Positions 1-60,528 of a DNA stretch of 60,528 nt are shown piece by piece. Numbering within the stretch: position 1 is the first letter of the stretch; each line of letters opens with the position of its first letter. The position numbers and the translations under genes were made by a program. This stretch comes from a bacterium. GTDB lineage: Bacteria; Sysuimicrobiota; Sysuimicrobiia; Sysuimicrobiales; Humicultoraceae. Under the pieces are notes generated by a model that saw only the letters and a list, made by a program, of their open reading frames with translations, was not told where the DNA came from and searched no databases. The DNA lies in the NCBI GenBank assembly GCA_041497675.1, contig JBGQGY010000007.1:1-60528 (forward strand), read 5' to 3'.

Positions 1-915
1 ATGGCCGTCATCCGCGCGTCGTTGCTGCATGACGTCGTGGAGAACGCGCCGCGCAAGGTGGTGGACATCGCCTCGGAGTTCGGCCCCACGGTCGCCGATC
101 TGGTCGGCGAGTTGACCAGGCCCGAAGCGACCCGTCACGATCGCGAGGCGTTCCGCGGCTATCTCGACGGGTTGAGCGGGCGGGCCCGGCTGATCAAACT
201 CGCCGACCGCATCGAGAACGTGCGGGGATTGCGTGCCATCCACGACGACTCGGAGTTCGTCCGCCGTTACCTCGAAGAAACGCGGGCACTGTTCCTCTCG
301 GAGTGGTCGGCACGGACCCACCCGGGGTTGGCGCAGACGTTGGACGAGGCCTATCAGGCGGCCGTCTTCAGGTGGTTCGAGGACTTGCGAACGGCCTACC
401 GGCCGCAGCGGGTACGGCTGCTGTTCCTCGGTGAAGCGCCGCCGGATCCCAAACAGCACGACGCGCGATTCTTCTACGGGCCGACGCTGTCGCGCCATCA
501 CTACCTGTTCCTGGGCATGATGGAAGCGTTGTACGGCGCCAGACTCGACCGGATTGCCGGGCACAAAGACGAGTGGCTGCGACGCTTCCAGGGCGATGGT
601 TTCTGGGTGCTGGACGCGCTCAGCGCGCCCGCAGAACCGCGCAGGCGCGTCGACCGGGTGGCGGCGCTGAAGAACGCCGCCCACGATGTGGCCGAACGTA
701 TCAAGGCGGTCGGTCCGGCCACCGGAGTGGTCCTCTGCCATCCGCTCGCCGACGAAGCGCTGCGACCATCGCTGCGCGCCGCGGGCATCCTCCTGCTGCA
801 CGAGAGCGTCATTCCCTTTCCCCTCCCGCAGTGGCGCCGCCCCTTCGTCGAGCGGGTGCGCCTGGCTATGATGGTTGGTGGAGTCAACCCAGCGACTCGG
901 GAGTCCGAGGCCTGA
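1..915 (+). CDS. HD-domain (RelA/SpoT hydrolase, Mesh1-like) protein fused to a uracil-DNA-glycosylase-like domain; probably 5'-truncated by the window edge
   Basis: N-half has LLHDVVE...FG..VADLV..LT...ARLIKLADRIENVR, typical of RSH/Mesh1 hydrolases. C-half YRP..VRLLFLGEAPP...FFY...GFWVLDA...IPFP resembles the UDG superfamily fold. Confidence 0.65.
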   Translation: MAVIRASLLHDVVENAPRKVVDIASEFGPTVADLVGELTRPEATRHDREAFRGYLDGLSGRARLIKLADRIENVRGLRAIHDDSEFVRRYLEETRALFLSEWSARTHPGLAQTLDEAYQAAVFRWFEDLRTAYRPQRVRLLFLGEAPPDPKQHDARFFYGPTLSRHHYLFLGMMEALYGARLDRIAGHKDEWLRRFQGDGFWVLDALSAPAEPRRRVDRVAALKNAAHDVAERIKAVGPATGVVLCHPLADEALRPSLRAAGILLLHESVIPFPLPQWRRPFVERVRLAMMVGGVNPATRESEA

Positions 916-971
916 CATTCGCACGTGAACGAGGCAGGCGATCGCTTGAAGCGCGGGGAATCAACCGCCCC

Positions 972-2123
972 ATGGCGAGCGACATCGTGACCACCCCCGA
1001 GTTGCAGCGCGGCCTCGAGTTTCTCGATCAGCACCTCCAGGACGTCATCGATGAGGCGATTCGCATCTGCGAGGTCCCGGCGCCGCCGTTTCAGGAATCT
1101 CGGCGCGCCGCCTTCGTGGCCGACCGCATGCAGGCGCTCGGGCTTGGCCCGCTGCGTCGCGATGCTGAAGGTGACGTGATCTGTGAACTGCCCGGCGCCG
1201 GCGGCCGGCCGGTCGTCGCCCTCACCGCGCATCTCGACACGGTGTTTGGGCCAGAGGTGTCTCCCACCGTGCGGCGCGACGGGCCCAGACTCCATGCCCC
1301 GGGCATCGGCGACAACAGTCTCGCGATCGCGTCGATGCTGTGGCTCGGCCGCGTCCTGAGGGACCTGCCCGGCCGCGGCACGCTCATCCTGGCGGCAAAC
1401 GTGGGTGAAGAGGGGCTCGGCAACCTGCGCGGCGCCAGGGCCCTGTGGGACCAATACGGGACCAGGGCCGACAACTGGGTGATTCTTGAAGGGGCGATGT
1501 TCAATCACCCGTCGTGCGTCGGCATCTGCGTCCGGCGACTCTCGATCACCTATCGCGGGCCGGGCGGGCATTCGTGGAGCGACTTTGGCCGGCCCAGCGC
1601 CGTGCATGCCCTGGGACGCCTGATCGACCAGATCGCGCAGATCCACGTTCCCGCCGAACCACGGACCACGTATAACGTCGGTGTCATCCAGGGCGGGCGG
1701 ACCGTCAACACGATCGCGCCGCTGGCCAGCCTGATCCTGGACATGCGCTCGGAGGAGCCGGAGGCGCTCGCCGTTCTCGAGCGCAGCGTGCGTGGATTGA
1801 TCGCCAGCATTGCCGGCGCCGCCGGGGTCACGGCCGAGATCGAGGTGCTCAGCGACCGCGCGGGTGGGCGGCTCCCGGCGGGCCACTCCCTGATCCGGTT
1901 GGTCGAGGAGGCGGGGGCGGCCGTGGGTGTGCCCCCAACGTGGAAGTCGTCGAGCACCGACGCCAACGTCGCGTTGAGCCACGGCGCCGCCGCCGTCTGC
2001 CTGGGTCTCGCCGAAGGCGAGAACCTGCACGCAGAAGACGAGGTGCTGGACGTCACGCTGCTGCCCAAGGGTCTCCGACAAGCTTTCCTGGTCACGGCGA
2101 CGCTGCTGCTCGGGCGGACGTGA
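972..2123 (+). CDS. M20/M28 family metallopeptidase
   Basis: Metal-ligand motifs TAHLDT, GIGDN, GEEG, LEG and a C-terminal His (NLHAEDE). ATG at 972 preferred over the ORF-track start at 573, which overlaps the upstream gene. Confidence 0.85.
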   Translation: MASDIVTTPELQRGLEFLDQHLQDVIDEAIRICEVPAPPFQESRRAAFVADRMQALGLGPLRRDAEGDVICELPGAGGRPVVALTAHLDTVFGPEVSPTVRRDGPRLHAPGIGDNSLAIASMLWLGRVLRDLPGRGTLILAANVGEEGLGNLRGARALWDQYGTRADNWVILEGAMFNHPSCVGICVRRLSITYRGPGGHSWSDFGRPSAVHALGRLIDQIAQIHVPAEPRTTYNVGVIQGGRTVNTIAPLASLILDMRSEEPEALAVLERSVRGLIASIAGAAGVTAEIEVLSDRAGGRLPAGHSLIRLVEEAGAAVGVPPTWKSSSTDANVALSHGAAAVCLGLAEGENLHAEDEVLDVTLLPKGLRQAFLVTATLLLGRT

Positions 2124-2126
2124 CGT

Positions 2127-2879
2127 GTGCGCGTCGATCTGAACGCCGACGTTGGTGGTTCGTACGGACGCTGGACGCTCGGTGACGACGCGGCCCTGCT
2201 CCCGCACGTGACCTCGGCGAACATCTGCTGCGGCTATCACGCCGGAGATCCGCACGTCATGCGCGACACCGCTGCGCTCGCCGTGCGGCACGGGGCGGGA
2301 ATCGGCGCGCACGTTGGCCTGCCCGACCTCATGGGCTACGGACGGCGGCGGATGGCCGTCTCGCCGGACGAATTCCGGGACTTCACAGTCTACCAGGTGG
2401 GAGCCTTGTGGGCTTTCGCTCGAGCCGTCGGGGGGCGGCTGCAGCACGTCAAACCACACGGCGCCATGTACCACATGGCGGCCGAGGACGCCGCGTATGC
2501 CCGGGCGATCGTTGAGGCGATCGCGGAGGTGGACCGAGACGTGATCCTCCTCCTGCGCGGCGACGCTGTGATGGAGGCCGCGCGCGCGGCCGGGGTTCGG
2601 TTCATTGGCGAAGGCTATATCGATCTTGACTACGCCGCCGATGGGTCGCTGGTGACCGCCCGGGACAAGCGGCCGAGTGATCCTCGCGAGATTGCGGCGA
2701 AAGCCGTGCGGTTGGTCACCGAGGGAAAGGTGCGGGCGGTCGACGGGTCGGATCTGGCCGTGTCCGCGCAAAGCCTCTGCGTGCACGGCGATCGGCCGAA
2801 CGCGGTGGAGGTCGCCAAGGCCGTCCGGCTGGCCCTGGCGAATGCAGGGGTCGATGTCGTGCCCCTGGCCGCGCTCTAG
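2127..2879 (+). CDS. pxpA: LamB/YcsF family 5-oxoprolinase subunit A
   Basis: DLNADVG, SANICCGYHAGDP, HVKPHGAMY and LCVHGD motifs. Confidence 0.9.
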   Translation: MRVDLNADVGGSYGRWTLGDDAALLPHVTSANICCGYHAGDPHVMRDTAALAVRHGAGIGAHVGLPDLMGYGRRRMAVSPDEFRDFTVYQVGALWAFARAVGGRLQHVKPHGAMYHMAAEDAAYARAIVEAIAEVDRDVILLLRGDAVMEAARAAGVRFIGEGYIDLDYAADGSLVTARDKRPSDPREIAAKAVRLVTEGKVRAVDGSDLAVSAQSLCVHGDRPNAVEVAKAVRLALANAGVDVVPLAAL

Positions 2880-2915
2880 CTGTCGCCGGGATCCTGATCG
2901 CGTGGAGGAGGGACC

Positions 2916-4031
2916 GTGACCGAGAACGATCACATTCGTCACCAGTGGGACCGAGCACGAGTGTTGATGGAAGGCCAGGGCATCGACGCGCTCTTCGTGA
3001 CGGAGAAGTTTAACTACTGGATCCTCACCGGCCACCGCAGCCGGCAGTTTGACGGCAAGCAGCGGCCCATGCTGTTGATCCTCCCCTTGAAGGACGAACC
3101 GGTGATGATCGTCTACGGACGCGACGAACGCCAGGTTCGCGCGACCACACCGGTGAAGAACATCAAGACCTACGTCGATGTGCCCTTCCCGCTCGAGCTC
3201 GTGCCCGACACGTTCAAAGAACTCGGGCTCGACCGAGCCCGGATTGGCTGCGAGACCGGTGAGTTCCAGCGGCTCGGGATCTCCTACAGCGACTTCGAGG
3301 CGATCCGCCGGGCGCTGCCGGGCGCGAGCATCGTCGATGCGAGCCCGATCCACAACCACCTGCGGATGGTGAAGGCGCCGTGGGAGGTTGAACGGATCCG
3401 CGAGGCCTGCACGATGGCGACCCGGGCCTGGACGACGGCCCTGGGGCGCCTCCGGCCGGGGATGGACGTGGCACAGGTGCGGATCATCATCGCGCGCGCC
3501 ATGCTCGACGTCGGGGGGGAGGGCGGCCACATCGATCTCGGCCTGGAAGGACACGGTTTTGTCCACACTTATCGGTCGGGCGACTGGCTTTGGAGTGATT
3601 TCGGAACAGAGCACGAAGGATACCGGTCGGATTTAGCGCGCATGGCCGTTTTCGGCCCGCCGAGCGACGAGCAGAAACGGGAGTTCGAGCGCATCTGGGA
3701 CCTCACGAATCGCCTGATCCAGCGCATCGGGCCCGGTGTCCGGTGCTCGGACCTGGCCAGGCAGCACAGCGAAGACATGGTTAGGTTGGGTCTCCCCCCG
3801 TTGGAGGGCAGCAAACGAGTGGGGCACGGCTTTGGGGTGACGTCTGATCCGCCGTCCATCGGTTTGGCCGACGACACGGTGCTCGAGCCGGGCATGGTCC
3901 TCACTCCCGAGCCGAGGTACTTCATCGCCTCCGGCCAGCGGATGCATCTGGAAGAGGACGTCGTCGTGACCGCGAACGGGTGCGAGTTGCTTTCGACAGG
4001 CGCCGAGCGCCTGATCAGCATCGGTGGGTAG
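2916..4031 (+). CDS. M24 family Xaa-Pro peptidase
   Basis: Creatinase-like N-domain, LRMVK..WEVERIREA, and metal ligands D(SDFG), D(SDLAR), H(GHGFG), E(PEP), E(LEED). SD GGAGGAGG upstream. Confidence 0.88.
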   Translation: MTENDHIRHQWDRARVLMEGQGIDALFVTEKFNYWILTGHRSRQFDGKQRPMLLILPLKDEPVMIVYGRDERQVRATTPVKNIKTYVDVPFPLELVPDTFKELGLDRARIGCETGEFQRLGISYSDFEAIRRALPGASIVDASPIHNHLRMVKAPWEVERIREACTMATRAWTTALGRLRPGMDVAQVRIIIARAMLDVGGEGGHIDLGLEGHGFVHTYRSGDWLWSDFGTEHEGYRSDLARMAVFGPPSDEQKREFERIWDLTNRLIQRIGPGVRCSDLARQHSEDMVRLGLPPLEGSKRVGHGFGVTSDPPSIGLADDTVLEPGMVLTPEPRYFIASGQRMHLEEDVVVTANGCELLSTGAERLISIGG

Positions 4032-4041
4032 GGACGACGGC

Positions 4042-5013
4042 GTGAGACCGCTCTACATTTCCGCCGAAGTGACGCGGGACCTCATCACCGTCCGCGAGGT
4101 CCTGGACATCGTCGAGGACGTCTTTCGCATGCAGGCGCGCGGTGAAGTCACCTGGAGCGAGCCGTCGCGGTTCACGATCCACGGCCGATCCGAGCCCATC
4201 TATTCCCACGTCAAAGGGTGCATTCTCGAAGGCGTACCCATCATGGGGGTACGGGTCGTCGGCTACGCGATCCACCCCGACGGGTCGGGGACAAGCAACC
4301 CGGAATCCACGCGGGTCGTGGTCTTGACGGATCCCCGTACCGGTCGTCTCCTCGCGATCATCGATGAACACTGGACCTACGCGGTTCGAACGACGGCGGC
4401 GGCCGTCATCGGCGCGAAGTACCTGGCACGCCCTGACACACGCACCGTTGGTATCGTGGGCGCCGGGGCGCTGGCGCGCACGGGATTGATGGCGCTGGCC
4501 GCGACGTTTCGTCTCTCGCGTGTCGTGGTCACCTCCCGCCGGCGCGAGTCGTTTGAGGGCTTTGCCCGGGAGATGTCCGCGGAACTGGGCGTCGCGGTGG
4601 TGCCGCACGACTCGATTGAAGCGGTCTGCGCGGGCGCCGACGTGATCTTGGTGTCGACGACGGCGGGCCGGCCGCTGGTGCAGGAGCGGTGGGTGCCGCC
4701 CGGCGCCTGCCTGATTTCCATCGGCCGGGATGAGCTCGAGCACACGCTCTTCGCCGCGGTCGACAAGATCGTCGTCGACGAACGTCGCGAGGTCCTGCGC
4801 TCTCTTGAGACGGTGATGGCGGAGGGCCACCTGACGGAGGATCGAATCCATGCGGAGATCCAGGATATTGTCGCCAAGCGAAAACCTGGCCGGGAGCGTC
4901 CCGACGAGCGGATCCTGATCAAGACGGTCGGTCTGGTCAGTCAGGACGTGGCGGTCGCCTACCGGACCTATGAAAAGGCGGTCGCAGCGGGTCGTGGAAT
5001 ACCTCTAGCGTAG
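4042..5013 (+). CDS. Ornithine cyclodeaminase/mu-crystallin family protein
   Basis: RTTAAAVIGAKYLA, GIVGAG Rossmann motif, KTVGLVSQDVA. GTG at 4042 chosen as start. Confidence 0.88.
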   Translation: MRPLYISAEVTRDLITVREVLDIVEDVFRMQARGEVTWSEPSRFTIHGRSEPIYSHVKGCILEGVPIMGVRVVGYAIHPDGSGTSNPESTRVVVLTDPRTGRLLAIIDEHWTYAVRTTAAAVIGAKYLARPDTRTVGIVGAGALARTGLMALAATFRLSRVVVTSRRRESFEGFAREMSAELGVAVVPHDSIEAVCAGADVILVSTTAGRPLVQERWVPPGACLISIGRDELEHTLFAAVDKIVVDERREVLRSLETVMAEGHLTEDRIHAEIQDIVAKRKPGRERPDERILIKTVGLVSQDVAVAYRTYEKAVAAGRGIPLA

Positions 5014-5031
5014 GCGTGGAGGGGGAGACGT

Positions 5032-6657
5032 GTGATCATGGTGCGCAAACAGGTGTTCATCGCCGCAGCCGTGCTGGGGGCGATCGTGCTGGTCGCCGCG
5101 ACCCTGAACGTCATGGCGCAGGATCAGGGTGTCTTCACCGACGGCGTCTTGATCTACGCGGACCGATCTGATCCCGAGGGGCTGGACCCCACGATGTTCA
5201 CCGGGACCTCAGGGTACATCCAGGGACATCTGATGTTTGACACCCTGTTGGGGAAGAACAACAACGGGAGGCTCGTGCCGCTCCTGGCTTCCTCCTGGCA
5301 GGTGAGCCCTGACGGGCGCACCTACACGTTCACGCTGCGCGGCGACGTCGAGTTCCACAGCGGCAAGAAGCTGACCTCGGCCGACGTCAAGTACTCGCTG
5401 GAGCGTCTGGGGAAAAAGGAGAACGCCTCACCCTGGAACGATCTGGTCGCGTTCGTCGACCGCGTCGAAGCGCCCGACGATTACACGGTGGTGGTCCGCC
5501 TCACCAAGCCCAACCGTTTGTTCCTCGATAGTATGTCCCAGACAGGCGCCTCGATCGTCAACCGGCAGGCGATCGAGAAGTACGGGAAGGAGTTCGGCCG
5601 GACGGTCGTGGATGGGACCGGGCCCTTCAAGCTCGTCGATCGCGCGTTCAATGAGCGGATCGTCTACGAGCGTTTCGATAAGTATCGGTGGGGACCGTCG
5701 TTCTACGGCAACCGCGGGCCGGCTCGTATCAAGCGGGTGGTGTGGCGGGTGATTCCCGAACTGGCAACACGCCAGCTCATCATGGAACGAGGCGAGATCG
5801 ACCTGATCACGCACAACGCCGCCCCGAACGTCCTCTATCGCGCCACAGAACTCAAAGGCCGGGTGGATGTCACGCTGCGGCCGGTGTTGGAGATCCGCGC
5901 CATCTTCACAAACGCGAACTTCCCGCGGATGAAGGATCGCGCGGTCCGGCGGGCCATCGCGCAGGCGATCAATAGCAAGGCCATTGCCGAGACCATCTAT
6001 GCGCCGGTCGGCGCGCAGGCCTTCAATATGCTCCATCCGTTGGCCTACGGATACTGGAAGGGCGCTGAGCAGGCGGCGCTGCGATACGATCCCGCCCGGG
6101 CCCGGCAAACGTTGGATGAGGCCGGCTGGAGGCTGAATGCGCAGGGCTTCCGTGAGAAGGGCGGCGTGGTACTCAGCGGCATCAAGTTGATGGGACTGCC
6201 GCAGTATCGGGAGGCGGCCGTCGTGGTGAAGGAGAGCCTGGGCGAGATTGGCATCGGCGCCGACATCGAGCTGTCCGAACGCGGGCGGCTCTACCCGCTG
6301 CGTCGCACCGGTGACGTCGAGCTGGAGTTCACCAACACGACGGGCGCGCCCGACGTGCTCATGGAGTATATGCATTCCACCAACTTCCCCGGGACGAATC
6401 GCTTTGGCTGGAAGGATGCCCGCACCGACCAGTTGATCGAGACCTTTCTCGCCGGGGCCGACGAGAAGAGGGCGCTGGAGGCCGGGTACGAGGTTCAAAA
6501 GATCGCCGTCGCGGAAGAGGCGCTCTTTATCCCCGTGTACCTCACCCAGGAGCTGAACATCGTCAACAGCCGGACCGTACGCGGGTTCGTCGGAACGACC
6601 TGGCTCAACTCGGGAGTGGGGAAACTGCTGGGCGTGTGGAGTACCCGGCGGCCCTGA
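5032..6657 (+). CDS. Peptide/nickel ABC transporter substrate-binding protein (family 5)
   Basis: Signal peptide, LDP motif, LA.SW.VS.DG.TYTF.LR..V.FH.G, GTGPFKL. Confidence 0.92.
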   Translation: MIMVRKQVFIAAAVLGAIVLVAATLNVMAQDQGVFTDGVLIYADRSDPEGLDPTMFTGTSGYIQGHLMFDTLLGKNNNGRLVPLLASSWQVSPDGRTYTFTLRGDVEFHSGKKLTSADVKYSLERLGKKENASPWNDLVAFVDRVEAPDDYTVVVRLTKPNRLFLDSMSQTGASIVNRQAIEKYGKEFGRTVVDGTGPFKLVDRAFNERIVYERFDKYRWGPSFYGNRGPARIKRVVWRVIPELATRQLIMERGEIDLITHNAAPNVLYRATELKGRVDVTLRPVLEIRAIFTNANFPRMKDRAVRRAIAQAINSKAIAETIYAPVGAQAFNMLHPLAYGYWKGAEQAALRYDPARARQTLDEAGWRLNAQGFREKGGVVLSGIKLMGLPQYREAAVVVKESLGEIGIGADIELSERGRLYPLRRTGDVELEFTNTTGAPDVLMEYMHSTNFPGTNRFGWKDARTDQLIETFLAGADEKRALEAGYEVQKIAVAEEALFIPVYLTQELNIVNSRTVRGFVGTTWLNSGVGKLLGVWSTRRP

Positions 6658-6676
6658 CGGTTCCCCTCAGGCGACG

Positions 6677-7617
<941 letters not shown>

Positions 7618-7621
<4 letters not shown>

Positions 7622-8475
7622 TGCTCGAGCGGCCGCGCGGGTATTGGGCCGACGTCTTCCAACGGTTCAGGCGCGAGCGTGTCGCGTGGCTGGCGGCCAC
7701 GGTGGTGGCAGCGTATGTCCTGGCCGCGGTCGCGGCGCCCAGGATCGCGCCCTACAATCCCCTCAAGACGGCCCTGCTGGAACGGCTCCGCCCGCCTTCG
7801 GCGGCCCACTGGTTGGGGCAGGATGAGGTGGGACGCGACATCCTGAGCCGGGTCATTTTCGGCGGCCGGGTGTCGCTCGCGGTCGGCGTCCTGTCTGTCG
7901 CGCTTGGCGTCAGCGTCGGCGGCTTGCTCGGGATCGTCGCCGGGTTCTACCCGAGGCTCGACGATTCGATCATGCGCGTGGTCGATGTCGTGATGGCCTT
8001 TCCATTCATCCTGCGCGCCATCGCCGTCGTCGCGATCCTGGGCCCGGGGTTTATCAATCTCTTTATTGCCATCGGGTTCGGACAGATCCCCACGTTCGCC
8101 CGGCTCGTTCGCAGCCTGGTCCTGAATGTGAAGGGTGAGACGTTCGTTGAAGCTGCGCGGGCGATCGGGGCCGGTGACCGCCGCGTGCTCTCACACCACG
8201 TGCTGCCGCAGATGGTCGCGCCCATCACCACGTTCTCGACCCTGGAGATGGGTGCGGCGATCCTGGGCGCGGCGACACTCAGCTTTCTGGGGCTGGGTGT
8301 CAACCCGCCGACGCCCGAGTGGGGAGCGCTGGCCAGCGCCGGGCGTGAGCACCTTCGCTACGCGCCCCACGTCGTGGTCTTTCCCTCACTCGCCATCTTC
8401 ATTGCCGTCTGGTCGTTCAACGTTCTCGGTGATGCGCTTCGTGATGCGATGGATCCCAAATTGCGTGGGAGGTAG
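7618..8475 (+). CDS. Peptide ABC transporter permease (DppC/OppC-like)
   Basis: HWLG.D..GRDILSR, FVEAARAIGA, LSFLGLG..PPTPEWG. Overlaps the upstream stop (GTGA). Confidence 0.93.
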
Positions 8476-8535
8476 GTGTTACTGATGTCCGCGGAGAACT
8501 GGACACGGACCCCAAACTTGAGGAGGGAAATCCCG

Positions 8536-10134
8536 ATGGCAACGTGGCGGTGGTTCGGTCGGGCCGCGGCGATGGTGCTCGCTGTGGTGCTGCTCGCACC
8601 CCTGGCGTTCGCTCAGGTGCAGCCCAGACCCGGCGGCGAGCTCGTCTTTGTCACGACGGAGGAGCCGGACACCCTCGACCCGCAGAAGACCAGCGCGGCC
8701 GTGACGGGTAACGTCATGCGCTGGATGGCCGATACGCTGGTCACCAAGGACCTCAGCGGCAACTACACTGGTGCGCTGGCGAAGTCGTGGACCGTTTCGC
8801 GCGACGGCCTCGTCTGGACCTTCCAGCTCAAGGAGAACGTGAAGTTTCACGACGGCTCCCCGTTCAACGCGCAGTCGGTGAAGGGGTCGATCGAGCGGGC
8901 GCTCGCCCCCGAGACCAAGTCGCCGGTTGCCGGTGCCCTGTTTGGCCCGGTGGCCAGCGTGACCGCCGAAGGCGCACTGACGGTCGTCATCAAACTCAAG
9001 GAATCCTTCTCGCCGTTCCTCGATAACCTGACGGACCCGCGCGCAGTCATCATCAGCGCGCAGGCCGCGCAGCAGCTCGGTGACCGATTTGGCCGGAGCC
9101 CTGTGGCGACCGGCCCGTTCAAGATTCAGGAATGGCGCAGCGCAGACCGTGTCATCCTGGTGCGCAACCCCGACTATCAGTGGGGTCCGAGTTACGCCCA
9201 CGCGGGGCCGCCGTATGTCGAGCGGCTGATCCTGCGGATCGTGCCGGAGTTGGCCGCCCAAGTGGCGGCGTTCGAGCGGGGCGAGATCACGGTCACGTTC
9301 CCCGCGGTCATCCCGCCGACGGACGTGCGCCGGCTACAGGACACGAAGAAGTACGCTATGTTCACCTTCCTGCGCAAGGGTATCGCCAACATGATGGAGT
9401 TCAACGTCACGAAAGAGCCGTTCACCGACGTGCGGGTGCGGCGTGCCTTAGCCTTCGCGATCGAGAAGAAGAGCATCCTGCATATTGCGCTGGAGGATCT
9501 GGGCGAGGTCGCCTATGGTCCGCTCCCGCCTTCGATCTGGGGGTATTGGGACGGTATCAAGGACTACGCGCCTGGGTACGATCCCGGCCAGGCCAAACGG
9601 CTGCTGGCCGAGGCTGGGTGGCAGCCGGGGGCGGGCGGGGTACTGCAAAAGGACGGCAAGCCGTTCACCTTCCAACTCTTCATCGTCCCAACCGACCTGG
9701 CGCGGAAGACGGCTCAGATCATCCAGGCACAGTTGCGGGCCTACGGCATCCAGATGGAGATCCAGCCCTTCGAGTTTGGGACCCTGCTGGCGAAGTTGCG
9801 CGCGGGCGAGCACCAGGCCGAAACCCTCGGCTACACGTACACATCACCCGACATCTTCTTCCTGTGGTTCCATTCGTCCAATGTGGGCACAGGGTTGACG
9901 TTCAGCCACAACAAGGATCCGCAGCTCGACAAGATGATCGTGGCGTCGCGGACTGAGACGAGCCCGCAAAAGCGGCTGGAAATCTATCGGGACCTGCAAA
10001 AGTACGTCGTAGACAAAGCGCTGTGGGTGCCGCTGTTTATCAATACCAACTACATTGCGATCCAGCCAAACGTGCAGGGCGCGAAGGTCCACCCCGACGG
10101 GTACCTCGTAGTGGCGGATATGTACCTCCGCTGA
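8536..10134 (+). CDS. Second peptide ABC transporter substrate-binding protein (family 5)
   Basis: SD GAGGAGG before ATG 8536, signal peptide ending AFA-Q, EPDTLDP, VKFHDG, ATGPFK. Confidence 0.92.
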   Translation: MATWRWFGRAAAMVLAVVLLAPLAFAQVQPRPGGELVFVTTEEPDTLDPQKTSAAVTGNVMRWMADTLVTKDLSGNYTGALAKSWTVSRDGLVWTFQLKENVKFHDGSPFNAQSVKGSIERALAPETKSPVAGALFGPVASVTAEGALTVVIKLKESFSPFLDNLTDPRAVIISAQAAQQLGDRFGRSPVATGPFKIQEWRSADRVILVRNPDYQWGPSYAHAGPPYVERLILRIVPELAAQVAAFERGEITVTFPAVIPPTDVRRLQDTKKYAMFTFLRKGIANMMEFNVTKEPFTDVRVRRALAFAIEKKSILHIALEDLGEVAYGPLPPSIWGYWDGIKDYAPGYDPGQAKRLLAEAGWQPGAGGVLQKDGKPFTFQLFIVPTDLARKTAQIIQAQLRAYGIQMEIQPFEFGTLLAKLRAGEHQAETLGYTYTSPDIFFLWFHSSNVGTGLTFSHNKDPQLDKMIVASRTETSPQKRLEIYRDLQKYVVDKALWVPLFINTNYIAIQPNVQGAKVHPDGYLVVADMYLR

Positions 10135-10152
10135 TCGCCGGGGGCGGGCAGG

Positions 10153-11073
10153 ATGCGGGCCTACCTGATCCGCAGGCTCTTCCTGCTCGTCCCCACGTTG
10201 TTTGGGGTGACGCTCGCCGTCTTCCTCATGCTCCGGCTGACGCCGGGCGATCCCGTTCAAATCATGCTGGGAGAGTTTGGCTCGAAGGAACAGGTCGAGC
10301 GGCTGCGCCATGATCTCGGACTCGACCAACCGCTGCCCATGCAGTACGTGAAGTTCATCGCGCGGGCGGCGCACGGCGATCTCGGCACATCGATCCGCAG
10401 CCGCACCGCGGTCGTCACCGAGATCGGGGATCGGTTGCCGGCGACCATTACGCTGACACTGGCCGCGACCGCGCTCGCAGCCGGCGTCGGTGTGTCGATT
10501 GGCACAGTCGCCGCAACGGCCCGGATGCCATTGGTCGACTCCGCCGTGATGGCGTTCTCCCTGATCGGTTTGTCCATGCCGACGTTCTGGTCCGGGCTGC
10601 TGCTCATCTTCGCCTTCTCGCTGAAACTCGGCTGGCTCCCGATCACCGAGTCGGAAGGGATTCGGGCGCTGATCCTGCCCGCCGTCACGCTTGCCGCGCC
10701 GGCCTCGGCCGTGCTGGCGCGCATCACGCGTTCGAGCGTGCTCGAGGTGCTGGGCCAGGAGTTCATCCGGACGGCGCGTTCGAAGGGGCTGGCGCACTAC
10801 GCCGTCGTGGTCCGGCACGCGTTGCGCAACGCCCTGATCCCCGTGCTGACCATCCTTGGGCTGCAGTTCGGGGCGCTGCTGGCGGGGGCGGTCATCGTCG
10901 AATCGGTTTTCTCCCGGCCCGGCCTCGGCCGCCTGGCCGTGAACGCCATCCTGTCGCGTGACTTTCCGATGGCGCAAGGGATCGTGTTGGTCGTCGGAGT
11001 GATGTACGTGTTTGTGAATGCGACGATCGATCTGGTATACGGCTTCCTGGACCCGAGGATCCGCTACCATTGA
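10153..11073 (+). CDS. Peptide ABC transporter permease (DppB/OppB-like)
   Basis: PGDP, GLDQP, EFIRTARSKGL, HALRNALIP, DPRIR. Confidence 0.93.
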   Translation: MRAYLIRRLFLLVPTLFGVTLAVFLMLRLTPGDPVQIMLGEFGSKEQVERLRHDLGLDQPLPMQYVKFIARAAHGDLGTSIRSRTAVVTEIGDRLPATITLTLAATALAAGVGVSIGTVAATARMPLVDSAVMAFSLIGLSMPTFWSGLLLIFAFSLKLGWLPITESEGIRALILPAVTLAAPASAVLARITRSSVLEVLGQEFIRTARSKGLAHYAVVVRHALRNALIPVLTILGLQFGALLAGAVIVESVFSRPGLGRLAVNAILSRDFPMAQGIVLVVGVMYVFVNATIDLVYGFLDPRIRYH

Positions 11074-11957
11074 GCGCGGTCGCCGCCGGCGCGGCCCCAA
11101 TGCGGGTCGTCAGACCGCCCGACAGGTGGCGTCTCTTGTTCACGCGCCTCCGCCGCAGGCCGGTCGTGGCCGCGGCGTTGGTCGGGCTCGTGGGGCTCAT
11201 CGTGCTTGCTGCCGCCGCCCCACTCGTGTCGCCGTACGATCCGTACGAGTTGATCCCGGGCGAGACGCTGCGCCCGCCCACGGCACGGTTTCTCTTCGGT
11301 ACCGACGACCTCGGCCGCGACATCTTCAGCCGGGTCATCTACGGCACACGCATCTCGCTGCAGATCGGCGTCGTGACGGTCTCGATCGCGCTGATCCTGG
11401 GGACCGGTGTGGGGCTGGCGGCCGGCTATTACGGCGGCCGCATCGACAGCGGGTTGATGGCTGTGATGGAAGTGATGCTCGCCTTTCCGCAGATCCTGCT
11501 GGCGATGGGCATTCTGGCCATGCTGGGGCCGAGCCTGACCAACGCGATGATCGCGGTCGGGCTGTCGGCCGTGCCTGTGTACGCGCGGACGGCGCGCAGC
11601 GTCACGTTGGGCGTCAAGGGGATGGATTACATCGAGGCCGCCCGTGCGCTCGGCGCCGTCGACCTCCGCATCGTGGCGCGACACGTCCTGCCCAACATGA
11701 TCCCGCCGATCATCGTGCTGGCGACGGCCGGCATGGGGATCTCGCTGCTGGTGGCGGCCGGCCTGAGCTACCTGGGGCTCGGCGCGCAGCCGCCGCTGCC
11801 TGAGTGGGGGTCCATGTTGAGCGCCGCCCGCGCCTACCTGCGAAATGCGTGGTGGATAGCGACGTTCCCTGGGATGGCGATCATGGTCGTGGTGCTCTGT
11901 CTCAACATCTGCGGCGACTGGCTGCGTGACCTGCTCGACCCGCGGCTGCGTATCTGA
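11070..11957 (+). CDS. Peptide ABC transporter permease (DppC/OppC-like)
   Basis: FGTDDLGRDIFSR, YIEAARALGA, LSYLGLGAQPP.PEWG. Confidence 0.93.
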   Translation: MSAVAAGAAPMRVVRPPDRWRLLFTRLRRRPVVAAALVGLVGLIVLAAAAPLVSPYDPYELIPGETLRPPTARFLFGTDDLGRDIFSRVIYGTRISLQIGVVTVSIALILGTGVGLAAGYYGGRIDSGLMAVMEVMLAFPQILLAMGILAMLGPSLTNAMIAVGLSAVPVYARTARSVTLGVKGMDYIEAARALGAVDLRIVARHVLPNMIPPIIVLATAGMGISLLVAAGLSYLGLGAQPPLPEWGSMLSAARAYLRNAWWIATFPGMAIMVVVLCLNICGDWLRDLLDPRLRI

Positions 11958-11977
11958 AGGACACGACAGGAGGGGAC

Positions 11978-12823
11978 ATGCCGACGTCAGCCGCATCCGT
12001 GCTCGAAGAGATTGGGACGCTGGCGGCCGGCTTTTCCGGAACGCTCGGCGTGTGGGCCCGCTCGTTCGATTCCGGCGAGGTGATCGAGTGGCAGTCGAAT
12101 GAGACGTTTCCCGCGGCGTCCACGATCAAGCTACCCATCCTGTACGAAGTGTTCCGGCAGGCGGGCGAAGGGCGGTTTGGGCCGGCGGACACACGGACGC
12201 TGAAGGCCGACGACCAGGTCGGCGGTTCCGGGATCCTGAAGGATCTGACCCTTGGACTCGTCCTGACGGTCAAAGATCTTGCGACGCTGATGATCGTGAT
12301 CAGCGATAACACGGCGACGAACATGCTGATCGATCTCGTGGGGCTGGGCGCCGTCAACGCGTCGTGCGAGCGTCTGGGTCTGTCCGGGACGCGACTGGAG
12401 TTCAGGGTGCAGCGCGCCCCAGAAGGCGCGCGGGTCATGAACCGGTCGACGCCCGCAGACCTGGGGCTGCTGATGAGCCTGATCGCGCGCGACGAGATCC
12501 TCACACCCCACGCCTGCAAGGAGATGCTGGCCGTCCTCGACCGCCAGCACCTCACCGATAACATCACACGGCGCCTTCCGGAGTTCGATGGCTACGTCGA
12601 ACAGGGCAAGGAACCCGCCGTCGTCGTCGGGTCAAAGAGCGGCTCGGTCAGGGGCACGCGCAACGATGTGGGCTACGTCCGCGCGCACGGCCGCCGCTAT
12701 GTCATCGCGATGATGAGCAAGGGGTGCACCGATGTGCGCTTCTACCATGACAACGAGGCGTCGGTCCTGCTGCCGAAGGTCTCGGCGGCAGTCTATCGAT
12801 ACTTCGCCGCCGCGCGCGGCTAG
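11978..12823 (+). CDS. Serine hydrolase, class A beta-lactamase-like (beta-lactamase2 family), no signal peptide
   Basis: SxxK (AASTIK), SDN (ISDNTATN), KSG and NDVG motifs. Confidence 0.85.
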   Translation: MPTSAASVLEEIGTLAAGFSGTLGVWARSFDSGEVIEWQSNETFPAASTIKLPILYEVFRQAGEGRFGPADTRTLKADDQVGGSGILKDLTLGLVLTVKDLATLMIVISDNTATNMLIDLVGLGAVNASCERLGLSGTRLEFRVQRAPEGARVMNRSTPADLGLLMSLIARDEILTPHACKEMLAVLDRQHLTDNITRRLPEFDGYVEQGKEPAVVVGSKSGSVRGTRNDVGYVRAHGRRYVIAMMSKGCTDVRFYHDNEASVLLPKVSAAVYRYFAAARG

Positions 12824-12890
12824 CCGGAGGTTATTCTGTCGAGGCGCCGAACGTTCATACTCATCCCGCCGTGCTGTGAGGAGGACGCGC

Positions 12891-13316
12891 ATGCCTGAGA
12901 TGGCCTCGCACGTCGAGCATCTGAAGAAGGTCCCGATCTTCAGCAGGCTCCCAGCGAAGGAACTCGAGCACATTGCCCGCTCGCTCAAAGATCGATCCTA
13001 CGACGCTGGGAATGTCATCGTGAAGGAAGGGGATCCGGGTCTGGGGTTCTTCCTCATCACGCAGGGGCGGGTCGTCGTCTCACACCGCGACCACACGATT
13101 CGGGAGCTTGGGCCCGGGGAGTTCTTCGGAGAGATGGCGCTGATGGAGGAACGACCCCGGTCAGCGACCGTGACGGCCAAGGAACGGACGCAGTGCCTAC
13201 AACTGGTGCGGTGGGACTTTAGGGCGTTGCTGAAACAGAATCCCGATCTCGCTGTGCAGATGCTCGAGGTCGTCGTGCAGCGGCTGCGCGAGCATCCTGC
13301 CAGTCACGACGAGTAG
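12891..13316 (+). CDS. Stand-alone cyclic-nucleotide-binding domain protein
   Basis: LKKVPIFS, GEFFGEMAL...PRSATV. SD GAGGAGG before ATG 12891. No Crp HTH. Confidence 0.88.
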   Translation: MPEMASHVEHLKKVPIFSRLPAKELEHIARSLKDRSYDAGNVIVKEGDPGLGFFLITQGRVVVSHRDHTIRELGPGEFFGEMALMEERPRSATVTAKERTQCLQLVRWDFRALLKQNPDLAVQMLEVVVQRLREHPASHDE

Positions 13317-13330
13317 ACGGCAGCGGGCGG

Positions 13331-13363
13331 AAAAAGCACCGGGGAGGCTTCGGGCCTCCCCGG
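13331..13363 (-). terminator. Intrinsic terminator of the cold-shock gene, possibly bidirectional
   Basis: 10-bp stem CCGGGGAGGC/GCCTCCCCGG (13339-13363) with AAAAA at 13331-13335, a U-tract on the minus strand. Lies between convergent genes. Confidence 0.8.
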
Positions 13364-13387
13364 ACCAGGCGGCAATTTGCGTTATGA

Positions 13388-13594
13388 CTAGACGATCGGC
13401 TTTACGTTCGCGGCCTGCGGACCCTTCTGGCCCTGCACGACCTCGTACTCGACCTTCTGTCCCTCGTTGAGGCTCCGGTAGCCCTCTGCCTGAATCGCGG
13501 AGTAATGGACGAAGACATCCTTACCGCCTTCGTCAGGGGTGATAAAGCCATAACCCTTTTCAGCGCTAAACCACTTCACAGTTCCCATCGGCAT
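13388..13594 (-). CDS. cspA: Cold-shock protein
   Basis: [32 protein letters not shown]. Confidence 0.95.
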
Positions 13595-13771
13595 GCCCTA
13601 CCCCACCTCTTTCATTCGACTACCGTCCGCCACTGCCGCCTGACGGCCGTTCACCACGACCTGCGAGGTACGGTGATTTGCCAGAGGGAGGGAGAATCCT
13701 TCTTTCGGGGCGAACCAGTGCTCGCGAACCGGCCGCAACTGTTGGGGATCCATTAGCGTATGATATCGTTG

Positions 13772-15091
13772 ATGCGTGTCGCGATTGCCTCGGTACTGGC
13801 CCTCGCGCTCGTCTTGCCCGCCGTGGGGCCACCGGCCGGCGCGGCAACGCCCGCCGCGCGTCTGGTGCGGCACCGGCTCGACACCGGGCTCACGATCCTT
13901 GCGGAAGAGAGCACGACCAGCGGTCTGGTGGCGCTCCACACCTGGGTGCGCGTCGGATCCAAGGACGAGAACGACGAGACCAACGGCGCCGCGCACTTCC
14001 TCGAGCACATGCTCTTCAAGGGGACGGCAAGACGGAAGACCGGCGAGATGGATCGGGCGATTGAGGGTCTCGGCGGCGTCCTCAACGCTGCGACCTCAGT
14101 GGACTTCACCTACTACTATGTCGTTGGCGCCGGCCGCGACTTCGATCAACTCCTGGACCTGCAGTCCGATGCGATCATGAACTCGACAATTGACGCCGGC
14201 GAGGTGGACCGCGAGCGGACCGTCGTCATCGAGGAGATCAGCCGGCGCGACAACTTTCCGGCGACGCTCGCCTTCGAGATGCTCCGCGCTGCGGCGTATG
14301 CGGCACACCCGTACCGCCGATCCGTCCTGGGGCCCCGCACCGGCATCGAGCGGATGCCGCGCGACGTGCTCATGGACTTCTACCGCGCACACTACGTCCC
14401 CGCAAATCTGACCGTGGTCGTTGTGGGCAGCGTACCGGCCCGCGACGCCGTCACGAAAATCGCGCGAGTCTACGCGCCGTTCACGCGGCCGGCCCCCTCC
14501 AGACCGCCCCGGCCCATCGAACCGCCGATCAGCGGGGTGCGCCGGTCCGTGGTCGAACAGGATGTGCGCGTGGCGTACCTGGCGCTGGGGTTCCCGGGGG
14601 TGTCCGTGCGCGATCCGGACCTCTACGCGACCGACGTGCTCGCCTACCTGCTGGGCCGCGGTCTAGGCGCGCGGCTCCGGCAGCAGCTGCTCGAACGGGC
14701 CCGGGTGGTGCAGTCGATCAGCGCGTTCTTCCCCACGCAGGAGGATCCATCGCTCTTCGTGATCCAGGCGGTCGCCGACCCTGCGCAGGTGGAGCGCGCA
14801 GAATCGGCCATTCTGGCCGAGCTGGCCGGCGTCAGAGATCAGGGCGTGACCGACGCTGAGTTGGCCCGCGCGAAGAACTTGCTGGAAGGCGAGTACATTT
14901 ATGAGGGGCACACGACCCGCGGCCGCGCGTATGACCTGGGTCTAGCCTCGACGATCGCAGATCTGGAATTCGCGCACACCTATGTCGCACATGTTCGACG
15001 GGTGACCCGTGACGACGTCTTGAGGGTCGCCCGTCGACTTTTCGATCCGCACCGCTACGTGGCGGCCGTCGTTCGGCCGAGGAGCCGCTAA
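13772..15091 (+). CDS. M16 (pitrilysin-like) zinc peptidase, catalytic subunit, with signal peptide
   Basis: Inverted zinc motif HFLEH, LNAATS.D.T.YY, ER.VV.EE. Hydrophobic N-terminus. Start 13772 preferred, 13760 possible. Confidence 0.88.
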   Translation: MRVAIASVLALALVLPAVGPPAGAATPAARLVRHRLDTGLTILAEESTTSGLVALHTWVRVGSKDENDETNGAAHFLEHMLFKGTARRKTGEMDRAIEGLGGVLNAATSVDFTYYYVVGAGRDFDQLLDLQSDAIMNSTIDAGEVDRERTVVIEEISRRDNFPATLAFEMLRAAAYAAHPYRRSVLGPRTGIERMPRDVLMDFYRAHYVPANLTVVVVGSVPARDAVTKIARVYAPFTRPAPSRPPRPIEPPISGVRRSVVEQDVRVAYLALGFPGVSVRDPDLYATDVLAYLLGRGLGARLRQQLLERARVVQSISAFFPTQEDPSLFVIQAVADPAQVERAESAILAELAGVRDQGVTDAELARAKNLLEGEYIYEGHTTRGRAYDLGLASTIADLEFAHTYVAHVRRVTRDDVLRVARRLFDPHRYVAAVVRPRSR

Positions 15092-16423
15092 GTGCGGCGA
15101 CTGACCGCGGCCCTGATCGCCGCGGGGCTGCTGATCGTGCCGCAGGCCTCCAGGGCCGCGTCTCGCCCCGGCGTCACCCGCCATGTGCTGGACAACGGCT
15201 TGACCGTCATCATCAAGGAAAACCCGCAGAGCGACTTGGTGGTCACGGAAGCCGTCGTCCGCGCGGGCCCGCGGGTGGAAGAGTCGCGCCAGGCGGGGAT
15301 CACCTTCTTCGTCCGGGCCATGCTGCTGCGGGGTACCGGTCGCCGGAGCGGCGCTGAGATTGCGGAGGCGATCGAATCGGTCGGCGGGCAGCTTGGGGGT
15401 GGGACCACCGCCGACTTCACGGCGCTCTATACGATCACCACGAGCCGGCACGTGGATGCGGGGATGAACCTCGTCGCCGATCTGCTGACCGATGCCCGGT
15501 TCGATCCGCAGGACGTGGAGACACAGCGCCGCGTGAGCCTGTCACGCATCGCGCAGAACACCGACCAGCCGTTGCAGCAGGCGATCGACTTGTTCAACGC
15601 GACGCTGTACCCGTATCACTCGTACGCGCAGTCGGTCTTCGGCACCGCCGAATCGGTAGGGTCGCTGACTCGTGACGACCTGGTCGCATTCTACCGCGGC
15701 TACTTTACGGCTCCAAATATTGTTCTCGTGGTCACTGGGAATATCGCGCCTGACGTCGCTCTGAATAAGGTGCGCCGGGCCTTTGGCGGCCTGCGGGCCG
15801 ATCCGCCGCCTCGCCGGACTGGATGGCTGCGGGCAGTTGAGCGGGCGCTGGCCCCCGCGCCGCAGGCCCCGCAAGAGATCAGACAGACGCGCGCGATCTC
15901 CGCGGCATGGATCGCGCTGGGCTACCTGACGGTGCCGGTGGGTCACCGGGATTTTCCGGCGCTGCGCGTCCTCAACGCGATTCTTGGTGAAGGCCAGTCG
16001 TCGCGTTTGTTTGTGGCAATCCGCGAGAAACGCGGATTGGCCTACCAGGTCGGATCGGCGCTGCCGCCCCGCGCCGGGCCGGGATACATCCGTCTCTCCG
16101 CGGGTACCGCGCCGCCGGCGCTGTCGGCCGTCGTCGCCGAGATGCTTGAGCAGGTCGAGCGGCTGCGTGCGGACGCGCCACCGGCCGACGAGGTCGAGAA
16201 GGCGCGGCGTGGGGTCATCGGCCGCTACGCCCTGGCCCACGAGGATCTCGAGGCCCATGCGTTCTATCTGGGGTGGTACGAGATGCTCGGCGTGGGATAC
16301 GAGTTCGATGCGCTGTTTCCCGAGCTCATTGCCCGAGTGACACCCGAGGACGTACTCCGCGTGTCGCGCCGGTACCTCACCAATCATGTCCTGGCTGTGG
16401 TGGCGCCGCCGACAGCACGGTGA
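15092..16423 (+). CDS. M16 peptidase non-catalytic partner subunit, with signal peptide
   Basis: M16 architecture (LDNGLTVI, SSRLF..IREKRGLAY) but HxxEH replaced by FFVRA. Abuts the upstream gene. Confidence 0.85.
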   Translation: MRRLTAALIAAGLLIVPQASRAASRPGVTRHVLDNGLTVIIKENPQSDLVVTEAVVRAGPRVEESRQAGITFFVRAMLLRGTGRRSGAEIAEAIESVGGQLGGGTTADFTALYTITTSRHVDAGMNLVADLLTDARFDPQDVETQRRVSLSRIAQNTDQPLQQAIDLFNATLYPYHSYAQSVFGTAESVGSLTRDDLVAFYRGYFTAPNIVLVVTGNIAPDVALNKVRRAFGGLRADPPPRRTGWLRAVERALAPAPQAPQEIRQTRAISAAWIALGYLTVPVGHRDFPALRVLNAILGEGQSSRLFVAIREKRGLAYQVGSALPPRAGPGYIRLSAGTAPPALSAVVAEMLEQVERLRADAPPADEVEKARRGVIGRYALAHEDLEAHAFYLGWYEMLGVGYEFDALFPELIARVTPEDVLRVSRRYLTNHVLAVVAPPTAR

Positions 16424-16507
16424 TCAGAGGTGCAGGGAGCGGGTCGGGTTCAGCGAAACGGTTCAAAGGTACTTACGTCGAAGGCATTCGCGTCGAGGGA
16501 GGCAATC

Positions 16508-17140
16508 ATGCTCGTGATGCTGCGTGCAAGTCTGGTCGTGGTGGTCCTGGCGCTCATCGTGCCAGTGGCGGGACCCGTCGCCGCCGGGCCGGCAGCGCCC
16601 TCGTTCTTCCCGCTCGCCGTCAACGCCGAGTGGACCCGGAAGAATGACGATAATACTACCTCGACCTCGAAGGTCACGGGGCCAAAGACGGTCGGCAGCG
16701 TGCGATGCATGGTGATCGAGCGAAAGTTCACGCAGCAGGGACGCGACCGGACCGAGCGCAACTGCTATCTGGCCACCGCGACCGAGATCCTCGTCATTGA
16801 CACGACAAACTTTCGCGGCGATCTCACAACGCTGAAGCCGCCGCGGGCGCTGCTGAAGCTGCCCCCAAAGGCCGGGCAGGCATGGTCCTGGGCCCCCGAG
16901 GAGTCAACGTTTGAGGTCAAGCTGGCCTCGAAGTGGCTCGCGGAGGAAACGATCAAGGTTGGCACCGTCCAGTATAAAGCGTGGAAGCTGGAGACGATCA
17001 CCACCGGTGAAGATATGGAAGTCAAGGCGTACACCTGGTACGCGCCGGGCATCGGGGCGGTCCGCAGCGAGCGGAAGGGCTACCGGGGCGACCGAAAGAT
17101 CAGCGGATGGACCGAGCTCGTCAACTACAAGATCCCGTAG
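16508..17140 (+). CDS. Secreted hypothetical protein, beta-rich
   Basis: SD GGAGG, signal peptide, FFPL...W, C-terminal WYAPGIG.V..E motif. GC3-biased codon usage. Confidence 0.7.
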   Translation: MLVMLRASLVVVVLALIVPVAGPVAAGPAAPSFFPLAVNAEWTRKNDDNTTSTSKVTGPKTVGSVRCMVIERKFTQQGRDRTERNCYLATATEILVIDTTNFRGDLTTLKPPRALLKLPPKAGQAWSWAPEESTFEVKLASKWLAEETIKVGTVQYKAWKLETITTGEDMEVKAYTWYAPGIGAVRSERKGYRGDRKISGWTELVNYKIP

Positions 17141-17169
17141 CGTCGCGCCGTCGTTGCGGGTCTCGTGTC

Positions 17170-18207
17170 TTAGCGTCCCCAGGTGATGACGCACGTGGCC
17201 CAGGTGAACCCGCCGCCAAACGCCGCCAACACGACGTGATCACCTTCCCGGATGCGGCCGGCACGCACGGCTTCCCAGATCGAGATCGGGACAGAGGCCG
17301 CTGAGGTGTTGCCGTAGGTCTCGATGGTGCTCACGAACCGGTCAAACGGCAGGTTCATCGCCCTGGCGATCGCTTCCAGGATCCGGCGATTCGCCTGATG
17401 CGGGACGATGCACGCGATATCATCCATCGTCAGCCCCGCCCGATCTACCGCCTGACGAATGGCATCGGGGACGACCCGGACGGCGAGCTTGAACACGGCC
17501 TGGCCATCCATGCGCGCCCGGTGCAGGTTTTGATCGATGGCGGCCTGGCTGATGGGGATGCGGCTGCCCCCCGCGGGCAGCTTCAGCAGGTCGCCTGCCG
17601 AGCCATCCGCGCCCACCACGGCCGAGCGAACTCCACCGTTGCGCGCCGGCCCCATCACGACGGCGCCCGCGCCGTCGCCGATGAGCACGCAGGTCGAGCG
17701 ATCCTGCCAATCCACCAACTTTGTCAGCACCTCGGCGCCCACGACGAGCACGTGGCGGGCGATGCCTGATCCAATGGCCTGAGCGCCTGAGATCACCCCG
17801 TACACAAATGACGAGCACGCGGCGAGCAGGTCAAACGCCCCGGCCCGCGTGGCGCCGATGCGGTCTTGGACCAGGCAGGCCGTCGCCGGGAAGATCATGT
17901 CCGGCGTGGTCGTCGCGCAAATGATGAGGTCGAGGTCTTCGGGCCGCAGGTTGGCGTCCTGCAACGCCGCCAGCGATGCCGGGACCGCCATGTCGGACGC
18001 GGCCTCATGGGCTTCTGCGATGTGCCGCGTCCGGATCCCTGTCCGCTCGACGATCCAGGCGTCGGTTGTCGCGACCATCGCCGCGAGGTCGTCATTGGTG
18101 AGGATGCGCGACGGCACGTGCACGCCGAGCCCCATGATGGCGGCTCGGGTCACGGCCTGCCGTGGCGGTGCGATGGTGGGTGGCGTGAGCGGCTGCGGCA
18201 TGGTCAT
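17170..18207 (-). CDS. fabH: 3-oxoacyl-ACP synthase III
   Basis: WIVERTGI, AACS (catalytic Cys), PHQAN, YGNTSAAS, FGGGFTW. Confidence 0.93.
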   Translation of the reverse strand: MTMPQPLTPPTIAPPRQAVTRAAIMGLGVHVPSRILTNDDLAAMVATTDAWIVERTGIRTRHIAEAHEAASDMAVPASLAALQDANLRPEDLDLIICATTTPDMIFPATACLVQDRIGATRAGAFDLLAACSSFVYGVISGAQAIGSGIARHVLVVGAEVLTKLVDWQDRSTCVLIGDGAGAVVMGPARNGGVRSAVVGADGSAGDLLKLPAGGSRIPISQAAIDQNLHRARMDGQAVFKLAVRVVPDAIRQAVDRAGLTMDDIACIVPHQANRRILEAIARAMNLPFDRFVSTIETYGNTSAASVPISIWEAVRAGRIREGDHVVLAAFGGGFTWATCVITWGR

Positions 18208-18305
18208 GCGGGTTCGGCGACCTCGTAGGGTCTCCTGCCGCGGGAAGAAGGGGCCAGGCCTGCGGCGTTATGTGCCGCAGACAACCGGTTGACCGGAGGT
18301 GCGTG

Positions 18306-18707
18306 ATGTCGCTCAATGACGCCACCCGCGCGTTCTTGGATAATCCCTACACCGCCGTTTTGGCCACGACGTCGGTTCGGGGACGCTCGCAGGCGACGCC
18401 CATCTGGTACCTCGTGGACGGCGATCACATCGTCGTGAACACGAGCCGGGGCCGCGTGAAGCTCCAAAATCTCGAAGCCAACCCATACCTCGCGCTGACG
18501 GTCGTCGACCCGCAGAATGTGTACCGGTACGTGCAGGTCCAGGGGAAGGTCGTGCGTTTCGATCACGAGAGCGGCGCGCGTGATATCGATCGACTGTCGA
18601 TGCGGTACACCGGCAAGCCGTACCGATATGCGGCCGGAAACACACCCGAGGAGCGCGTCACAATCGTGATCCGCCCGCTGCGCGTCAGCGGGTTGCGCCT
18701 CGGGTAG
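18306..18707 (+). CDS. PPOX-class (pyridoxamine 5'-phosphate oxidase-like, putative F420-dependent) oxidoreductase
   Basis: AVLAT...G..Q.TPIW, K..NL..NP.LALTV.D, YRYV.V.G. SD GGAGGT. Confidence 0.8.
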   Translation: MSLNDATRAFLDNPYTAVLATTSVRGRSQATPIWYLVDGDHIVVNTSRGRVKLQNLEANPYLALTVVDPQNVYRYVQVQGKVVRFDHESGARDIDRLSMRYTGKPYRYAAGNTPEERVTIVIRPLRVSGLRLG

Positions 18708-19500
18708 TCTCGAGTCTGCCGACGAGCCACCGTCGCAGATCGACGAGGGTCTGCACGGTCAAGTCGGGACGGGGTTCACGGCGTCCCGCACGCCGGTTCG
18801 CCTCTACACCCGTCATCACCAGGATCGTGAACACACCCGCCGCACGGCCGGCCGCGATGTCGGTGGAACGCTGGTCACCAACCATCGCCGTCTGCTCCGG
18901 CCGCGTGCCCGTACGCGTCATCGCTTCGCGGAGCAGGCGTGGATCGGGTTTGCCGACGACGACGGGTTCGCGGCCGCTGGCGAACCGCAGCGCGGCGACG
19001 ATCGACCCGGCGCCGGGGAGCAGCCCGGTTTCGGTCGGAAGCATGGGGTCGGGGTTGGTGGCGACAAACGCCGCCCCCCGGTTCAGCGCCGCGAGGGCCA
19101 GCGCCAGCTTCTTGTAGGTGACCCGGCGGTCGAGCCCGACGACCACCGCGGCCGCATGGCCCCATGACAGATCGAATCCGGCGTTCACGACCGCCCTGCG
19201 CAACGCCGGCTCGCCCACGACGAGCACGCGCGACCGCGGGCGCAGCACTGTCCGCAGGTATGTGGCCGTGCCGACCGACGACGTGACGATCTGGCCGGCG
19301 GGGACCCGCATGCCCATCGCAGTCAGGTGACGAACATACTGATGCGGGGAGCGCGTGCTGTTGTTGGTCACGAGTGCAAAGGGGGTGCCCGCCCGTTGCA
19401 GGGAGTCGAGCAGCGCGCGGGCGCCGGGCAACGGGCGGCGGCCGCGGTAGAGCACGCCGTCCATGTCGAACAGCAACGCGCGAAGGTGATGTGGGATCAT
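18685..19500 (-). CDS. HAD-IIA family hydrolase (NagD-like)
   Basis: FDMDGVL, TNNS, ATNPD, GKP, MVGD..STDI. Confidence 0.9.
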   Translation of the reverse strand: MIPHHLRALLFDMDGVLYRGRRPLPGARALLDSLQRAGTPFALVTNNSTRSPHQYVRHLTAMGMRVPAGQIVTSSVGTATYLRTVLRPRSRVLVVGEPALRRAVVNAGFDLSWGHAAAVVVGLDRRVTYKKLALALAALNRGAAFVATNPDPMLPTETGLLPGAGSIVAALRFASGREPVVVGKPDPRLLREAMTRTGTRPEQTAMVGDQRSTDIAAGRAAGVFTILVMTGVEANRRAGRREPRPDLTVQTLVDLRRWLVGRLETTRGATR

Positions 19501-19638
19501 GGCGCCGTCTTCTCCACACCCAAAACCGCGCCCTGCCGCCGATGACGAGTAACGAGATTGTAACGGATGGAATGATGTGAAGAGGAATCATCGCCCCCTG
19601 CGCCAACTACGCAGACAACATATTTGGGGAGGGGACCT

Positions 19639-20562
19639 ATGAATCGATCGCACGCGCTGCTCGTCTGGGCCGTCGTAGCGACCGCGCTGCTCGTCACGAC
19701 CGTGATACATCCGGATGCGCCGGGTACGGCCTCGCGCTGGGTGCAGGACGCGCTCCGAACGTCCACCGCACAGGCGCAGACGCCGGATTCACCAGCACAA
19801 TTGGAATGGATGAGCTGGATGAACTACCGTCTCACGTCGCCCAAGGGGAAGGTCATCTTCTTCAGCCCCTGGCTGCGGGATGCGCAGACCGGTGGGGGCA
19901 ACCGCGAGTCGCCCCTGACGCTCGACAACATCGACACCGCGACCGTTATCCTCGTCCCAGACGGTCACGGCGACGACATGGGACAGGCGGTGGAGGTCCA
20001 CCGGAAGACCGGCGCCCCGATTGTCACGACCCACGAACTGGCGAACTGGATGGTCTCACGCGGCGTGGATCCGACCAAGCTCCTGCGCGCGCAGCCCGGC
20101 AGCCGGTTCGAGGTCGAGGGCATCAAGATCCAGGTGGTGAACGCGGTCCACGGGTCGGGTGCTGCGGTCGGACCAGGTCCCGCCGTCTACGGCGGGGTGG
20201 CGCTCGGCTTCATCGTCACTATGGAGAACGGGGTAAGCGTCTATCACTCGATGAGCAGCGCCCTGACCATGGACATGCAGTTGTACGGGCGCCTGTACAA
20301 GCCACACGTGGCGCTGTTGGGGATCGGGTCGGGGATGTATCCCGAAGAGGCGGCGATTGCCACCGAGTTCCTGATGACCGACAACCCGAACCTGCACTCG
20401 GTGTTTCCGCAGCATCACAACTCGACCTACCCGGCCGAGCGGCAGGGTCCGGCGTTTGTGAAGGCCGTCCAATCCCGGCGGATGCGCCGCGAGGTGGCGC
20501 CGTTCGATCCCAAACCCGGCCAGGTGTTCCTAGTGAACGCGACCGGCACCAAGCCCAAATAG
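19639..20562 (+). CDS. Exported metallo-beta-lactamase-fold protein (UPF0173-like) with altered metal motif
   Basis: Hydrophobic N-terminus. PDGHGDD where HxHxDH is expected; AVHGS, GFIV..ENG..VYH, PQHH. Confidence 0.7.
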   Translation: MNRSHALLVWAVVATALLVTTVIHPDAPGTASRWVQDALRTSTAQAQTPDSPAQLEWMSWMNYRLTSPKGKVIFFSPWLRDAQTGGGNRESPLTLDNIDTATVILVPDGHGDDMGQAVEVHRKTGAPIVTTHELANWMVSRGVDPTKLLRAQPGSRFEVEGIKIQVVNAVHGSGAAVGPGPAVYGGVALGFIVTMENGVSVYHSMSSALTMDMQLYGRLYKPHVALLGIGSGMYPEEAAIATEFLMTDNPNLHSVFPQHHNSTYPAERQGPAFVKAVQSRRMRREVAPFDPKPGQVFLVNATGTKPK

Positions 20563-20694
20563 ACTGCCGCGCGCAGCGCAGCAGGAGGACTCGGAGTGCC
20601 ACAACGGGGGGCCGCGCTGCGCGGCCCCTCTCGCCTTCCAGGAGGCCGCGGCACCCTGACAGAATCACCGAGCATACGTGGGGAGGGAGTCGTC

Positions 20695-22020
20695 GTGATC
20701 TGGAACCCCGCGGCGGAAACGATGCCGCGCGCCGACCTCCAGCGGCTGCAACTGGAGCGGCTGCAACAGGTGGCCGGGCGGGTCTACACGCGCGTGCCGT
20801 GGTACCGGCAGCGGTTCGACGGGGCGAAGGTGCGGCCCGAACAGATTCGGTCGCTGGCCGAGCTCCCACGGCTGCCGTTTACGACGAAGCGCGATTTTCG
20901 AGATCACTATCCCTTCGGCTTGTTCGCCTCCCCCCTGCCGGAGGTTGTGCGACTCCACGCCAGCTCGGGTACGACCGGGAAACCGACCGTCGTCGGCTAT
21001 ACGCGCAACGATATCGCCACCTGGGCAGAAGTGTGCGCGCGTTGTCTGGCCGCGGCCGGCGCCAGACCCGGCGACGTCTTCCAAAATGCCTACGGCTACG
21101 GGCTCTTTACCGGCGGGCTGGGCATGCACTACGGCGCCGAATTGTTGGGGATGACCGTCGTCCCGATCTCGGGTGGCAACACTGAGCGCCAGCTGATGCT
21201 CCTGGAGGATTTCGGCGTGCGGGTGCTGGCATGCACACCGTCCTATGCGCTGACGCTGGCCGAGGCACTCGCCGCGCGTGGCATTGCGCCGGGCCAACTT
21301 GCCCTGCGGTGCGGGGTGATGGGCGCGGAGCCGTGGACCGAGAACATGCGCCGGCAGATCGAAACGCAGATGGGGATCGACGCCGTCAACATCTACGGTC
21401 TGAGCGAGGTCATCGGGCCGGGCGTGAGCATCGAGTGCGTCGACGCTAAGGCCGGCAGCCACATCTTCGAAGATCACTTCCTCGCCGAGATCGTCGACCC
21501 GCGGACCGGTGAGGTGCTCCCGCCCGGGCGTGTCGGCGAGCTGGTGCTGACCACGCTGACGAAGGAAGCGGTCCCGGTCATCCGCTACCGGACCGGTGAC
21601 ATCGCATCGCTGACCGTTGACCCCTGCGTGTGCGGCAGGACGCACGCACGGATGAGCGCGGTGCTGGGCCGCACCGACGATATGCTGATCATCCGAGGCG
21701 TCAACGTCTATCCCTCTCAAGTTGAGACCGCGCTGTTGGGGATCGCTGAACTCTCCCCGCACTATCAGCTTGTCGTGCGGCGCCCGCGCACGCTCGACGA
21801 GCTCGAGGTGAAGATCGAAATGAGCGAGCCATTTGCGCGCGAGACCGGACCGATCGACGCGGGTAACCCGCGCATCGGGGTGCTGGCCGGACGGTGCGCG
21901 GAGGTCCTCCGATCGGCGCTTGGGCTCAGCGCGCAGGTGACCCTGACCGCTCCCGGCAGCCTCCCGCGGAGCGAGGGCGGCAAGCTCCGCCGCGTGCGAG
22001 ACGAACGCACGCTCACGTGA
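20695..22020 (+). CDS. paaK: Phenylacetate-CoA ligase
   Basis: HASSGTTGKPT, YGYGLFTGGLG, YGLSEVIGPGV, RYRTGD, GRTDDMLIIRGVNV. GTG at 20695 after SD GGGAGG. Confidence 0.92.
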   Translation: MIWNPAAETMPRADLQRLQLERLQQVAGRVYTRVPWYRQRFDGAKVRPEQIRSLAELPRLPFTTKRDFRDHYPFGLFASPLPEVVRLHASSGTTGKPTVVGYTRNDIATWAEVCARCLAAAGARPGDVFQNAYGYGLFTGGLGMHYGAELLGMTVVPISGGNTERQLMLLEDFGVRVLACTPSYALTLAEALAARGIAPGQLALRCGVMGAEPWTENMRRQIETQMGIDAVNIYGLSEVIGPGVSIECVDAKAGSHIFEDHFLAEIVDPRTGEVLPPGRVGELVLTTLTKEAVPVIRYRTGDIASLTVDPCVCGRTHARMSAVLGRTDDMLIIRGVNVYPSQVETALLGIAELSPHYQLVVRRPRTLDELEVKIEMSEPFARETGPIDAGNPRIGVLAGRCAEVLRSALGLSAQVTLTAPGSLPRSEGGKLRRVRDERTLT

Positions 22021-22451
22021 CGCCGGTGCGGACGGGGTTGCGGCAGGGCGCCGAAGCCGAGGTGACGATCACCGTCACGGGTGACATGGTGGCGCGGTTC
22101 GAGGAACTGGGGCTGGTGCACCCGGTCTATTCGACCTGGTTCATGGTCAAGCACGTGGAGCTCGCTGCGCGCAAAGTGATCCTGCCATTTCTCGAACCCG
22201 ACGAAGAAGCGGTCGGGCACGCCGTGAGCGTGACGCACCTGGCGCCCACGCCGGTCGGCGCCACGGTGACCGCGCGGGCCCGCGTGTCGAGGATCGACGG
22301 CAACCAGATCGTCTGCGCGGTTGAGGCGTACAGCGGCGGAGTCAAGATCGGCGAAGGCACCACGGTGCAGGTCGTGCTCCCCGCGGCGGTGTTGCGCGAG
22401 CGGTTCCGCGCGATCGGCGCCGATTCGGCCGGTGACGAACTCGGGCAGTGA
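22017..22451 (+). CDS. Hotdog-fold thioesterase (fluoroacetyl-CoA thioesterase FlK-like)
   Basis: HPVYST.F...VE.AA, VG..VSVTHLAPTPVG..V. GTGA overlap with paaK. Confidence 0.8.
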   Translation: MTPVRTGLRQGAEAEVTITVTGDMVARFEELGLVHPVYSTWFMVKHVELAARKVILPFLEPDEEAVGHAVSVTHLAPTPVGATVTARARVSRIDGNQIVCAVEAYSGGVKIGEGTTVQVVLPAAVLRERFRAIGADSAGDELGQ

Positions 22452-22544
22452 GCGGTCGCCGACGAATCTGGATGCGCTCGGTCCCCCTGTTCTGTGTCGC
22501 CGGGTCGGGGGGAGACACGAACCGCATGAGAGAAGGGAGCCGGT

Positions 22545-22628
22545 GTGAACCTTCGAGGGCACGAGGCGACGCTGCGTGAGGTGATGGCGTCATACGGCCT
22601 GCTTACACCGGCCCCGGCGTCACGATGA
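22545..22628 (+). CDS. 27-aa ORF (MNLRGHEATLREVMASYGLLTPAPASR), translationally coupled to the next gene; possible gene remnant
   Basis: SD AAGGGAG upstream of GTG 22545. Stop overlaps the next start (ATGA). Confidence 0.3.
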   Translation: MNLRGHEATLREVMASYGLLTPAPASR

Positions 22629-23380
22629 GGCGGGTGCGGTTCATCGCCGACGGGCGCGTGCACAGCGGTCGACACGACGGTGACGTGCTCATCGACGAGC
22701 AGGGCCGCGCGCACGGTGTCGGGGCCGTCACCTGGTTGCCGCCGGTTGCGCCGAGCAAGATCATCGGGTTCGCGCTGACGTACCGTGATCACGCGGCCGA
22801 ACTGGCCGTCGACATACCCTCGGATCCCGCGATTTTCTTGAAACCACCGAGCAGTCTGGTAGGCCATCTTGCACCGGTGGTGTATCCGCGCGGGGCGGAA
22901 TACCTGCACTACGAGGCAGAGCTCGCCGTGGTGATCGGCCGGCGGTGCCGGCGCGTGCGGCCCGAACACGCGCCCGACGTCGTCCGCGGCTACACGGTGG
23001 CGAACGACGTCACCGTGCGCGACTTCGTCAAGAACTTCTTTCGACCACCCGTGAAGGCGAAAGGGTGGGACACGTTCTGCCCGATCGGCCCCGCGGTGGT
23101 CGAAGGCGAGATCACCGATCCGCACCGGCTGGCGCTGCGCGCCTCAGTGAACGGCGTGGTCCGCCAGCAGGGGACGACGGCCGATCTGAGTCCCACCATC
23201 TGGGAGCAGATCGCCTTTGTCAGCGAGTTCATGACCCTCGAGCCCGACGACGTGATCCTGACGGGGACGCCGAAGGGGATCTCCCACGTGCGCCCCGGCG
23301 ATCGCATGCGGGTCGAGGTGGAGGGCGTGGGGGCGCTGGAGAACCCCGTCGTCGCCGACCTTATAGGGGGTCCCGGTTGA
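22625..23380 (+). CDS. Fumarylacetoacetate hydrolase family protein (HpaG-like decarboxylase/isomerase)
   Basis: HYEAELAVVIG, GYTVANDVT.RD, KGWDTFCPIGP, TLEP.DVILTGTP. Located in hpa context. Confidence 0.88.
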   Translation: MRRVRFIADGRVHSGRHDGDVLIDEQGRAHGVGAVTWLPPVAPSKIIGFALTYRDHAAELAVDIPSDPAIFLKPPSSLVGHLAPVVYPRGAEYLHYEAELAVVIGRRCRRVRPEHAPDVVRGYTVANDVTVRDFVKNFFRPPVKAKGWDTFCPIGPAVVEGEITDPHRLALRASVNGVVRQQGTTADLSPTIWEQIAFVSEFMTLEPDDVILTGTPKGISHVRPGDRMRVEVEGVGALENPVVADLIGGPG

Positions 23381-24846
23381 TGGGCGCCCGAACCGGCAGC
23401 CAGTACGTCGAGGGCGTGCGGGCCAGGCCGCGCGATCTGTGGATCGCCGGCGAGCAGGTCACCGATCCCGTCACGCATCCCGCTTTCCGAAACGTCATCC
23501 GCAGCGTCGCCGCGCTCTACGACATGCAGCACGATCCCGCCCGGCGCGATGAGATGACCTGCATTTCGCCATCAAGCGGCGAACGTGTGGGCATGTCGTT
23601 TCTGACGCCGCGCAGCCACGATGATCTGGTACGCGTGCGACGCATGATGAAACGGTGGGCCGACTATTCCGGTGGCATGATGGGCCGCTCGCCTGACTAC
23701 CTGAACCGCGCGTTGATGGCCTGCGCCGCGGCCGCCGACTACATGACCGCCAACGATCCGCGGTTCGGTGAGAACATCAGGCGGTATTACGAGCACGTGC
23801 GCGAGCACGATCTCTGCTTGACGCACACGTTGATCAACCCGCAATCCAACCGATCGGTCGGGCCGTCGGCGCAGGCCGACCCGTATCTCGCAGCGGGCAT
23901 CGTCCGCGAGACGTCTGATGGGATCGTGATCCGCGGGGCGCGGATGCTGGCCACGCTGCCGGTCAGCGATGAGATCATGGCGTTTCCTTCAACGGTGCTC
24001 CGCGGCGGCCCCGAGGACGCCCCATATGCGTTTGCGGTCGCCATCCCGTGCTCGACGGCCGGGCTCCGCTTCATCTGCCGGGAGCCCTTCGATGACGGCC
24101 GCGGGCCGGTCGATCATCCGCTGGCCGCGCGGTTCGAGGAGATGGACGCCGTTGTTATCTTCGACGACGTGCTGGTGCCCTGGGACCGGGTCTTCCTGCT
24201 GCGCGACGTCGAACGGTGCAGCCGCGTCTTTGCCGAGACGCGCGCCGTCGTGCACATGGCGCATCAGGTGGTCACCAAGAACGTCGCGAAGACCGAGTTT
24301 GTGTTGGGCGTCGTCAGCCTGATAGTCGAGACAATCGCCATCGAGGAATTCCAGCACGTCCAGGAGAAAGTGGCCGAAGTCATCCAGTACCTCGAGATGA
24401 TGCGCGCGTTCCTGCGCACCGCGGAGGCCGATGCGTCCATTGACCGGTGGGGGATGATGACACCGGCCTGGCCGCCCCTGGATGCCGCCCGCAACGTGTT
24501 CACGCGCGCGTACCCTCGGATGATGGAGATCGTCCATCAATTGGGAGCCAGCGGTCTGATGGCCATTCCCCTGCAGGCGGACATCGAAGGCCCGCAGGGG
24601 CCGACGATCCAGAAGTACTATCAGGCGGCGCGTGCGGGCGCCCGCGATCGCATCAGGCTCTTCCGGCTGGCATGGGACATGGCGCTGTCGGCGTTCGGCG
24701 GTCGTCAGGCGCTGTATGAACGCTTCTTCTTTGGCGACCCGGTGCGCATGGCCGGCGCGATGTTTGCGAGTTACGATCGGACGCCGTACATGGACCGCGT
24801 GCGGGCGTTTCTCGCCCGCGCCGACCACGAAAGCGACGGCGACTGA
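23380..24846 (+). CDS. hpaB: 4-hydroxyphenylacetate 3-monooxygenase, oxygenase component
   Basis: MGARTG.QY, MMGRSPDY, HTLINPQ.NR, RFEEMDA, RQ.LYERFFFGDP. TGATG coupling with the upstream gene. Confidence 0.92.
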   Translation: MGARTGSQYVEGVRARPRDLWIAGEQVTDPVTHPAFRNVIRSVAALYDMQHDPARRDEMTCISPSSGERVGMSFLTPRSHDDLVRVRRMMKRWADYSGGMMGRSPDYLNRALMACAAAADYMTANDPRFGENIRRYYEHVREHDLCLTHTLINPQSNRSVGPSAQADPYLAAGIVRETSDGIVIRGARMLATLPVSDEIMAFPSTVLRGGPEDAPYAFAVAIPCSTAGLRFICREPFDDGRGPVDHPLAARFEEMDAVVIFDDVLVPWDRVFLLRDVERCSRVFAETRAVVHMAHQVVTKNVAKTEFVLGVVSLIVETIAIEEFQHVQEKVAEVIQYLEMMRAFLRTAEADASIDRWGMMTPAWPPLDAARNVFTRAYPRMMEIVHQLGASGLMAIPLQADIEGPQGPTIQKYYQAARAGARDRIRLFRLAWDMALSAFGGRQALYERFFFGDPVRMAGAMFASYDRTPYMDRVRAFLARADHESDGD

Positions 24847-25445
24847 TGCCGAACGGACCCGATCCCAAGACCTTTCGACACACCATGGGCCTCTTCGCCA
24901 CCGGGGTGACGGTCGTATCGATCCGTGAGGGCGGCGAGGTCCTTGGGATGACCGCCAACTCGGTCACGTCAGTGTCGCTGGAGCCGCTGTTGGTGCTGGT
25001 GAGCGTCGATTTGCGGGCCAGGATCGCGCCGCACATGACGATGGGCCGGTTCTTCGCGATCAACTTCCTGCGGGACGACCAGGAAGTGCTGTCACGCTAC
25101 TATGCCGGCGGGTGGCGCGATCATCCACAACCTGAGCACCGCTTCGAGCCCTGGAACGGGACCCCGCGGCTGGTCGGCGCGCTCGCCGCGGTACGGTGTC
25201 AGGTGTATCGAGTCGATGAGGGCGGCGACCACCACATCGTCGTCGGTCGGGTGCTCGAGCTAGGGGAGGGCCCGGCTCCGTGGAACCCGCTGTTGTTCTT
25301 CGCCGGTCGGTACAGACGCCTGGCCCCACTGGACGCGGTCGCCGCACCCCCCGAGCGGTTAGGGCCGGACGGCATCTCGATCTACTATGAAGAGTGGGGC
25401 AGTGCCGATCGGCGTCCTGCTCAAGCCTCCGACCCGCCCGCATAG
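24846..25445 (+). CDS. hpaC: Flavin reductase (HpaC-like reductase component)
   Basis: FR..MG.FATGVTVV, GMTANS.TSVSL.P, GGDH.I..G.V, PLLFF.GRY. Directly follows hpaB. Confidence 0.85.
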   Translation: MPNGPDPKTFRHTMGLFATGVTVVSIREGGEVLGMTANSVTSVSLEPLLVLVSVDLRARIAPHMTMGRFFAINFLRDDQEVLSRYYAGGWRDHPQPEHRFEPWNGTPRLVGALAAVRCQVYRVDEGGDHHIVVGRVLELGEGPAPWNPLLFFAGRYRRLAPLDAVAAPPERLGPDGISIYYEEWGSADRRPAQASDPPA

Positions 25446-25490
25446 TCTCACCTAGGTCCTCGGCGCCCGTACAGACGTCCCCGCAAGGCC

Positions 25491-25520
25491 GAACCCCGCC
25501 GGTCTGGCACGGCGGGGTTC
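25491..25520. terminator. GC-rich hairpin, probable terminator between hpaC and the convergent small ORF
   Basis: Perfect 11-bp stem GAACCCCGCCG / CGGCGGGGTTC with 8-nt loop. No strong U-tract. Confidence 0.6.
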
Positions 25521-25525
25521 TCAAG

Positions 25526-25633
25526 CTACGAAGGGTCGGGGATGGGACCGGAACGACGTCCTCCGGCACCGTCGGCCCGGAGGGGACACCCCCGACCCGA
25601 ACTTTGGCTATTTGCCCTTCGCTTCTGGTCCAT
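25526..25633 (-). CDS. Putative 35-aa small protein (MDQKRRANSQSSGRGCPLRADGAGGRRSGPIPDPS), divergent from the pro-peptide gene
   Basis: Strong SD GAGGAG 9 nt before ATG. TAG followed within 5 nt by the 25491-25520 hairpin. Confidence 0.4.
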   Translation of the reverse strand: MDQKRRANSQSSGRGCPLRADGAGGRRSGPIPDPS

Positions 25634-25662
25634 TTGCGGGGTCTCCTCTGCCCGATAGCCTA

Positions 25663-25761
25663 GAATATCCGGGTTCTGGGATATTCACTGTATGAGGGTC
25701 CGGGGGCTTCACTGTAGATGAAGTTTTTGGGATCTGCGGCAGGAACTTCATCTCCTGCCGC
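25663..25761. promoter_or_regulatory. Divergent control region with inverted and direct repeats (candidate operators)
   Basis: GAATATCC-N8-GGATATTC (25663-25686); TTCACTGTA twice (25684, 25708); AGATGAAGTT-N18-AACTTCATCT (25716-25753); GCGGCAGGA-N8-TCCTGCCGC (25736-25761). Locally AT-richer. Confidence 0.55.
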
Positions 25762-25849
25762 CGAAACCGATAGACATCCCAGATTGCAGTCTCCCTGGTG
25801 CCCGCGAGAGACCTGTCAGACGACGAACGGACACTGAGGGGGGACTGAG

Positions 25850-25996
25850 ATGAAGAAGTTGTTTGCCGTTGTGCTATTGGGTTTGATGCTTGGGGTCGTG
25901 GCTGCCTGGGGTCAGATCGATCCGACCCGCACCGCCGGTGACGGGAACATCGAGGTCATCGCAGGCGACGGGAACATCGAAGTGATCGGCGGCTAG
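25850..25996 (+). CDS. 48-aa secreted signalling pro-peptide MKKLFAVVLLGLMLGVVAAWG-QIDPTRT-AGDGNIEVI-AGDGNIEVI-GG
   Basis: SD GAGGGGG, classical Sec signal peptide (MKK + hydrophobic core + A-W-G), tandem 9-aa repeat with only synonymous differences. Lies 51 nt upstream of an XRE-TPR gene. Confidence 0.88.
   Translation: MKKLFAVVLLGLMLGVVAAWGQIDPTRTAGDGNIEVIAGDGNIEVIGG
25934..25987 (+). repeat. 2 x 27-bp tandem repeat encoding AGDGNIEVI
   Basis: GCCGGTGACGGGAACATCGAGGTCATC / GCAGGCGACGGGAACATCGAAGTGATC: 4 mismatches, all third-position synonymous. Confidence 0.95.
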
Positions 25997-26047
25997 CCCG
26001 CCGCGCACCGCAGCACTAGGCAAGGCCCTACGCCGGGAGGGAACGCC

Positions 26048-27337
26048 GTGACGCTTGGTGAGAAGATTCGCCAGGCCAGGAAGCAGCGCGGGATCACGCA
26101 GCGGGCGCTCGCCGGCGGTGACCTCTCGGAGAGTTTCATCAGTATGCTCGAACACGACAAGGTCAGGCCGTCACTCGACACCATGCGGGTGCTGGCGGGG
26201 CGCCTCTGTGTGCCCCTGAGTGAACTGCTCGACGCCGCTCCACCCCCGCAGAAGCAGGTGATCGTCAAACTCAAGCTCGCAAGTACGCTGCTCCACCAGC
26301 ACCGTTTCACCGACGCGCTCGAGGCGTTCCAAGATGCGGAGCGCGCCGCGCCTGATGCCACGATGGAGACGGCCTTTCGGATCCACACGGGCATGGGGCA
26401 GGCCTTGACCGGGCTCCAACAGTACGACCTGGCGCTTGACCGCCTGGAGCGCGGGCGAGCGCTGGCAGATACACTCGGGCGGCCGGATTTGGTTGCGCGT
26501 GTGGCGAGTGCCACCGGGTTTCTCCGCCTCCGGCAGCGCGACTTTCCGGCCGCCCGGGAAGAGTTTCATCACGGCCTGACCGCGATCAGGTCGGTAGCGC
26601 CCGTCGACACCGAGTTCGAGGGCGGACTGCTGACCAACCTGGGCCGGACCTATACAGACCTTGGTCTGCCGGTCCAGGCCCTAGAGTGTTTCCGGGCCGC
26701 TCTCGAGCGACTCGAGGGCGTCGGCGACCTCACCGCGCTCGGCGCGCTGCATTTTAACCTTGGCGTGACCTACGAGCGTCAGCGCGCGTTCGACCTCGCC
26801 CGGCGGCATTTGGAAAAAGCGGCGGCGCTCTTCGAGGCCCAAGAGAACCTCAAACTGCTCGGGACGGTCAAGCGCAGCTTGGGGATCTTGCTGATCGACC
26901 GCGGCCACGCCGCCGAAGCTGCGGAGGTGTTGAAGCAAAGCTTGGAAGTCGCCACCCGCACGGCGGACGACATCGGTCGCGCGCAGACCCTCACCGAACT
27001 GGCCCGCGCCGCGTTGGCCCTCGGCGACCTCGCGACCGCCCGGGCCGGCGCTGATGAAGCGATTCGTTTGGCCGTGAGAGTGCAAGACCCGCTCGAAGCG
27101 GCGCGCGCCGAATCGGTCATGGCGGCCGTCTGCCACCGCGAAGGCCGGTTCGACGAGGCCACCCACCGGTATGCCTATGCCCTGGAGCAATACGAGACGC
27201 TGAATGCCGCCGCTGATGTCGCCCGCGTGAGCCGCGACTACGCCTTCTTACTCATGGAACGAGGAGAGGAGGTCCGAGCCGCCCGCCATTTCGCCCGCGC
27301 GTTCCGCGCGCAGGAAGCCGCAGGCGTCGCTCGATGA
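26048..27337 (+). CDS. XRE-HTH + TPR transcriptional regulator (RRNPP/NprR-PlcR-like peptide receptor)
   Basis: LGEKIRQARKQRGITQRALAG.DLSESFISMLE.DKVRPS HTH, followed by about 8 TPR-like helical pairs including LLTNLGRTY and LHFNLGVTY. SD GGGAGG. Confidence 0.85.
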   Translation: MTLGEKIRQARKQRGITQRALAGGDLSESFISMLEHDKVRPSLDTMRVLAGRLCVPLSELLDAAPPPQKQVIVKLKLASTLLHQHRFTDALEAFQDAERAAPDATMETAFRIHTGMGQALTGLQQYDLALDRLERGRALADTLGRPDLVARVASATGFLRLRQRDFPAAREEFHHGLTAIRSVAPVDTEFEGGLLTNLGRTYTDLGLPVQALECFRAALERLEGVGDLTALGALHFNLGVTYERQRAFDLARRHLEKAAALFEAQENLKLLGTVKRSLGILLIDRGHAAEAAEVLKQSLEVATRTADDIGRAQTLTELARAALALGDLATARAGADEAIRLAVRVQDPLEAARAESVMAAVCHREGRFDEATHRYAYALEQYETLNAAADVARVSRDYAFLLMERGEEVRAARHFARAFRAQEAAGVAR

Positions 27338-27588
27338 CGCCGATGCCGACGTCGCGCTCAGGGGAACTGCGCGGCGAGACACGCGTGCCGCGTCATACGC
27401 TGAGACCGCTCAGTCCGTTGGAGCGAGAGATCATTCTCCTGGCCGAGCAGGGAATGTCGGTGCGGGAGATCGCCTACCATCTGTCGATCGATACTTGTCT
27501 GGTCAGAGACCGTCTTCGTACGATCCTCGGACCGCCGGCAAACCACCGGCGGAGCGCGCGACCGGGTCGAGAGAGCCTAGCTGTCTAG
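27334..27588 (+). CDS. Small solo LuxR/sigma-region-4-like HTH protein
   Basis: LSPLEREIILLAEQGMSVREIAYHLSI...VRDRL..I. ATGA overlap with the receptor stop codon. Confidence 0.65.
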   Translation: MTPMPTSRSGELRGETRVPRHTLRPLSPLEREIILLAEQGMSVREIAYHLSIDTCLVRDRLRTILGPPANHRRSARPGRESLAV

Positions 27589-28809
27589 GTCCGCCAACCC
27601 GCCGTTGCCGTCGCGGGCCGATTTTTCGGCGGTCGCGGCGACCGCTAGATAGCGCGCGGCCGCGTCGTGCTCGGCGCGCATCTGATGGTACAGTCCCAAC
27701 GCCTTTGCCGCCTCCGCAAGCTCTGCGTGTGCCCCGAGTCCGGCCATCTGAGCCACGGCGTCCGCCAGCATCGCCACCGCCTCGCCCTGCCGGCCCTGCG
27801 CCAGAAGTGCGCGGCCGCGCAGCGCCGCGATCCGGGGCGCTGCGGCGGTGGCAGGGGCGTCTGCCATTGACGACGCTTCATCGGCGGCGCGCAGCGCAAG
27901 CACGGTATTGCCTGCGGCCAGCGCGGCGCCGCCGAGAACCAACAGGGCCAGCAGACGCTTCTTGGCGTTGCCGTGCTGGGCAAACAGACGCGCCGCGGCC
28001 TGCAGATGAACGACGGCATCGACATGCGCTCCGTCGAGACCGAGGACCATGCCCAGTCTGAAACGCGCGTCGGCGTGGAGCGTCTCCATCTGCTGCCGCT
28101 CGGCAAGCGTCGCCGCGGACTGCAACCGGCGCCGCGCCTGCCTGAGGTCGCCGGCCTGCACCGCGGTGGCGGCGATCCCAAAGAGCGCACGCGCGGTGAG
28201 GTCTGGGTGCCGCGAGCTCTTTCGCGAAAGACCCAGCGCCCGCTGGAACGCCGCGGTGGCGGCCCGCGTGTCGTCACGGCGCAGCATCAGCAGTCCGGCC
28301 GTGAGTTCCTTGCGGATGCGCATCCGCTGGCCCACCGAGGACGCGAGCGCGCCGGCTTCTTCGATCAATGGGTCGGCTCGGTGGAGCGCGCCCGTGCGGA
28401 TCTCGATTTCAGCCAGGAGTAATGCCGCCTCCGCGCGATGTTCGTCCCATCCCGCGGCCGACGCCATCTCGGAGGCCACGCCGAGGACGCGGCGCGCCAG
28501 CGTCTCATCGCCTTCACGCGCCGCGTCGCGCGCCCAACGCAGCAGGCCTTCCATGCCTGCGAGATGCTGATCGGCGTTGTCGCCGGCGACCGTCGACAAC
28601 GACATCCGCAGTCGACGGCTGAGAAACCGCAGGGTATCGAGCGAGGGATCGGCAAAACCGCCTTCGAGCTGACTGATGAAACTTTTCGTGTAGTCCGGCG
28701 CAGCGAGATCGGCCTGCGTCAACTCAAGCTCGCGCCGTCGTTGGCGAATACGAGGACCAATTGGCGCATCTTCAGGAGATACGTGGCGTCGGGAAGGGTG
28801 TCGGCCCAC
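27577..28809 (-). CDS. Second XRE-HTH + TPR regulator, convergent
   Basis: IGPRIRQRRRELELTQADLA..DYTKSFISQLE.G.ADPSLDTLRFLSRRL, followed by Ala-rich TPR-like helices. GTG at 28809 after GAGAGG preferred, 28851 possible. Confidence 0.82.
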   Translation of the reverse strand: MGRHPSRRHVSPEDAPIGPRIRQRRRELELTQADLAAPDYTKSFISQLEGGFADPSLDTLRFLSRRLRMSLSTVAGDNADQHLAGMEGLLRWARDAAREGDETLARRVLGVASEMASAAGWDEHRAEAALLLAEIEIRTGALHRADPLIEEAGALASSVGQRMRIRKELTAGLLMLRRDDTRAATAAFQRALGLSRKSSRHPDLTARALFGIAATAVQAGDLRQARRRLQSAATLAERQQMETLHADARFRLGMVLGLDGAHVDAVVHLQAAARLFAQHGNAKKRLLALLVLGGAALAAGNTVLALRAADEASSMADAPATAAAPRIAALRGRALLAQGRQGEAVAMLADAVAQMAGLGAHAELAEAAKALGLYHQMRAEHDAAARYLAVAATAEKSARDGNGGLADLDS

Positions 28810-28918
28810 GTGCACCCTCTCAGGCGAGTCTTGCGACACATTAGAACACATCGGGTGCGGACAGGGAACAGGCGTCTAAAATGTTAGCTATGCTCTACTC
28901 TCAGAGACGGGGCTCAAC

Positions 28919-28947
28919 TTGACACTCAACGGGGTCTCTGCTATACG
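28919..28947 (+). promoter_or_regulatory. Sigma70-type promoter for hom
   Basis: TTGACA (28919-28924), 17-nt spacer, TATACG (28942-28947) with extended TGn. Confidence 0.6.
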
Positions 28948-28982
28948 GGGTGCAACGCAATCGGAGGGATTCAGTAGCAGCG

Positions 28983-30275
28983 ATGCGGTCGCGCGCGGGT
29001 GAATGCCGGATTGGGTTGTTGGGATTGGGGACCGTTGGGTCGGCGGTCGCCGGGCTGCTTCTGCGCTCTCAGGACGAGATCGCGCGGCGGGCCGGGCTGC
29101 CCATCCGGCTGCGGAGCGTCGCCGTGGCCCATACCGACCGGGCGAGGACCGTCACGCTGCCCGATGGCATCCTGACCGGTGACGCCGGATCAGTCGTGAC
29201 CGATCCCGCCGTGGATGTCGTCGTCGAGGTGATGGGTGGCATCGAGCCCGCGCGCACGCACATCCTCCGCGCGCTGGCCGCGGGCAAGTCTGTGGTCACG
29301 GCCAACAAGCAACTGATGTCCACGCGTGGCGAGGAACTGTTGGCCGCCTCAGCGGAGCGCGGGGTCGATCTCTTCTTCGAAGCCAGTGCGTGCGGCGGCA
29401 TCCCCATCATCAAGACGATCCGCGAGTCGCTGGCCGCCAATGATATTACGCAGATCATGGGAATCGTGAACGGCACGACGAACTTTATCCTGACGCGGAT
29501 GGCGCAGGATGGGGTCGGGTTTGGCGAGGCGCTCGCAGAAGCGCAGCGGCTGGGTTACGCGGAGGCCGACCCGACCGACGACGTTGATGGGCATGACGCG
29601 GCGGCGAAACTCGCGATCCTGGCGTCGGCCGCGTTTGACAGCCGCGTAGTGAGTGCCGACGTCTACCGCGAAGGCGTAGCCAACATCACACCCCGGGTCA
29701 TCACGTATGCGCGTGAGATGGGGTATGTGGTGAAATTGCTTGCGATCGCCCGAAGCGTCGAAGGGGCGATCGAAGCGCGCGTCCATCCCGCCTTGCTGCC
29801 CCAGACGCACCCGCTCGCCGGGGTTGGCCACGAATTGAACGCGGTGCTCATCGAGGCCGAGCCCGCGGGGCCGATCGTGCTGCAGGGTCGTGGGGCCGGC
29901 GGGGGGCCGACGGCCAGCGCCGTGGTCGGAGACCTGATCGACGTCGCCCGCAACTTGAGGGCCGGGGCGTGCAACCGGATCAGGAGTAGCGGCGGGCATC
30001 GGCGTCCCGTGAAGGAGATGGCCGACGTGGTGTTGGCCTACTGCGTCTCGCTGGTGGTCGCCGATCGGCCGGGCGTCTTTGCGCAGGTCGCGGGAGCGTT
30101 CGGTGAAGAGCGGGTGAGTATCGCTTCGATCGTGCAGAAGAGCCGGGGGGTGACGGCGGATGTCGTGCTGGTCACCCACGAAGCGCCGGAGGCGGCGATG
30201 CGCCGGACGCTGGCGCGCCTTCACCGGCTCAATGTGGTGGCAGACGTCCACGCCGTGTTGCGTATCGCGGCGTGA
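28983..30275 (+). CDS. hom: Homoserine dehydrogenase with C-terminal ACT domain
   Basis: GLLGLGTVG, VVTANK, FEAS.CGGIP, NGTTNFIL, GYAEADP..DVDG.DAAAK, DRPGVF. Confidence 0.93.
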   Translation: MRSRAGECRIGLLGLGTVGSAVAGLLLRSQDEIARRAGLPIRLRSVAVAHTDRARTVTLPDGILTGDAGSVVTDPAVDVVVEVMGGIEPARTHILRALAAGKSVVTANKQLMSTRGEELLAASAERGVDLFFEASACGGIPIIKTIRESLAANDITQIMGIVNGTTNFILTRMAQDGVGFGEALAEAQRLGYAEADPTDDVDGHDAAAKLAILASAAFDSRVVSADVYREGVANITPRVITYAREMGYVVKLLAIARSVEGAIEARVHPALLPQTHPLAGVGHELNAVLIEAEPAGPIVLQGRGAGGGPTASAVVGDLIDVARNLRAGACNRIRSSGGHRRPVKEMADVVLAYCVSLVVADRPGVFAQVAGAFGEERVSIASIVQKSRGVTADVVLVTHEAPEAAMRRTLARLHRLNVVADVHAVLRIAA

Positions 30276-30342
30276 GGGCCCGGTGTTTCACGCCGGGGCC
30301 GGTGTTCACGCCGCTGTAGGTGATCGAGAGGGGTAGGGTCAC

Positions 30343-31563
30343 GTGGCACTGATCGTGCAGAAGTACGGTGGCTCCTCGATGGCGAACGCCGAGCGTCTGC
30401 GGCATGTGGCGTCGCGTGTGGTGGGCGCGCGCAGGGCCGGTCACGACGTTGTGGTGGTTGTGTCTGCTCCAGGCGACATGACCGATGACCTGATCGCGCG
30501 CGCGCGCGAAATCAGTGCGCGTCCACCGGCGCGCGAGATGGACATGCTCATGGCCGTGGGCGAGCAGATCTCGATCGCGCTGCTGTCCATGGCTATCCAT
30601 GAGCTGGGGCAGGGCGCCATCTCGCTGACCGGAAGCCAGGTGCGGATTCTGACCGACGGCGTACATATGAAGGCGCGCGTACTGGAAGTCGACCGCCGCC
30701 GCATCGACGAAGAACTCGGGCGCAGCCGTGTGGTCGTGGTCGCGGGGTTCCAGGGCGTGACTCCCGACCACGAGATCACCACATTGGGCCGTGGCGGCTC
30801 GGATGTGACCGCGGTGGCCTTGGCCTCCGCGCTGGGGGCGGACTCGTGCGAGATCTACACCGACGTCCCCGGCGTGTTCACCGCCGATCCGCGGATCGCC
30901 CCGGACGCGCGAAAACTCGACCGCCTGTCGTACGATGAGATGCTCGAGATGGCCAGCAGCGGCGCCGTGGTCTTGCAGACCCGATCGGTGGAGTATGCGA
31001 AAGCCTACCGCGTCAGACTGCACGTGCGGTCGACATGGAGCGAAGAGCCCGGCACGGTGGTAGAGGAGGTCCTTGCGATGGAACGCGTTCGCCTGGTCAC
31101 GGGGGTGGCCCACGACCTCAACGTCGGGCGCATCACGATCCGGAACATCCCGGACGTCCCCGGCATCGCCCATCGGATTTTCTCGGCGCTGGCCGGCCGG
31201 CATGTCAACGTCGACATGATCGTCCAAACGGCCAGCCGTGACGGCCGCGCGGACATTTCGTTTACGGTCACGAAGGCCGATGCGCAGGCCGCGGAGGAGG
31301 TGACCCGGGCCGTGGCGCGCGAGATCGGGGGCGGCGACGTCGCGGCGGCTGAGGACGTGGCGAAGATCTCGGTCGTTGGCGCCGGGATGGCCAGCAACCC
31401 GGGTGTCGCGTCAACGATGTTCGGCGCGCTGGCCGGTGAGGGCGTGAACATCCAGATGATCAGCACGTCCGAAATCAAGATTTCCTGCATCATCCCCGCC
31501 GACGACGCATCGAAGGCGGTGCGGGCGGTGCACCGCGCGTTCAACCTCGACTCGATGCGGTAG
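30343..31563 (+). CDS. lysC: Aspartate kinase (alpha2-beta2 type)
   Basis: [31 protein letters not shown], two ACT domains, ISTSEIKIS. Confidence 0.95.
31078..31563 (+). CDS. Aspartate kinase beta subunit (in-frame internal start at Met246)
   Basis: Strong SD GAGGAGGT (31063-31070) 7 nt before the in-frame ATG at 31078, at the start of the ACT domains. Confidence 0.65.
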
Positions 31564-31647
31564 CCGGACCGCCGTTCACGGGAACCTTTCTTCCATGTCG
31601 TTCGTTGACAGGCCAGTGCTAAGATGGACGGGCAAGGGAAGGGTCTG

Positions 31648-32445
31648 ATGGCGATGCAGGACATCATGGAGCCCGCGGGGTCATTGTACGCTCCGGCCGC
31701 CGCCGGGCCGGATGAACTCGCGGCGGCGTACGTCCAGTCCCGTGACCGTGGGGTACGCGAGGCGCTCGTGCGAGTGTGCGCACCGCTCGTCCGCGGCGTG
31801 GCGTCGGACTACCGTAACCCGCTTCAGGGTGAGGACCTGATCCAGGTGGGGTTCCTGGGGCTGCTCAACGCGATCGAACACTTCGACCCGACACGCGGCA
31901 CACCGTTCCTGGCGTTTGCCCGGCATTTCGTCCACGGTGAGATCCGCCACTATCTTCGCGATCACAACAGCATCGTCCGGCGGCCCCGGTGGATGGAGCG
32001 CGTCACCTGGCAGATCGAGCAGGCAGTCGGCGAGCACCTCAGTGTGTACGGTCGGTACCCCGGGCTGGAGGTGCTGGCCGAATCGCTGAGTATGGACGTG
32101 GACGGGCTGGTGGAAATCCTCAAGACGCGTCAGGTTGTGCGCACCTTGTCTCTCGACGCTGAGGATGACGAGGGCCAGCCAAGCGTCGATGCGGATCGAT
32201 CACGGCACCAGCATCAGGCCGTCACGGTCGAATGGCTACACGAAGATCGTCTGGCGGTGATGGAGGCCCTGGAGCGACTCAACACGCTGCAGCGCGCCGT
32301 CGTCTTCTATATCTACTTCACCGACCTGACGCAGGCCGAGACCGCCGCGCGCCTTGGTGTATCGCAGAAACACATCTCCCGGGTGCTCGCGATCGCCCTG
32401 GCGAAGCTTCGGCAGATGTTGGGCCCGGTTCCGCCAGACCGCTAA
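31648..32445 (+). CDS. Alternative RNA polymerase sigma factor, SigB/SigF/SigG family
   Basis: EDLIQVGFLGLLNAIEHFDP.RG..F..FA...V.GEIRHYLRD; region 4 TQAETAARLGVSQKHISR. Confidence 0.88.
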   Translation: MAMQDIMEPAGSLYAPAAAGPDELAAAYVQSRDRGVREALVRVCAPLVRGVASDYRNPLQGEDLIQVGFLGLLNAIEHFDPTRGTPFLAFARHFVHGEIRHYLRDHNSIVRRPRWMERVTWQIEQAVGEHLSVYGRYPGLEVLAESLSMDVDGLVEILKTRQVVRTLSLDAEDDEGQPSVDADRSRHQHQAVTVEWLHEDRLAVMEALERLNTLQRAVVFYIYFTDLTQAETAARLGVSQKHISRVLAIALAKLRQMLGPVPPDR

Positions 32446-32480
32446 CGTCGGGCTGCGCGGGCGCCGGGCGCCATGGGCGC

Positions 32481-34436
32481 CTACCCGCCGGCTTCTTCCT
32501 CGTACCGCTCCTTCAGGCTCTGGACGACCGTGGAGTCGGCCAGGGTGGTGGTGTCACCGAGCACTCGGCCCTCCGCGATGTCGCGGAGCAGCCGTCGCAT
32601 GATCTTCCCGCTGCGCGTCTTGGGCAGTTCGGCCGTGAAGAGGATGCGGTCGGGTTTGGCGATGGCGCCGATCTTGTCGGCCACGTGGCCGCGCAGCTCT
32701 TCGACCATCGCGCCGTCGCCGACATTGCCTTCTTTGAGCGTCACGAACGCCGCCAGGGCCTGGCCTTTGATCTCGTGGCTCATCCCAATCACCGCCGCTT
32801 CGGCGACCTTGGGGTGTGAGACGAGGGCGCTCTCCACCTCCATCGTCCCGATGCGGTGCCCCGCCACGTTGATCACATCGTCGACCCGGCCCAGCAGCCA
32901 GAAGTACCCGTCGCTGTCCTTCCGCGCGCCGTCGCCGGTAAAGTAGAGACCGGGGAAGCGCGACCAGTACACCTGCTGGTAGCGGTCTGGGTCGCCGTAG
33001 ATGCCGCGGAGCATCGCGGGCCATGGGCGTCTGAGTACCAGATAGCCACCGACATCCGCCGGGACGGGGTTGCCTTGTTCATCCACGACGTCGGCTTCGA
33101 TGCCCGGGAACGGCTTCGTGGCCGAGCCCGGTTTCAGCGTGGTCAGCCCGGGGAGTGGGGTAATCAGGATCATGCCGGTCTCGGTCTGCCACCAGGTGTC
33201 CACGACGGGACAGCGGTCGCCGCCGATCGTCGTCCGGTACCACATCCAGGCTTCGGGATGGATCGGCTCGCCAACGGTGCCAAGCAGGCGCAGTGTCGAC
33301 AGATCGTGACGGCCGGGCCAGTCGGCGCCCCACTTAATGAACGTCCGGATGGCGGTCGGCGCCGTGTACAGGACCGTCACGCCGTACTTCTCGACGATCG
33401 CCCAGAAGCGATCCTTCTCGGGCCAGTCGGGGGTGCCCTCGTACATCACGGTCGTGGCGCCGTTGGCCAACGGGCCGTACACGATATACGAATGGCCCGT
33501 GACCCAGCCGATGTCGGCCGTGCACCAGTAGACGTCGTCCTCTTTGAGATCGAACACCAACTTCGTGGTGAGATACGTGCCGACCATGTACCCGCCCGTC
33601 GTGTGCACGATGCCCTTGGGTTTGCCGGTCGTGCCACTGGTGTAGAGGATGTAGAGCAGATCCTCGCTCTCCATCTCTTCGGCCGGGCAGTCCAACCGCA
33701 TCCCTTCCACCGCTCGGTGCCACCAGCGGTCTCGGCCTTCGACCATCGTGATGTTGGCCGGCTCGCCGATCCGGCGGACGACGAGCACCTTCTGGACCGT
33801 CGGCGTGTCGGTGATCGCTTGATCGACGTTGCGCTTGAGCGGGACAATCTGCCCGCGCCGGTAGCCGCCGTCGGCGGTGATCACGACCTTGGCCTGGGAG
33901 TCGTTGATCCGGTCGCGCAGCGCCTCCGCCGAGAAACCGCCAAAGACCACAGTGTGCGCTGCGCCAATCCGCGCGCACGCCAGCATGGCGATCGGCAACT
34001 CGGGGATCATCCCCAGATAGATGGCCACGCGGTCGCCGCGCTGCACGCCCATGGCCAAGAGGGCGTTCGCGCAGCGGTTCACCTCGCGGGCCAGGTCCCA
34101 ATAGGTCAGCACGCGGGACTCGCCCGGTTCGCCCTCCCAGATAATCGCGGCCTTGTTGCGACGCGCGGTCTTCAGATGCCGGTCGAGACAGTTGTACGCG
34201 ATGTTGGTCCGGCCGCCGACGAACCACTTGGCAAACGGCACGTTCCAATCCAGCACTGTGTCCCACGGGCGAAACCAGTGGAGCTCGCCGGCGATCTTTG
34301 CCCAAAACCCTTCGGGGTCGCGGCGGGCGCTCTCATAGAGCGACTCGTCGTTGGCCGTGGCTCGAGCCCGGAAGGTCTCCGGCGGCGTGAACGTGCGGCG
34401 TTCAACAAGCAGCGATTCGATCGGACGGGTGGACAT
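32481..34436 (-). CDS. acs: Acetyl-CoA synthetase
   Basis: [49 protein letters not shown] at 34436 after GGAGG. Confidence 0.95.
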
Positions 34437-34556
34437 GTTCAGCCTCCGAGCGCAAAGAATCAGAAGGATAGTTTCCACTCGGGGGCGATGAATCCTACGC
34501 CGGATGGCGCTGCGACGGCAGGAAGGCGCTGGACCGGACAGAAGAGGGACCTGCCC

Positions 34557-35981
34557 ATGAGCGAGATCACTCGTCTGTCTGCGGCCGCCCTCGCGCGAGG
34601 CATCCGCGACGGCCGCCTCAGTTCGGTCGAGGTGACCGAGGCCTTCCTGGCGCGGGTCGGGGCGTTGGACGATCGGGTGGGCGCGTACGTGCGGGTGCTC
34701 GGCGAGCGGGCGCGCGCGGACGCGCAGGCGCGCGACGCCGACGCCCGCGCCGGCCGTTTGCGCGGAAGCCTCCACGGCGTGCCGGTGGCGATCAAGGATC
34801 TGATCGAGATCGAAGGGGTCCCCATGACCGCCGGGTCATCCTTCCTGGGGCGCGAGCCTTCACGACAGACGGCCACGGTAGTGCGTCGCCTCGAGGCCGC
34901 CGGGGCGATCGTGCTGGGCACCACGACGCTGCATGAATTCGCGTTGGGTATGACCAGCGTGAACCCACACGGCCGGACCCCGCATAACCCCTGGAACCTG
35001 GACTGCATCACGGGAGGCTCGAGCGGCGGCTCCGCGGCCGCGGTCGCGGTGGGTCTGGCGGCGGCGGCGATCGGAACCGATACGGGCGGATCGATCCGGG
35101 TCCCCGCGGCGCTCTGCGGTATCGTGGGATTGAAGCCGACGTTCTCACGTGTCAGCCGGGCCGGTGTGCTGCCGCTCGCATCATCGTTCGACACGGTGGG
35201 ACCGATGACGCGGACCGTCGAGGACGCCGCGCTCATTCTCGGGGTCATCGCCGGCGCCGACCCCGCCGATCCGGACGCTGGCCAGACGGCGGTGGCGCCC
35301 TACGCTGACGAGATCACCCGCATGCCGTCAGGGATCACCGCGGGGCGGCTGAGCGGGTCGTTCTTCGAAGACGGTTTGGACCCCGCAATGGCCGGGGCGC
35401 TCGACAGCGCGACCCGCGTCCTCGAGGCGGCGCGGATTCCTGTGCGCCGCGTGCACCTGGCGCATGTTGAAGCCGGACAGCAGGCACAGGTGACCGTGCT
35501 GCTGTCTGAAGCGGCGGCATTCCACCGCAGGATGTTTCCCGGCCGCGAGGCCGACTATGGACCCGACGTGCGGCGTCTGCTCGCCGATGGCGGAGCCGCG
35601 TCACCGGACTCCGTTGCGCAGGCTCGGGGCGTGCTCGATCAACTGCGCGCGGAAGTGACGGATGTCCTCAAAGACACGCCGATATTGCTCGGCGCCGCCG
35701 TACCCATCGGCGCGCCGCAGATCGCGGACGTCGATCCGAGTCGCGAGCAGTGGTTCCACATTCGCCGGCTGCTCGGGCGCTTTTCGAGGCTCTACAACAC
35801 GACGGGTCTGCCGTCCATCGCGTTGCCTGCAGGCCTGACGGCTGGAGGACTGCCGGTAGCGCTGCAACTGGCGGCGGGGCCGTTCCAGGAGGCACTGCTG
35901 CTCGCGGTCGCCCGATGTCTCGAGGGCGCGATCGGATTCACCATCCCGGACCTGCCGGCGCGGAGCGGGGTCCGCCGGTGA
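34557..35981 (+). CDS. Amidase-signature family amidase (GatA-like)
   Basis: [33 protein letters not shown]. Confidence 0.9.
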
Positions 35982-36565
35982 TGACCGGCGTGGCCGATCG
36001 ACGGTCTTCAAGCCTCTGGTCCGTGCCCCTGCTGATCGCATTGTGCGTGGCGACGTTCGGGCTCTACGTGTTCTACTGGTTCCACCACACGTGGCAATGG
36101 CTCGGTCGAATGGGGTACGTGCGCGGGAGCGCGGGATGGCGCACCGTGGTGTTTCTTCTCCCCGTCGTGAACATCGTGCTCGTGTACGAACTGTTCAATG
36201 CGATCCACGGCGCGGCCCGGGCGAAAGGGCTTCGGACATTCTCCACCCCGGGGGTGCTGACAGTTCTTGCGGTCATGCTCGGGGGTTTTTCCCTCCTGGT
36301 GGGCCTGTTCCCGGTGGTGCTGGCCATCACCGCGAGCCGGGCGCCCGAGATCCACGCGATCGTTTCGAGCGTGCCGTTTCGCAGCGGGCGCTTCGTCACC
36401 GCCGTCGCCGGCGCGGCGTCTGCGGCCGTGATTCCCGCTCTCTCGCAAGGAACCCTCAACGCGCTCCAGATCGACGGACCCGCGCGGCCTCCCCGCGCGT
36501 TTTCTCTGGTCGAGGCCGTCATTCTCACCGTCGGCGGAGTCTTGTGGCTGTTCAACCTTCTCTAA
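35981..36565 (+). CDS. Membrane protein (DUF4234-like)
   Basis: LL.L.VATFGLY.FYW...TW pattern and several TM segments. Confidence 0.6.
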   Translation: MTGVADRRSSSLWSVPLLIALCVATFGLYVFYWFHHTWQWLGRMGYVRGSAGWRTVVFLLPVVNIVLVYELFNAIHGAARAKGLRTFSTPGVLTVLAVMLGGFSLLVGLFPVVLAITASRAPEIHAIVSSVPFRSGRFVTAVAGAASAAVIPALSQGTLNALQIDGPARPPRAFSLVEAVILTVGGVLWLFNLL

Positions 36566-38370
36566 TCCGTCGGCTGTCGCTCGGGATCAGCGCCGCCACC
36601 GTCGCGCTGCTGATCGCGGGCGCCACCGTCAGCGCGACCGGCGCCGGGCTGGCCTGCCCCGATTGGCCCCTGTGCCATGGGCGCCTGCTCCCGCCCCTGG
36701 AGCCGCTCGTCCTGATCGAGTACGGCCATCGGTTGCTGGCCTCGGTGGTCGGGTTCCTCATGCTGCTCCTGGCCGTATTCGTCTGGCGCGATCGGGGAAC
36801 GCGCGCGCGCTTCGGCCGCATGATGACCGTGCTCATGTTGTTGCTCGGCGCACAGGTGGGGCTGGGGGGCGCGACCGTGCTCTCGCGTCTTGGGCCCGCG
36901 ATCGTCGGGACGCACCTGACGACGGCCATGACCTTCCTGGTGCTGCTGGTCACGCTGACGGCGCGCGCGCAGTGGGAGGGGGAGGCGACCGTTGGAGCGG
37001 TTGATCGGGGGTTACGTCGCCTCGCGCACGTGGCGCTTGGCGTTGCGTTCCTGCAAGTCATGCTCGGTGGATTTGTGAGCGCCTTCGGGGCAGGGCTCGC
37101 GTGCCCGGATCTTCCGCTGTGCAATGGGCGTCTGGTCCCTTCGGGTGACGGCGGCGCGCTGCTGCACTACGCGCATCGGCTCATCGGTCTCGCGGTGGTC
37201 GTCCTCGTGGCTGCCGTCGGCGCGCGCGCCCGCGCGGGCGTCGACCCGATCGTGCGCGTCCTCTCGAGGTATGCGGTGGTGATCGTGGTGCTCCAGGCCG
37301 GTTTGGGGATTGCGAACGTGGTGTTGCACCTGCATCCCGCCGTCCGCGTCGCCCATGTGGGCGGCGCGGCGGCGCTGCTCTCCGCACTGTCCGCGCTGGT
37401 GGTGCGGCTGCGGGCGGCGCGATCCGCCCAGTTGGGCGGCCGCGACGCCCGCAGCGAGGTGCCCGCATCGGCGGGTGGGCCCGTTGGGCCCGCCCGCCGT
37501 GCCGCGGGACAGGTGGTTGGCGACTACGTGGCACTGACGAAGCCCCGGATCATCGTCTTGCTATTGATCACGACGATCACGACGATGGTGGTTGCAGCCG
37601 GGGGGTTACATTTTAGCGCCGCGCTCGCGTTCCTGACGGTGCTCGGGGGCGCGTTGGCGGCCGGCGCCGCCAACGCGATCAACTGCTACTGGGACCGCGA
37701 CATTGACGCGTTGATGCACCGCACGCGCGGGCGGCCGCTGCCGGCCGGCCGCGTCGAGCCGCGACGCGCACTGGGGTTTGGTCTGGCGCTCTCCGTGATC
37801 TCGGTGGTCGTGCTCGGACTCGGTGCGAACTGGCTTGCCGCGGGGCTGGCCGCCTCCGGCATCCTCTTCTACGTGTTCGTCTACACCGTGTGGCTAAAGC
37901 GCAACACGCCGCACAATATCGTGATCGGCGGCGCGGCCGGCGCGATTCCGCCGCTGGTAGGATGGGCCGCCGTGACCCACCATGTGGGTATCCCCGCCCT
38001 GCTGCTGTTCGCCATCATCTTCTTGTGGACGCCCCCGCACTTCTGGGCGCTCGCGCTGAACCGCGAAGACGACTACCGCGCCGCGGGCATCCCGATGCTG
38101 CCGGTCGTACGAGGCACGGCCGAGACGCTCCGACAGATGGTCTGGTACACAATCGCACTCGTCGCCGCCACCCTGATGCTCGCCGGTCTTGGCGTGCTGG
38201 GGAGGATCTATCTCGTGTCGGCGATCGTCCTGGCGCTGCCGCTCATCGCGCTGGTGCTGCGTCTGGTGCGGCAGGCGACGCCCCGCACGGCCTGGGCCGT
38301 GTTCGAGTACTCGATCCTGTATTTGGGGCTGCTGTTTGCCGCGATGGCGCTTGATCGCCTAGTTGGCTGA
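36544..38370 (+). CDS. ctaB: Fused heme A synthase (CtaA/Cox15) - heme O synthase (CtaB/CyoE)
   Basis: N-half GLACPDWPLC, EYGHR and second GLACPDLPLC. C-half LTKPRII, DRDIDALM.RT..RPLP.G, NIVIGGAAGA, WTPPHFWALA. GTG at 36544. Confidence 0.88.
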   Translation: MAVQPSLIRRLSLGISAATVALLIAGATVSATGAGLACPDWPLCHGRLLPPLEPLVLIEYGHRLLASVVGFLMLLLAVFVWRDRGTRARFGRMMTVLMLLLGAQVGLGGATVLSRLGPAIVGTHLTTAMTFLVLLVTLTARAQWEGEATVGAVDRGLRRLAHVALGVAFLQVMLGGFVSAFGAGLACPDLPLCNGRLVPSGDGGALLHYAHRLIGLAVVVLVAAVGARARAGVDPIVRVLSRYAVVIVVLQAGLGIANVVLHLHPAVRVAHVGGAAALLSALSALVVRLRAARSAQLGGRDARSEVPASAGGPVGPARRAAGQVVGDYVALTKPRIIVLLLITTITTMVVAAGGLHFSAALAFLTVLGGALAAGAANAINCYWDRDIDALMHRTRGRPLPAGRVEPRRALGFGLALSVISVVVLGLGANWLAAGLAASGILFYVFVYTVWLKRNTPHNIVIGGAAGAIPPLVGWAAVTHHVGIPALLLFAIIFLWTPPHFWALALNREDDYRAAGIPMLPVVRGTAETLRQMVWYTIALVAATLMLAGLGVLGRIYLVSAIVLALPLIALVLRLVRQATPRTAWAVFEYSILYLGLLFAAMALDRLVG

Positions 38371-38406
38371 CGCGAGACAAACGCGCCGCGCGCTCAGCGC
38401 GGCGCG

Positions 38407-40770
38407 TCAGCGCGGCGCGTCGATCTGGATCGGCGCATCGACCCGCGAGATCTCGAGCGTCATGTACTGTCCGCGCGCAATCATCAATAGCCTCGTCAGC
38501 CGGCCACTCGAGATCCCGATCCATCCGGCAAACCTCGCCGTCCCGCCGGGGCCGTCCCACAGGACGACCTGGCAGTCTTCGTCGGGGCACGGTGCGCGGC
38601 GACCCATGGCATGCTGCGCGCCGCCGAGGTAGACGGTCGCGCCGTCGAATGATCGGGTCTGCATGGCGGCATCCTGCCGCCACGACCCGCCGCCGCTCCT
38701 GGCGTAGTGAGCGGGGCCGATGATGATCCCCTCGAGCCCGGAGGAGGTGCGGTACCTGAGACGGCGCGGCGGCTGGAACTCCGTCTGAGTCAGGATCACG
38801 TTGCCCCGGTCGTCCGTCAACTGCTCGTCCTCACGCCACGATCGGAGATCCATCGCGACGGCGCGCGCCCGCGTCAGCAGTCGCTCGGCCTCGGTATCCG
38901 CGCCCGGCGCGCCGCGCCCGCCGCTCGAGCCGCGTCTGAACGGAAACGCGGTCGCGACATCGTCGCGGCCCTTGCGCCGGATGATCACCCCAACCTCCCA
39001 CCAGCCGTCCAGCAACAGATAACCGCCCTCTGCGATGTAGCGGCCACCGGGTTGAGCCGAAGGGGTGATCGTCGCCGGGGCGAGATCTTCGTCGAGCTTG
39101 GTCAAGCGAAGCCGCACCAGGACGTCCGTGCCGAGCGGTGATCCCCCGGCGTCACTCACCACGATCTCGAAGCGGTCGGCACCGCGGCCGGATGGCGCGA
39201 TCCTGATCCTGATCGTGATATCGCCCGTCATCCCGGACATCACCACGGGCGTGGGACTCTCGGGACGGTACGTCACCCGCGCCGGCGGCGTCATCGTGAT
39301 CGCGGCCACCGCCAGCAGCACCCCGGCGCCGAGCGCGATCTCGCCCGTGATCGACCTCACAAACCGCCGCGTCGTCTCCTCGAGACGCGGGCCCGCCGCC
39401 GCGATGGCCGGGCGCAGGACGAACCGATTGTACGCGCCCAGGCCGGCGATCACGGCGACCAGCCCGAGCTTGAGCAACAAGAGCCTACCGTATGGCGTCG
39501 CGAGCAGCGCAAGGCGTGCCGGCACGTTGAGCCAGGCCGCATAGGCGCCGGTCGTGAGGATCACGAGCAGACCGAGGCCTGACACGAGGGACACTCGGGT
39601 GACGAGCGCCTGCGCCAGACGGCCACGCTGTCGCGCAGGCGCGGACCGAAGGCTGATCCACAGCGACGCGAGTCCCCCGATCCATAACCCCGCCGCGGCC
39701 AGGTGGAGCCAATCGCCGAGCAACGCAGGGAGCCCATCACCGGCGGCGTGCGATCGCAGCGCCAAGCCTACCAGTAACCCCGCGCCCGCCGCCACGGGCA
39801 CACCCGGCATCTGAGGAATCGGGATGTCCGACACCTGCGGCAGGATGAACGCCATCCACACGCCCAGCAACGCGTACACGGACGACGCGAGCACGAGCAG
39901 CGCCAGGTGGGTGCTCCCGACGACTACCGCCGGGCCGCCCAACACGGTCATGATGCCCACCGTGAGGATGATCCAGGCGACGGCCGCCGCCTGCAGGATG
40001 CGTCCGCGCGGCGATCGCGGCATGAGCAGCAACCCGGCCATCCCCGCCTGCACCATACCGCTCCAACCCGGGCGCGTGCCGAAGAGGAAAGGCGCAAACG
40101 TCCCGCGTGCCGCGAGCACCGGTCCGGTCGTGAGTTCGGCCAGCTGCAAGACGAGGTCCAGCGTAACGGCGGCGACCAACACGCCGGCCGCCCATACCGT
40201 CGCATGGTGGAGGGACCGGTCCGTCGACGCCGCCAGCGGTCCGGAGTCGTCTCGCGGCATCCGCCGCAGACCCGGCACCAGTACGAACACCTGAAAGGCG
40301 ACCCGACCGGCCAGAAAGATCGCCGCCAGATAGGCGAGCCAGCGAACCGCCAGCCTCGGCAGAGCCGGCGAGACCGTCTCCCCCGTCTGACCGGCGCCGG
40401 TGGGCAGCGCGCGCCCGACGGAGAAGATGAAGAAACCGGTGGTGGTGTGACCGTCGATTGCCGACAGCACCCGCCACCGGACGGTGAACACGCCACGCGC
40501 GACATCGACCAGCGGGACGGTCACGATACGCCCATCCGCGCCGACGATCGCCTGAGCCGACACGCCGCGGCCCGCTTCATCGCGCACCGCCGCCGAGGTG
40601 AACACCGGGTCCACCGGTTCGCTCAACCGGAGCGTCACCTGGCGCGGGGGCGCATCGAGCGCCGCGTTTGGAGCCGGGTCGGACCGCTCCACGACGCTAT
40701 GGCCCGCCGCCGTTGCGGCGGCCGCCATCCACACGGCCAGGACACACACCACGAGAGTCCGAATCTGCAC
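38407..40770 (-). CDS. CopC-CopD copper-resistance fusion with long extracytoplasmic C-terminal extension
   Basis: Signal peptide followed by H-S-V (mature N-terminal His), WRVLSAIDGH.T.G (CopC); SHAA, DWLHL.AAGLWIGG, TPYGRLL (CopD). Start 40770, or alternatively 40779/40782. Confidence 0.85.
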   Translation of the reverse strand: MQIRTLVVCVLAVWMAAAATAAGHSVVERSDPAPNAALDAPPRQVTLRLSEPVDPVFTSAAVRDEAGRGVSAQAIVGADGRIVTVPLVDVARGVFTVRWRVLSAIDGHTTTGFFIFSVGRALPTGAGQTGETVSPALPRLAVRWLAYLAAIFLAGRVAFQVFVLVPGLRRMPRDDSGPLAASTDRSLHHATVWAAGVLVAAVTLDLVLQLAELTTGPVLAARGTFAPFLFGTRPGWSGMVQAGMAGLLLMPRSPRGRILQAAAVAWIILTVGIMTVLGGPAVVVGSTHLALLVLASSVYALLGVWMAFILPQVSDIPIPQMPGVPVAAGAGLLVGLALRSHAAGDGLPALLGDWLHLAAAGLWIGGLASLWISLRSAPARQRGRLAQALVTRVSLVSGLGLLVILTTGAYAAWLNVPARLALLATPYGRLLLLKLGLVAVIAGLGAYNRFVLRPAIAAAGPRLEETTRRFVRSITGEIALGAGVLLAVAAITMTPPARVTYRPESPTPVVMSGMTGDITIRIRIAPSGRGADRFEIVVSDAGGSPLGTDVLVRLRLTKLDEDLAPATITPSAQPGGRYIAEGGYLLLDGWWEVGVIIRRKGRDDVATAFPFRRGSSGGRGAPGADTEAERLLTRARAVAMDLRSWREDEQLTDDRGNVILTQTEFQPPRRLRYRTSSGLEGIIIGPAHYARSGGGSWRQDAAMQTRSFDGATVYLGGAQHAMGRRAPCPDEDCQVVLWDGPGGTARFAGWIGISSGRLTRLLMIARGQYMTLEISRVDAPIQIDAPR

Positions 40771-40885
40771 CGTGCTCATCATAAATCGCAACTCTCGGAA
40801 TGAGAACGCAGGAGAGGGTCCGCGTGCCGCTGAACTGAAGTCAGAGCACGTCGCTGCGCACAGAGCACAGGGAGGAAGGGGTGGC

Positions 40886-41710
40886 ATGACGGTAGGTTCG
40901 GAGGTCGCCGACGGGCGACGGATCGGTCGTCTCTACGGCCTGGTCATCATGCTCTTGGTGGTCATCGGGGGCGGAGGGAGCACCGTGTACGCGTACCGAC
41001 ACTGGTGGCTGCCCCCCGTCGCCTCGCTCCAGGGGCAGACGACAGATCGCCTCTTTTACAACACGCTGTACGTGACCGGCGCGGTCTTCATCTTCGTCCA
41101 CGTGCTGCTGGCCCTGATCCTCTGGCGGTACGGGGCGCACGGCGATGAGCGCGCCGCCTATTTTCACGAGCACAAGTCGCTCGAGCTAAGTTACACGATC
41201 ATCCCGGCGGTGGTGATGGCCGTCATGGTCACGATGAGCGGCGTGGTCTGGTCGAAGCTCCACAGCCCGCCGCCGGCCGACGCGCTGGTGGCGGAGGTTC
41301 GCGGCGAGCAGTTTGTCTGGAAGACGCGCTATCCGGGGCCCGACGGCGTGTTCGGCAAGATCGATCCCAAACAGATGAACCAGACCAACCCGATGGGCCT
41401 CGACCGCAACGATCCCGCGGCCGCGGACGACATCGTCACCACCGAACTCCACGTGATCGTCGACCGGCCGGTGCGGTTGCGCATCCGGTCTCGCGACGTC
41501 ATCCATGCCTTCTTCGTGCCGGCCTTCCGGATGAAACAGGATGCGGTCCCCGGGATGAACAACGAGATCTGGTTCACGCCGACAAAGGCTGCCGACCTGG
41601 AAATCGCGTGCGCCGAGTTGTGCGGGATCGGACACTACATCATGCGCGGCAAGGTCAAGGTCGAGTCTCAGGCGGAGTTCGACGCCTGGCTGGCCCAGCA
41701 AAAGAAGTAG
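40886..41710 (+). CDS. coxB: Cytochrome c oxidase subunit II
   Basis: Two TM helices, DVIHAF, CuA motif CAELCGIGHYIM. Confidence 0.93.
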   Translation: MTVGSEVADGRRIGRLYGLVIMLLVVIGGGGSTVYAYRHWWLPPVASLQGQTTDRLFYNTLYVTGAVFIFVHVLLALILWRYGAHGDERAAYFHEHKSLELSYTIIPAVVMAVMVTMSGVVWSKLHSPPPADALVAEVRGEQFVWKTRYPGPDGVFGKIDPKQMNQTNPMGLDRNDPAAADDIVTTELHVIVDRPVRLRIRSRDVIHAFFVPAFRMKQDAVPGMNNEIWFTPTKAADLEIACAELCGIGHYIMRGKVKVESQAEFDAWLAQQKK

Positions 41711-41723
41711 CGCGACGAGGCCG

Positions 41724-43547
41724 ATGGAGCATCAGGGGAGCGATTCGATGACGGTCACGCACGCGCACGGCGCGGTCCACACCGAACATGAGCTGACCTG
41801 GATCCAGAAGTACATCTTTAGCCAGGACCACAAGATCATCGGCATCCAGTACATGATCACGTCGCTCGTCATGGCGCTGATCGGCGGGACGCTTGCGATG
41901 CTGATTCGCATGCAGCTCGGGTTCCCCGGCGTCAAGTGGGGTCTCGCGGCGGCGTTGTTCCCGGGCGGTTTCCAGGGTGGCCAGATGAAGCCCGACTTTT
42001 ACCTGGCCGTGGTGACGATGCACGGGACGATCATGGTCTTCTTCGTCCTGACGACGATCCTCTCAGGGGGGTTCGGCAACTTCCTGATCCCGCTCCAGAT
42101 CGGCGCGCGAGATATGGCGTTCCCGTTCCTGAACATGGTGTCGTACTGGCTGTACCCGCCGGCGATTGTCGTGCTGCTGACATCGTTTTTCGTGAGCGGG
42201 GGCGCGGCCGGCGGCGGGTGGACGTCGTACCCGCCGTTATCCGCGATTCCTCACGCCGCCCCGGGGTCGGGTCTGGGGCAAACGCTGTGGCTTGTCGCGC
42301 TGGCCATCCTGATCGTGAGCTTTCTGCTTGGGGGTCTGAACTACATCACCACGATTTTGCAGATGCGTACGCGCGGCATGTCGCTGATGAGGTTGCCGCT
42401 GACGATCTGGAGCCTGCTCATTACCGCGATCCTGATGTTGCTCTCGTTCCCGGTGCTGACCGCGGCGGCCATCATGCTCCTGTTCGACCGTTTGGCCGGG
42501 ACGAGTTTCTTCGTGCCGTCGGGGCTCGTGGTCGGCGGAGAGCTCATCTCCCACACCGGCGGGAACCCGATCCTCTGGCAGCATCTCTTCTGGTTCCTCG
42601 GCCATCCCGAGGTGTACGTGTTGATCCTGCCGGCGATGGGCATGGTGTCGGACATCATGTCCGCGCACGGCCGCAAGCCGATCTTTGGCTATCCGTTCAT
42701 GGTGGGCTCGATGGCGGCGATTGCCATCCTGTCGTTCCTGGTCTGGGGTCACCACATGTACACCAGCGGCATGCACCCGCTGATCGGCACGGCCTTCATG
42801 GTGACCACGCTGGCCATTGCGGTGCCCTCGGCCGTCAAGACGTTCAACTGGCTCGTCACCCTGTACCGCGCGCGGATTCAATTCGCGCCGTCCATGCTGT
42901 TCGCCGTCGGCTTCGTCTCGCTGTTCGTCACCGGGGGGCTCACCGGCATCTTCCTGGCGCAACCGCCCATTGACATCCACTTTCAGGACACGTTTTTCGT
43001 TGTGGCCCATTTCCACTTCGTGATGGCGAGCGCGTCGTTGTTCGGCGTCTTCGCCGGCATCTACCACTGGTTCCCGAAGATGTTCGGCAAGATGATGAAC
43101 GACCGGCTGGGGAAGTGGCACTTCTGGATCACGTTTGTGGGCATCTACGCGACGTTCTTCCCCATGCATTTCGCGGGGTTTGCGGGCATGATGCGGCGCA
43201 TCTACTCGACGCAGCTCTACGCGCACCTGCAGGGTCTGCAGCCCCTGAATACGTTCGTCTCGATCGCCGCGTTCGGGCTGGGTCTGGCGCAGCTGTTGTT
43301 CGTGGGCAACTTCCTCTACAGCATGTTCAGGGGACCGCGGGCCGAGCGCAACCCCTGGCGGGCCACCACGCTCGAGTGGGAAACCCCATCGCCTCCGCCA
43401 CACGGCAACTTCGGTGAAGCGCTGCCCGTCGTGCACCGGTGGGCGTACGATTACAGCATGCCCGGGGCGCCTGAGGACTTTACGCCGCAGACCGCGCCGG
43501 TGACCGCCGAGGAGGCGCGGGCCGGTGGCCACGGGGGCGGCTCGTGA
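41724..43547 (+). CDS. coxA: Cytochrome c oxidase subunit I (A1 type)
   Basis: DHK.IG, TMHG, WFLGHPEVY, WGHHM, VVAHFH. Start may be 41748. Confidence 0.95.
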   Translation: MEHQGSDSMTVTHAHGAVHTEHELTWIQKYIFSQDHKIIGIQYMITSLVMALIGGTLAMLIRMQLGFPGVKWGLAAALFPGGFQGGQMKPDFYLAVVTMHGTIMVFFVLTTILSGGFGNFLIPLQIGARDMAFPFLNMVSYWLYPPAIVVLLTSFFVSGGAAGGGWTSYPPLSAIPHAAPGSGLGQTLWLVALAILIVSFLLGGLNYITTILQMRTRGMSLMRLPLTIWSLLITAILMLLSFPVLTAAAIMLLFDRLAGTSFFVPSGLVVGGELISHTGGNPILWQHLFWFLGHPEVYVLILPAMGMVSDIMSAHGRKPIFGYPFMVGSMAAIAILSFLVWGHHMYTSGMHPLIGTAFMVTTLAIAVPSAVKTFNWLVTLYRARIQFAPSMLFAVGFVSLFVTGGLTGIFLAQPPIDIHFQDTFFVVAHFHFVMASASLFGVFAGIYHWFPKMFGKMMNDRLGKWHFWITFVGIYATFFPMHFAGFAGMMRRIYSTQLYAHLQGLQPLNTFVSIAAFGLGLAQLLFVGNFLYSMFRGPRAERNPWRATTLEWETPSPPPHGNFGEALPVVHRWAYDYSMPGAPEDFTPQTAPVTAEEARAGGHGGGS

Positions 43548-44194
43548 GCCCGGTTAGCCAAACACTGGAGAAGACGCCGGGTACCGCGGGACCCCTTGGG
43601 GGCGGCGGAGATTGGGGCCGGCCCGGACCGGGTGGTGACGGCGCGCTCACCCTCGGCGCGACACCGGCGAGTGCCTCGCGCATCGGCGTCTGGCTGCTGG
43701 TTGGGGCGATCACGATTCTCTTTGTCGCGTTCACGAGCACGTACCTGGTGCGTCGCGCGCAGTCCGACTGGCGGATCGGGCCGCTGCCGCCGGTCCTCTG
43801 GGTGAACACCGCGCTGCTGGTCGCCAGCGGTCTCGCCCTCGAACGGGCCCGCCGCGGTGCGAGGGTCGACGCGCGGCGCGTCTGGCGCGGCGCGCTGGCT
43901 ACCGCCACCGTGCTCGGGATCGCGTTCGTGACCGGCCAGATCGCCGTCTGGACGCAACTGGCGGCCGCCGGGATCTTCATGGCCAGCAATCCCCATGCGG
44001 CGTTTTTCTACCTCCTCACAGGGGTCCACGGCCTGCACGTCGCCGGGGGCGTCTGCGCGCTGATGTATACGCTGTGGAAGACGTGGCGGTTGGACGGACG
44101 GGCGGCGCTGGACGTCATCGAGCCCACCGCGACCTACTGGCACTTCGTAGACGGGCTATGGATCTATCTGTTCGTGATCCTCTTCTGGATCTAG
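43544..44194 (+). CDS. Cytochrome c oxidase subunit III-like protein (first copy)
   Basis: FFYLLTGVHGLHV, YWHFVD.LW..LF. Confidence 0.88.
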   Translation: MSPVSQTLEKTPGTAGPLGGGGDWGRPGPGGDGALTLGATPASASRIGVWLLVGAITILFVAFTSTYLVRRAQSDWRIGPLPPVLWVNTALLVASGLALERARRGARVDARRVWRGALATATVLGIAFVTGQIAVWTQLAAAGIFMASNPHAAFFYLLTGVHGLHVAGGVCALMYTLWKTWRLDGRAALDVIEPTATYWHFVDGLWIYLFVILFWI

Positions 44195-44228
44195 GCACGT
44201 CGGTCGACGCACGCCAACCGCGGAGGCG

Positions 44229-44855
44229 ATGATGGCGCACTCGGTCACAGCCGAACACAACCAGGGCGCCGCGGCAGACTGGACCGGCGGCCAGTCACCA
44301 TTTGGGCTCAACTGGCCCAAGGTGATGATGTGGCTCTTCCTGATCTCCGACACGCTGACGTTTGCCGGGCTGCTGATGGGCTACGGGGCGATGCGTCTGT
44401 CGCTGGGGACCTGGCCAAAACAGAGCGACATCTTCCATCTGTGGCTCGTGGGATTGATGACGTTCATCCTGATCTGCAGCAGCGCGACGATGGCGATCGC
44501 GGTGGCCGCGGCCAGGACCGGCGACAAGCGCACCGTCATGCGGTTCCTGCTGCTCACGGCGCTCGGCGGCCTGATGTTCCTGGGGATGCAGGTGTACGAG
44601 TGGACGAACTTCATCCACGAGGGTGCGCGTCTCTTTGAGAATCCCTGGGGCGTGCCGCAATTCTCCGCGACGTTCTTCATCACCACGGGGTTCCACGGCG
44701 GGCATGTGACGGTGGGCGTCATCTATCTCTTGATCACGGCGCTGCGCTGGGCGCGCGGCACCATCCAGCCCGAAAGCGTCGAGATCGCGGGGCTGTACTG
44801 GCACTTCGTCGACCTGATCTGGGTCTTCATCTTCACCCTGCTATACTTGCTCTAG
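44229..44855 (+). CDS. Cytochrome c oxidase subunit III-like protein (second copy)
   Basis: MWLFLISD, TGFHGGHV, GLYWHFVDLIWVFIF. Confidence 0.9.
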   Translation: MMAHSVTAEHNQGAAADWTGGQSPFGLNWPKVMMWLFLISDTLTFAGLLMGYGAMRLSLGTWPKQSDIFHLWLVGLMTFILICSSATMAIAVAAARTGDKRTVMRFLLLTALGGLMFLGMQVYEWTNFIHEGARLFENPWGVPQFSATFFITTGFHGGHVTVGVIYLLITALRWARGTIQPESVEIAGLYWHFVDLIWVFIFTLLYLL

Positions 44856-44889
44856 ACGGCGGCGGGGAATCTGGTCGGGAGGGTCGCGG

Positions 44890-45192
44890 GTGGCGGAACC
44901 GCAGCACGAAGGCGGATACAAGGGCTACGTGATCACCTGGGTCTGGCTGCTGGTCATCACGGTCCTCGAAATTTCGGTCGTCCTCGTCGGGTTGCCCAAG
45001 GCGCTGCTGGCAAGCCTGCTGCTGCTGATGTCGCTGATGAAGGCGGCGCTGATCGTGGGGTACTTCATGCACCTGCGCTACGAGCGCGTGGCGTTCATCT
45101 ACACTGTCATCACCCCAATGGTCGTGCTCGTCGTGATCCTCTTCGCCTTTGTCGCGCCCGACGCCATCCACGTGTTTACGAGTCGGCGGTGA
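44890..45192 (+). CDS. Cytochrome c oxidase subunit IV family protein
   Basis: KAALIVGYFMHLRYE motif, three TM helices. Confidence 0.85.
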   Translation: MAEPQHEGGYKGYVITWVWLLVITVLEISVVLVGLPKALLASLLLLMSLMKAALIVGYFMHLRYERVAFIYTVITPMVVLVVILFAFVAPDAIHVFTSRR

Positions 45193-45234
45193 CGCGGGGC
45201 CGCTGAAGCGGTCCCGTGGCTGGCTACCGATCCC

Positions 45235-45663
45235 GTGATCCCACTCGCCTGGTTGCCTCATGTGAACGCGGCGCTCAACGCCCTGTCTGCGGCGCTGCTC
45301 GGCGCCGGGTTTGCTGCCATCCGGCGGCGCAACATCCCACTGCACCGCCGGCTGATGCTGTCCGCGGTCACCGCCTCGGCAACGTTCCTGGTGTCGTACC
45401 TCTACTACCACGCGCATGCGGGGGTCACGCGCTTCGCCGGCACCGGGGCGGCGCGGCCCGCCTATTTCGCGATCCTGTCCACCCACACCGTCCTGGCGGC
45501 GCTGATTGTGCCCCTGGTCGGCGTGACGCTCTACCGGGCGCTCCGTCGGCGCTATCCTCTGCACCGGCGTATCGCCCGGTGGACGCTGCCCGTGTGGCTG
45601 TATGTGTCCGTCACCGGCGTCGTCGTGTATGCGATGCTGTATCATCTGTACCCCTCTCGCTGA
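45235..45663 (+). CDS. DUF420 family membrane protein
   Basis: LPHVNA.LN, HRRLM, YF.IL.TH..LA, HRRIARWT.PVWLYVSVTG.VVY. Typical cox-operon associate. Confidence 0.85.
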   Translation: MIPLAWLPHVNAALNALSAALLGAGFAAIRRRNIPLHRRLMLSAVTASATFLVSYLYYHAHAGVTRFAGTGAARPAYFAILSTHTVLAALIVPLVGVTLYRALRRRYPLHRRIARWTLPVWLYVSVTGVVVYAMLYHLYPSR

Positions 45664-45665
45664 CC

Positions 45666-46568
45666 GTGCGCGCGATCGAGATCCTCAAGACGTTCTTCGC
45701 GCGCGAGCAGGATCTCGCGGCCGTGTATCTCTATGGTCGCTACGGTTCGGGCCCATCGTTCGGTGACACGGACATCGAGATCGGGTTACTCTTTCCCGCC
45801 ACGGCGGACGAAGACGATATCCGCGACTACATGGAACATCTGTCCAATGTGAACCCGCTGGGGAGCGAACCCGGGATTCTCATGCCGTTTGCGCTCAACA
45901 CGCATGTGCTGCCGGTGGTCTTCGAGGTGATGACCGGTGGCACCGTGCTGGTCGACCACCAGCCGTCGGCCCGCGAAGCGTTCTTGGTGCAGATGCAGAC
46001 CCGGCTCGACAAAGAGCGCGCCCAGATCCTGGAGGACGCCAAGGAGTCGATCACGCAGGCCAGGGCGCTCGGTCTTGGTCTGGCGGCCGCATCCGGGCTG
46101 ATGCTCCCGCAGCCTCCGAAGTTTCTCGACCCGATCCGTATCGGCTGGCGCCTAAACCGTGTCATGGCGTCGGTTGCGGTGCTGGAGGCCACCACCCGGG
46201 ACCCCGAAGCCGCCGGCCGCGACCCGGAGCGTCTGGGGCAAACCATCGGCTGGTTCAGCAACGCGGTGGGGGCCGCGACGGGCATGGCCAAGTCCATGCT
46301 GAACATCTTTGAGATGGAACGCCCGTCAAGACGCTGGCAGGTATTTCTCCCGCTGGCCGATTCGGGGCTCGTCACCATGGACCTGGCCCTGTTCTTGGGG
46401 GCCCTGGTGGAGTTGCGCTGGCAGTTGCTGACCAGCAGCGGGATGCTCTCGGCCGATCGGGTGCTCGGGAGCATTCGGGGCAGCCTGCCGCACCTGATCG
46501 TCTTCGCCAGGCTGGCGGCGTGGTACTGCGAAACCCCGGGTGGCCGCGGCGACTCAAAAGTCCACTGA
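45666..46568 (+). CDS. Fused minimal nucleotidyltransferase (MNT)-like + HEPN/DUF86-like protein with degenerate active sites
   Basis: N-domain AVYLYGRY..G....TDIEIGLL...LN...LP..FEV...G.VL. C-domain matches the HepT/DUF86 helical pattern (RP...QVF..LA..G.V..DLA..L..LVELRWQL). Confidence 0.6.
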   Translation: MRAIEILKTFFAREQDLAAVYLYGRYGSGPSFGDTDIEIGLLFPATADEDDIRDYMEHLSNVNPLGSEPGILMPFALNTHVLPVVFEVMTGGTVLVDHQPSAREAFLVQMQTRLDKERAQILEDAKESITQARALGLGLAAASGLMLPQPPKFLDPIRIGWRLNRVMASVAVLEATTRDPEAAGRDPERLGQTIGWFSNAVGAATGMAKSMLNIFEMERPSRRWQVFLPLADSGLVTMDLALFLGALVELRWQLLTSSGMLSADRVLGSIRGSLPHLIVFARLAAWYCETPGGRGDSKVH

Positions 46569-46648
46569 TCGCTGCGCCGGTCCCAGGAAGACGCTCTCCC
46601 CGGCGCGAAGTCTCACTGCTGGCCATCAATGCGTGCGTAGGAGGTTGC

Positions 46649-46930
46649 GTGGCGGACCCGGTTCAGGTCGAGATCCAACCCACTCCAAACGTGAACGCGC
46701 TGAAGTTCGTGGTGAACCGGCGCGTGACAGAGGGACGGAGCCAGACGTTCCGATCGTCCGAGGACGCCGGGGTGCACCCGCTTGCCGTCAGGCTGTTTGC
46801 CATTCCCGGCGTCGTGCAGGTGTTCTTGCTCAACGACTTTCTGACCGTGACGCGTGACCCGTCCCAGCCGTGGGACGAGATTGCCGCCGCGGCCCAGGTG
46901 GTCATCCGCGAACATTTCGAACGCAACTGA
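46649..46930 (+). CDS. NifU/Nfu N-terminal scaffold-like domain protein
   Basis: QPTPN.NALKF, PLA..LF.IPGV..VF...DFLTVT....W. SD AGGAGG. Confidence 0.85.
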   Translation: MADPVQVEIQPTPNVNALKFVVNRRVTEGRSQTFRSSEDAGVHPLAVRLFAIPGVVQVFLLNDFLTVTRDPSQPWDEIAAAAQVVIREHFERN

Positions 46931-46945
46931 CTGGGAGGGATCGTT

Positions 46946-47389
46946 GTGGCAGCCAAGCCCTATGAAGTGATCGCCAAATGCACGATGGTTGGACTACCGG
47001 CCGCATCGGATATCGTGGCGGTCGGCGAGCGCTTAGAGAAGGCGCGGCGCCACGCCCACGGCGTCGTACGCGCGGTCGCGCAGCCACCCGCGGTGTTTCG
47101 AGACGGTGGCTACGTTGTCGAGGCCCGTATCGTGACGTGGGCCGATGACGGTGACGCCGCACTGCGGGCCGCGGAGGGTCTCTTCGAGGCGGCAAAAGTG
47201 GTTTGCGCCGATCTGTACCTGTCGGGACGCACGCTGAGCGAAGCCGATGCGCCACGACCGGTGGCGGCGCGCACCTCAGCGCCGCGAAAACCCGCTCCGG
47301 CGGCGAAGCCCAAGACGTCTGTGAGAGGACGGACGGCGAAGGGTGGAACCGTGAAAGGACGAACCACGAAACGCCGGGGCCGGCGTTAG
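46946..47389 (+). CDS. Hypothetical protein with Lys/Arg/Pro/Ala-rich C-terminal tail
   Basis: SD GGGAGG. Globular N-part followed by APRKPAPAAKPKTSVRGRTAKGGTVKGRTTKRRGRR. Confidence 0.65.
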   Translation: MAAKPYEVIAKCTMVGLPAASDIVAVGERLEKARRHAHGVVRAVAQPPAVFRDGGYVVEARIVTWADDGDAALRAAEGLFEAAKVVCADLYLSGRTLSEADAPRPVAARTSAPRKPAPAAKPKTSVRGRTAKGGTVKGRTTKRRGRR

Positions 47390-47390
47390 G

Positions 47391-48623
47391 CTAGATTCCT
47401 TCCTCGATCAACCACGCAGGATTTTCGAGGAGCTGGCGCACTTCGCGCAAGAACTGTGCCGACTCGGCCCCGTCGGTCACCCGATGGTCGGACGAGAGCG
47501 TGAGTTGCATGATCGTCGCGACCTCGACGTGGCCGTCCTTCACGACCGCCTGAGGCTTCGCCGAGGCCACCGCAAGAACCGCGGCCTGGGGCGGCGTGAT
47601 GATCGCTGCGAAGACGTCCACGTCGAACATCCCCAGATTGCTGACGGTGAAGGTGCCCCCTGTCAGGTCCTCTGATGTGAGGTGTCCGGCGCGCGCCCGC
47701 TCGGCTAGGGTCTTGGCTTCCTGCGCGATCTGCCACAGGGGTTTCCTGTCGCAGTGGTGCAGCACGGGTGAGATCAAGCCGTCCGGCAGCGACACGGCCA
47801 CGTTGATGTTGATCTCACCGGGATGCCGGATGGCGTTGCCGACGAAGGATGCGTTCAGGTTTGGATACTTGACCAGCGCCAGGGCCGCCGCTTTGACGAC
47901 GAGGTCGTTGACCGAAACCTTGCGCTCGGGTCCAAGCCGGTCGTTGAGCTCGCGGCGGACGTCCATGGCGGTGTCCATCCTGACCGACGCCGTGAGGTAG
48001 ATGTGCGGTGTGGTTTGTTTGCTCTCCGTCATGCGACGGGCAATCGTCTGCCGCATGCGGGTGAGCGCGACGTCCCGGGCCCCGGCCGGCGTGGGGCCCG
48101 CCGGTGCCGGGCCGGCCGCCGGGGTCGCCGCACGGGCCGACACCGCCGCCTCGACGTCCCCCTCCGTGATGCGACCCTGCGGACCGGTGCCGGTGATCGA
48201 CTGCAGCGAAATAGCGTGCTGCTCGGCCAAACGCCGCGCGAGCGGAGAGGCGCGGACCTGACCTGCCGCGTCGGGTGCGGGCTGCGTGGCCGCGGGACGG
48301 GGAGCGTGCGCAGCCTGCGCGGGACCCGCCGGTGCGCCCCCGCCAGGTGCTGCGCTCCGTGCCGGTGCCGATGCGTCGATCTGCTCGCCCGGCCGCGCGA
48401 TCACCGCGATGGGAGAGCCAACCGGCACGACGTCACCCGCGCCGGCGACCAGCCGGGCCAAGACACCGTCCCACTCGGCCTCGATGTCGACGTTGACCTT
48501 GTCGGTCTCGATCTCGGCGATGGGCTCGCCCTTCTTCACGGTATCGCCCTGCTGCTTGATCCATCGGAGGAGCTTGCCCTCGGTCATCGCGTCGCCCATC
48601 TTTGGCATGATGACTTCAGGCAT
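47391..48623 (-). CDS. pdhC: Dihydrolipoamide acetyltransferase (E2)
   Basis: Lipoyl domain EIETDKV, E3-binding ASPLARRLA...GTGPQGRI, catalytic DHRVTDG. Confidence 0.92.
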   Translation of the reverse strand: MPEVIMPKMGDAMTEGKLLRWIKQQGDTVKKGEPIAEIETDKVNVDIEAEWDGVLARLVAGAGDVVPVGSPIAVIARPGEQIDASAPARSAAPGGGAPAGPAQAAHAPRPAATQPAPDAAGQVRASPLARRLAEQHAISLQSITGTGPQGRITEGDVEAAVSARAATPAAGPAPAGPTPAGARDVALTRMRQTIARRMTESKQTTPHIYLTASVRMDTAMDVRRELNDRLGPERKVSVNDLVVKAAALALVKYPNLNASFVGNAIRHPGEININVAVSLPDGLISPVLHHCDRKPLWQIAQEAKTLAERARAGHLTSEDLTGGTFTVSNLGMFDVDVFAAIITPPQAAVLAVASAKPQAVVKDGHVEVATIMQLTLSSDHRVTDGAESAQFLREVRQLLENPAWLIEEGI

Positions 48624-49611
48624 GGCTGGCCCCCTCGCGATAGAGGGTCCGGCGGACCGCCGCGACAATGTGCTCTTCGTGTGGGAGCGCCAGGAGTTCG
48701 AGGTTGCGTGCGTAGGGCATGGGGACGTCGGCGCCGGTCACCCGCTCGACCGGGGCATCCAGCAGATCGAACGCGCCCTCCATGATCGTCGCCGAGATCT
48801 CCGCGGCCGCGCCGTAGGGCTTCCACTCTTCTTGGACCACCACGGCGCGATGCGTGTGGCTCACCGACGTGATGATGGCATCGCGGTCGAGAGGGCGCAG
48901 CGATCGCAGGTTGATCACCTCGGCCTCGATGCCGTCCTCGGCCAGGGTGGCCGCGGCGGCCAGCGCGACCTGCAGCATCCGGCTGAAGGCGACGATGGTG
49001 ACGTCCCGACCCGGCCGCGCGATCTCGGCTTTGCCAAACGGCACCGTAAAATCCCCGTCGGGGACTTCACCTTTGATGTTGTAGAGCGCGGCGTGCTCGA
49101 GAAAGATCACCGGGTCCTTCCCGCGGATCGCGGTCCGCAAAAGGCCCTTGGCGTCGGCCGGCGTCGCCGGCGCCACGACGCGCAAACCCGGCACGTGCGC
49201 GTAGAAGACCTCGATGCTCTGTGAGTGCTGCGCTGAGAGCTGCACGCCCGCGCCGTTGGGCCCGCGCACCACGAGCGGCACGTCCACCTGACCGCCGGAG
49301 AAGTAGCGGATCTTCGCGGCATTGTTCACGATCTGGTCGAACGCCAGCAGCGAGAAGTTCCAGGTCATCATTTCGACGACGGGGCGCAGACCGAGCATCG
49401 CCATGCCGATCGCGCTGCCCACAAAGCCCTCTTCTGAGATCGGGGTGTCGATGACCCGCGTCGGCCCATACTTCGCCAGCAGATCGGCCGTGATGCGAAA
49501 CGTGCCCTGATAGAGGCCGATGTCTTCCCCCATCAGGACTACCGACGAATCGCGGTCCATCTCTCCGATCAACGCCGAGCGGATGGCATCGCGGTAGGTC
49601 TGTTCCGGCAC
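48616..49611 (-). CDS. pdhB: Pyruvate dehydrogenase E1 beta subunit
   Basis: GEDIG, DTPISE, GLRPVVE, AQHSQ, LDAPVERV. Confidence 0.9.
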   Translation of the reverse strand: MPEQTYRDAIRSALIGEMDRDSSVVLMGEDIGLYQGTFRITADLLAKYGPTRVIDTPISEEGFVGSAIGMAMLGLRPVVEMMTWNFSLLAFDQIVNNAAKIRYFSGGQVDVPLVVRGPNGAGVQLSAQHSQSIEVFYAHVPGLRVVAPATPADAKGLLRTAIRGKDPVIFLEHAALYNIKGEVPDGDFTVPFGKAEIARPGRDVTIVAFSRMLQVALAAAATLAEDGIEAEVINLRSLRPLDRDAIITSVSHTHRAVVVQEEWKPYGAAAEISATIMEGAFDLLDAPVERVTGADVPMPYARNLELLALPHEEHIVAAVRRTLYREGASHA

Positions 49612-49614
49612 CGG

Positions 49615-50685
49615 CTACGTCTCCTCGCCGTAGAGGTGCGCGTACAGATCCTCGGGGGGTGGGGCGGGGCTCTCTTCGGCGAACTGGACGGCCTCGGTCG
49701 CGATCTGCTCGGCCTCCGCTTGAATCGCGGCGATCTTCGCGTCGTCGAGGAGCCCCGCCTCACGGAGGTGGTGCTCCAGCGTCACGATCGGATCTCTGCG
49801 GCGGTGGGTCTCGACCTCGTCTTTGTCGCGGTAGGGCTGGAACATATCGGCGGCGCCGTGCCCGGCAAAGCGATATGTGACCGCCTCAATGGCATACGGC
49901 CGCCCGGTCGCGCGAACGTCGGCGGCGACGCGCGCCGCTGTCTGCCGGACCGTCAGGAAGTCCATGCCGTCGATGCGCTCGTTGGGGATCGCATACTGGT
50001 TGAAGCGCGAGGCCAGGTCGGTCACGGCGGACGAGCGGGTGACCGAGGTGCCCATCGCATACTCGTTGTTCTCGACGACGATGACCAGCGGGCAGAGGCC
50101 TTCTTTGCCCCACAAGCCGGCAAGATTCATCGGCTCGTGGAACCCGCCGCTGTTCATCGCCCCGTCCCCGAGAAACAGGAGGCACACCTTGTCGGTCCCT
50201 TTGTACCGCAGCGCGTAGGCGGCGCCCACGGCCAGCGGGATATGCGCACCGACGATCCCATATCCACCGTAGAACCCGCGCGAGACGTCGAACAGGTGCA
50301 TCGAACCACCCTTGCCGCGGGCCAGGCCGGTGGCCTTGCCGTACAACTCGGCCATGACCGCACCGGGAGGAGCGCCGCGGAAGAGGGCGTGCGCGTGGTC
50401 GCGATAGGCGGTAAAGAAGATGTCCGCAGGGCGCAGTTCAGCGAGCATGCCGGCGGCCACGGCTTCTTGTCCGGAGTACACATGCAGGTAGCCGCCGATC
50501 TTCCCGCGGCGAAAACCCCGCTCGGTCTCTTCTTCGAACCGGCGGGCGACCACCATCTGCCGGTACCAGTGGAGAGCCGAGGCCAGATCGACGCTCTCAC
50601 GCACACCGGTGGCCACGGCCTGGCCTCCCGCGGAACGCGGCGTCAGACCGCCGGGATTCTCATTGTGGCTGGTGCGATCGGCCAT
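49615..50685 (-). CDS. pdhA: Pyruvate dehydrogenase E1 alpha subunit
   Basis: GYLH.YSGQEA, YRDH, GKGGSMH, TPP motif GDGA...N. Start 50685 or 50697. Confidence 0.9.
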   Translation of the reverse strand: MADRTSHNENPGGLTPRSAGGQAVATGVRESVDLASALHWYRQMVVARRFEEETERGFRRGKIGGYLHVYSGQEAVAAGMLAELRPADIFFTAYRDHAHALFRGAPPGAVMAELYGKATGLARGKGGSMHLFDVSRGFYGGYGIVGAHIPLAVGAAYALRYKGTDKVCLLFLGDGAMNSGGFHEPMNLAGLWGKEGLCPLVIVVENNEYAMGTSVTRSSAVTDLASRFNQYAIPNERIDGMDFLTVRQTAARVAADVRATGRPYAIEAVTYRFAGHGAADMFQPYRDKDEVETHRRRDPIVTLEHHLREAGLLDDAKIAAIQAEAEQIATEAVQFAEESPAPPPEDLYAHLYGEET

Positions 50686-50846
50686 GCCGTCGCTCACTCC
50701 TCACAGTGCTACGTGCCCACATCATGCACGGTCGCGCCGCCTGGCACACTTCCTAACTATACCAAATACAAGCAATGCGCCGTTCACCAATCATCGTCCT
50801 GCCTCACGACCGCCCAGTCAACCGGTCCGCGCGCTCGGTGATGCGC

Positions 50847-50852
50847 TATAAT
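50847..50852 (+). promoter_or_regulatory. -10 element upstream of adenosine deaminase
   Basis: Consensus TATAAT 23 nt before the GTG start. Confidence 0.5.
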
Positions 50853-50875
50853 GGCAGCGCGCACCGGAGGATTCT

Positions 50876-51913
50876 GTGGGCGAGCATTCCGCGGCCGACA
50901 CGATCGCATCGATTCCCAAGGTTGAACTCCACGTGCACCTCGAAACCTCACTGCGTCTGCGGCGGGTCTCCCAACGTCGCGGCCAGGACGCCGGACCGAT
51001 CGAAGACGCCCACTTGGTCGCGGATCCCGCGCTCTTCTCCGGGTACGACCGGCTGCGGCGCTTGCGGTATGCGGGTCGTGCCGGCAGGATTCCCGACGCG
51101 CTCTACACGCTCGCCAACATCGCGACGATCACGGCGGAACTCGTCGCAGAGGCCGCCGCGCAGTCAAGCCGCTACATTGAAGTACGCGTCGGCGGCCGGC
51201 GAGGTTTCACCTTGCTCGGCGTGCGCGGGATGTTGGAGGCCATGGCGGAAGGCGCCGGCTCCGTCCGTCATCTGGGCGTCGCGTATGGCGCCATTGTGAC
51301 CGTCGTGCGTGAACGCGGCCCCGAAGAGGCCGAACAGTTGGTGATGGAGGCCGTGGCGTGCCGCGACTGCGGTGTGGTTGGTATCGATCTGGCCGGTGAC
51401 GAGGAGAACTATCCGCCCGGTTTGTTCACCCGCGCGCTCGCCAAGGCCCGAACCGCGGGGTTGGGTGTCATGGTGCACGCGGGCGAGTTCGCCGGACCGG
51501 CCGGCATGTGGACGGCGATCTATCAGCTGGGAGCGTCCCGCATCGGCCACGGCATCAGGGCGGCGGACGATGCGCCGTTGCTCGAGCTGCTGCGCGAGCG
51601 GCACGTCACGTTGGAACTCTGCCCGACGAGCAACGTGCGGTTGGGGTTGATCCCCTCCCTGGCCCAACATCCCATCCGCCGGCTGCTCGACGCTGGGGTC
51701 GCGGTCACGGTCAACAGCGACGACCCCGTATTGCTGGGGACGACTCTGACGCGTGAGTTGACCGCCGTCGCCCGGGCGCACCGGTTGAGTCAGGAGGCGC
51801 TTGTCGACCTTCAGGCCAACGCCGCACGGGCCGCGTTCCTTCCGCAAGAAGGTCGTGAGAGCCTCGAACGCCGCGTGCGATCAGGCGCGAAAACCCTCGG
51901 CTTGATATCTTGA
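50876..51913 (+). CDS. add: Adenosine/adenine deaminase
   Basis: PKVELHVHLE, GIDLAGDE, HAGE, RIGHG, LCPTSN, NSDDP. Confidence 0.85.
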   Translation: MGEHSAADTIASIPKVELHVHLETSLRLRRVSQRRGQDAGPIEDAHLVADPALFSGYDRLRRLRYAGRAGRIPDALYTLANIATITAELVAEAAAQSSRYIEVRVGGRRGFTLLGVRGMLEAMAEGAGSVRHLGVAYGAIVTVVRERGPEEAEQLVMEAVACRDCGVVGIDLAGDEENYPPGLFTRALAKARTAGLGVMVHAGEFAGPAGMWTAIYQLGASRIGHGIRAADDAPLLELLRERHVTLELCPTSNVRLGLIPSLAQHPIRRLLDAGVAVTVNSDDPVLLGTTLTRELTAVARAHRLSQEALVDLQANAARAAFLPQEGRESLERRVRSGAKTLGLIS

Positions 51914-51938
51914 CTAATTCACTATAGAATTCGATTAG
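51902..51938 (+). promoter_or_regulatory. Promoter and probable operator of the suf operon
   Basis: TTGATA-17nt-TAGAAT (51902-51930), overlapped by AT-rich imperfect palindromes (AATTC..GAATT; CTAAT..ATTAG). Confidence 0.6.
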
Positions 51939-51976
51939 GCACCTGCTCATAGGTGCGCCGGAACGCGGAGGCGGGC

Positions 51977-52810
51977 ATGGCCGATTTGGTCATCCGCGAC
52001 CTGCAGGTTCAGGTCGAGGAAAAGGTGATTCTCAAGGGTGTGAGCCTCGAGGTCAGCCGCGGGGAGATTCACGCCATCATGGGGCCAAACGGCTCGGGGA
52101 AGAGCACGCTGGCCAACGTCTTGATGGGGAACCCGTTCTACCAGGTCACCCGTGGCGACGTGCTCTACAAGGGCGAAGATCTCCTGGCCATGGCGCCCGA
52201 CGAGCGCGCCAAAAGAGGGCTGTTCATCGCCTTCCAGTACCCCGTCAGCATTCCGGGCGTCACGATGGCGTCGTTTCTGCGCACCGCGATCTCGGCGCGC
52301 CGGGGGTACACGAACGAACTGATACCGCTTGGCGAGTTCCAGAAGATCCTCAAGGCGAAGCTCGATGCGCTGAAGATCCTCGACCCGGCAATCGTGGGGC
52401 GGTACGTCAATGAGGGGTTCTCCGGCGGGGAGAAGAAGCGGGCCGAGATCTTGCAGATGGCCATTCTCGAACCCGAGATCGCGATCATGGACGAGACCGA
52501 CTCGGGGCTCGACATCGACTCGGTCAAGGTGGTGGCCGACGGTATCCTCGAAATGTACCGAGCGGCCAAGGGCGGGATGGGGGTGCTTGTGATCACCCAC
52601 TACTCGCGGATCCTCCAGTTCTTGAAGCCGACGTTCGTCCACATCATGTATGACGGCCGCATCGTCGTGTCAGGCGGCCCCGAACTGGCCGAGGAACTTG
52701 AGCAGCACGGGTACGAGGGCATCCGGGCGCAGTTCGAGGTCATCGCGGCCGAAGTGCAAGAGGAGGGCGCGGTCCGGCGCGCCGGCAAGGTCTTCTGGGT
52801 CGTACACTAG
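51977..52810 (+). CDS. sufC: Fe-S cluster assembly ATPase
   Basis: [39 protein letters not shown]. Confidence 0.95.
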
Positions 52811-52833
52811 AGCCGAGGAGCCGAGGAGCGCAC

Positions 52834-54240
52834 ATGGCCACCACGAGTCCGCTGGGCATCGATCTCGACACCTACAAGTGGGGGTTCCGCGATCCCGAGA
52901 ACCTGGTCTTCAAGGCCCGCAAGGGTCTCGACCGGGACACCGTGGAGATGATCTCCCACATGAAGAGCGAGCCCGACTGGATGCGGGCGTTTCGCCTCCA
53001 CTCGTACGAGCACTTCCAGCGACGGCCGATGCCCACATGGGGCGCCGACCTCGGGAAAATCAACCTGGATGAGATCTACTACTACCTGAAGCCCTCCGAC
53101 GGGAAGGGCCGCACGTGGGACGACGTCCCGGCGGACATCAAGCGGACCTTCGACCGGCTGGGCATCCCGGAGGCTGAGAAGAAGTACCTGGCCGGCGTCG
53201 GCGCGCAGTACGAGAGCGAGTCCGTCTATCACAACCTGAAGGAAGAGTGGGAAAAGCTCGGGGTCATCTTCCTGGATACCGACTCGGCGCTGAAGCAGTA
53301 CCCTGACCTCTTCCAGGAATACTTCGGCACCGTCGTCCCGCCGGAGGACAACAAAATCGCGGCGCTCAACAGCGCGGTCTGGTCTGGTGGCTCGTTCGTC
53401 TACGTGCCCGAGGGCGTCAAAGTCGATATCCCGCTGCAGGCGTACTTCCGGATCAACGCGGAGAAGGCCGGCCAGTTCGAGCGGACGCTGATCATCTGTG
53501 AGCCCGGTTCCTACGTCCACTACGTGGAGGGCTGCACGGCGCCGGTCTACACGACCGACGCCCTCCATTCCGCGGTGGTGGAGATCATCGTCAAGGAAGG
53601 CGCACGCTGCCGCTACACGACGATCCAGAACTGGTCGAAGAACGTCTACAACCTGGTGACGAAGCGGGCGGTCGCGTATCGCGACGCCACGATGGAGTGG
53701 GTCGACGGGAATTTGGGCTCAAAACTCACGATGAAGTACCCGTCCGTCTACATGGTCGAGCCCGGCGCAAAGGCCGAGATCCTTTCGATAGCCTTCGCCG
53801 GCGCCGGCCAGCAGCAGGACCCGGGTGGGAAGGTCATCCACGCGGCGCCGCACACACAGTCCAGCATCGTCAGCAAGTCGATCAGCAAGGACGGCGGCCG
53901 GGCCGGGTATCGCGGCTTGGTCAAAGTGTATTCCGGCGCCAAGGGGAGCAAGTGTGCCGTGCGCTGCGACGCGCTGATCCTGGACGAGAAGAGCCGGTCC
54001 GACACGTATCCGTACATGGAGATCGATGAGCAGGATGTCTCCGTGACTCACGAGGCCACGGTGTCAAAGGTGAGCGACGAGCAGCTCTTCTACCTGATGA
54101 GCCGCGGCATCAAAGCCGACGAGGCCATGAACATGATCGTCCGCGGCTTCATTGAGCCGATCGTCAAAGAACTGCCGCTAGAATACGCGGTCGAATTGAA
54201 CCGGCTCATTGCGATGGAGATGGAAGGCTCGGTGGGATAG
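52834..54240 (+). CDS. sufB: Fe-S cluster assembly protein SufB
   Basis: [37 protein letters not shown]. Confidence 0.96.
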
Positions 54241-54301
54241 CCGGACCGCGCGGATCGGGCAGGCCGACGATGCGCGTTGACCGCTACAGTGGAGGGGAAG
54301 A

Positions 54302-55639
54302 GTGAGCGAACGAGCCACGGCTGCAATGCCCGCGCAGGCCGGTGGGCTCCTGGCCCGGGCCGCTGAAGGCATCCGCAGGGCCGGTGAGCCGGCCTGGCTG
54401 ACCGAGCGACGTCTCGCGGCCTGGAAGGCGTTTGAGGAGCTGCCGCCGCCTCAAGAGGTGTACGTCGAGGAGTGGCGGCGTACCAACATCTCCGGGCTCC
54501 AGCTGGACACCTTCGCGTCGCCCCGGTCCGCCGGTGAGACCTCGCCGCCACCCGACCTTGCCGCCTTCTCCGGAACCGACGCCGACCGCGGGGGTCTCCT
54601 GGTCCACGTTGATGGCGGCACCGTGGCGCGCACCCTGAACGAAGACGCCAAACGGCGTGGCGTGCTGTTCATGAATCTGTTGGAGGCCGCCGCGTCGCAC
54701 CCCGATCTGGTGCGGAGCCACCTGTTCGCCACGCTCGGCGACGACTTTGACCGCCACAGGTTTCGGGCGCTCCACGCGGCGCTGTGGTCGACCGGCACAC
54801 TGGTCTACATCCCCAAAGGGGTGGAGGTCAGCCTGCCGCTCGTGGCCCAGACGTGGCTGGGCACGCCGGGCGGCGCGATCTTCCCGCATACGCTCGTGAT
54901 CGCCGAGGAGGGCAGCAAGGCGACGCTGGTCGATCTCTACGCGTCGGTGTCCGAAGGCGCGCGCACGTTTGCCTGCGGGATGACCGAATTGATGCTCAAG
55001 CCCGGCGCGCAGTTTCGCTATGTGGTCTCTCAGGAGTGGGGCGCGCCGATGTGGGAGGTGGGCAGCCTGATCCGGGCGCGGGTGGAGCGCGATGCGACCC
55101 TGAACGGGCTCGTCGTGGCGTTGGGCGGCAGCCTGGTGAAGTTCGACGTCGAGTCTCAGCTGGCCGGCACCGGCGCGTCATCCGAAATGCTCGGTCTGTA
55201 CTTCGGGGCCGGACGCCAGCATATCGATATCCATACGCTGCAACAGCACCAGGCCCCCAACACGCTCAGCGACCTGCTGTACAAGGGCGCGGTCAAAGAC
55301 ACGGCCCGCTCGGTGTTTGCGGGGCTCATCCGCGTGGACTGGGGCGCGCAGAAGACCAACGCGTTTCAGGCGAACCGCAATCTCATCCTGTCCGAGGGCG
55401 CGCGATCCGACTCGATCCCCAAACTCGAGATCATGGCCAACGATCTGCGCTGCACGCACGGGTCGGCCACGAGCCGGCTCAACGAGGAGCACATCTTCTA
55501 CTTGATGAGCCGGGGATTGTCGCGCGACCAGGCGACCCGGCTCATCGTCGAAGGGTTCCTCGCCGACGTCTTCGACCGGATCCCCCTGGAGCGCGTGCGC
55601 GCGCACGTCGAGAAAGCGATCACGGAGAAGTTGCGCTGA
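54302..55639 (+). CDS. sufD: Fe-S cluster assembly protein SufD
   Basis: EEWRRT, LYKG.V....RSVF.G.I, AQKT.A.Q.NRNL.LS, P.LEI.A.D..CTHG, FYL.SRG. Confidence 0.93.
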   Translation: MSERATAAMPAQAGGLLARAAEGIRRAGEPAWLTERRLAAWKAFEELPPPQEVYVEEWRRTNISGLQLDTFASPRSAGETSPPPDLAAFSGTDADRGGLLVHVDGGTVARTLNEDAKRRGVLFMNLLEAAASHPDLVRSHLFATLGDDFDRHRFRALHAALWSTGTLVYIPKGVEVSLPLVAQTWLGTPGGAIFPHTLVIAEEGSKATLVDLYASVSEGARTFACGMTELMLKPGAQFRYVVSQEWGAPMWEVGSLIRARVERDATLNGLVVALGGSLVKFDVESQLAGTGASSEMLGLYFGAGRQHIDIHTLQQHQAPNTLSDLLYKGAVKDTARSVFAGLIRVDWGAQKTNAFQANRNLILSEGARSDSIPKLEIMANDLRCTHGSATSRLNEEHIFYLMSRGLSRDQATRLIVEGFLADVFDRIPLERVRAHVEKAITEKLR

Positions 55640-55983
55640 TGGCCGAGTTTGTGAAGGTCCTGACGCTGGCGGATCTCCCGCCGGGGACGGCCCGGAAAGT
55701 GGAGGTCGACGGCCGCCAGATCGCGGTGGTGAACGCCCGCGGGACGGTGTACGCGGTCGACGACACCTGCACGCACGAGGACGAGTCGTTGTCCGAGGGT
55801 CCCGTTCTCGGCGAGATCCTCGTCTGCCCAAAACATGGGTCGCGCTTTCACGTCCCGACGGGTCGCGTCTTGTCGCTGCCGGCGGTTCGTCCCGTGAACA
55901 CCTACGCGGTCAGGGTCGAAGGCGACGAGATCCTGGTGTCGCCGGAGCCCCGACCGGGCCACGGGATGCCGCACAAGCGGTAA
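55639..55983 (+). CDS. Rieske-type [2Fe-2S] ferredoxin
   Basis: CTH...CPKHGSRF motifs. TGATG coupling with sufD. Confidence 0.9.
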   Translation: MAEFVKVLTLADLPPGTARKVEVDGRQIAVVNARGTVYAVDDTCTHEDESLSEGPVLGEILVCPKHGSRFHVPTGRVLSLPAVRPVNTYAVRVEGDEILVSPEPRPGHGMPHKR

Positions 55984-55999
55984 ACTGGGGGGGATCCCC

Positions 56000-57262
56000 A
56001 TGGAGCTGGGTGCGCGCATCCGCGCCGATTTCCCGTTGCTCGGCCGGTTGATGAACGGCAAACCTCTCGTCTATCTCGACAGCGCCGCGACGTCTCAGAA
56101 GCCCCGCGCCGTGCTTGACGCCCTGCTCGAGTACTATGAGAACTATAACGCCAACGTGCACCGCGGCATCTACCAGATCGCCGAAGAGGCGACCGCGCGG
56201 TACGAGGGGTCCCGAGCAAAACTGGCGGTCTTCCTGGGCGCGGCGCGGTCAGAGGAGATCGTCTTTACCCGGGGTACCACGGAGGCCATCAACCTGGTGG
56301 CCTCCGCCTGGGGCCGGGCGAACATCGGACCCGGCGACGAGATCGTGCTCTCGGTGATGGAGCATCACAGTAACATCGTGCCCTGGCAGCTGCTGGCGGC
56401 GGAACGCGGCGCGCGGTTGCGTTACATCCCTGTCACTGATGATGGGCGGCTTGATCTCTCGGCCTACGAGCGGCTGCTTGGGCCGCGTACGAAACTTGTC
56501 AGCGTCACGCACCAGTCGAATGTGCTCGGGACGGTGAACCCCATCAGGATGATGGCGGAGCGCGCCCACAGCGTGGGCGCGCTGATACTGGTCGATGCGG
56601 CGCAAAGTGTTCCCCACCAAGCCGTGAACGTGGCCGCATTGGGTGCCGACTTCCTGGCATTTTCCGGGCACAAGATGCTCGGGCCGACGGGGAGTGGGGG
56701 GCTCTGGGCCCGCTATGAACTCCTTGAAGCGATGCCGCCGTATCATGGCGGTGGTGAGATGATCATGAAGGTCGAGTTGGAGCACTCGACGTTTAAGGAC
56801 CCGCCGCACAAGTTCGAAGCCGGGACGCCCAACATCGCCGACAGCATCGTCTTGGGGGTCGCGGCGGACTACCTGCTCGGTATTGGATTCGACGCGATCG
56901 CCCGGGCGGAGCGCGACTTGACCGCGTACGGGCTGCGACGGCTGCGTGAGGTGCCCGGGTTGACGATCCTGGGGCCGCACGATACAGCCGACCGGGGGGG
57001 CGCACTAGCCTTTACGATGGACGTCGTCCACCCGCACGACATCGCCCAGGTGCTCGATCAGGATGGGATCGCGATCCGCGCGGGACACCATTGCGCCGAG
57101 CCGCTGCACCGGCGCTTCAACATTGCCGCGTCGGCCCGCGCGAGTCTGCAGATCTACAACACCCGCGAGGATATCGACGCGCTGATCGCGGGGCTGCACA
57201 AGGTGAACCGGCTCTTTGGCCGCAGCACGCGTGTAAAGGAGGAAGTCGGTGGCGCTGGATGA
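56000..57262 (+). CDS. sufS: Cysteine desulfurase
   Basis: YLDSAATSQKP, EHHSN, SGHKM, EAGTP, RAGHHCA. Confidence 0.95.
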   Translation: MELGARIRADFPLLGRLMNGKPLVYLDSAATSQKPRAVLDALLEYYENYNANVHRGIYQIAEEATARYEGSRAKLAVFLGAARSEEIVFTRGTTEAINLVASAWGRANIGPGDEIVLSVMEHHSNIVPWQLLAAERGARLRYIPVTDDGRLDLSAYERLLGPRTKLVSVTHQSNVLGTVNPIRMMAERAHSVGALILVDAAQSVPHQAVNVAALGADFLAFSGHKMLGPTGSGGLWARYELLEAMPPYHGGGEMIMKVELEHSTFKDPPHKFEAGTPNIADSIVLGVAADYLLGIGFDAIARAERDLTAYGLRRLREVPGLTILGPHDTADRGGALAFTMDVVHPHDIAQVLDQDGIAIRAGHHCAEPLHRRFNIAASARASLQIYNTREDIDALIAGLHKVNRLFGRSTRVKEEVGGAG

Positions 57263-57710
57263 CCTCTACCGTGAGGTGATCCTCGACCACTACATGCACC
57301 CGCGCAACCGCGGCCGGCTCGATCCGAGTGATATCGCGGTCGAGGGCGCCAACCCGCTGTGCGGCGACGAGCTGGCATTGTACGTGCGCCTGCGCGACGG
57401 TCGGGTCGCCGACGTGCGGTTTGAAGGTCGCGGCTGTTCGATCAGTCAGGCCTCGGCGTCGATGATGACGGAGGCCATCAAGGGCAAGACGATCGAGGAC
57501 GTCCGCCGCCTGGTGACGGAGTTCAAAGGCATGATGCGCGGCCAGGAGCCCGCCGAGGATCTGGGCGACCTGGTTGCGCTGCAGGGAGTGCGCAAGTTCC
57601 CCGTGCGGATCAAATGCGCCACGCTGTCCTGGGTCGCCGTTGAGCAAGGGCTCGCCGAGCACGAGGCCGGCGGGACCGCGGGAAAGGCCACCACCGAAGC
57701 CGAACGCTAG
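57249..57710 (+). CDS. sufU: SUF system NifU-family scaffold / sulfurtransferase
   Basis: LYREVILDHY..PRN, NPLCGD, GCSISQASAS, RIKCA.L.W. Confidence 0.93.
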   Translation: MALDDLYREVILDHYMHPRNRGRLDPSDIAVEGANPLCGDELALYVRLRDGRVADVRFEGRGCSISQASASMMTEAIKGKTIEDVRRLVTEFKGMMRGQEPAEDLGDLVALQGVRKFPVRIKCATLSWVAVEQGLAEHEAGGTAGKATTEAER

Positions 57711-57784
57711 CCCCGCGGTCCGCCGCGGCAGGCGAGGGCGGACCCACCGCCGAACTCTTGTAGAAACGCCAGGGGAGGACGCCT

Positions 57785-59749
57785 ACGCGCCGCTCGCCGA
57801 TCCGCCACATCGCCGCTGCGCTGCTGACGCTGATCGGGGCTTCGGTCGTCACCTTTGGCCTGATCCACTTGTCCCCGATGGATCCGGCGCGCTACTTCGT
57901 GCAGTTCCGCCAGGGATCGCGTCTTGAGCAAGTGCAGGCGCTGCGCGACTGGTACGGACTCGACGATCCGATCCCGGTACAGTACGTGCGTTGGGCGGGC
58001 CGCGCGGTGCGGGGTGATTTTGGCCGGTCGATTAGCAGCGGCCGCGACATCGCCCCCGAAGTCATGCGGCGCATTCCCTGGACGCTCTTGCTGGTTGGTC
58101 TATCGCTGCTCCTGGCGTGGGCCATGGCCGTGCCGCTGGCACTGGCGTCGATCCGCGGTGGGGTTGCCGGCGTGCTCGCGGGCACGATGACAACGGCCGC
58201 GGGGCTCATTCCGGGCTTCCTGGTTGCCAGCCTGCTGGTCTACATCTTTGCTGTCAGGCTCACCTGGATCCCAATCCTGCCGCCCTTCGAATTGAACCTC
58301 CTTGATGCGTACCTGTGGCGGTCCATGGTGCTGCCCGGTATCAGCCTGGCGCTCCCCATTGCGGCGTTCATTGTCCGCGATCTGAAACCCGCGCTGCAGG
58401 AACACCTGGGCGCGCGCCACGTCACGGTTGCGCGGGCGAAGGGACTCGCCGAACGCCGCGTGGTCTGGCGTTACGCGGTGCGCGCGGCGGTCCGCCCGTT
58501 GATCGCCAGGCCGCTGCCGGTCCTGAGCGTGCTGTTCGGCGGCGCGATCATCGTGGAGGATCTCTTCGGGTGGCCCGGCATCGCGCGCGTCTTCATGCGC
58601 GCCATCCTGCAGCGTGACATTACCGTGATCCAGGCCTCGCTGATGTTGCTGGCCGCGCTGGTCATCGCCGCCGAACTGCTCATGCGGTTGACGCTCGACC
58701 GCCGCGACCTGCTGGCACCTGCGGGAAGAGTCGACCCGACCCCACGCCCGGTTCCCGCCCCCGATCTGGTGACGAGGGTCGCCGCCGGGGTCGGTCTCGC
58801 CGTGATCGTTGCGGCGATCGCCGCGCCGCTGCTCGCGCGCTTTCCACCCGATCAGGTATTGCTCGAAGAGATCCAGGTGGGGCCATCGCTGCGCCACTGG
58901 ATGGGCACCGACGCGTCGGGCCGCGACCTGTTCAGCCGGCTGCTGTTTGCCGGCCGGGTGACGCTTGCGCTCACCGTGATCCCGGCGCTCCTGGCCGCGC
59001 TGGTCGCCGCGGTGCTTGGGGGGCTCGCCACCTGGCGGACACAGGCCTGGGCGGACCTGACGCGCGGGACCTCGCGCACGCTGCTGTCCACGCCCGCGTT
59101 TGCGCTCGCGCTCTCCCTCATCAGCGTGGCCGGTCGCGCGCCGGCCTTCATCGGTCTGATTTTCGTCGTGTTTGGACTCGCAGAGATCGGCGCCAGGGCG
59201 CACGGGCTGGTGGCGGGCACAAAGAACTGGTCGTTTGTCGACGCGGGGCTGGCGGTCGGCGCGACGCCGGGATGGATCGGCGAGCGTCATCTGCTGCCGC
59301 ACCTTGCGCGCCCGCTGGCCGGGCTCGCGTTTGGCCTGGTGCCCGGACTGCTCGTCCTCGAGGCGACGATGGGGTTCTTTGGGTTCAGCGTCACCCCCAC
59401 GATCCCAACCTGGGGGACGCTTCTGTGGCGCGGACGCGAGGCACTTCACCGCGGCGATTGGTGGCTGATCGTGTTTCCCGCGGCCTTCGTGATTGCGACC
59501 GCCTGGGGATTCCTGCGCGTCTCGGACGCCCTGGCCGCTCCGGCGCCGCCGAGTTATGTGGTGGCGCCAAAGCTCGTACTTGGGCGTGAGTGGGGTCCGC
59601 AGGTGGCGCGCGATCCCGCGCGGCGCGAAGCCGTGCGCCGAGAAGCGGTACGCGGCACCGGCCGGCCGTCGATGCCGATGCCGTCACGACCCACGCCTGC
59701 AACCGCGGCGGGGGGGCAACCCGACGGCGGCGCTAACGGCGAGGCATGA
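57785..59749 (+). CDS. Fused DppB-DppC-type ABC permease, probably starting at a non-canonical ACG
   Basis: DppB motifs (GLDDP, ARAKGL, VE.LF.WPG) followed by DppC motifs (HWMGTD..GRDLFSR, FVDA..A.GA, PTWG). The first TM helix lies upstream of the ORF-track start at 57869. SD GGGGAGG is 6 nt before ACG 57785. Confidence 0.75.
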   Translation, partial: TRRSPIRHIAAALLTLIGASVVTFGLIHLSPMDPARYFVQFRQGSRLEQVQALRDWYGLDDPIPVQYVRWAGRAVRGDFGRSISSGRDIAPEVMRRIPWTLLLVGLSLLLAWAMAVPLALASIRGGVAGVLAGTMTTAAGLIPGFLVASLLVYIFAVRLTWIPILPPFELNLLDAYLWRSMVLPGISLALPIAAFIVRDLKPALQEHLGARHVTVARAKGLAERRVVWRYAVRAAVRPLIARPLPVLSVLFGGAIIVEDLFGWPGIARVFMRAILQRDITVIQASLMLLAALVIAAELLMRLTLDRRDLLAPAGRVDPTPRPVPAPDLVTRVAAGVGLAVIVAAIAAPLLARFPPDQVLLEEIQVGPSLRHWMGTDASGRDLFSRLLFAGRVTLALTVIPALLAALVAAVLGGLATWRTQAWADLTRGTSRTLLSTPAFALALSLISVAGRAPAFIGLIFVVFGLAEIGARAHGLVAGTKNWSFVDAGLAVGATPGWIGERHLLPHLARPLAGLAFGLVPGLLVLEATMGFFGFSVTPTIPTWGTLLWRGREALHRGDWWLIVFPAAFVIATAWGFLRVSDALAAPAPPSYVVAPKLVLGREWGPQVARDPARREAVRREAVRGTGRPSMPMPSRPTPATAAGGQPDGGANGEA

Positions 59750-59802
59750 CCTCCCCTCCGCTCACGACCTACCCAGCCCGTGCCGTGATGTAGACGACGG
59801 CG

Positions 59803-60528
59803 CTAGGTGAGCAGGTCGCGCACGGCCTTTGCAATCGCCTCTGCGTCGATCCCCACTGCGTGGAGCAACTGCTGCGGCGTGCCGGATCCAGGCATCTCCC
59901 GCACGGCCAGATGCCTGAACCTCAGGGACGGGGACGGCTGCCCTCCGGCCGTCAATGCATCCAGCACTGCGGCGCCCAGACCTCCTTCAGGCCAGTGGTC
60001 CTCCGCGACGACCAGACGGCCCGCGGTGGCGCGCACGGCCTCACCCAGGGTGGCGCCGTCAATCGGCTTGACGGAGTAGGCGTCGATCACGCATATGGTA
60101 ATCCCTTCACCCTGGAGCATGTCGCATGCCCTGAGCGCTTCATGCAGGGTGATGCCAGCGGCCACCACGGTGACTCGATCGGCTGCTGAACGCCGCACGA
60201 CCTTACTGCCCCCGATGGGAAACGTCTCGCCGGCCCCGTAGATGACCTGGGTGCCGACGCGCGTTGTCCGCATGAAGCTGATCCCCGACTGGTCCGCCAT
60301 GGTCGCGACGAGCCGGGCCGTCTGGTTCGCGTCACACGGATACAACACCGTGCTCCCGTGCACCGCCCGCATCATCGCCAGGTCCTCCAGCGCCATCTGC
60401 GAGGGGCCATCCTCGCCAATCGACACCCCCGCGTGCGACCCGCACAGTCGGATGTTGGCCTGTGATATGGCGGCCATGCGGATAAAGTCGTAGGCGCGGG
60501 TCAGAAACGCCGCGAAGGTCGAGGCGAA
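59803..60528 (-). CDS. tkt: Transketolase, C-terminal part (gene runs off the window end)
   Basis: STFAAFLTRAYDFIRM (read on the minus strand from the window end), SHAGVSIGEDGPSQM, D.YSVKPID, EDH..EGGLG. Confidence 0.88.
   Translation of the reverse strand, partial: FASTFAAFLTRAYDFIRMAAISQANIRLCGSHAGVSIGEDGPSQMALEDLAMMRAVHGSTVLYPCDANQTARLVATMADQSGISFMRTTRVGTQVIYGAGETFPIGGSKVVRRSAADRVTVVAAGITLHEALRACDMLQGEGITICVIDAYSVKPIDGATLGEAVRATAGRLVVAEDHWPEGGLGAAVLDALTAGGQPSPSLRFRHLAVREMPGSGTPQQLLHAVGIDAEAIAKAVRDLLT

Follow-up and report, generated by a model that had tools for sequence, protein, structure and literature searches.

This locus raises the question of whether a bacterium outside the Bacillota possesses a chromosomal peptide-signaling module in which a small exported pro-peptide is sensed by the HTH-TPR protein encoded beside it. 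We consider the locus to be a peptide-first, RRNPP-like signaling cassette of a diderm Candidatus (Ca.) Sysuimicrobiota bacterium, with a probability of roughly 0.62. The window, meaning the whole stretch of 60,528 nucleotides that was analyzed, contains the following features, among which the four open reading frames (pro-peptide, R1, 84-aa HTH protein, and R2) lie at the coordinates assigned to them in the preliminary description.

25531-25598 (+), 68-nt hairpin with outer stem GGGTCGGGG.. / ..CCCCGACCC
25682-25767 (+), control region of the peptide gene, a conserved block with four TTCA/TGAA boxes
25684-25687, TTCA box
25707-25723, CTTCA-N7-TGAAG
25719-25750, TGAAGTT-N16-GGAACTTCA
25760-25765, conserved (G/C)(T/C)CGAA
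25850-25996 (+), pro-peptide gene, an ORF of 48 codons (48 aa) preceded by the Shine-Dalgarno sequence GAGGGGGG
26048-27337 (+), R1, 429 aa, XRE-HTH (residues 1-60) and nine TPR (residues 67-428), by Pfam
27334-27588 (+), 84-aa ORF with a weak HTH, its ATG overlapping the R1 stop as ATGA and thus translationally coupled
27577-28851 (-), R2, HTH_3 and TPR_12 by Pfam, convergent to R1
Flanks of the cassette, flavin reductase and homoserine dehydrogenase, by Pfam

Conservation of the pro-peptide gene and its putative receptor

A host other than a typical member of the Bacillota had been suspected from the DNA, and the taxonomic assignment bears this out: the phylum is Ca. Sysuimicrobiota (CSP1-3), with Ca. 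Fervidifonticultor / CSP1-3 as relatives, and NCBI taxonomy places the genus Ca. Fervidifonticultor in Ca. Sysuimicrobiota. Omp85/BamA and LpxC are both encoded in the genome, and this gene content marks the host as a diderm whose outer membrane carries LPS. The cassette is chromosomal and vertically inherited, with the same neighbors across orthologous loci, and no mobile-element genes are found by Pfam in its flanks, in agreement with the chromosomal module free of such neighbors that had been proposed.

R1 is found in 81 of the 94 genomes of the phylum at E<=1e-10. A small ORF precedes R1 in the window and in 14/14 full-length loci from genome contigs (15/15 together), and a small-ORF detector is positive in 26 of 27 evaluable R1-orthologue loci (L025-L053); the single miss, L028, is a contig that starts inside the peptide gene, with at least five repeats. 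The same detector, applied as a control to 1500 long ORFs drawn at random from this genome, finds an upstream small ORF in 47, and the comparison of 47/1500 with 26/27 indicates that peptide and receptor are paired more often than by chance. With duplicates removed, an upstream signal-like small ORF is present in all 28 distinct judgeable orthologue loci (including L048, from unpublished genome G017), so that the expectation that receptor homologues carry an adjacent, peptide-first pro-peptide gene holds among orthologues. The two paralogues of R1 in the same genome, with which it shares 26-27% identity, likewise have a peptide-first ORF, ending in GG. Among 20 distant homologues (28-39% identity) the detector is positive in eight, a further one has a nine-copy precursor and another a degenerate copy, and in 10/20 an upstream peptide is not seen. 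A tRNA gene occupies the place of the peptide upstream of three receptors, two of them among the 20 (L055/L076 and L056/L075) and the third at a further locus (L078). In every cassette locus the peptide gene precedes the HTH-TPR gene on the same strand; the downstream layout of the Bacillales type was not encountered.

The pro-peptide begins with MKK followed by a hydrophobic run, a Sec-type signal-like N-terminus by our own heuristic, which was used for the signal-peptide calls at all loci, and closes with two copies of AGDGNIEVI followed by GG. The duplicated signal named in the preliminary description is therefore present, with the core GDGNIEVI in two copies in the window. Across peptides the core follows the eight-residue consensus G-x-G-x-x-E/D-h-h (h, hydrophobic) in 1 to 9 tandem copies. 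At the codon level the core is strongly constrained: four synonymous and no non-synonymous codon changes separate the two window copies, and pairwise comparison of intragenic copies in 11 multi-copy genes gives 90 synonymous versus 7 non-synonymous differences, in a count whose regular expression missed L001, L008, L028, and L035. An Ala precedes every core. In single-copy relatives (L047, L049, and L050) the core directly follows the ..FA end of the signal peptide, and in two relatives (L051 and L053) the small protein terminates exactly at ..GHGGGELL; an A-x-A site directly before the core and a stop codon directly after it bound an octapeptide, and the mature signal in the window is accordingly predicted from these boundaries to be GDGNIEVI. 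In four runs, contigs from RNA libraries, which may contain DNA and give neither strand nor level, extend over the peptide gene and portions of R1; those of run X15 span 25703-26089, one contig bridges the gap between peptide gene and R1, and one skips 27342-27568.

Architecture of the putative receptor and relation to known systems

RRNPP receptors are described in PMC9765709 as cytoplasmic proteins with 5-9 TPR-type repeats that form a superhelix with a concave pocket. R1, which starts 51 nt past the peptide stop, has this organization: Pfam matches are TPR_12 (3.4e-27) and HTH_3 (4.5e-8, above cut-off, residues 7-60), the N-terminus is the HTH, with neither signal peptide nor membrane segment, indicating a cytoplasmic protein, and the AF2 model (pLDDT 92.8) contains 18 paired helices corresponding to nine repeats. 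The N-terminal HTH is a feature of all RRNPP subfamilies but Rap. The definition used by RRNPP_detector, as given in PMC10075063, adds an adjacent gene for a Sec-exported pro-peptide of 10-100 aa; such a small gene adjoins R1 according to the heuristic signal-peptide call, whereas the precursor with nine core copies, in one distant homologue, reaches ~170 aa. In range the cassette departs from RRNPP systems of the Bacillota or their mobile elements, being chromosomal in a Sysuimicrobiota host.

In VIA-align the R1 model superposes on RapI over the whole TPR domain (Z 32.3, rmsd 3.0, 353 residues) and on NprR with residues 66-423 aligned to chain residues 67-418 (Z 28.7, rmsd 3.9, 348 residues), but the TPR domains of eukaryotic LGN/Pins score Z 33, as high as or above Rap and NprR. 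As judged from the model, the match to Rap/NprR is generic. A PDB sequence profile of R1 reaches PlcR (2qfc, E 8e-8) through the HTH only (residues 3-88) and Rap105 at 3.6e-4. No RRNPP-receptor-specific model in Pfam or NCBIfam matches R1, and the NCBIfam TPR match, to the RiPP-associated HaaT, is weak (E 3.5e-6, far below cut-off). Clusters resembling R1 in architecture, with HTH_3 and TPR in ~430 aa, occur in the ESM Atlas most commonly in Dormiibacterota, Actinomycetota, and Chloroflexota. R1 is presumed to be a peptide receptor and transcription factor, and is described here as a putative one.

The nearest known likenesses are found in systems of Bacillus. NprR, like R1, combines an N-terminal XRE-type HTH with nine TPRs in about 420-430 aa, and NprR-NprX, like the cassette, has an adjacent exported pro-peptide gene and a presumed mature signal of 7-8 residues; NprR and R1, however, share ~14% identity with no family match at the sequence level, the NprX gene is downstream of its receptor whereas the cassette peptide gene is upstream, and the cassette belongs to a diderm host of another phylum and carries its core in 1-9 tandem copies. 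In PlcR-PapR, also of the Bacillus cereus group, an HTH and TPR activator binds a palindromic box and induces the gene of its own peptide, which we count as a likeness, and PlcR is the RRNPP receptor that the R1 sequence profile reaches, but it has five TPRs in 285 aa, with PapR downstream. Rap-Phr systems of Bacillus, phages, and plasmids provide the best bacterial fold match to the R1 model in RapI, although Rap lacks an HTH, and up to nine core copies distinguish the cassettes from them. The downstream position of the peptide gene, immediately after the receptor gene, is the layout given for Rap, NprR, PlcR, and AimR in PMC9765709, where multi-peptide pro-peptides are also reported for these four systems.

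Control region, hairpin, and downstream genes

The block at 25682-25767 is conserved in 15/15 aligned upstream regions, down to 48% R1 identity, and is presumed from this sequence to be the R1 operator. With an nhmmer profile of the block this is the sole site in the genome (E 8.6e-15, the next matches having E 0.2 and 1.4), and its conserved TTCA/TGAA inverted repeats are absent elsewhere; no second operator site was found that would point to a regulon. A sigma-70 consensus was not found in the control region.

Farther upstream, the divergent small ORF of the preliminary description (25526-25633, minus strand) overlaps the hairpin, and its orthologues differ by indels of 1 and 2 nt, indicating that it is not coding; in its place is a conserved, structured, non-coding element of 68 nt. 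The hairpin retains 80-95% nucleotide identity across 13 orthologous loci, compared with ~70% identity among their R1 proteins; its alignment is sharply bounded and includes 1-2-nt indels, and the consensus fold comprises 22 pairs, two of them with compensatory changes. It has one copy in this genome and no match in Rfam. A covariance model finds it in 19/94 genomes of the phylum, each with a single full-length match, to which G030 adds a partial one at a contig end; in 15 of these 19 the element and R1 share a contig, with the element upstream and in the same orientation.

The coupled 84-aa protein had been called LuxR-like, a name that is not sustained: its Pfam matches are sub-threshold (GerE, 19.9 bits versus a cut-off of 23.5, profile positions 2-29; Sigma70_r4_2, 20.3 versus 25.7), and BLASTP gives no match (E 1.7) to the protein at the same position in L012, which is GerE (E 1.6e-13). 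Downstream sequence is available for 26 loci, and in 13 of them R1 is followed by a small, coupled HTH gene; these 13 include each of the 11 loci at <=51% identity. Where the window has the 84-aa ORF, deeper-branching loci have a true solo of the GerE/LuxR type. The 84-aa protein is thus probably an output regulator that is decaying or has diverged. RapF has a GerE-type DNA-binding domain as its partner (entry 3ulq), and in the 11 deep-branching loci a GerE solo is coupled to the receptor; by this analogy, contact between receptor and GerE in these cassettes might be imagined, as an idea only.

A second, convergent HTH-TPR protein had been reported, and Pfam confirms R2 as such. Its true start is probably, as in orthologues, GTG at 28809, giving 410 aa, and a gap of 98 nt separates it from divergent hom. 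Orthologues at 46-72% identity are present in L001-L011 and L015, with none in L012-L014. R2 and R1 share 31% identity in residues 3-177; R2 shows a deletion of ~44 residues relative to R1 in the alignment and is an orphan paralogue with no peptide gene of its own.

Proposed signaling and its alternatives

In the proposed mechanism the pro-peptide would be exported by Sec and cleaved after the Ala preceding each core. Export in a diderm would end in the periplasm, and release through the outer membrane and re-entry are assumed. The released GDGNIEVI would return to the cytoplasm, probably through an Opp-type transporter, of which the genome has very many, and would bind the concave TPR groove of R1; binding would alter the action of R1 at the TTCA boxes, such that the operon would regulate itself. 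The ancestral output would have passed through the translationally coupled GerE/LuxR-type solo, decaying or lost in the subclade of the window, where the orphan receptor R2 and the conserved hairpin would have joined the locus. Core copy number (1 to 9) would set the signal yield per transcript.

The same co-location and co-conservation would suit a regulator and its target as well as a receptor and its ligand, and the generic TPR fold match does not separate the two. R1 might then be a conventional transcription factor with some other input, the small gene being its conserved target and its product a secreted or periplasmic repeat peptide, for example bacteriocin-like, surface-active, or metal-binding with cores rich in His, Asp, or Glu. 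Many cores do contain H, D, or E, and Sec delivers to the periplasm in a diderm, but orthologues have D, R, V, S, or P in place of the core His, which argues against a fixed metal site. In addition, the three paralogous cassettes of the genome each have their own, different peptide, the pattern of specificity pairs; the eight-residue cores have the size of known receptor-bound pheromones; and the genes beside the pair either vary (patatin-like, Amidase_2, or trypsin-like protein) or are housekeeping genes, none for immunity, a transporter, or a modifying enzyme being conserved there. We therefore regard an explanation free of signaling as unlikely.

A peptide signal might alternatively remain private, passing from periplasm to cytoplasm of the same cell and reporting secretion, protease, or peptide-uptake capacity or the state of the envelope, not density. 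This would accord with the LPS outer membrane of the host and with its extreme number of peptide-binding proteins (116 SBP_bac_5 matches in the 4-Mb genome, two within the window and none linked to the cassette), and an operator unique to the cassette would make the circuit mainly self-referential. Octapeptides of ~0.8 kDa may nevertheless pass porins, and lineage-diverse cores with multiple cassettes per genome are, by analogy, typical of kin-discriminating signals, leaving a purely private loop distinctly improbable. Tandem multi-core precursors are typical of several RiPP classes, and a natural-product precursor with R1 as pathway regulator would fit the precursors with up to nine cores and the weak HaaT match, but it is very improbable given an N-terminus of the Sec signal type instead of a leader, and no modifying enzyme, dedicated protease, or exporter conserved beside the pair.

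In PMC9765709, PMC10075063, and PMC12700828, RRNPP systems are treated as a feature of the Bacillota and their phages and plasmids, and the large surveys looked only there. No paper was found in the literature on such systems in Ca. Sysuimicrobiota. Tentatively, and with the odds somewhat against so broad a view, signaling of the RRNPP kind might be an old and widespread trait of Terrabacteria-type phyla, even those with an LPS outer membrane; it would use polyprotein-like precursors of 1 to 9 identical cores cut at Ala-Gly junctions, with repeat number tuning output. In Ca. Sysuimicrobiota the partners of the receptor would be a GerE solo coupled to it, a second, orphan receptor, and a structured RNA dedicated to the system.

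The peptide-first signaling cassette favored here would represent RRNPP logic maintained throughout a phylum of uncultured, globally common bacteria with an outer membrane. If this is true, the known range of peptide communication would be widened, the route of an octapeptide out of a diderm cell and back into it would become a question, and synthetic peptides would offer a handle on the behavior of organisms so far enriched but never isolated. The tandem multi-core precursors, with their clear cleavage junctions, would also provide a clean system for the maturation of multi-peptide pro-peptides.

Layout and conservation of the cassette

The locus lies between genes for flavin reductase and homoserine dehydrogenase, and all four open reading frames (ORFs) claimed for it in the preliminary description are present where it placed them. 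The peptide gene and the gene of its presumed receptor, R1, which together form the cassette, are separated by 51 nt.

Features of the locus (window coordinates)
25531–25598: 68-nt hairpin, found in the same subclade as R2; from conserved DNA, fold and covariance model
25682–25767: conserved promoter block of the window, from an alignment of 15 upstream regions
25850–25996, plus strand: pro-peptide gene, 48 codons; strong ribosome-binding stretch; MKK, then ~17 hydrophobic residues; C-terminus AGDGNIEVI twice, then GG
26048–27337, plus strand: R1, 429 aa, GTG start; XRE-type HTH and TPR repeats (TPR_12 3.4e-27, HTH_3 4.5e-8)
27334–27588, plus strand: 84-codon ORF, ATGA overlap with the R1 stop; GerE and sigma-70 region 4 scores sub-threshold
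27577–28851, minus strand: R2, HTH-TPR protein converging on the 84-codon ORF

Comparison with orthologues places the true start of R2 probably at the GTG at 28809. At 25491–25520, 46 nt past the flavin reductase stop, there is a perfect 11-bp GC-rich stem (GAACCCCGCCG / CGGCGGGGTTC) without a T tract, which in this GC-rich genome may be a terminator. Rfam and tRNA scans of 24000–30000 gave nothing relevant, the sole match (mir-126, E 0.74) being attributed to chance.

Relatives keep the locus between the same flanking genes (tblastn), indicating that the cassette is vertically inherited chromosomal DNA, in agreement with the chromosomal location first proposed for it. A small ORF is found 24–108 nt upstream of R1 in the window and at all 14 full-length loci from genome contigs, and each of these 15 ORFs has a Shine-Dalgarno sequence, an M-[RK]-[RKT] start and a hydrophobic stretch. 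An automatic detector was positive at 26 of 27 evaluable loci in a further set of 29 (L025–L053, two without the R1 N-terminus being left out); the only miss, L028, is on a contig whose first bases already fall within the peptide gene, in a run of at least five tandem repeats. Once 14 duplicates of the first set are removed, the peptide gene is present at 28 of 28 distinct loci, including one (L048) from a genome flagged as unpublished (G017), whereas the same detector scored 47 of 1500 long ORFs drawn at random from the window's genome. The expectation that a pro-peptide gene stands beside receptor homologues is thus borne out among orthologues.

The window's genome also encodes two distant paralogues of R1 (26–27% identity), each preceded by a peptide ORF of its own whose C-terminal motif differs, and GG ends all three peptides of this genome. 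Among 20 distant homologues from other families of the phylum (28–39% identity), the detector was positive in eight, and two more have a nine-copy LVPAGDDNGG precursor and one copy with a disturbed N-terminus, respectively. An upstream peptide gene was not found at the other 10 of these 20; in two of them, and also at L078, a locus outside the 20, a tRNA gene takes the upstream position. The nine-copy precursor, at L074 (G069:C17, receptor 770997–772259), is a pro-peptide of ~170 aa with 8-residue linkers, and a second receptor paralogue 9 kb away has no peptide gene and a tRNA gene upstream. At L015 (Ca. Fervidifonticultor quartus), 4001–4324 retains an R1 remnant equivalent to residues 318–425, the peptide gene is absent, and R2 and the flanks are intact, a configuration that reads as natural loss of signal and receptor.

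A degenerate HTH pattern scan of 185,579 species genomes returned 24 loci, all in CSP1-3-type or nameless metagenome-assembled genomes (MAGs); this single pattern, derived from a broad alignment, says nothing on absence elsewhere. In a large protein collection the R1 family comprises ~65 clusters, all with at least 43% identity and with no name beyond 'TPR' or 'HTH' protein; below them identity falls sharply to ~30%. Look-alike HTH_3 + TPR clusters occur in the ESM Atlas in Dormiibacterota, Actinomycetota and Chloroflexota.

Control region, hairpin and variable companions

The block conserved in the 15 aligned upstream regions reads TTCAG, ~19 nt, CTTCA-N7-TGAAGTT, 14–16 nt, AGGAACTTCA, 6–10 nt, GTCGAA. 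In length its 17-bp palindrome would suit an XRE-type HTH dimer, and it is a putative R1 site. The block profile, run against the genome, recovers its own site alone (E 8.6e-15), the next matches being weak (contig C89, E 0.2; contig C26, E 1.4), and apart from these two weak sites the regulon search of the genome gave nothing beyond the cassette's own promoter. Consensus scans of 25400–26060 found neither a sigma-70 promoter nor an intrinsic terminator. Reading GGAACTT..TCGAA as an ECF-type promoter was dropped because its spacer of ~12 nt is too short, the spacer of ECF promoters being roughly 16 nt. In the two paralogous cassettes, the promoters (G000, the window's genome, C28:9447–9520 and C51:2874–2960, the latter on the minus strand) have in common CAATTGTA[AG]ACAT[CT]GAA, ~55–75 nt before the peptide start, a motif unlike the R1 cassette's TTCA boxes.

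Contigs of four metatranscriptome libraries map to the locus: one run covers 25703–26089, comprising the start of R1 with the peptide gene and the presumed operator ahead of it, and the remaining three map to portions of R1. Since RNA-library contigs may contain DNA, and strand and level are not given, these contigs hint only weakly at expression of the cassette. Their coverage excludes 25300–25662, with the hairpin, and R2, and has no bearing on either.

The 'divergent small ORF' of the preliminary description turns out to be the conserved 68-nt hairpin. Its DNA is 80–95% identical where proteins are ~70% identical, compensatory changes occur at two base pairs, and orthologues differ by 1–2-nt indels, which exclude coding. 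A covariance model detects it in 19 of 94 genomes, all of the window's family and at one full-length place each; G030 additionally has a partial match where a contig ends. Fifteen of the 19 genomes carry the hairpin on the contig that holds R1, upstream of that gene and on its strand. An extradiol-dioxygenase-like gene, absent there in the window, stands between flavin reductase and hairpin in three relatives (L001 2315–3316, L006 1987–3024, L009 2300–3340), the hairpin staying with the cassette despite it.

Downstream sequence is available for 26 loci, and at 13 of these the R1 stop is overlapped by a small HTH gene, namely at all 11 with 51% identity or less, in the window and in the window's sister. 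For the window, a translationally coupled solo LuxR-like HTH had been proposed; the coupled ORF stands, by its ATGA overlap, and the LuxR-like assignment is weak, the GerE score being sub-threshold and no homology being demonstrable (BLASTP E 1.7) between the 84-aa product and the small HTH protein of L012, itself a genuine GerE domain (E 1.6e-13). In a single RNA-library contig, from run X15, 5 nt of other sequence replace the stretch between 27342 and 27568, indicating a relative without the 84-aa ORF. R2 is restricted to the subclade with R1 identity of at least 69%. The genes inserted between R1 and R2 vary by lineage: there is a trypsin-like peptidase in L006 (5328–6365), which has a 5-copy precursor, an Amidase_2 protein in L011 (6319–7197), and a patatin-like phospholipase ~30 nt after R1 in L003, L004 and L007.

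Predicted peptide and receptor

The pro-peptides' C-terminal portions align gap-free as A-G-x-G-x-x-[E/D]-h-h (h, hydrophobic), with cores such as GDGNIEVI, GHGDGELL, GHGDGPVL and GHGGGELL in one to at least five copies in orthologues and nine in one distant relative. In three single-copy orthologues the core directly follows the ..FA end of the signal peptide, and in two others the protein terminates exactly at the core end, suggesting that the mature peptide would consist of eight residues from the Gly after the universally conserved Ala. In multi-copy genes small-x-Ala precedes every core and, by resemblance, may be a signal-peptidase-type site. Pairwise comparison of intragenic copies in 11 multi-copy genes gave 90 synonymous versus 7 non-synonymous codon differences, a count whose regex missed four genes, and the window's two copies differ at 4 synonymous and 0 non-synonymous positions. 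The ratio of 90 to 7 argues from sequence that the ORF is translated and that the core is under strong purifying selection. Core types follow clades, so that any peptide-receptor covariation would be confounded by descent. One pro-peptide, at L035 (G009:C46), combines two copies of the core GHGDGGAV with one of GHGDGVML, a diversification inside a single precursor. Loose RNA-library contig ends, just 8 nt long, hint that one-copy and three-copy variants exist in nature.

The AF2 model of R1, built with 14 orthologues, has a mean pLDDT of 92.8 and comprises an HTH (residues 1–60) and 18 paired helices (67–428). In Foldseek, TPR domains of LGN/Pins rank first and Rap proteins appear from rank 33; VIA-align gives Z scores of ~33 for LGN, 32.3 for apo RapI (rmsd 3.0, 353 residues), 28.7 for apo NprR (model 66–423 on chain 67–418) and 25.0 for NprR-NprX. 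The domain match to NprR indicates that the modeled R1 shares the architecture of that receptor, and the fold match, as modeled, is not specific to receptors of the RRNPP family (Rap, NprR, PlcR, AimR and others). PlcR is reached at the sequence level through the R1 HTH alone, and none of the curated families matches R1. A hand tally of invariant polar residues assigns ~15 to the inner (A) helices and 9 to the outer (B) helices, which is too weak to build on.

Host and relation to known systems

In one-genome-per-species collections, R1 relatives come from MAGs with titles such as Ca. Fervidifonticultor and 'Armatimonadetes bacterium CSP1-3', and NCBI taxonomy assigns Ca. Fervidifonticultor to Ca. 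Sysuimicrobiota, in keeping with the original view that the host is not a typical low-GC Firmicute; at phylum level 94 genomes were searched, all belonging to a single order. At 98.6% completeness, the window's genome contains one match each to Omp85/BamA and LpxC, which makes an LPS-bearing diderm the most likely kind of host. The genome also has 116 matches to the solute-/peptide-binding family SBP_bac_5 (OppA/DppA-type) in 4 Mb, an unusually large peptide-uptake repertoire; two of these lie inside the window (5272–6390 and 8764–9876).

The literature search found no paper joining RRNPP with Armatimonadota, and papers joining RRNPP with Actinomycetota or Chloroflex* have, in their available portions, other subjects than such systems. 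The word 'quorum' is absent from the main text of the two main Sysuimicrobiota papers, whose supplements could still mention these genes. Surveys of RRNPP systems are, in the sections available, limited to Firmicutes and viruses (PMC10075063; PMC9765709; PMC12700828). In Bacillales systems, according to the available part of one of them, the pheromone is encoded downstream (PMC9765709), whereas here the peptide gene lies upstream of R1.

The RRNPP-like layout first suggested for this locus holds at all 28 distinct loci: the peptide-first cassette is real and strongly conserved, and to judge from its genes it has the logic of RRNPP systems, with putative ligand binding, import and density dependence; by descent R1 is a candidate member of the RRNPP family. 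For this diderm phylum the literature search found no description of such a cassette.

Follow-up and report, generated by a model that had tools for sequence, protein, structure and literature searches.

A candidate peptide-signalling cassette with a tandem-octapeptide precursor and an HTH-TPR regulator in CSP1-3/Sysuimicrobiota

The window analysed here, a stretch of 60,528 nucleotides, carries a small gene (P0001) whose product, MKKLFAVVLLGLMLGVVAAWGQIDPTRTAGDGNIEVIAGDGNIEVIGG, is preceded by conserved upstream DNA and followed by the gene of an HTH + TPR regulator (P0002), by a further small ORF and by a convergent paralogue of the regulator (Table 1). The original prediction had described P0001 as a pro-peptide carrying two identical copies of AGDGNIEVI, and the 48-residue string that it gave agrees letter for letter with the translated gene. 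A Pfam search with P0001 returned no match, and the best score in an ESM Atlas search (0.76) was uninformative.

Table 1. Features of the peptide-receptor cassette and of the genes considered with it (window positions).
Feature	Position	Strand	Basis or description
Two Opp/Dpp-type sets	5032..11957	+	Pfam SBP_bac_5, BPD_transp_1, OppC_N
Conserved upstream DNA, candidate operator/promoter region of the cassette	25707..25765	+	Inverted repeats, alignment
Shine-Dalgarno-like GAGGGGGG	25836..25843	+	Read by eye, 6 nt before the P0001 ATG
Pre-pro-peptide gene P0001	25850..25996	+	ORF list, ATG start, 48 aa plus stop
Signal-peptide-like part, residues 1-21	25850..25912	+	MKK, then 18-residue uncharged hydrophobic run
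Pro-region QIDPTRTA, residues 22-29	25913..25936	+	Ends in A preceding the first core
Core unit 1 GDGNIEVI, residues 30-37	25937..25960	+	Translation and unit comparison
Spacer A38 ahead of core unit 2	25961-25963	+	Translation
Core unit 2 GDGNIEVI, residues 39-46	25964..25987	+	Translation and unit comparison
GG plus stop after core unit 2	25988-25996	+	Translation
Candidate cognate receptor P0002, 429 aa	26048..27337	+	GTG start, GGGAGGGAA 4 nt upstream
84-aa ORF, ATG overlapping the receptor stop (ATGA)	27334..27588	+	Weak LuxR/sigma-70 region 4-type HTH
Convergent paralogue P0083, HTH + TPR	27577..28851	-	Pfam TPR_12 E 2.4e-8, HTH_3 E 8e-5

The repeat in P0001 consists of two in-frame 27-nt units (25934-25960 and 25961-25987) that differ at 4 of 27 positions (GCC/GCA, GGT/GGC, GAG/GAA, GTC/GTG); on recounting, all four differences are synonymous, as had been claimed, and all lie at third codon positions. 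Only 19 of the 81 single substitutions in a unit are synonymous, and when 4 random substitutions were placed in the 27-nt unit, an all-synonymous outcome arose in 0.16% of 200,000 trials. The same peptide, 48-55 aa long, is encoded by nine other protein clusters (58-96% identical), which carry on record only the name 'hypothetical protein'. In the 10-cluster alignment residues 38-48 (unit 2 and the terminal GG) are invariant except for one I46L, whereas the signal-peptide part is variable; the pro-region varies too, save R27 and A29, and in one relative (P0011) unit 1 is degenerate and unit 2 intact. The selection on the peptide sequence proposed originally is thus borne out both by the synonymous differences and by the near-invariance of the repeat beside a variable signal peptide. 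At a larger scale, a profile of the family picked up 58 clusters at E <= 0.01; a search at E <= 0.001 gave 56 representatives, 52 of them short. The nine other clusters keep near-invariant repeats behind variable signal peptides, and we conclude that this is a real gene with its repeat under purifying selection.

The gene downstream of P0001, which the original prediction had missed as that of an HTH + TPR regulator, starts 52 nt beyond the peptide ORF. Its product matches Pfam HTH_3 at the N-terminus (residues 7-60, E 4.5e-8) and, in the TPR region, TPR_12 (E 3.4e-27) together with TPR_1/2/8; the sequence has no membrane segment or signal peptide, and an AlphaFold model (pLDDT 93.2) places helices within residues 3-61 and 67-427, with the 18 helices at 67-427 making 9 TPR-like pairs. 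Sequence and model together point to P0002 as a cytoplasmic XRE-HTH + 9-TPR regulator, and hence a candidate receptor. Its homologues fall into 71 clusters. None of its 17 Pfam matches is RRNPP-specific, all of them being generic TPR/HTH models, and no NCBIfam model reaches its cut-off. In a profile search of the PDB, designed TPRs, LGN/Pins, AfsR and kinesin light chain rank above Rap (E 2e-7), and the HTH matches PlcR and DdrO-type XRE proteins. By TM-score the highest values belong to peptide-bound Rap, led by RapJ-PhrC (4gyo_A; TMq 0.68, TMt 0.80), and phage phi3T Rap with its pheromone scores 0.62-0.63; by Foldseek E-value, LGN/Pins outrank Rap, LGN coming first (1.4e-10), so that the fold is best called a 'peptide-binding TPR superhelix' and not RRNPP in particular. 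In structure, P0002 resembles Rap no better than it does generic TPR proteins, and its homology to the Bacillota RRNPP families is no more than a possibility. A predicted complex of P0002 residues 65-429 with peptide residues 19-48 scored 0.02 against a mark of 0.32, which is evidence neither for nor against binding.

Orthologous receptors were found at 33 loci (L001-L033; 43-84% identity), two of which begin inside the receptor gene, and at each locus we surveyed about 4 kb on either side of that gene, less at contig ends. All 31 loci having upstream DNA carry a small co-directional ORF ahead of the receptor, ending 15-149 nt before it (30 are complete with a GGAGG-like site), and each ORF encodes a signal-peptide-like N-terminus followed by 1-5 copies of an A↓G-x-G-type core. 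The host genomes are MAGs of the candidate phylum CSP1-3/Sysuimicrobiota, under the NCBI label Armatimonadota; their titles read Armatimonadota/Armatimonadetes, 'bacterium', or Candidatus Fervidifonticultor, Geohabitans or Nitrosymbiomonas, and one paper places Fervidifonticultor and Geohabitans in CSP1-3/Sysuimicrobiota (PMC11604079). In these genomes the cassette is chromosomal and syntenic, not phage-borne. With only 48 codons in G+C-rich DNA, where spurious ORFs are common, P0001 might have been a chance ORF containing a recent local DNA duplication and no gene at all, but the conservation of its protein in nine further clusters and in the profile clusters, the recurrence of the ORF with a ribosome-binding site at all 31 loci, and four synonymous repeat differences out of four leave that reading with practically no credit.

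Two of the first 7 residues of P0001 are K/R, residues 4-21 form a stretch free of charges whose hydropathy over 15 residues peaks at 2.89, and signal peptidase would probably cut near A19-W20-G21. Scored by simple hydropathy and a -3/-1 heuristic, all 31 peptides combine at least one K/R in the first 7 residues with an uncharged hydrophobic run of at least 15, and 25 of the 31 show a small-residue -3/-1 pattern directly before the conserved core, which starts with G right after a small residue (for example VFA↓GHGGGELL and AFA↓GRGDMDSFG). This pattern supports the cut after A and before G proposed originally, and the exported pro-peptide with signal copies, also proposed, gains from the 31/31 N-termini and from the 31/31 pairing with an HTH + TPR regulator. 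In the window, RTA↓G at the first core does not fit the -3/-1 rule, so that P0001 needs a second protease, as had been assumed: of the cuts at RTA↓G and EVIA↓G, the first at any rate would have to be made by a protease other than signal peptidase. The proposed comparison of repeat number and sequence across relatives gave the 1-5 tandem copies described above, with a repeat period of 8, 9, 12, 13 or 14 residues; in the relative P0111, three copies of GHGGGELL adjoin directly, and this sets the unit at 8 residues. In the window's clade, P0001 included, 0-3 residues lie between the end of the cores and the stop, and in the two other clades defined below (C and D) the conserved core directly follows the signal peptide, with a variable tail behind it. 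The length of the unit with its A (9 residues, rich in G/D/N) led us to consider RTX-type calcium-binding repeats, whose consensus is many tandem GGxGxDxUx nonapeptides forming a beta-roll; we rejected them on the presence of only two units, on the varied periods in relatives and on the lack of a Pfam match.

Some 14 kb from the cassette the window has two sets of Opp/Dpp-type genes, each encoding two permeases and a family-5 solute-binding protein. The mature peptide might be imported by them; neither set is specific to the cassette. Both solute-binding proteins have signal-peptidase-I-type N-termini with no lipobox Cys, and the missing lipoboxes weakly hint at a periplasm and outer membrane; if an outer membrane exists, release of the peptide to the outside becomes an additional, unproven step. 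The hydrophobic stretch of P0001 could be an uncleaved anchor, or the peptide could stay periplasmic; the small protein would in either case work in the envelope, perhaps upon a membrane protease or transporter, and not as a diffusible signal. This reading draws on the hint of a periplasm and on the best -3/-1 sites in the window (VAA↓W and AWG↓Q) being our own reading. We consider it quite improbable: 25 of the 31 relatives have a canonical small-x-small site exactly where hydrophobic run and core meet, this organism's own solute-binding proteins show the contexts AFA↓Q and VMA↓Q as well, and 1-5 tandem copies of a short unit are usual in precursors that are cut apart and not in anchored proteins.

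The receptor tree resolves three clades at 100/99 support, each with a peptide class of its own. Of the 10 rows of clade C, 9 carry GHGGGELL; the core of clade D (7 rows) is G[RSPH][GP]D.D[SF][FY]G; and the cores of clade B (14 rows, the window included) are diversified and mostly multi-copy. The peptide core varies in step with the receptor clade. The A-G-x-G core start is kept throughout the lineage, and GHGGGELL is constant in clade C despite receptor divergence, so that the cores appear less 'private' than typical pherotypes, and a conserved chemical role would fit too. The regulator might control the peptide gene without having the peptide as its ligand, the exported Gly/His/Asp/Glu-rich octapeptide units being an extracellular or periplasmic effector, for instance metal-binding or otherwise chemically active; the A-G-x-G-D/G start shared by three clades, the constancy of GHGGGELL, the His, Asp and Glu frequent in most cores, and the generic TPR superhelix of the receptor all agree with this. 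Yet neither GDGNIEVI nor most clade D cores (GRGDMDSFG, GSGDFDSFG) contain His, and hence there is no evident common metal site; genes for maturation, modification or dedicated export are not conserved in the vicinity; and the 31/31 adjacency to a regulator of the ligand-sensing TPR type, with clade-wise co-variation, is what a ligand-receptor pair predicts. On balance we hold an effector role to be unlikely. A RiPP precursor was likewise rejected, no modifying-enzyme genes being conserved nearby.

Upstream of the peptide gene, and there only, lies a conserved palindromic region with two overlapping inverted repeats that share a central TGAAG. An alignment of 19 upstream sequences shows invariant blocks, and in the window the elements run in the order CTTCA (25707-25711), N7, TGAAGTT (25719-25725), N18, GGAACTTCA (25742-25750), N9 and GCCGAA (25760-25765; GTCGAA in most relatives). 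The window and 11 loci have the pair TGAAGTT-N18/19-AACTTCA without mismatch, and 7 further loci have it with 1-2 mismatches of 14; it occurs once in the window vs 0 times in 100 shuffles. Each locus has a single such site, and in every case the peptide gene starts 119-220 nt downstream of it. An RNA element at this place was rejected and a DNA site favoured, since RNA covariation was lacking: RNAalifold on 19 regions gave -0.07 kcal/mol, and a proposed long hairpin showed compensatory change in 0 of its 10 pairs. An Rfam search of 25400-26100 at E <= 1 had no match. A sigma-70 consensus scan of 25400-29000 found no promoter, and GGAACTT...GTCGAA, judged by eye, has a spacing unfit for an ECF-type or sigma-54 promoter. 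The only terminator-like site in 25400-29000 lies inside the receptor gene, with none predicted between the peptide and receptor genes.

Being short, directly upstream of the receptor and probably co-transcribed with it, the ORF could also be a cis-acting leader that tunes the receptor gene, with a functionless product. No leader would need amino-acid selection on the repeat or the signal-peptide architecture seen at 31 of 31 loci, however, and copy number varies from 1 to 5 with the pairing never lost; in the region tested for it, upstream of the peptide gene, RNA structure is not conserved. We regard a leader as very improbable.

Among the other genes near the cassette, the 84-aa ORF may be a third gene of the operon. 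Its Pfam matches (E 4e-4 to 1e-3) and its NCBIfam sigma70-ECF match (E 1e-3) are all below cut-off, and by tblastn it recurs only at L001 (66% over 59 aa) and weakly at L020 and L023. The convergent paralogue P0083 is conserved beside the cassette in the window's clade, with copies 46-72% identical lying downstream on the opposite strand at L001, L002, L004-L010 and L014-L016; the window holds no second peptide-type ORF for it. Further neighbours of the cassette are the genes of HpaB and flavin reductase (clade B) and, in clade C, that of a cold-shock protein.

Taken together, we think it probable, from sequence, that the locus is an RRNPP-like secreted-peptide/cytoplasmic-receptor signalling cassette yielding about two GDGNIEVI octapeptides per precursor, with secretion, processing, re-import and binding as its presumed steps. 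The peptide and HTH-TPR genes would be co-transcribed from the inverted-repeat region at 25707-25765, the step for which there is already partial evidence; the precursor would be exported by Sec via its N-terminal signal peptide and cut near A19-G21; and further protease cuts before G30 and G39, with trimming of the C-terminal GG, would release the octapeptides. At sufficient concentration the peptide would be re-imported, probably via an Opp/Dpp-type ABC importer, and bind in the groove of the P0002 TPR superhelix, whereupon the XRE HTH would act differently on further targets and, by way of autoregulation, on the palindromic sites ahead of the peptide gene.

On a wider reading, which seems to us evenly balanced between right and wrong, the cassette represents vertically inherited, lineage-wide peptide quorum sensing in uncultured CSP1-3/Sysuimicrobiota, in which a precursor with 1-5 tandem G-x-G-type octapeptides is followed by a 9-TPR XRE receptor and governed by a dedicated palindromic operator: an independent invention or a very old relative of the RRNPP principle, possibly working across a two-membrane envelope. 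If so, the diversity of core and copy number in the window's clade would amount to pherotype evolution outside Bacillota. Signalling by genetically encoded peptides that TPR receptors sense in the cytoplasm is considered peculiar to Bacillota and the mobile elements of that phylum, and the signalling cassette, if real, would widen the known range of such signalling to an uncultured, environmentally widespread phylum. It would also give organisms known only from metagenomes and enrichments a concrete hypothesis of cell-cell communication, testable with synthetic peptide; a natural set of cores and copy numbers (1-5) in which to follow the evolution of peptide-receptor specificity; and a possible handle on cultivation, by adding the cognate peptide to enrichments. 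We found no published description of the cassette, no literature on RRNPP with Armatimonadetes, and nothing relevant on RRNPP outside, beyond or restricted to Bacillota/Firmicutes; the word 'quorum' is absent from the main text of two CSP1-3 papers (PMC11604079, PMC11962464).

Measured against the features of RRNPP(A) systems, P0002 has an intracellular TPR-superhelix sensor and an N-terminal HTH (HTH_3), the latter present in all RRNPP(A) members except Rap, and next to it lies a small gene whose product looks like an exported pro-peptide by hydropathy and the -3/-1 heuristic. None of the 33 loci falls within the taxonomic range of RRNPP(A), that is, Bacillota and their plasmids and phages. 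In most RRNPP systems the pro-peptide gene lies downstream of the receptor gene or divergent from it, whereas here it lies upstream.

In NprR, from the Bacillus cereus group, an XRE-type HTH at the N-terminus and about nine TPRs behind it make up roughly 420 aa, and P0002 is of similar size and build; as with NprX, a pro-peptide of about 40-50 aa that would be exported is encoded beside the receptor gene and probably co-transcribed. Unlike NprR-NprX, the window has the peptide first, its core is a tandem octapeptide starting with G, and its host belongs to CSP1-3/Sysuimicrobiota, not Bacillota; NprR is absent among the sequence and fold matches listed for P0002. In PlcR-PapR an HTH + TPR activator goes with an exported pro-peptide of 48 aa, and a palindromic operator precedes the autoregulated genes. 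The window is similar on all three counts, with a candidate operator and a pro-peptide also of 48 aa, and the HTH in the P0002 profile matches that of PlcR (residues 3-89, E 1.5e-8); but the match is confined to the HTH, PlcR is shorter (293 residues in the PDB chain), and the CTTCA-N7-TGAAGTT-N18-AACTTCA of the window is unrelated to the PlcR box. The PapR gene, moreover, is downstream of PlcR, and PapR holds one C-terminal heptapeptide.

The top profile matches of the P0002 TPR domain, Pins (E 4e-16) and AfsR (E 3e-14), belong to a group of LGN/Pins, kinesin-light-chain-type TPR_12 superhelices and the C-terminal TPR of AfsR that bind extended peptides in the inner groove. These proteins are eukaryotic scaffolds or, for AfsR, an actinobacterial SARP regulator, and differ from P0002 in having neither an XRE HTH nor an adjacent gene for an exported peptide.

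Rap proteins, which lack an HTH and act on response regulators, have their phr genes downstream. The Rap-Phr systems share with the window the best structural superposition on the P0002 TPR domain and the use of multi-copy pro-peptides. For RRNPPA systems, two papers document pro-peptides that hold several pheromone copies and mature by extracellular proteolysis (PMC9765709; PMC11343458); the Rap-Phr pairs of phages phi3T and phi105 have tandemly duplicated pheromones. In sequence, P0002 matches Rap weakly (E 2e-7 to 4e-6) and generic TPR proteins better, and the window's family differs further in reaching five copies and in having an octapeptide as its unit. AimR-AimP, the arbitrium system of Bacillus phages, joins a small exported pro-peptide, a short mature peptide, an intracellular, DNA-binding TPR-like receptor and Opp-dependent uptake, and the window's cassette is like it in principle, as originally proposed; but AimP is encoded downstream of AimR, the window's cassette is chromosomal and not phage-borne, and AimR does not appear among the sequence and fold matches listed for P0002. 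P0001 resembles Phr and AimP in working principle; shared family membership is no more than a possibility. In the Phr/AimP layout a signal peptide and a pro-region precede a short mature peptide that lies at or near the C-terminus and is set free by cuts after small residues. The architecture of the window and its clade fits this layout; the cores of clades C and D, directly behind the signal peptide, reverse it.

The gene for P0001, a small pre-pro-peptide, is followed 52 nt downstream and on the same strand by the gene for P0002, a neighbour that the original prediction did not include. The DNA separating them has no predicted terminator-like site. P0001 translates as MKKLFAVVLLGLMLGVVAAWGQIDPTRTAGDGNIEVIAGDGNIEVIGG from an ATG with a GAGGGGGG run 6 nt upstream, and the ORF listing and translation bear out the position, length and sequence originally given for it. 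The four differences between its two repeat units (GCC/GCA, GGT/GGC, GAG/GAA, GTC/GTG) are the same codon pairs reported before, all at third positions and all synonymous; with four random substitutions in the unit, this outcome arose in 0.16% of 200,000 trials. Searching 5.8 billion protein clusters with P0001 gave 10 matches among 19 candidates, one of the 10 being the query itself; the nine others are 48-55 aa long and 58-96% identical to it. Their alignment shows little or no change in A29-I37 and A38-G48 and variation in the signal-peptide part and pro-region, and in P0011, one of the nine, the first unit is degenerate (AGGARTGVI) and the second unit and terminal GG are intact. Because the units are near-invariant and P0011 keeps its second unit, the alignment indicates that selection acts on the peptide sequence, as originally claimed, and most strictly on the C-terminal copy; judged by its sequence, P0001 is a real, selected gene. 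P0011 represents a naturally occurring version of the window peptide's pherotype with a single copy.

Features of the window, in order of position
Feature	Position	Strand	Details
Two consecutive Opp/Dpp-type sets	5032-11957	+	each a family-5 solute-binding protein and two permeases
M16 (insulinase-type) peptidase gene pair	13760-16423	+	443 aa each; few kb from the peptide transporters
FAA-hydrolase gene	22625-23380	+	
HpaB-type monooxygenase ORF	22945-24846	+	633 aa from GTG; overlaps FAA-hydrolase gene
Upstream element	25707-25711, 25719-25725, 25742-25750, 25760-25765		CTTCA, N7, TGAAGTT, N18, GGAACTTCA, N9, GCCGAA; sequence reading
Peptide ORF P0001	25850..25996	+	48 codons, ATG start; ORF listing
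In-frame 27-nt units of P0001	25934-25960 and 25961-25987	+	sequence comparison
Receptor P0002	26048-27337	+	429-aa ORF, GTG start, GGGAGGGAA 4 nt upstream
84-aa ORF	27334-27588	+	ATG overlaps P0002 stop (ATGA); 3' end overlaps 3' end of P0083
P0083, HTH + TPR regulator	27577-28851	-	424 aa as called; convergent to cassette; no peptide gene of its own
Haem A synthase (COX15/CtaA)-haem O synthase (UbiA/CtaB) apparent fusion	36043-38370	+	one 775-aa ORF
CopC-CopD fusion	38407-40887	-	826 aa
Cytochrome c oxidase operon	40598-44855		

P0002 combines an N-terminal XRE-type HTH (Pfam HTH_3, residues 7-60, E 4.5e-8) with TPRs (Pfam TPR_12, E 3.4e-27). Its AlphaFold model, built on a 34-sequence alignment, is confident (pLDDT 93.2, pTM 0.78) and consists of five short helices at 3-61 followed by 18 helices at 67-427 that form nine TPR-like pairs. 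By analogy, this arrangement, an apparently exported small peptide encoded beside a predicted cytoplasmic HTH-TPR protein, is the one seen in RRNPP-type signalling pairs. The receptor has 71 homologous clusters, and those that are named come from 'Armatimonadota/Armatimonadetes bacterium' MAGs.

Thirty-four full-length clusters, out of 72 including P0002, were aligned and used to scan one genome per GTDB species, giving 62 loci. Thirty-three (L001-L033), 43-84% identical along roughly the full length, were kept as clear orthologues; L034-L062, which match generically to TPR or HTH regions and only in segments (24-54%), were dropped. Since L012 and L016 start inside the receptor gene and have no upstream side, 31 loci were usable, and all 31 carry a small co-directional ORF ending 15-149 nt upstream of the receptor; it is complete in 30, with GGAGG-like sites ahead, and cut by the contig end in L003. 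Each of the 31 peptides has one or more K/R among residues 1-7 and a hydrophobic stretch of 15 or more uncharged residues, after which comes a nearly invariant A-G-x-G, the start of a core roughly eight residues long. The comparison of repeat number and sequence suggested with the original prediction shows 1-5 copies and several core variants across these loci and the window.

Core peptides and copy numbers by locus
Loci	Core	Copies
Window and L001	GDG[NS]IE[VI]I	2
L005, L008, L013, L015	GHGDGELL, NGG(G)WA spacers	2-4
L002	GHGDGPVL	5
L003	GHGDGGVS	at least 5
L004, L010	DHGGGEAFG	1
L017-L025	GHGGGELL + variable tail	1-2
L026-L033 except L030	G[RSPH][GP]D.D[SF][FY]G + tail	1

A small-x-small (-3/-1) pattern stands immediately before the first core G in 25 of the 31 peptides (VFA|GHGGGELL, ALA|GHGGGELL, AFA|GRGDMDSFG), so that cleavage by signal peptidase would by itself uncover the core there. 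The same junction contexts occur in the window organism's own two solute-binding proteins (AFA|Q and VMA|Q), whose N-termini are of signal-peptidase-I type and have no lipobox Cys; the missing lipobox weakly hints at an envelope with a periplasm, in which case release of the peptide to the outside would be an extra step. The window peptide, with RTA|G, is among the six without the pattern, and its pro-region QIDPTRTA, which precedes the first core, would therefore have to be removed by a second protease, as was originally assumed. No ABC ATPase gene adjoins the Opp/Dpp-type sets.

A profile of the 31 peptides matched 58 clusters at E <= 0.01, named 'hypothetical protein' throughout, and 56 representatives at E <= 0.001 among 1.84 billion, 52 of them 40-104 aa long. 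The long matches P0144, P0154, P0167 and P0170 were rejected as unrelated repeat proteins; P0144 (291 aa) has six repeats of AQAGNGDLEVFGIG..., which looks like the repeat of another, larger fold, and the G-[ND]-G-D-[LI]-E-V motif that it has in common with the peptides is probably coincidental. In P0111 (FA|GHGGGELL-GHGGGELL-GHGGGELL) the copies follow one another without a spacer, which defines the unit as an octapeptide, and P0148 (AGHGDIEVI-AGHGDIEVL) and P0156 (AGDGFIEVI-AGDGFIEII) are intermediates between the window type and the GHGD types.

A maximum-likelihood tree of 31 receptors, from the window and 30 loci (excluding the truncated L013, and L012 and L016, which lack the peptide side), has three clades, each with 100/99 support. 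Clade C (10 rows) carries GHGGGELL, L030 deviating; clade D (7 rows) has the G-x-[GP]-D-x-D-[SF]-[FY]-G core type; and clade B (14 rows including the window, sister to L001 at 100/100) has diversified cores and copy numbers. As kin share labels, this agreement between receptor clade and peptide core reflects, on the sequences compared, joint history and not strict co-evolution. Several loci are from Candidatus Fervidifonticultor and Geohabitans, which passages of PMC11604079 assign to the candidate phylum CSP1-3/Sysuimicrobiota, and the tree labels agree. The window's clade keeps its gene order, with HpaB and flavin reductase upstream and the convergent HTH-TPR paralogue and homoserine dehydrogenase downstream, and from this synteny the cassette is judged to be chromosomal and vertically inherited, not on a mobile element. 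In clade C (L017, L019, L023, L024, L025) a cold-shock protein gene (MATGTVKWFNAEKGYGF...) directly precedes the cassette, about 200-600 nt 5' of the peptide gene, replacing HpaB and flavin reductase.

Among the neighbouring genes, the convergent paralogue P0083 is kept at the same position in the window's clade (46-72% identity) and might read the P0001 peptide as well, or act together with P0002; its true start is probably further in, because the HTH begins near residue 33. The 84-aa ORF has weak LuxR/sigma-70 region 4-type HTH matches, all under cut-off, and is clearly present in L001 only. The HpaB-type gene probably starts near 23389, given the FAA-hydrolase overlap and a Pfam HpaB_N match only from residue 150. 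The apparent CtaA-CtaB fusion and the CopC-CopD fusion adjoin the cytochrome c oxidase operon. The paired M16 genes encode enzymes of a type that cleaves small peptides.

Upstream of the cassette, the window and 11 loci have a perfect TGAAGTT-N18/19-AACTTCA repeat; three more loci have it with one mismatch and four with two. The repeat is single per locus, 119-220 nt 5' of the peptide start in all cases, and occurs once in the 60.5-kb window versus 0 in 100 shuffles. With up to 3 mismatches allowed, the search for it came back empty for nine of ten clade C loci (in L022 there is a weak match with 3 mismatches) and also for L003 and L028, whose upstream DNA is limited to 83 and 151 nt. Several of the five clade C loci with the cold-shock gene, where the repeat is absent, keep GTTAACC-N3-GTCGAAT about 40 nt 5' of the peptide start. 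When 19 sequences are aligned, the element's four blocks show little or no variation and its spacers vary freely. RNAalifold found no stable consensus in the upstream region (-0.07 kcal/mol), Rfam gave no match there, and a hairpin of long arms was rejected as an RNA structure, with compensatory change in 0 of 10 pairs. Conservation of the half-sites in sequence, without co-variation, argues for candidate protein-binding DNA, and we propose the element as a putative operator and promoter for the cassette; the system would then be autoregulated.

The adjoining HTH-TPR receptor, the export-type N-termini and the unit copies lend comparative support to the original reading of P0001 as a Phr/AimP-like signal precursor, and we consider it fairly likely that P0001 and P0002 form an RRNPP-like peptide-receptor signalling cassette. 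These data also fit a conserved chemical role for the core peptide: the A-G-x-G core start is kept across the whole lineage, and GHGGGELL has stayed constant while the clade C receptors diverged. The proposed signalling cassette has its RRNPP-like features in a putatively exported pro-peptide, a cytoplasmic HTH-TPR sensor, tandem core copies and Opp/Dpp-type importer genes.

We found no paper linking RRNPP to Armatimonadetes or to ranges outside Bacillota/Firmicutes; as described in part of the RRNPP_detector study, complete Firmicutes genomes only were covered (PMC10075063), and the word 'quorum' is absent from the main text of two phylum-level CSP1-3 papers (PMC11604079, PMC11962464). P0002 itself has generic HTH/TPR matches only in Pfam and NCBIfam, none above cut-off in the latter. 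In a PDB sequence profile search designed TPRs, Pins/LGN, AfsR and kinesin light chain rank first; E for Rap is 2e-7 to 4e-6, and the PlcR match is confined to the HTH (E 1.5e-8). Foldseek with the model likewise places LGN best by E-value (1.4e-10), but the highest TM-scores belong to peptide-bound Rap (4gyo_A 0.68/0.80; phi3T Rap with pheromone 0.62-0.63). The known host range of RRNPP systems is Bacillota, and this cassette belongs to Sysuimicrobiota. The layouts of Phr, PapR, NprX and AimP also differ from that of the cassette, in which the peptide gene comes first and, in two clades, the core directly follows the signal peptide. Because of the generic family matches, the host range, the gene order and the core position, we would class the cassette as a variant of the RRNPP kind and would not place it in a named RRNPP family.
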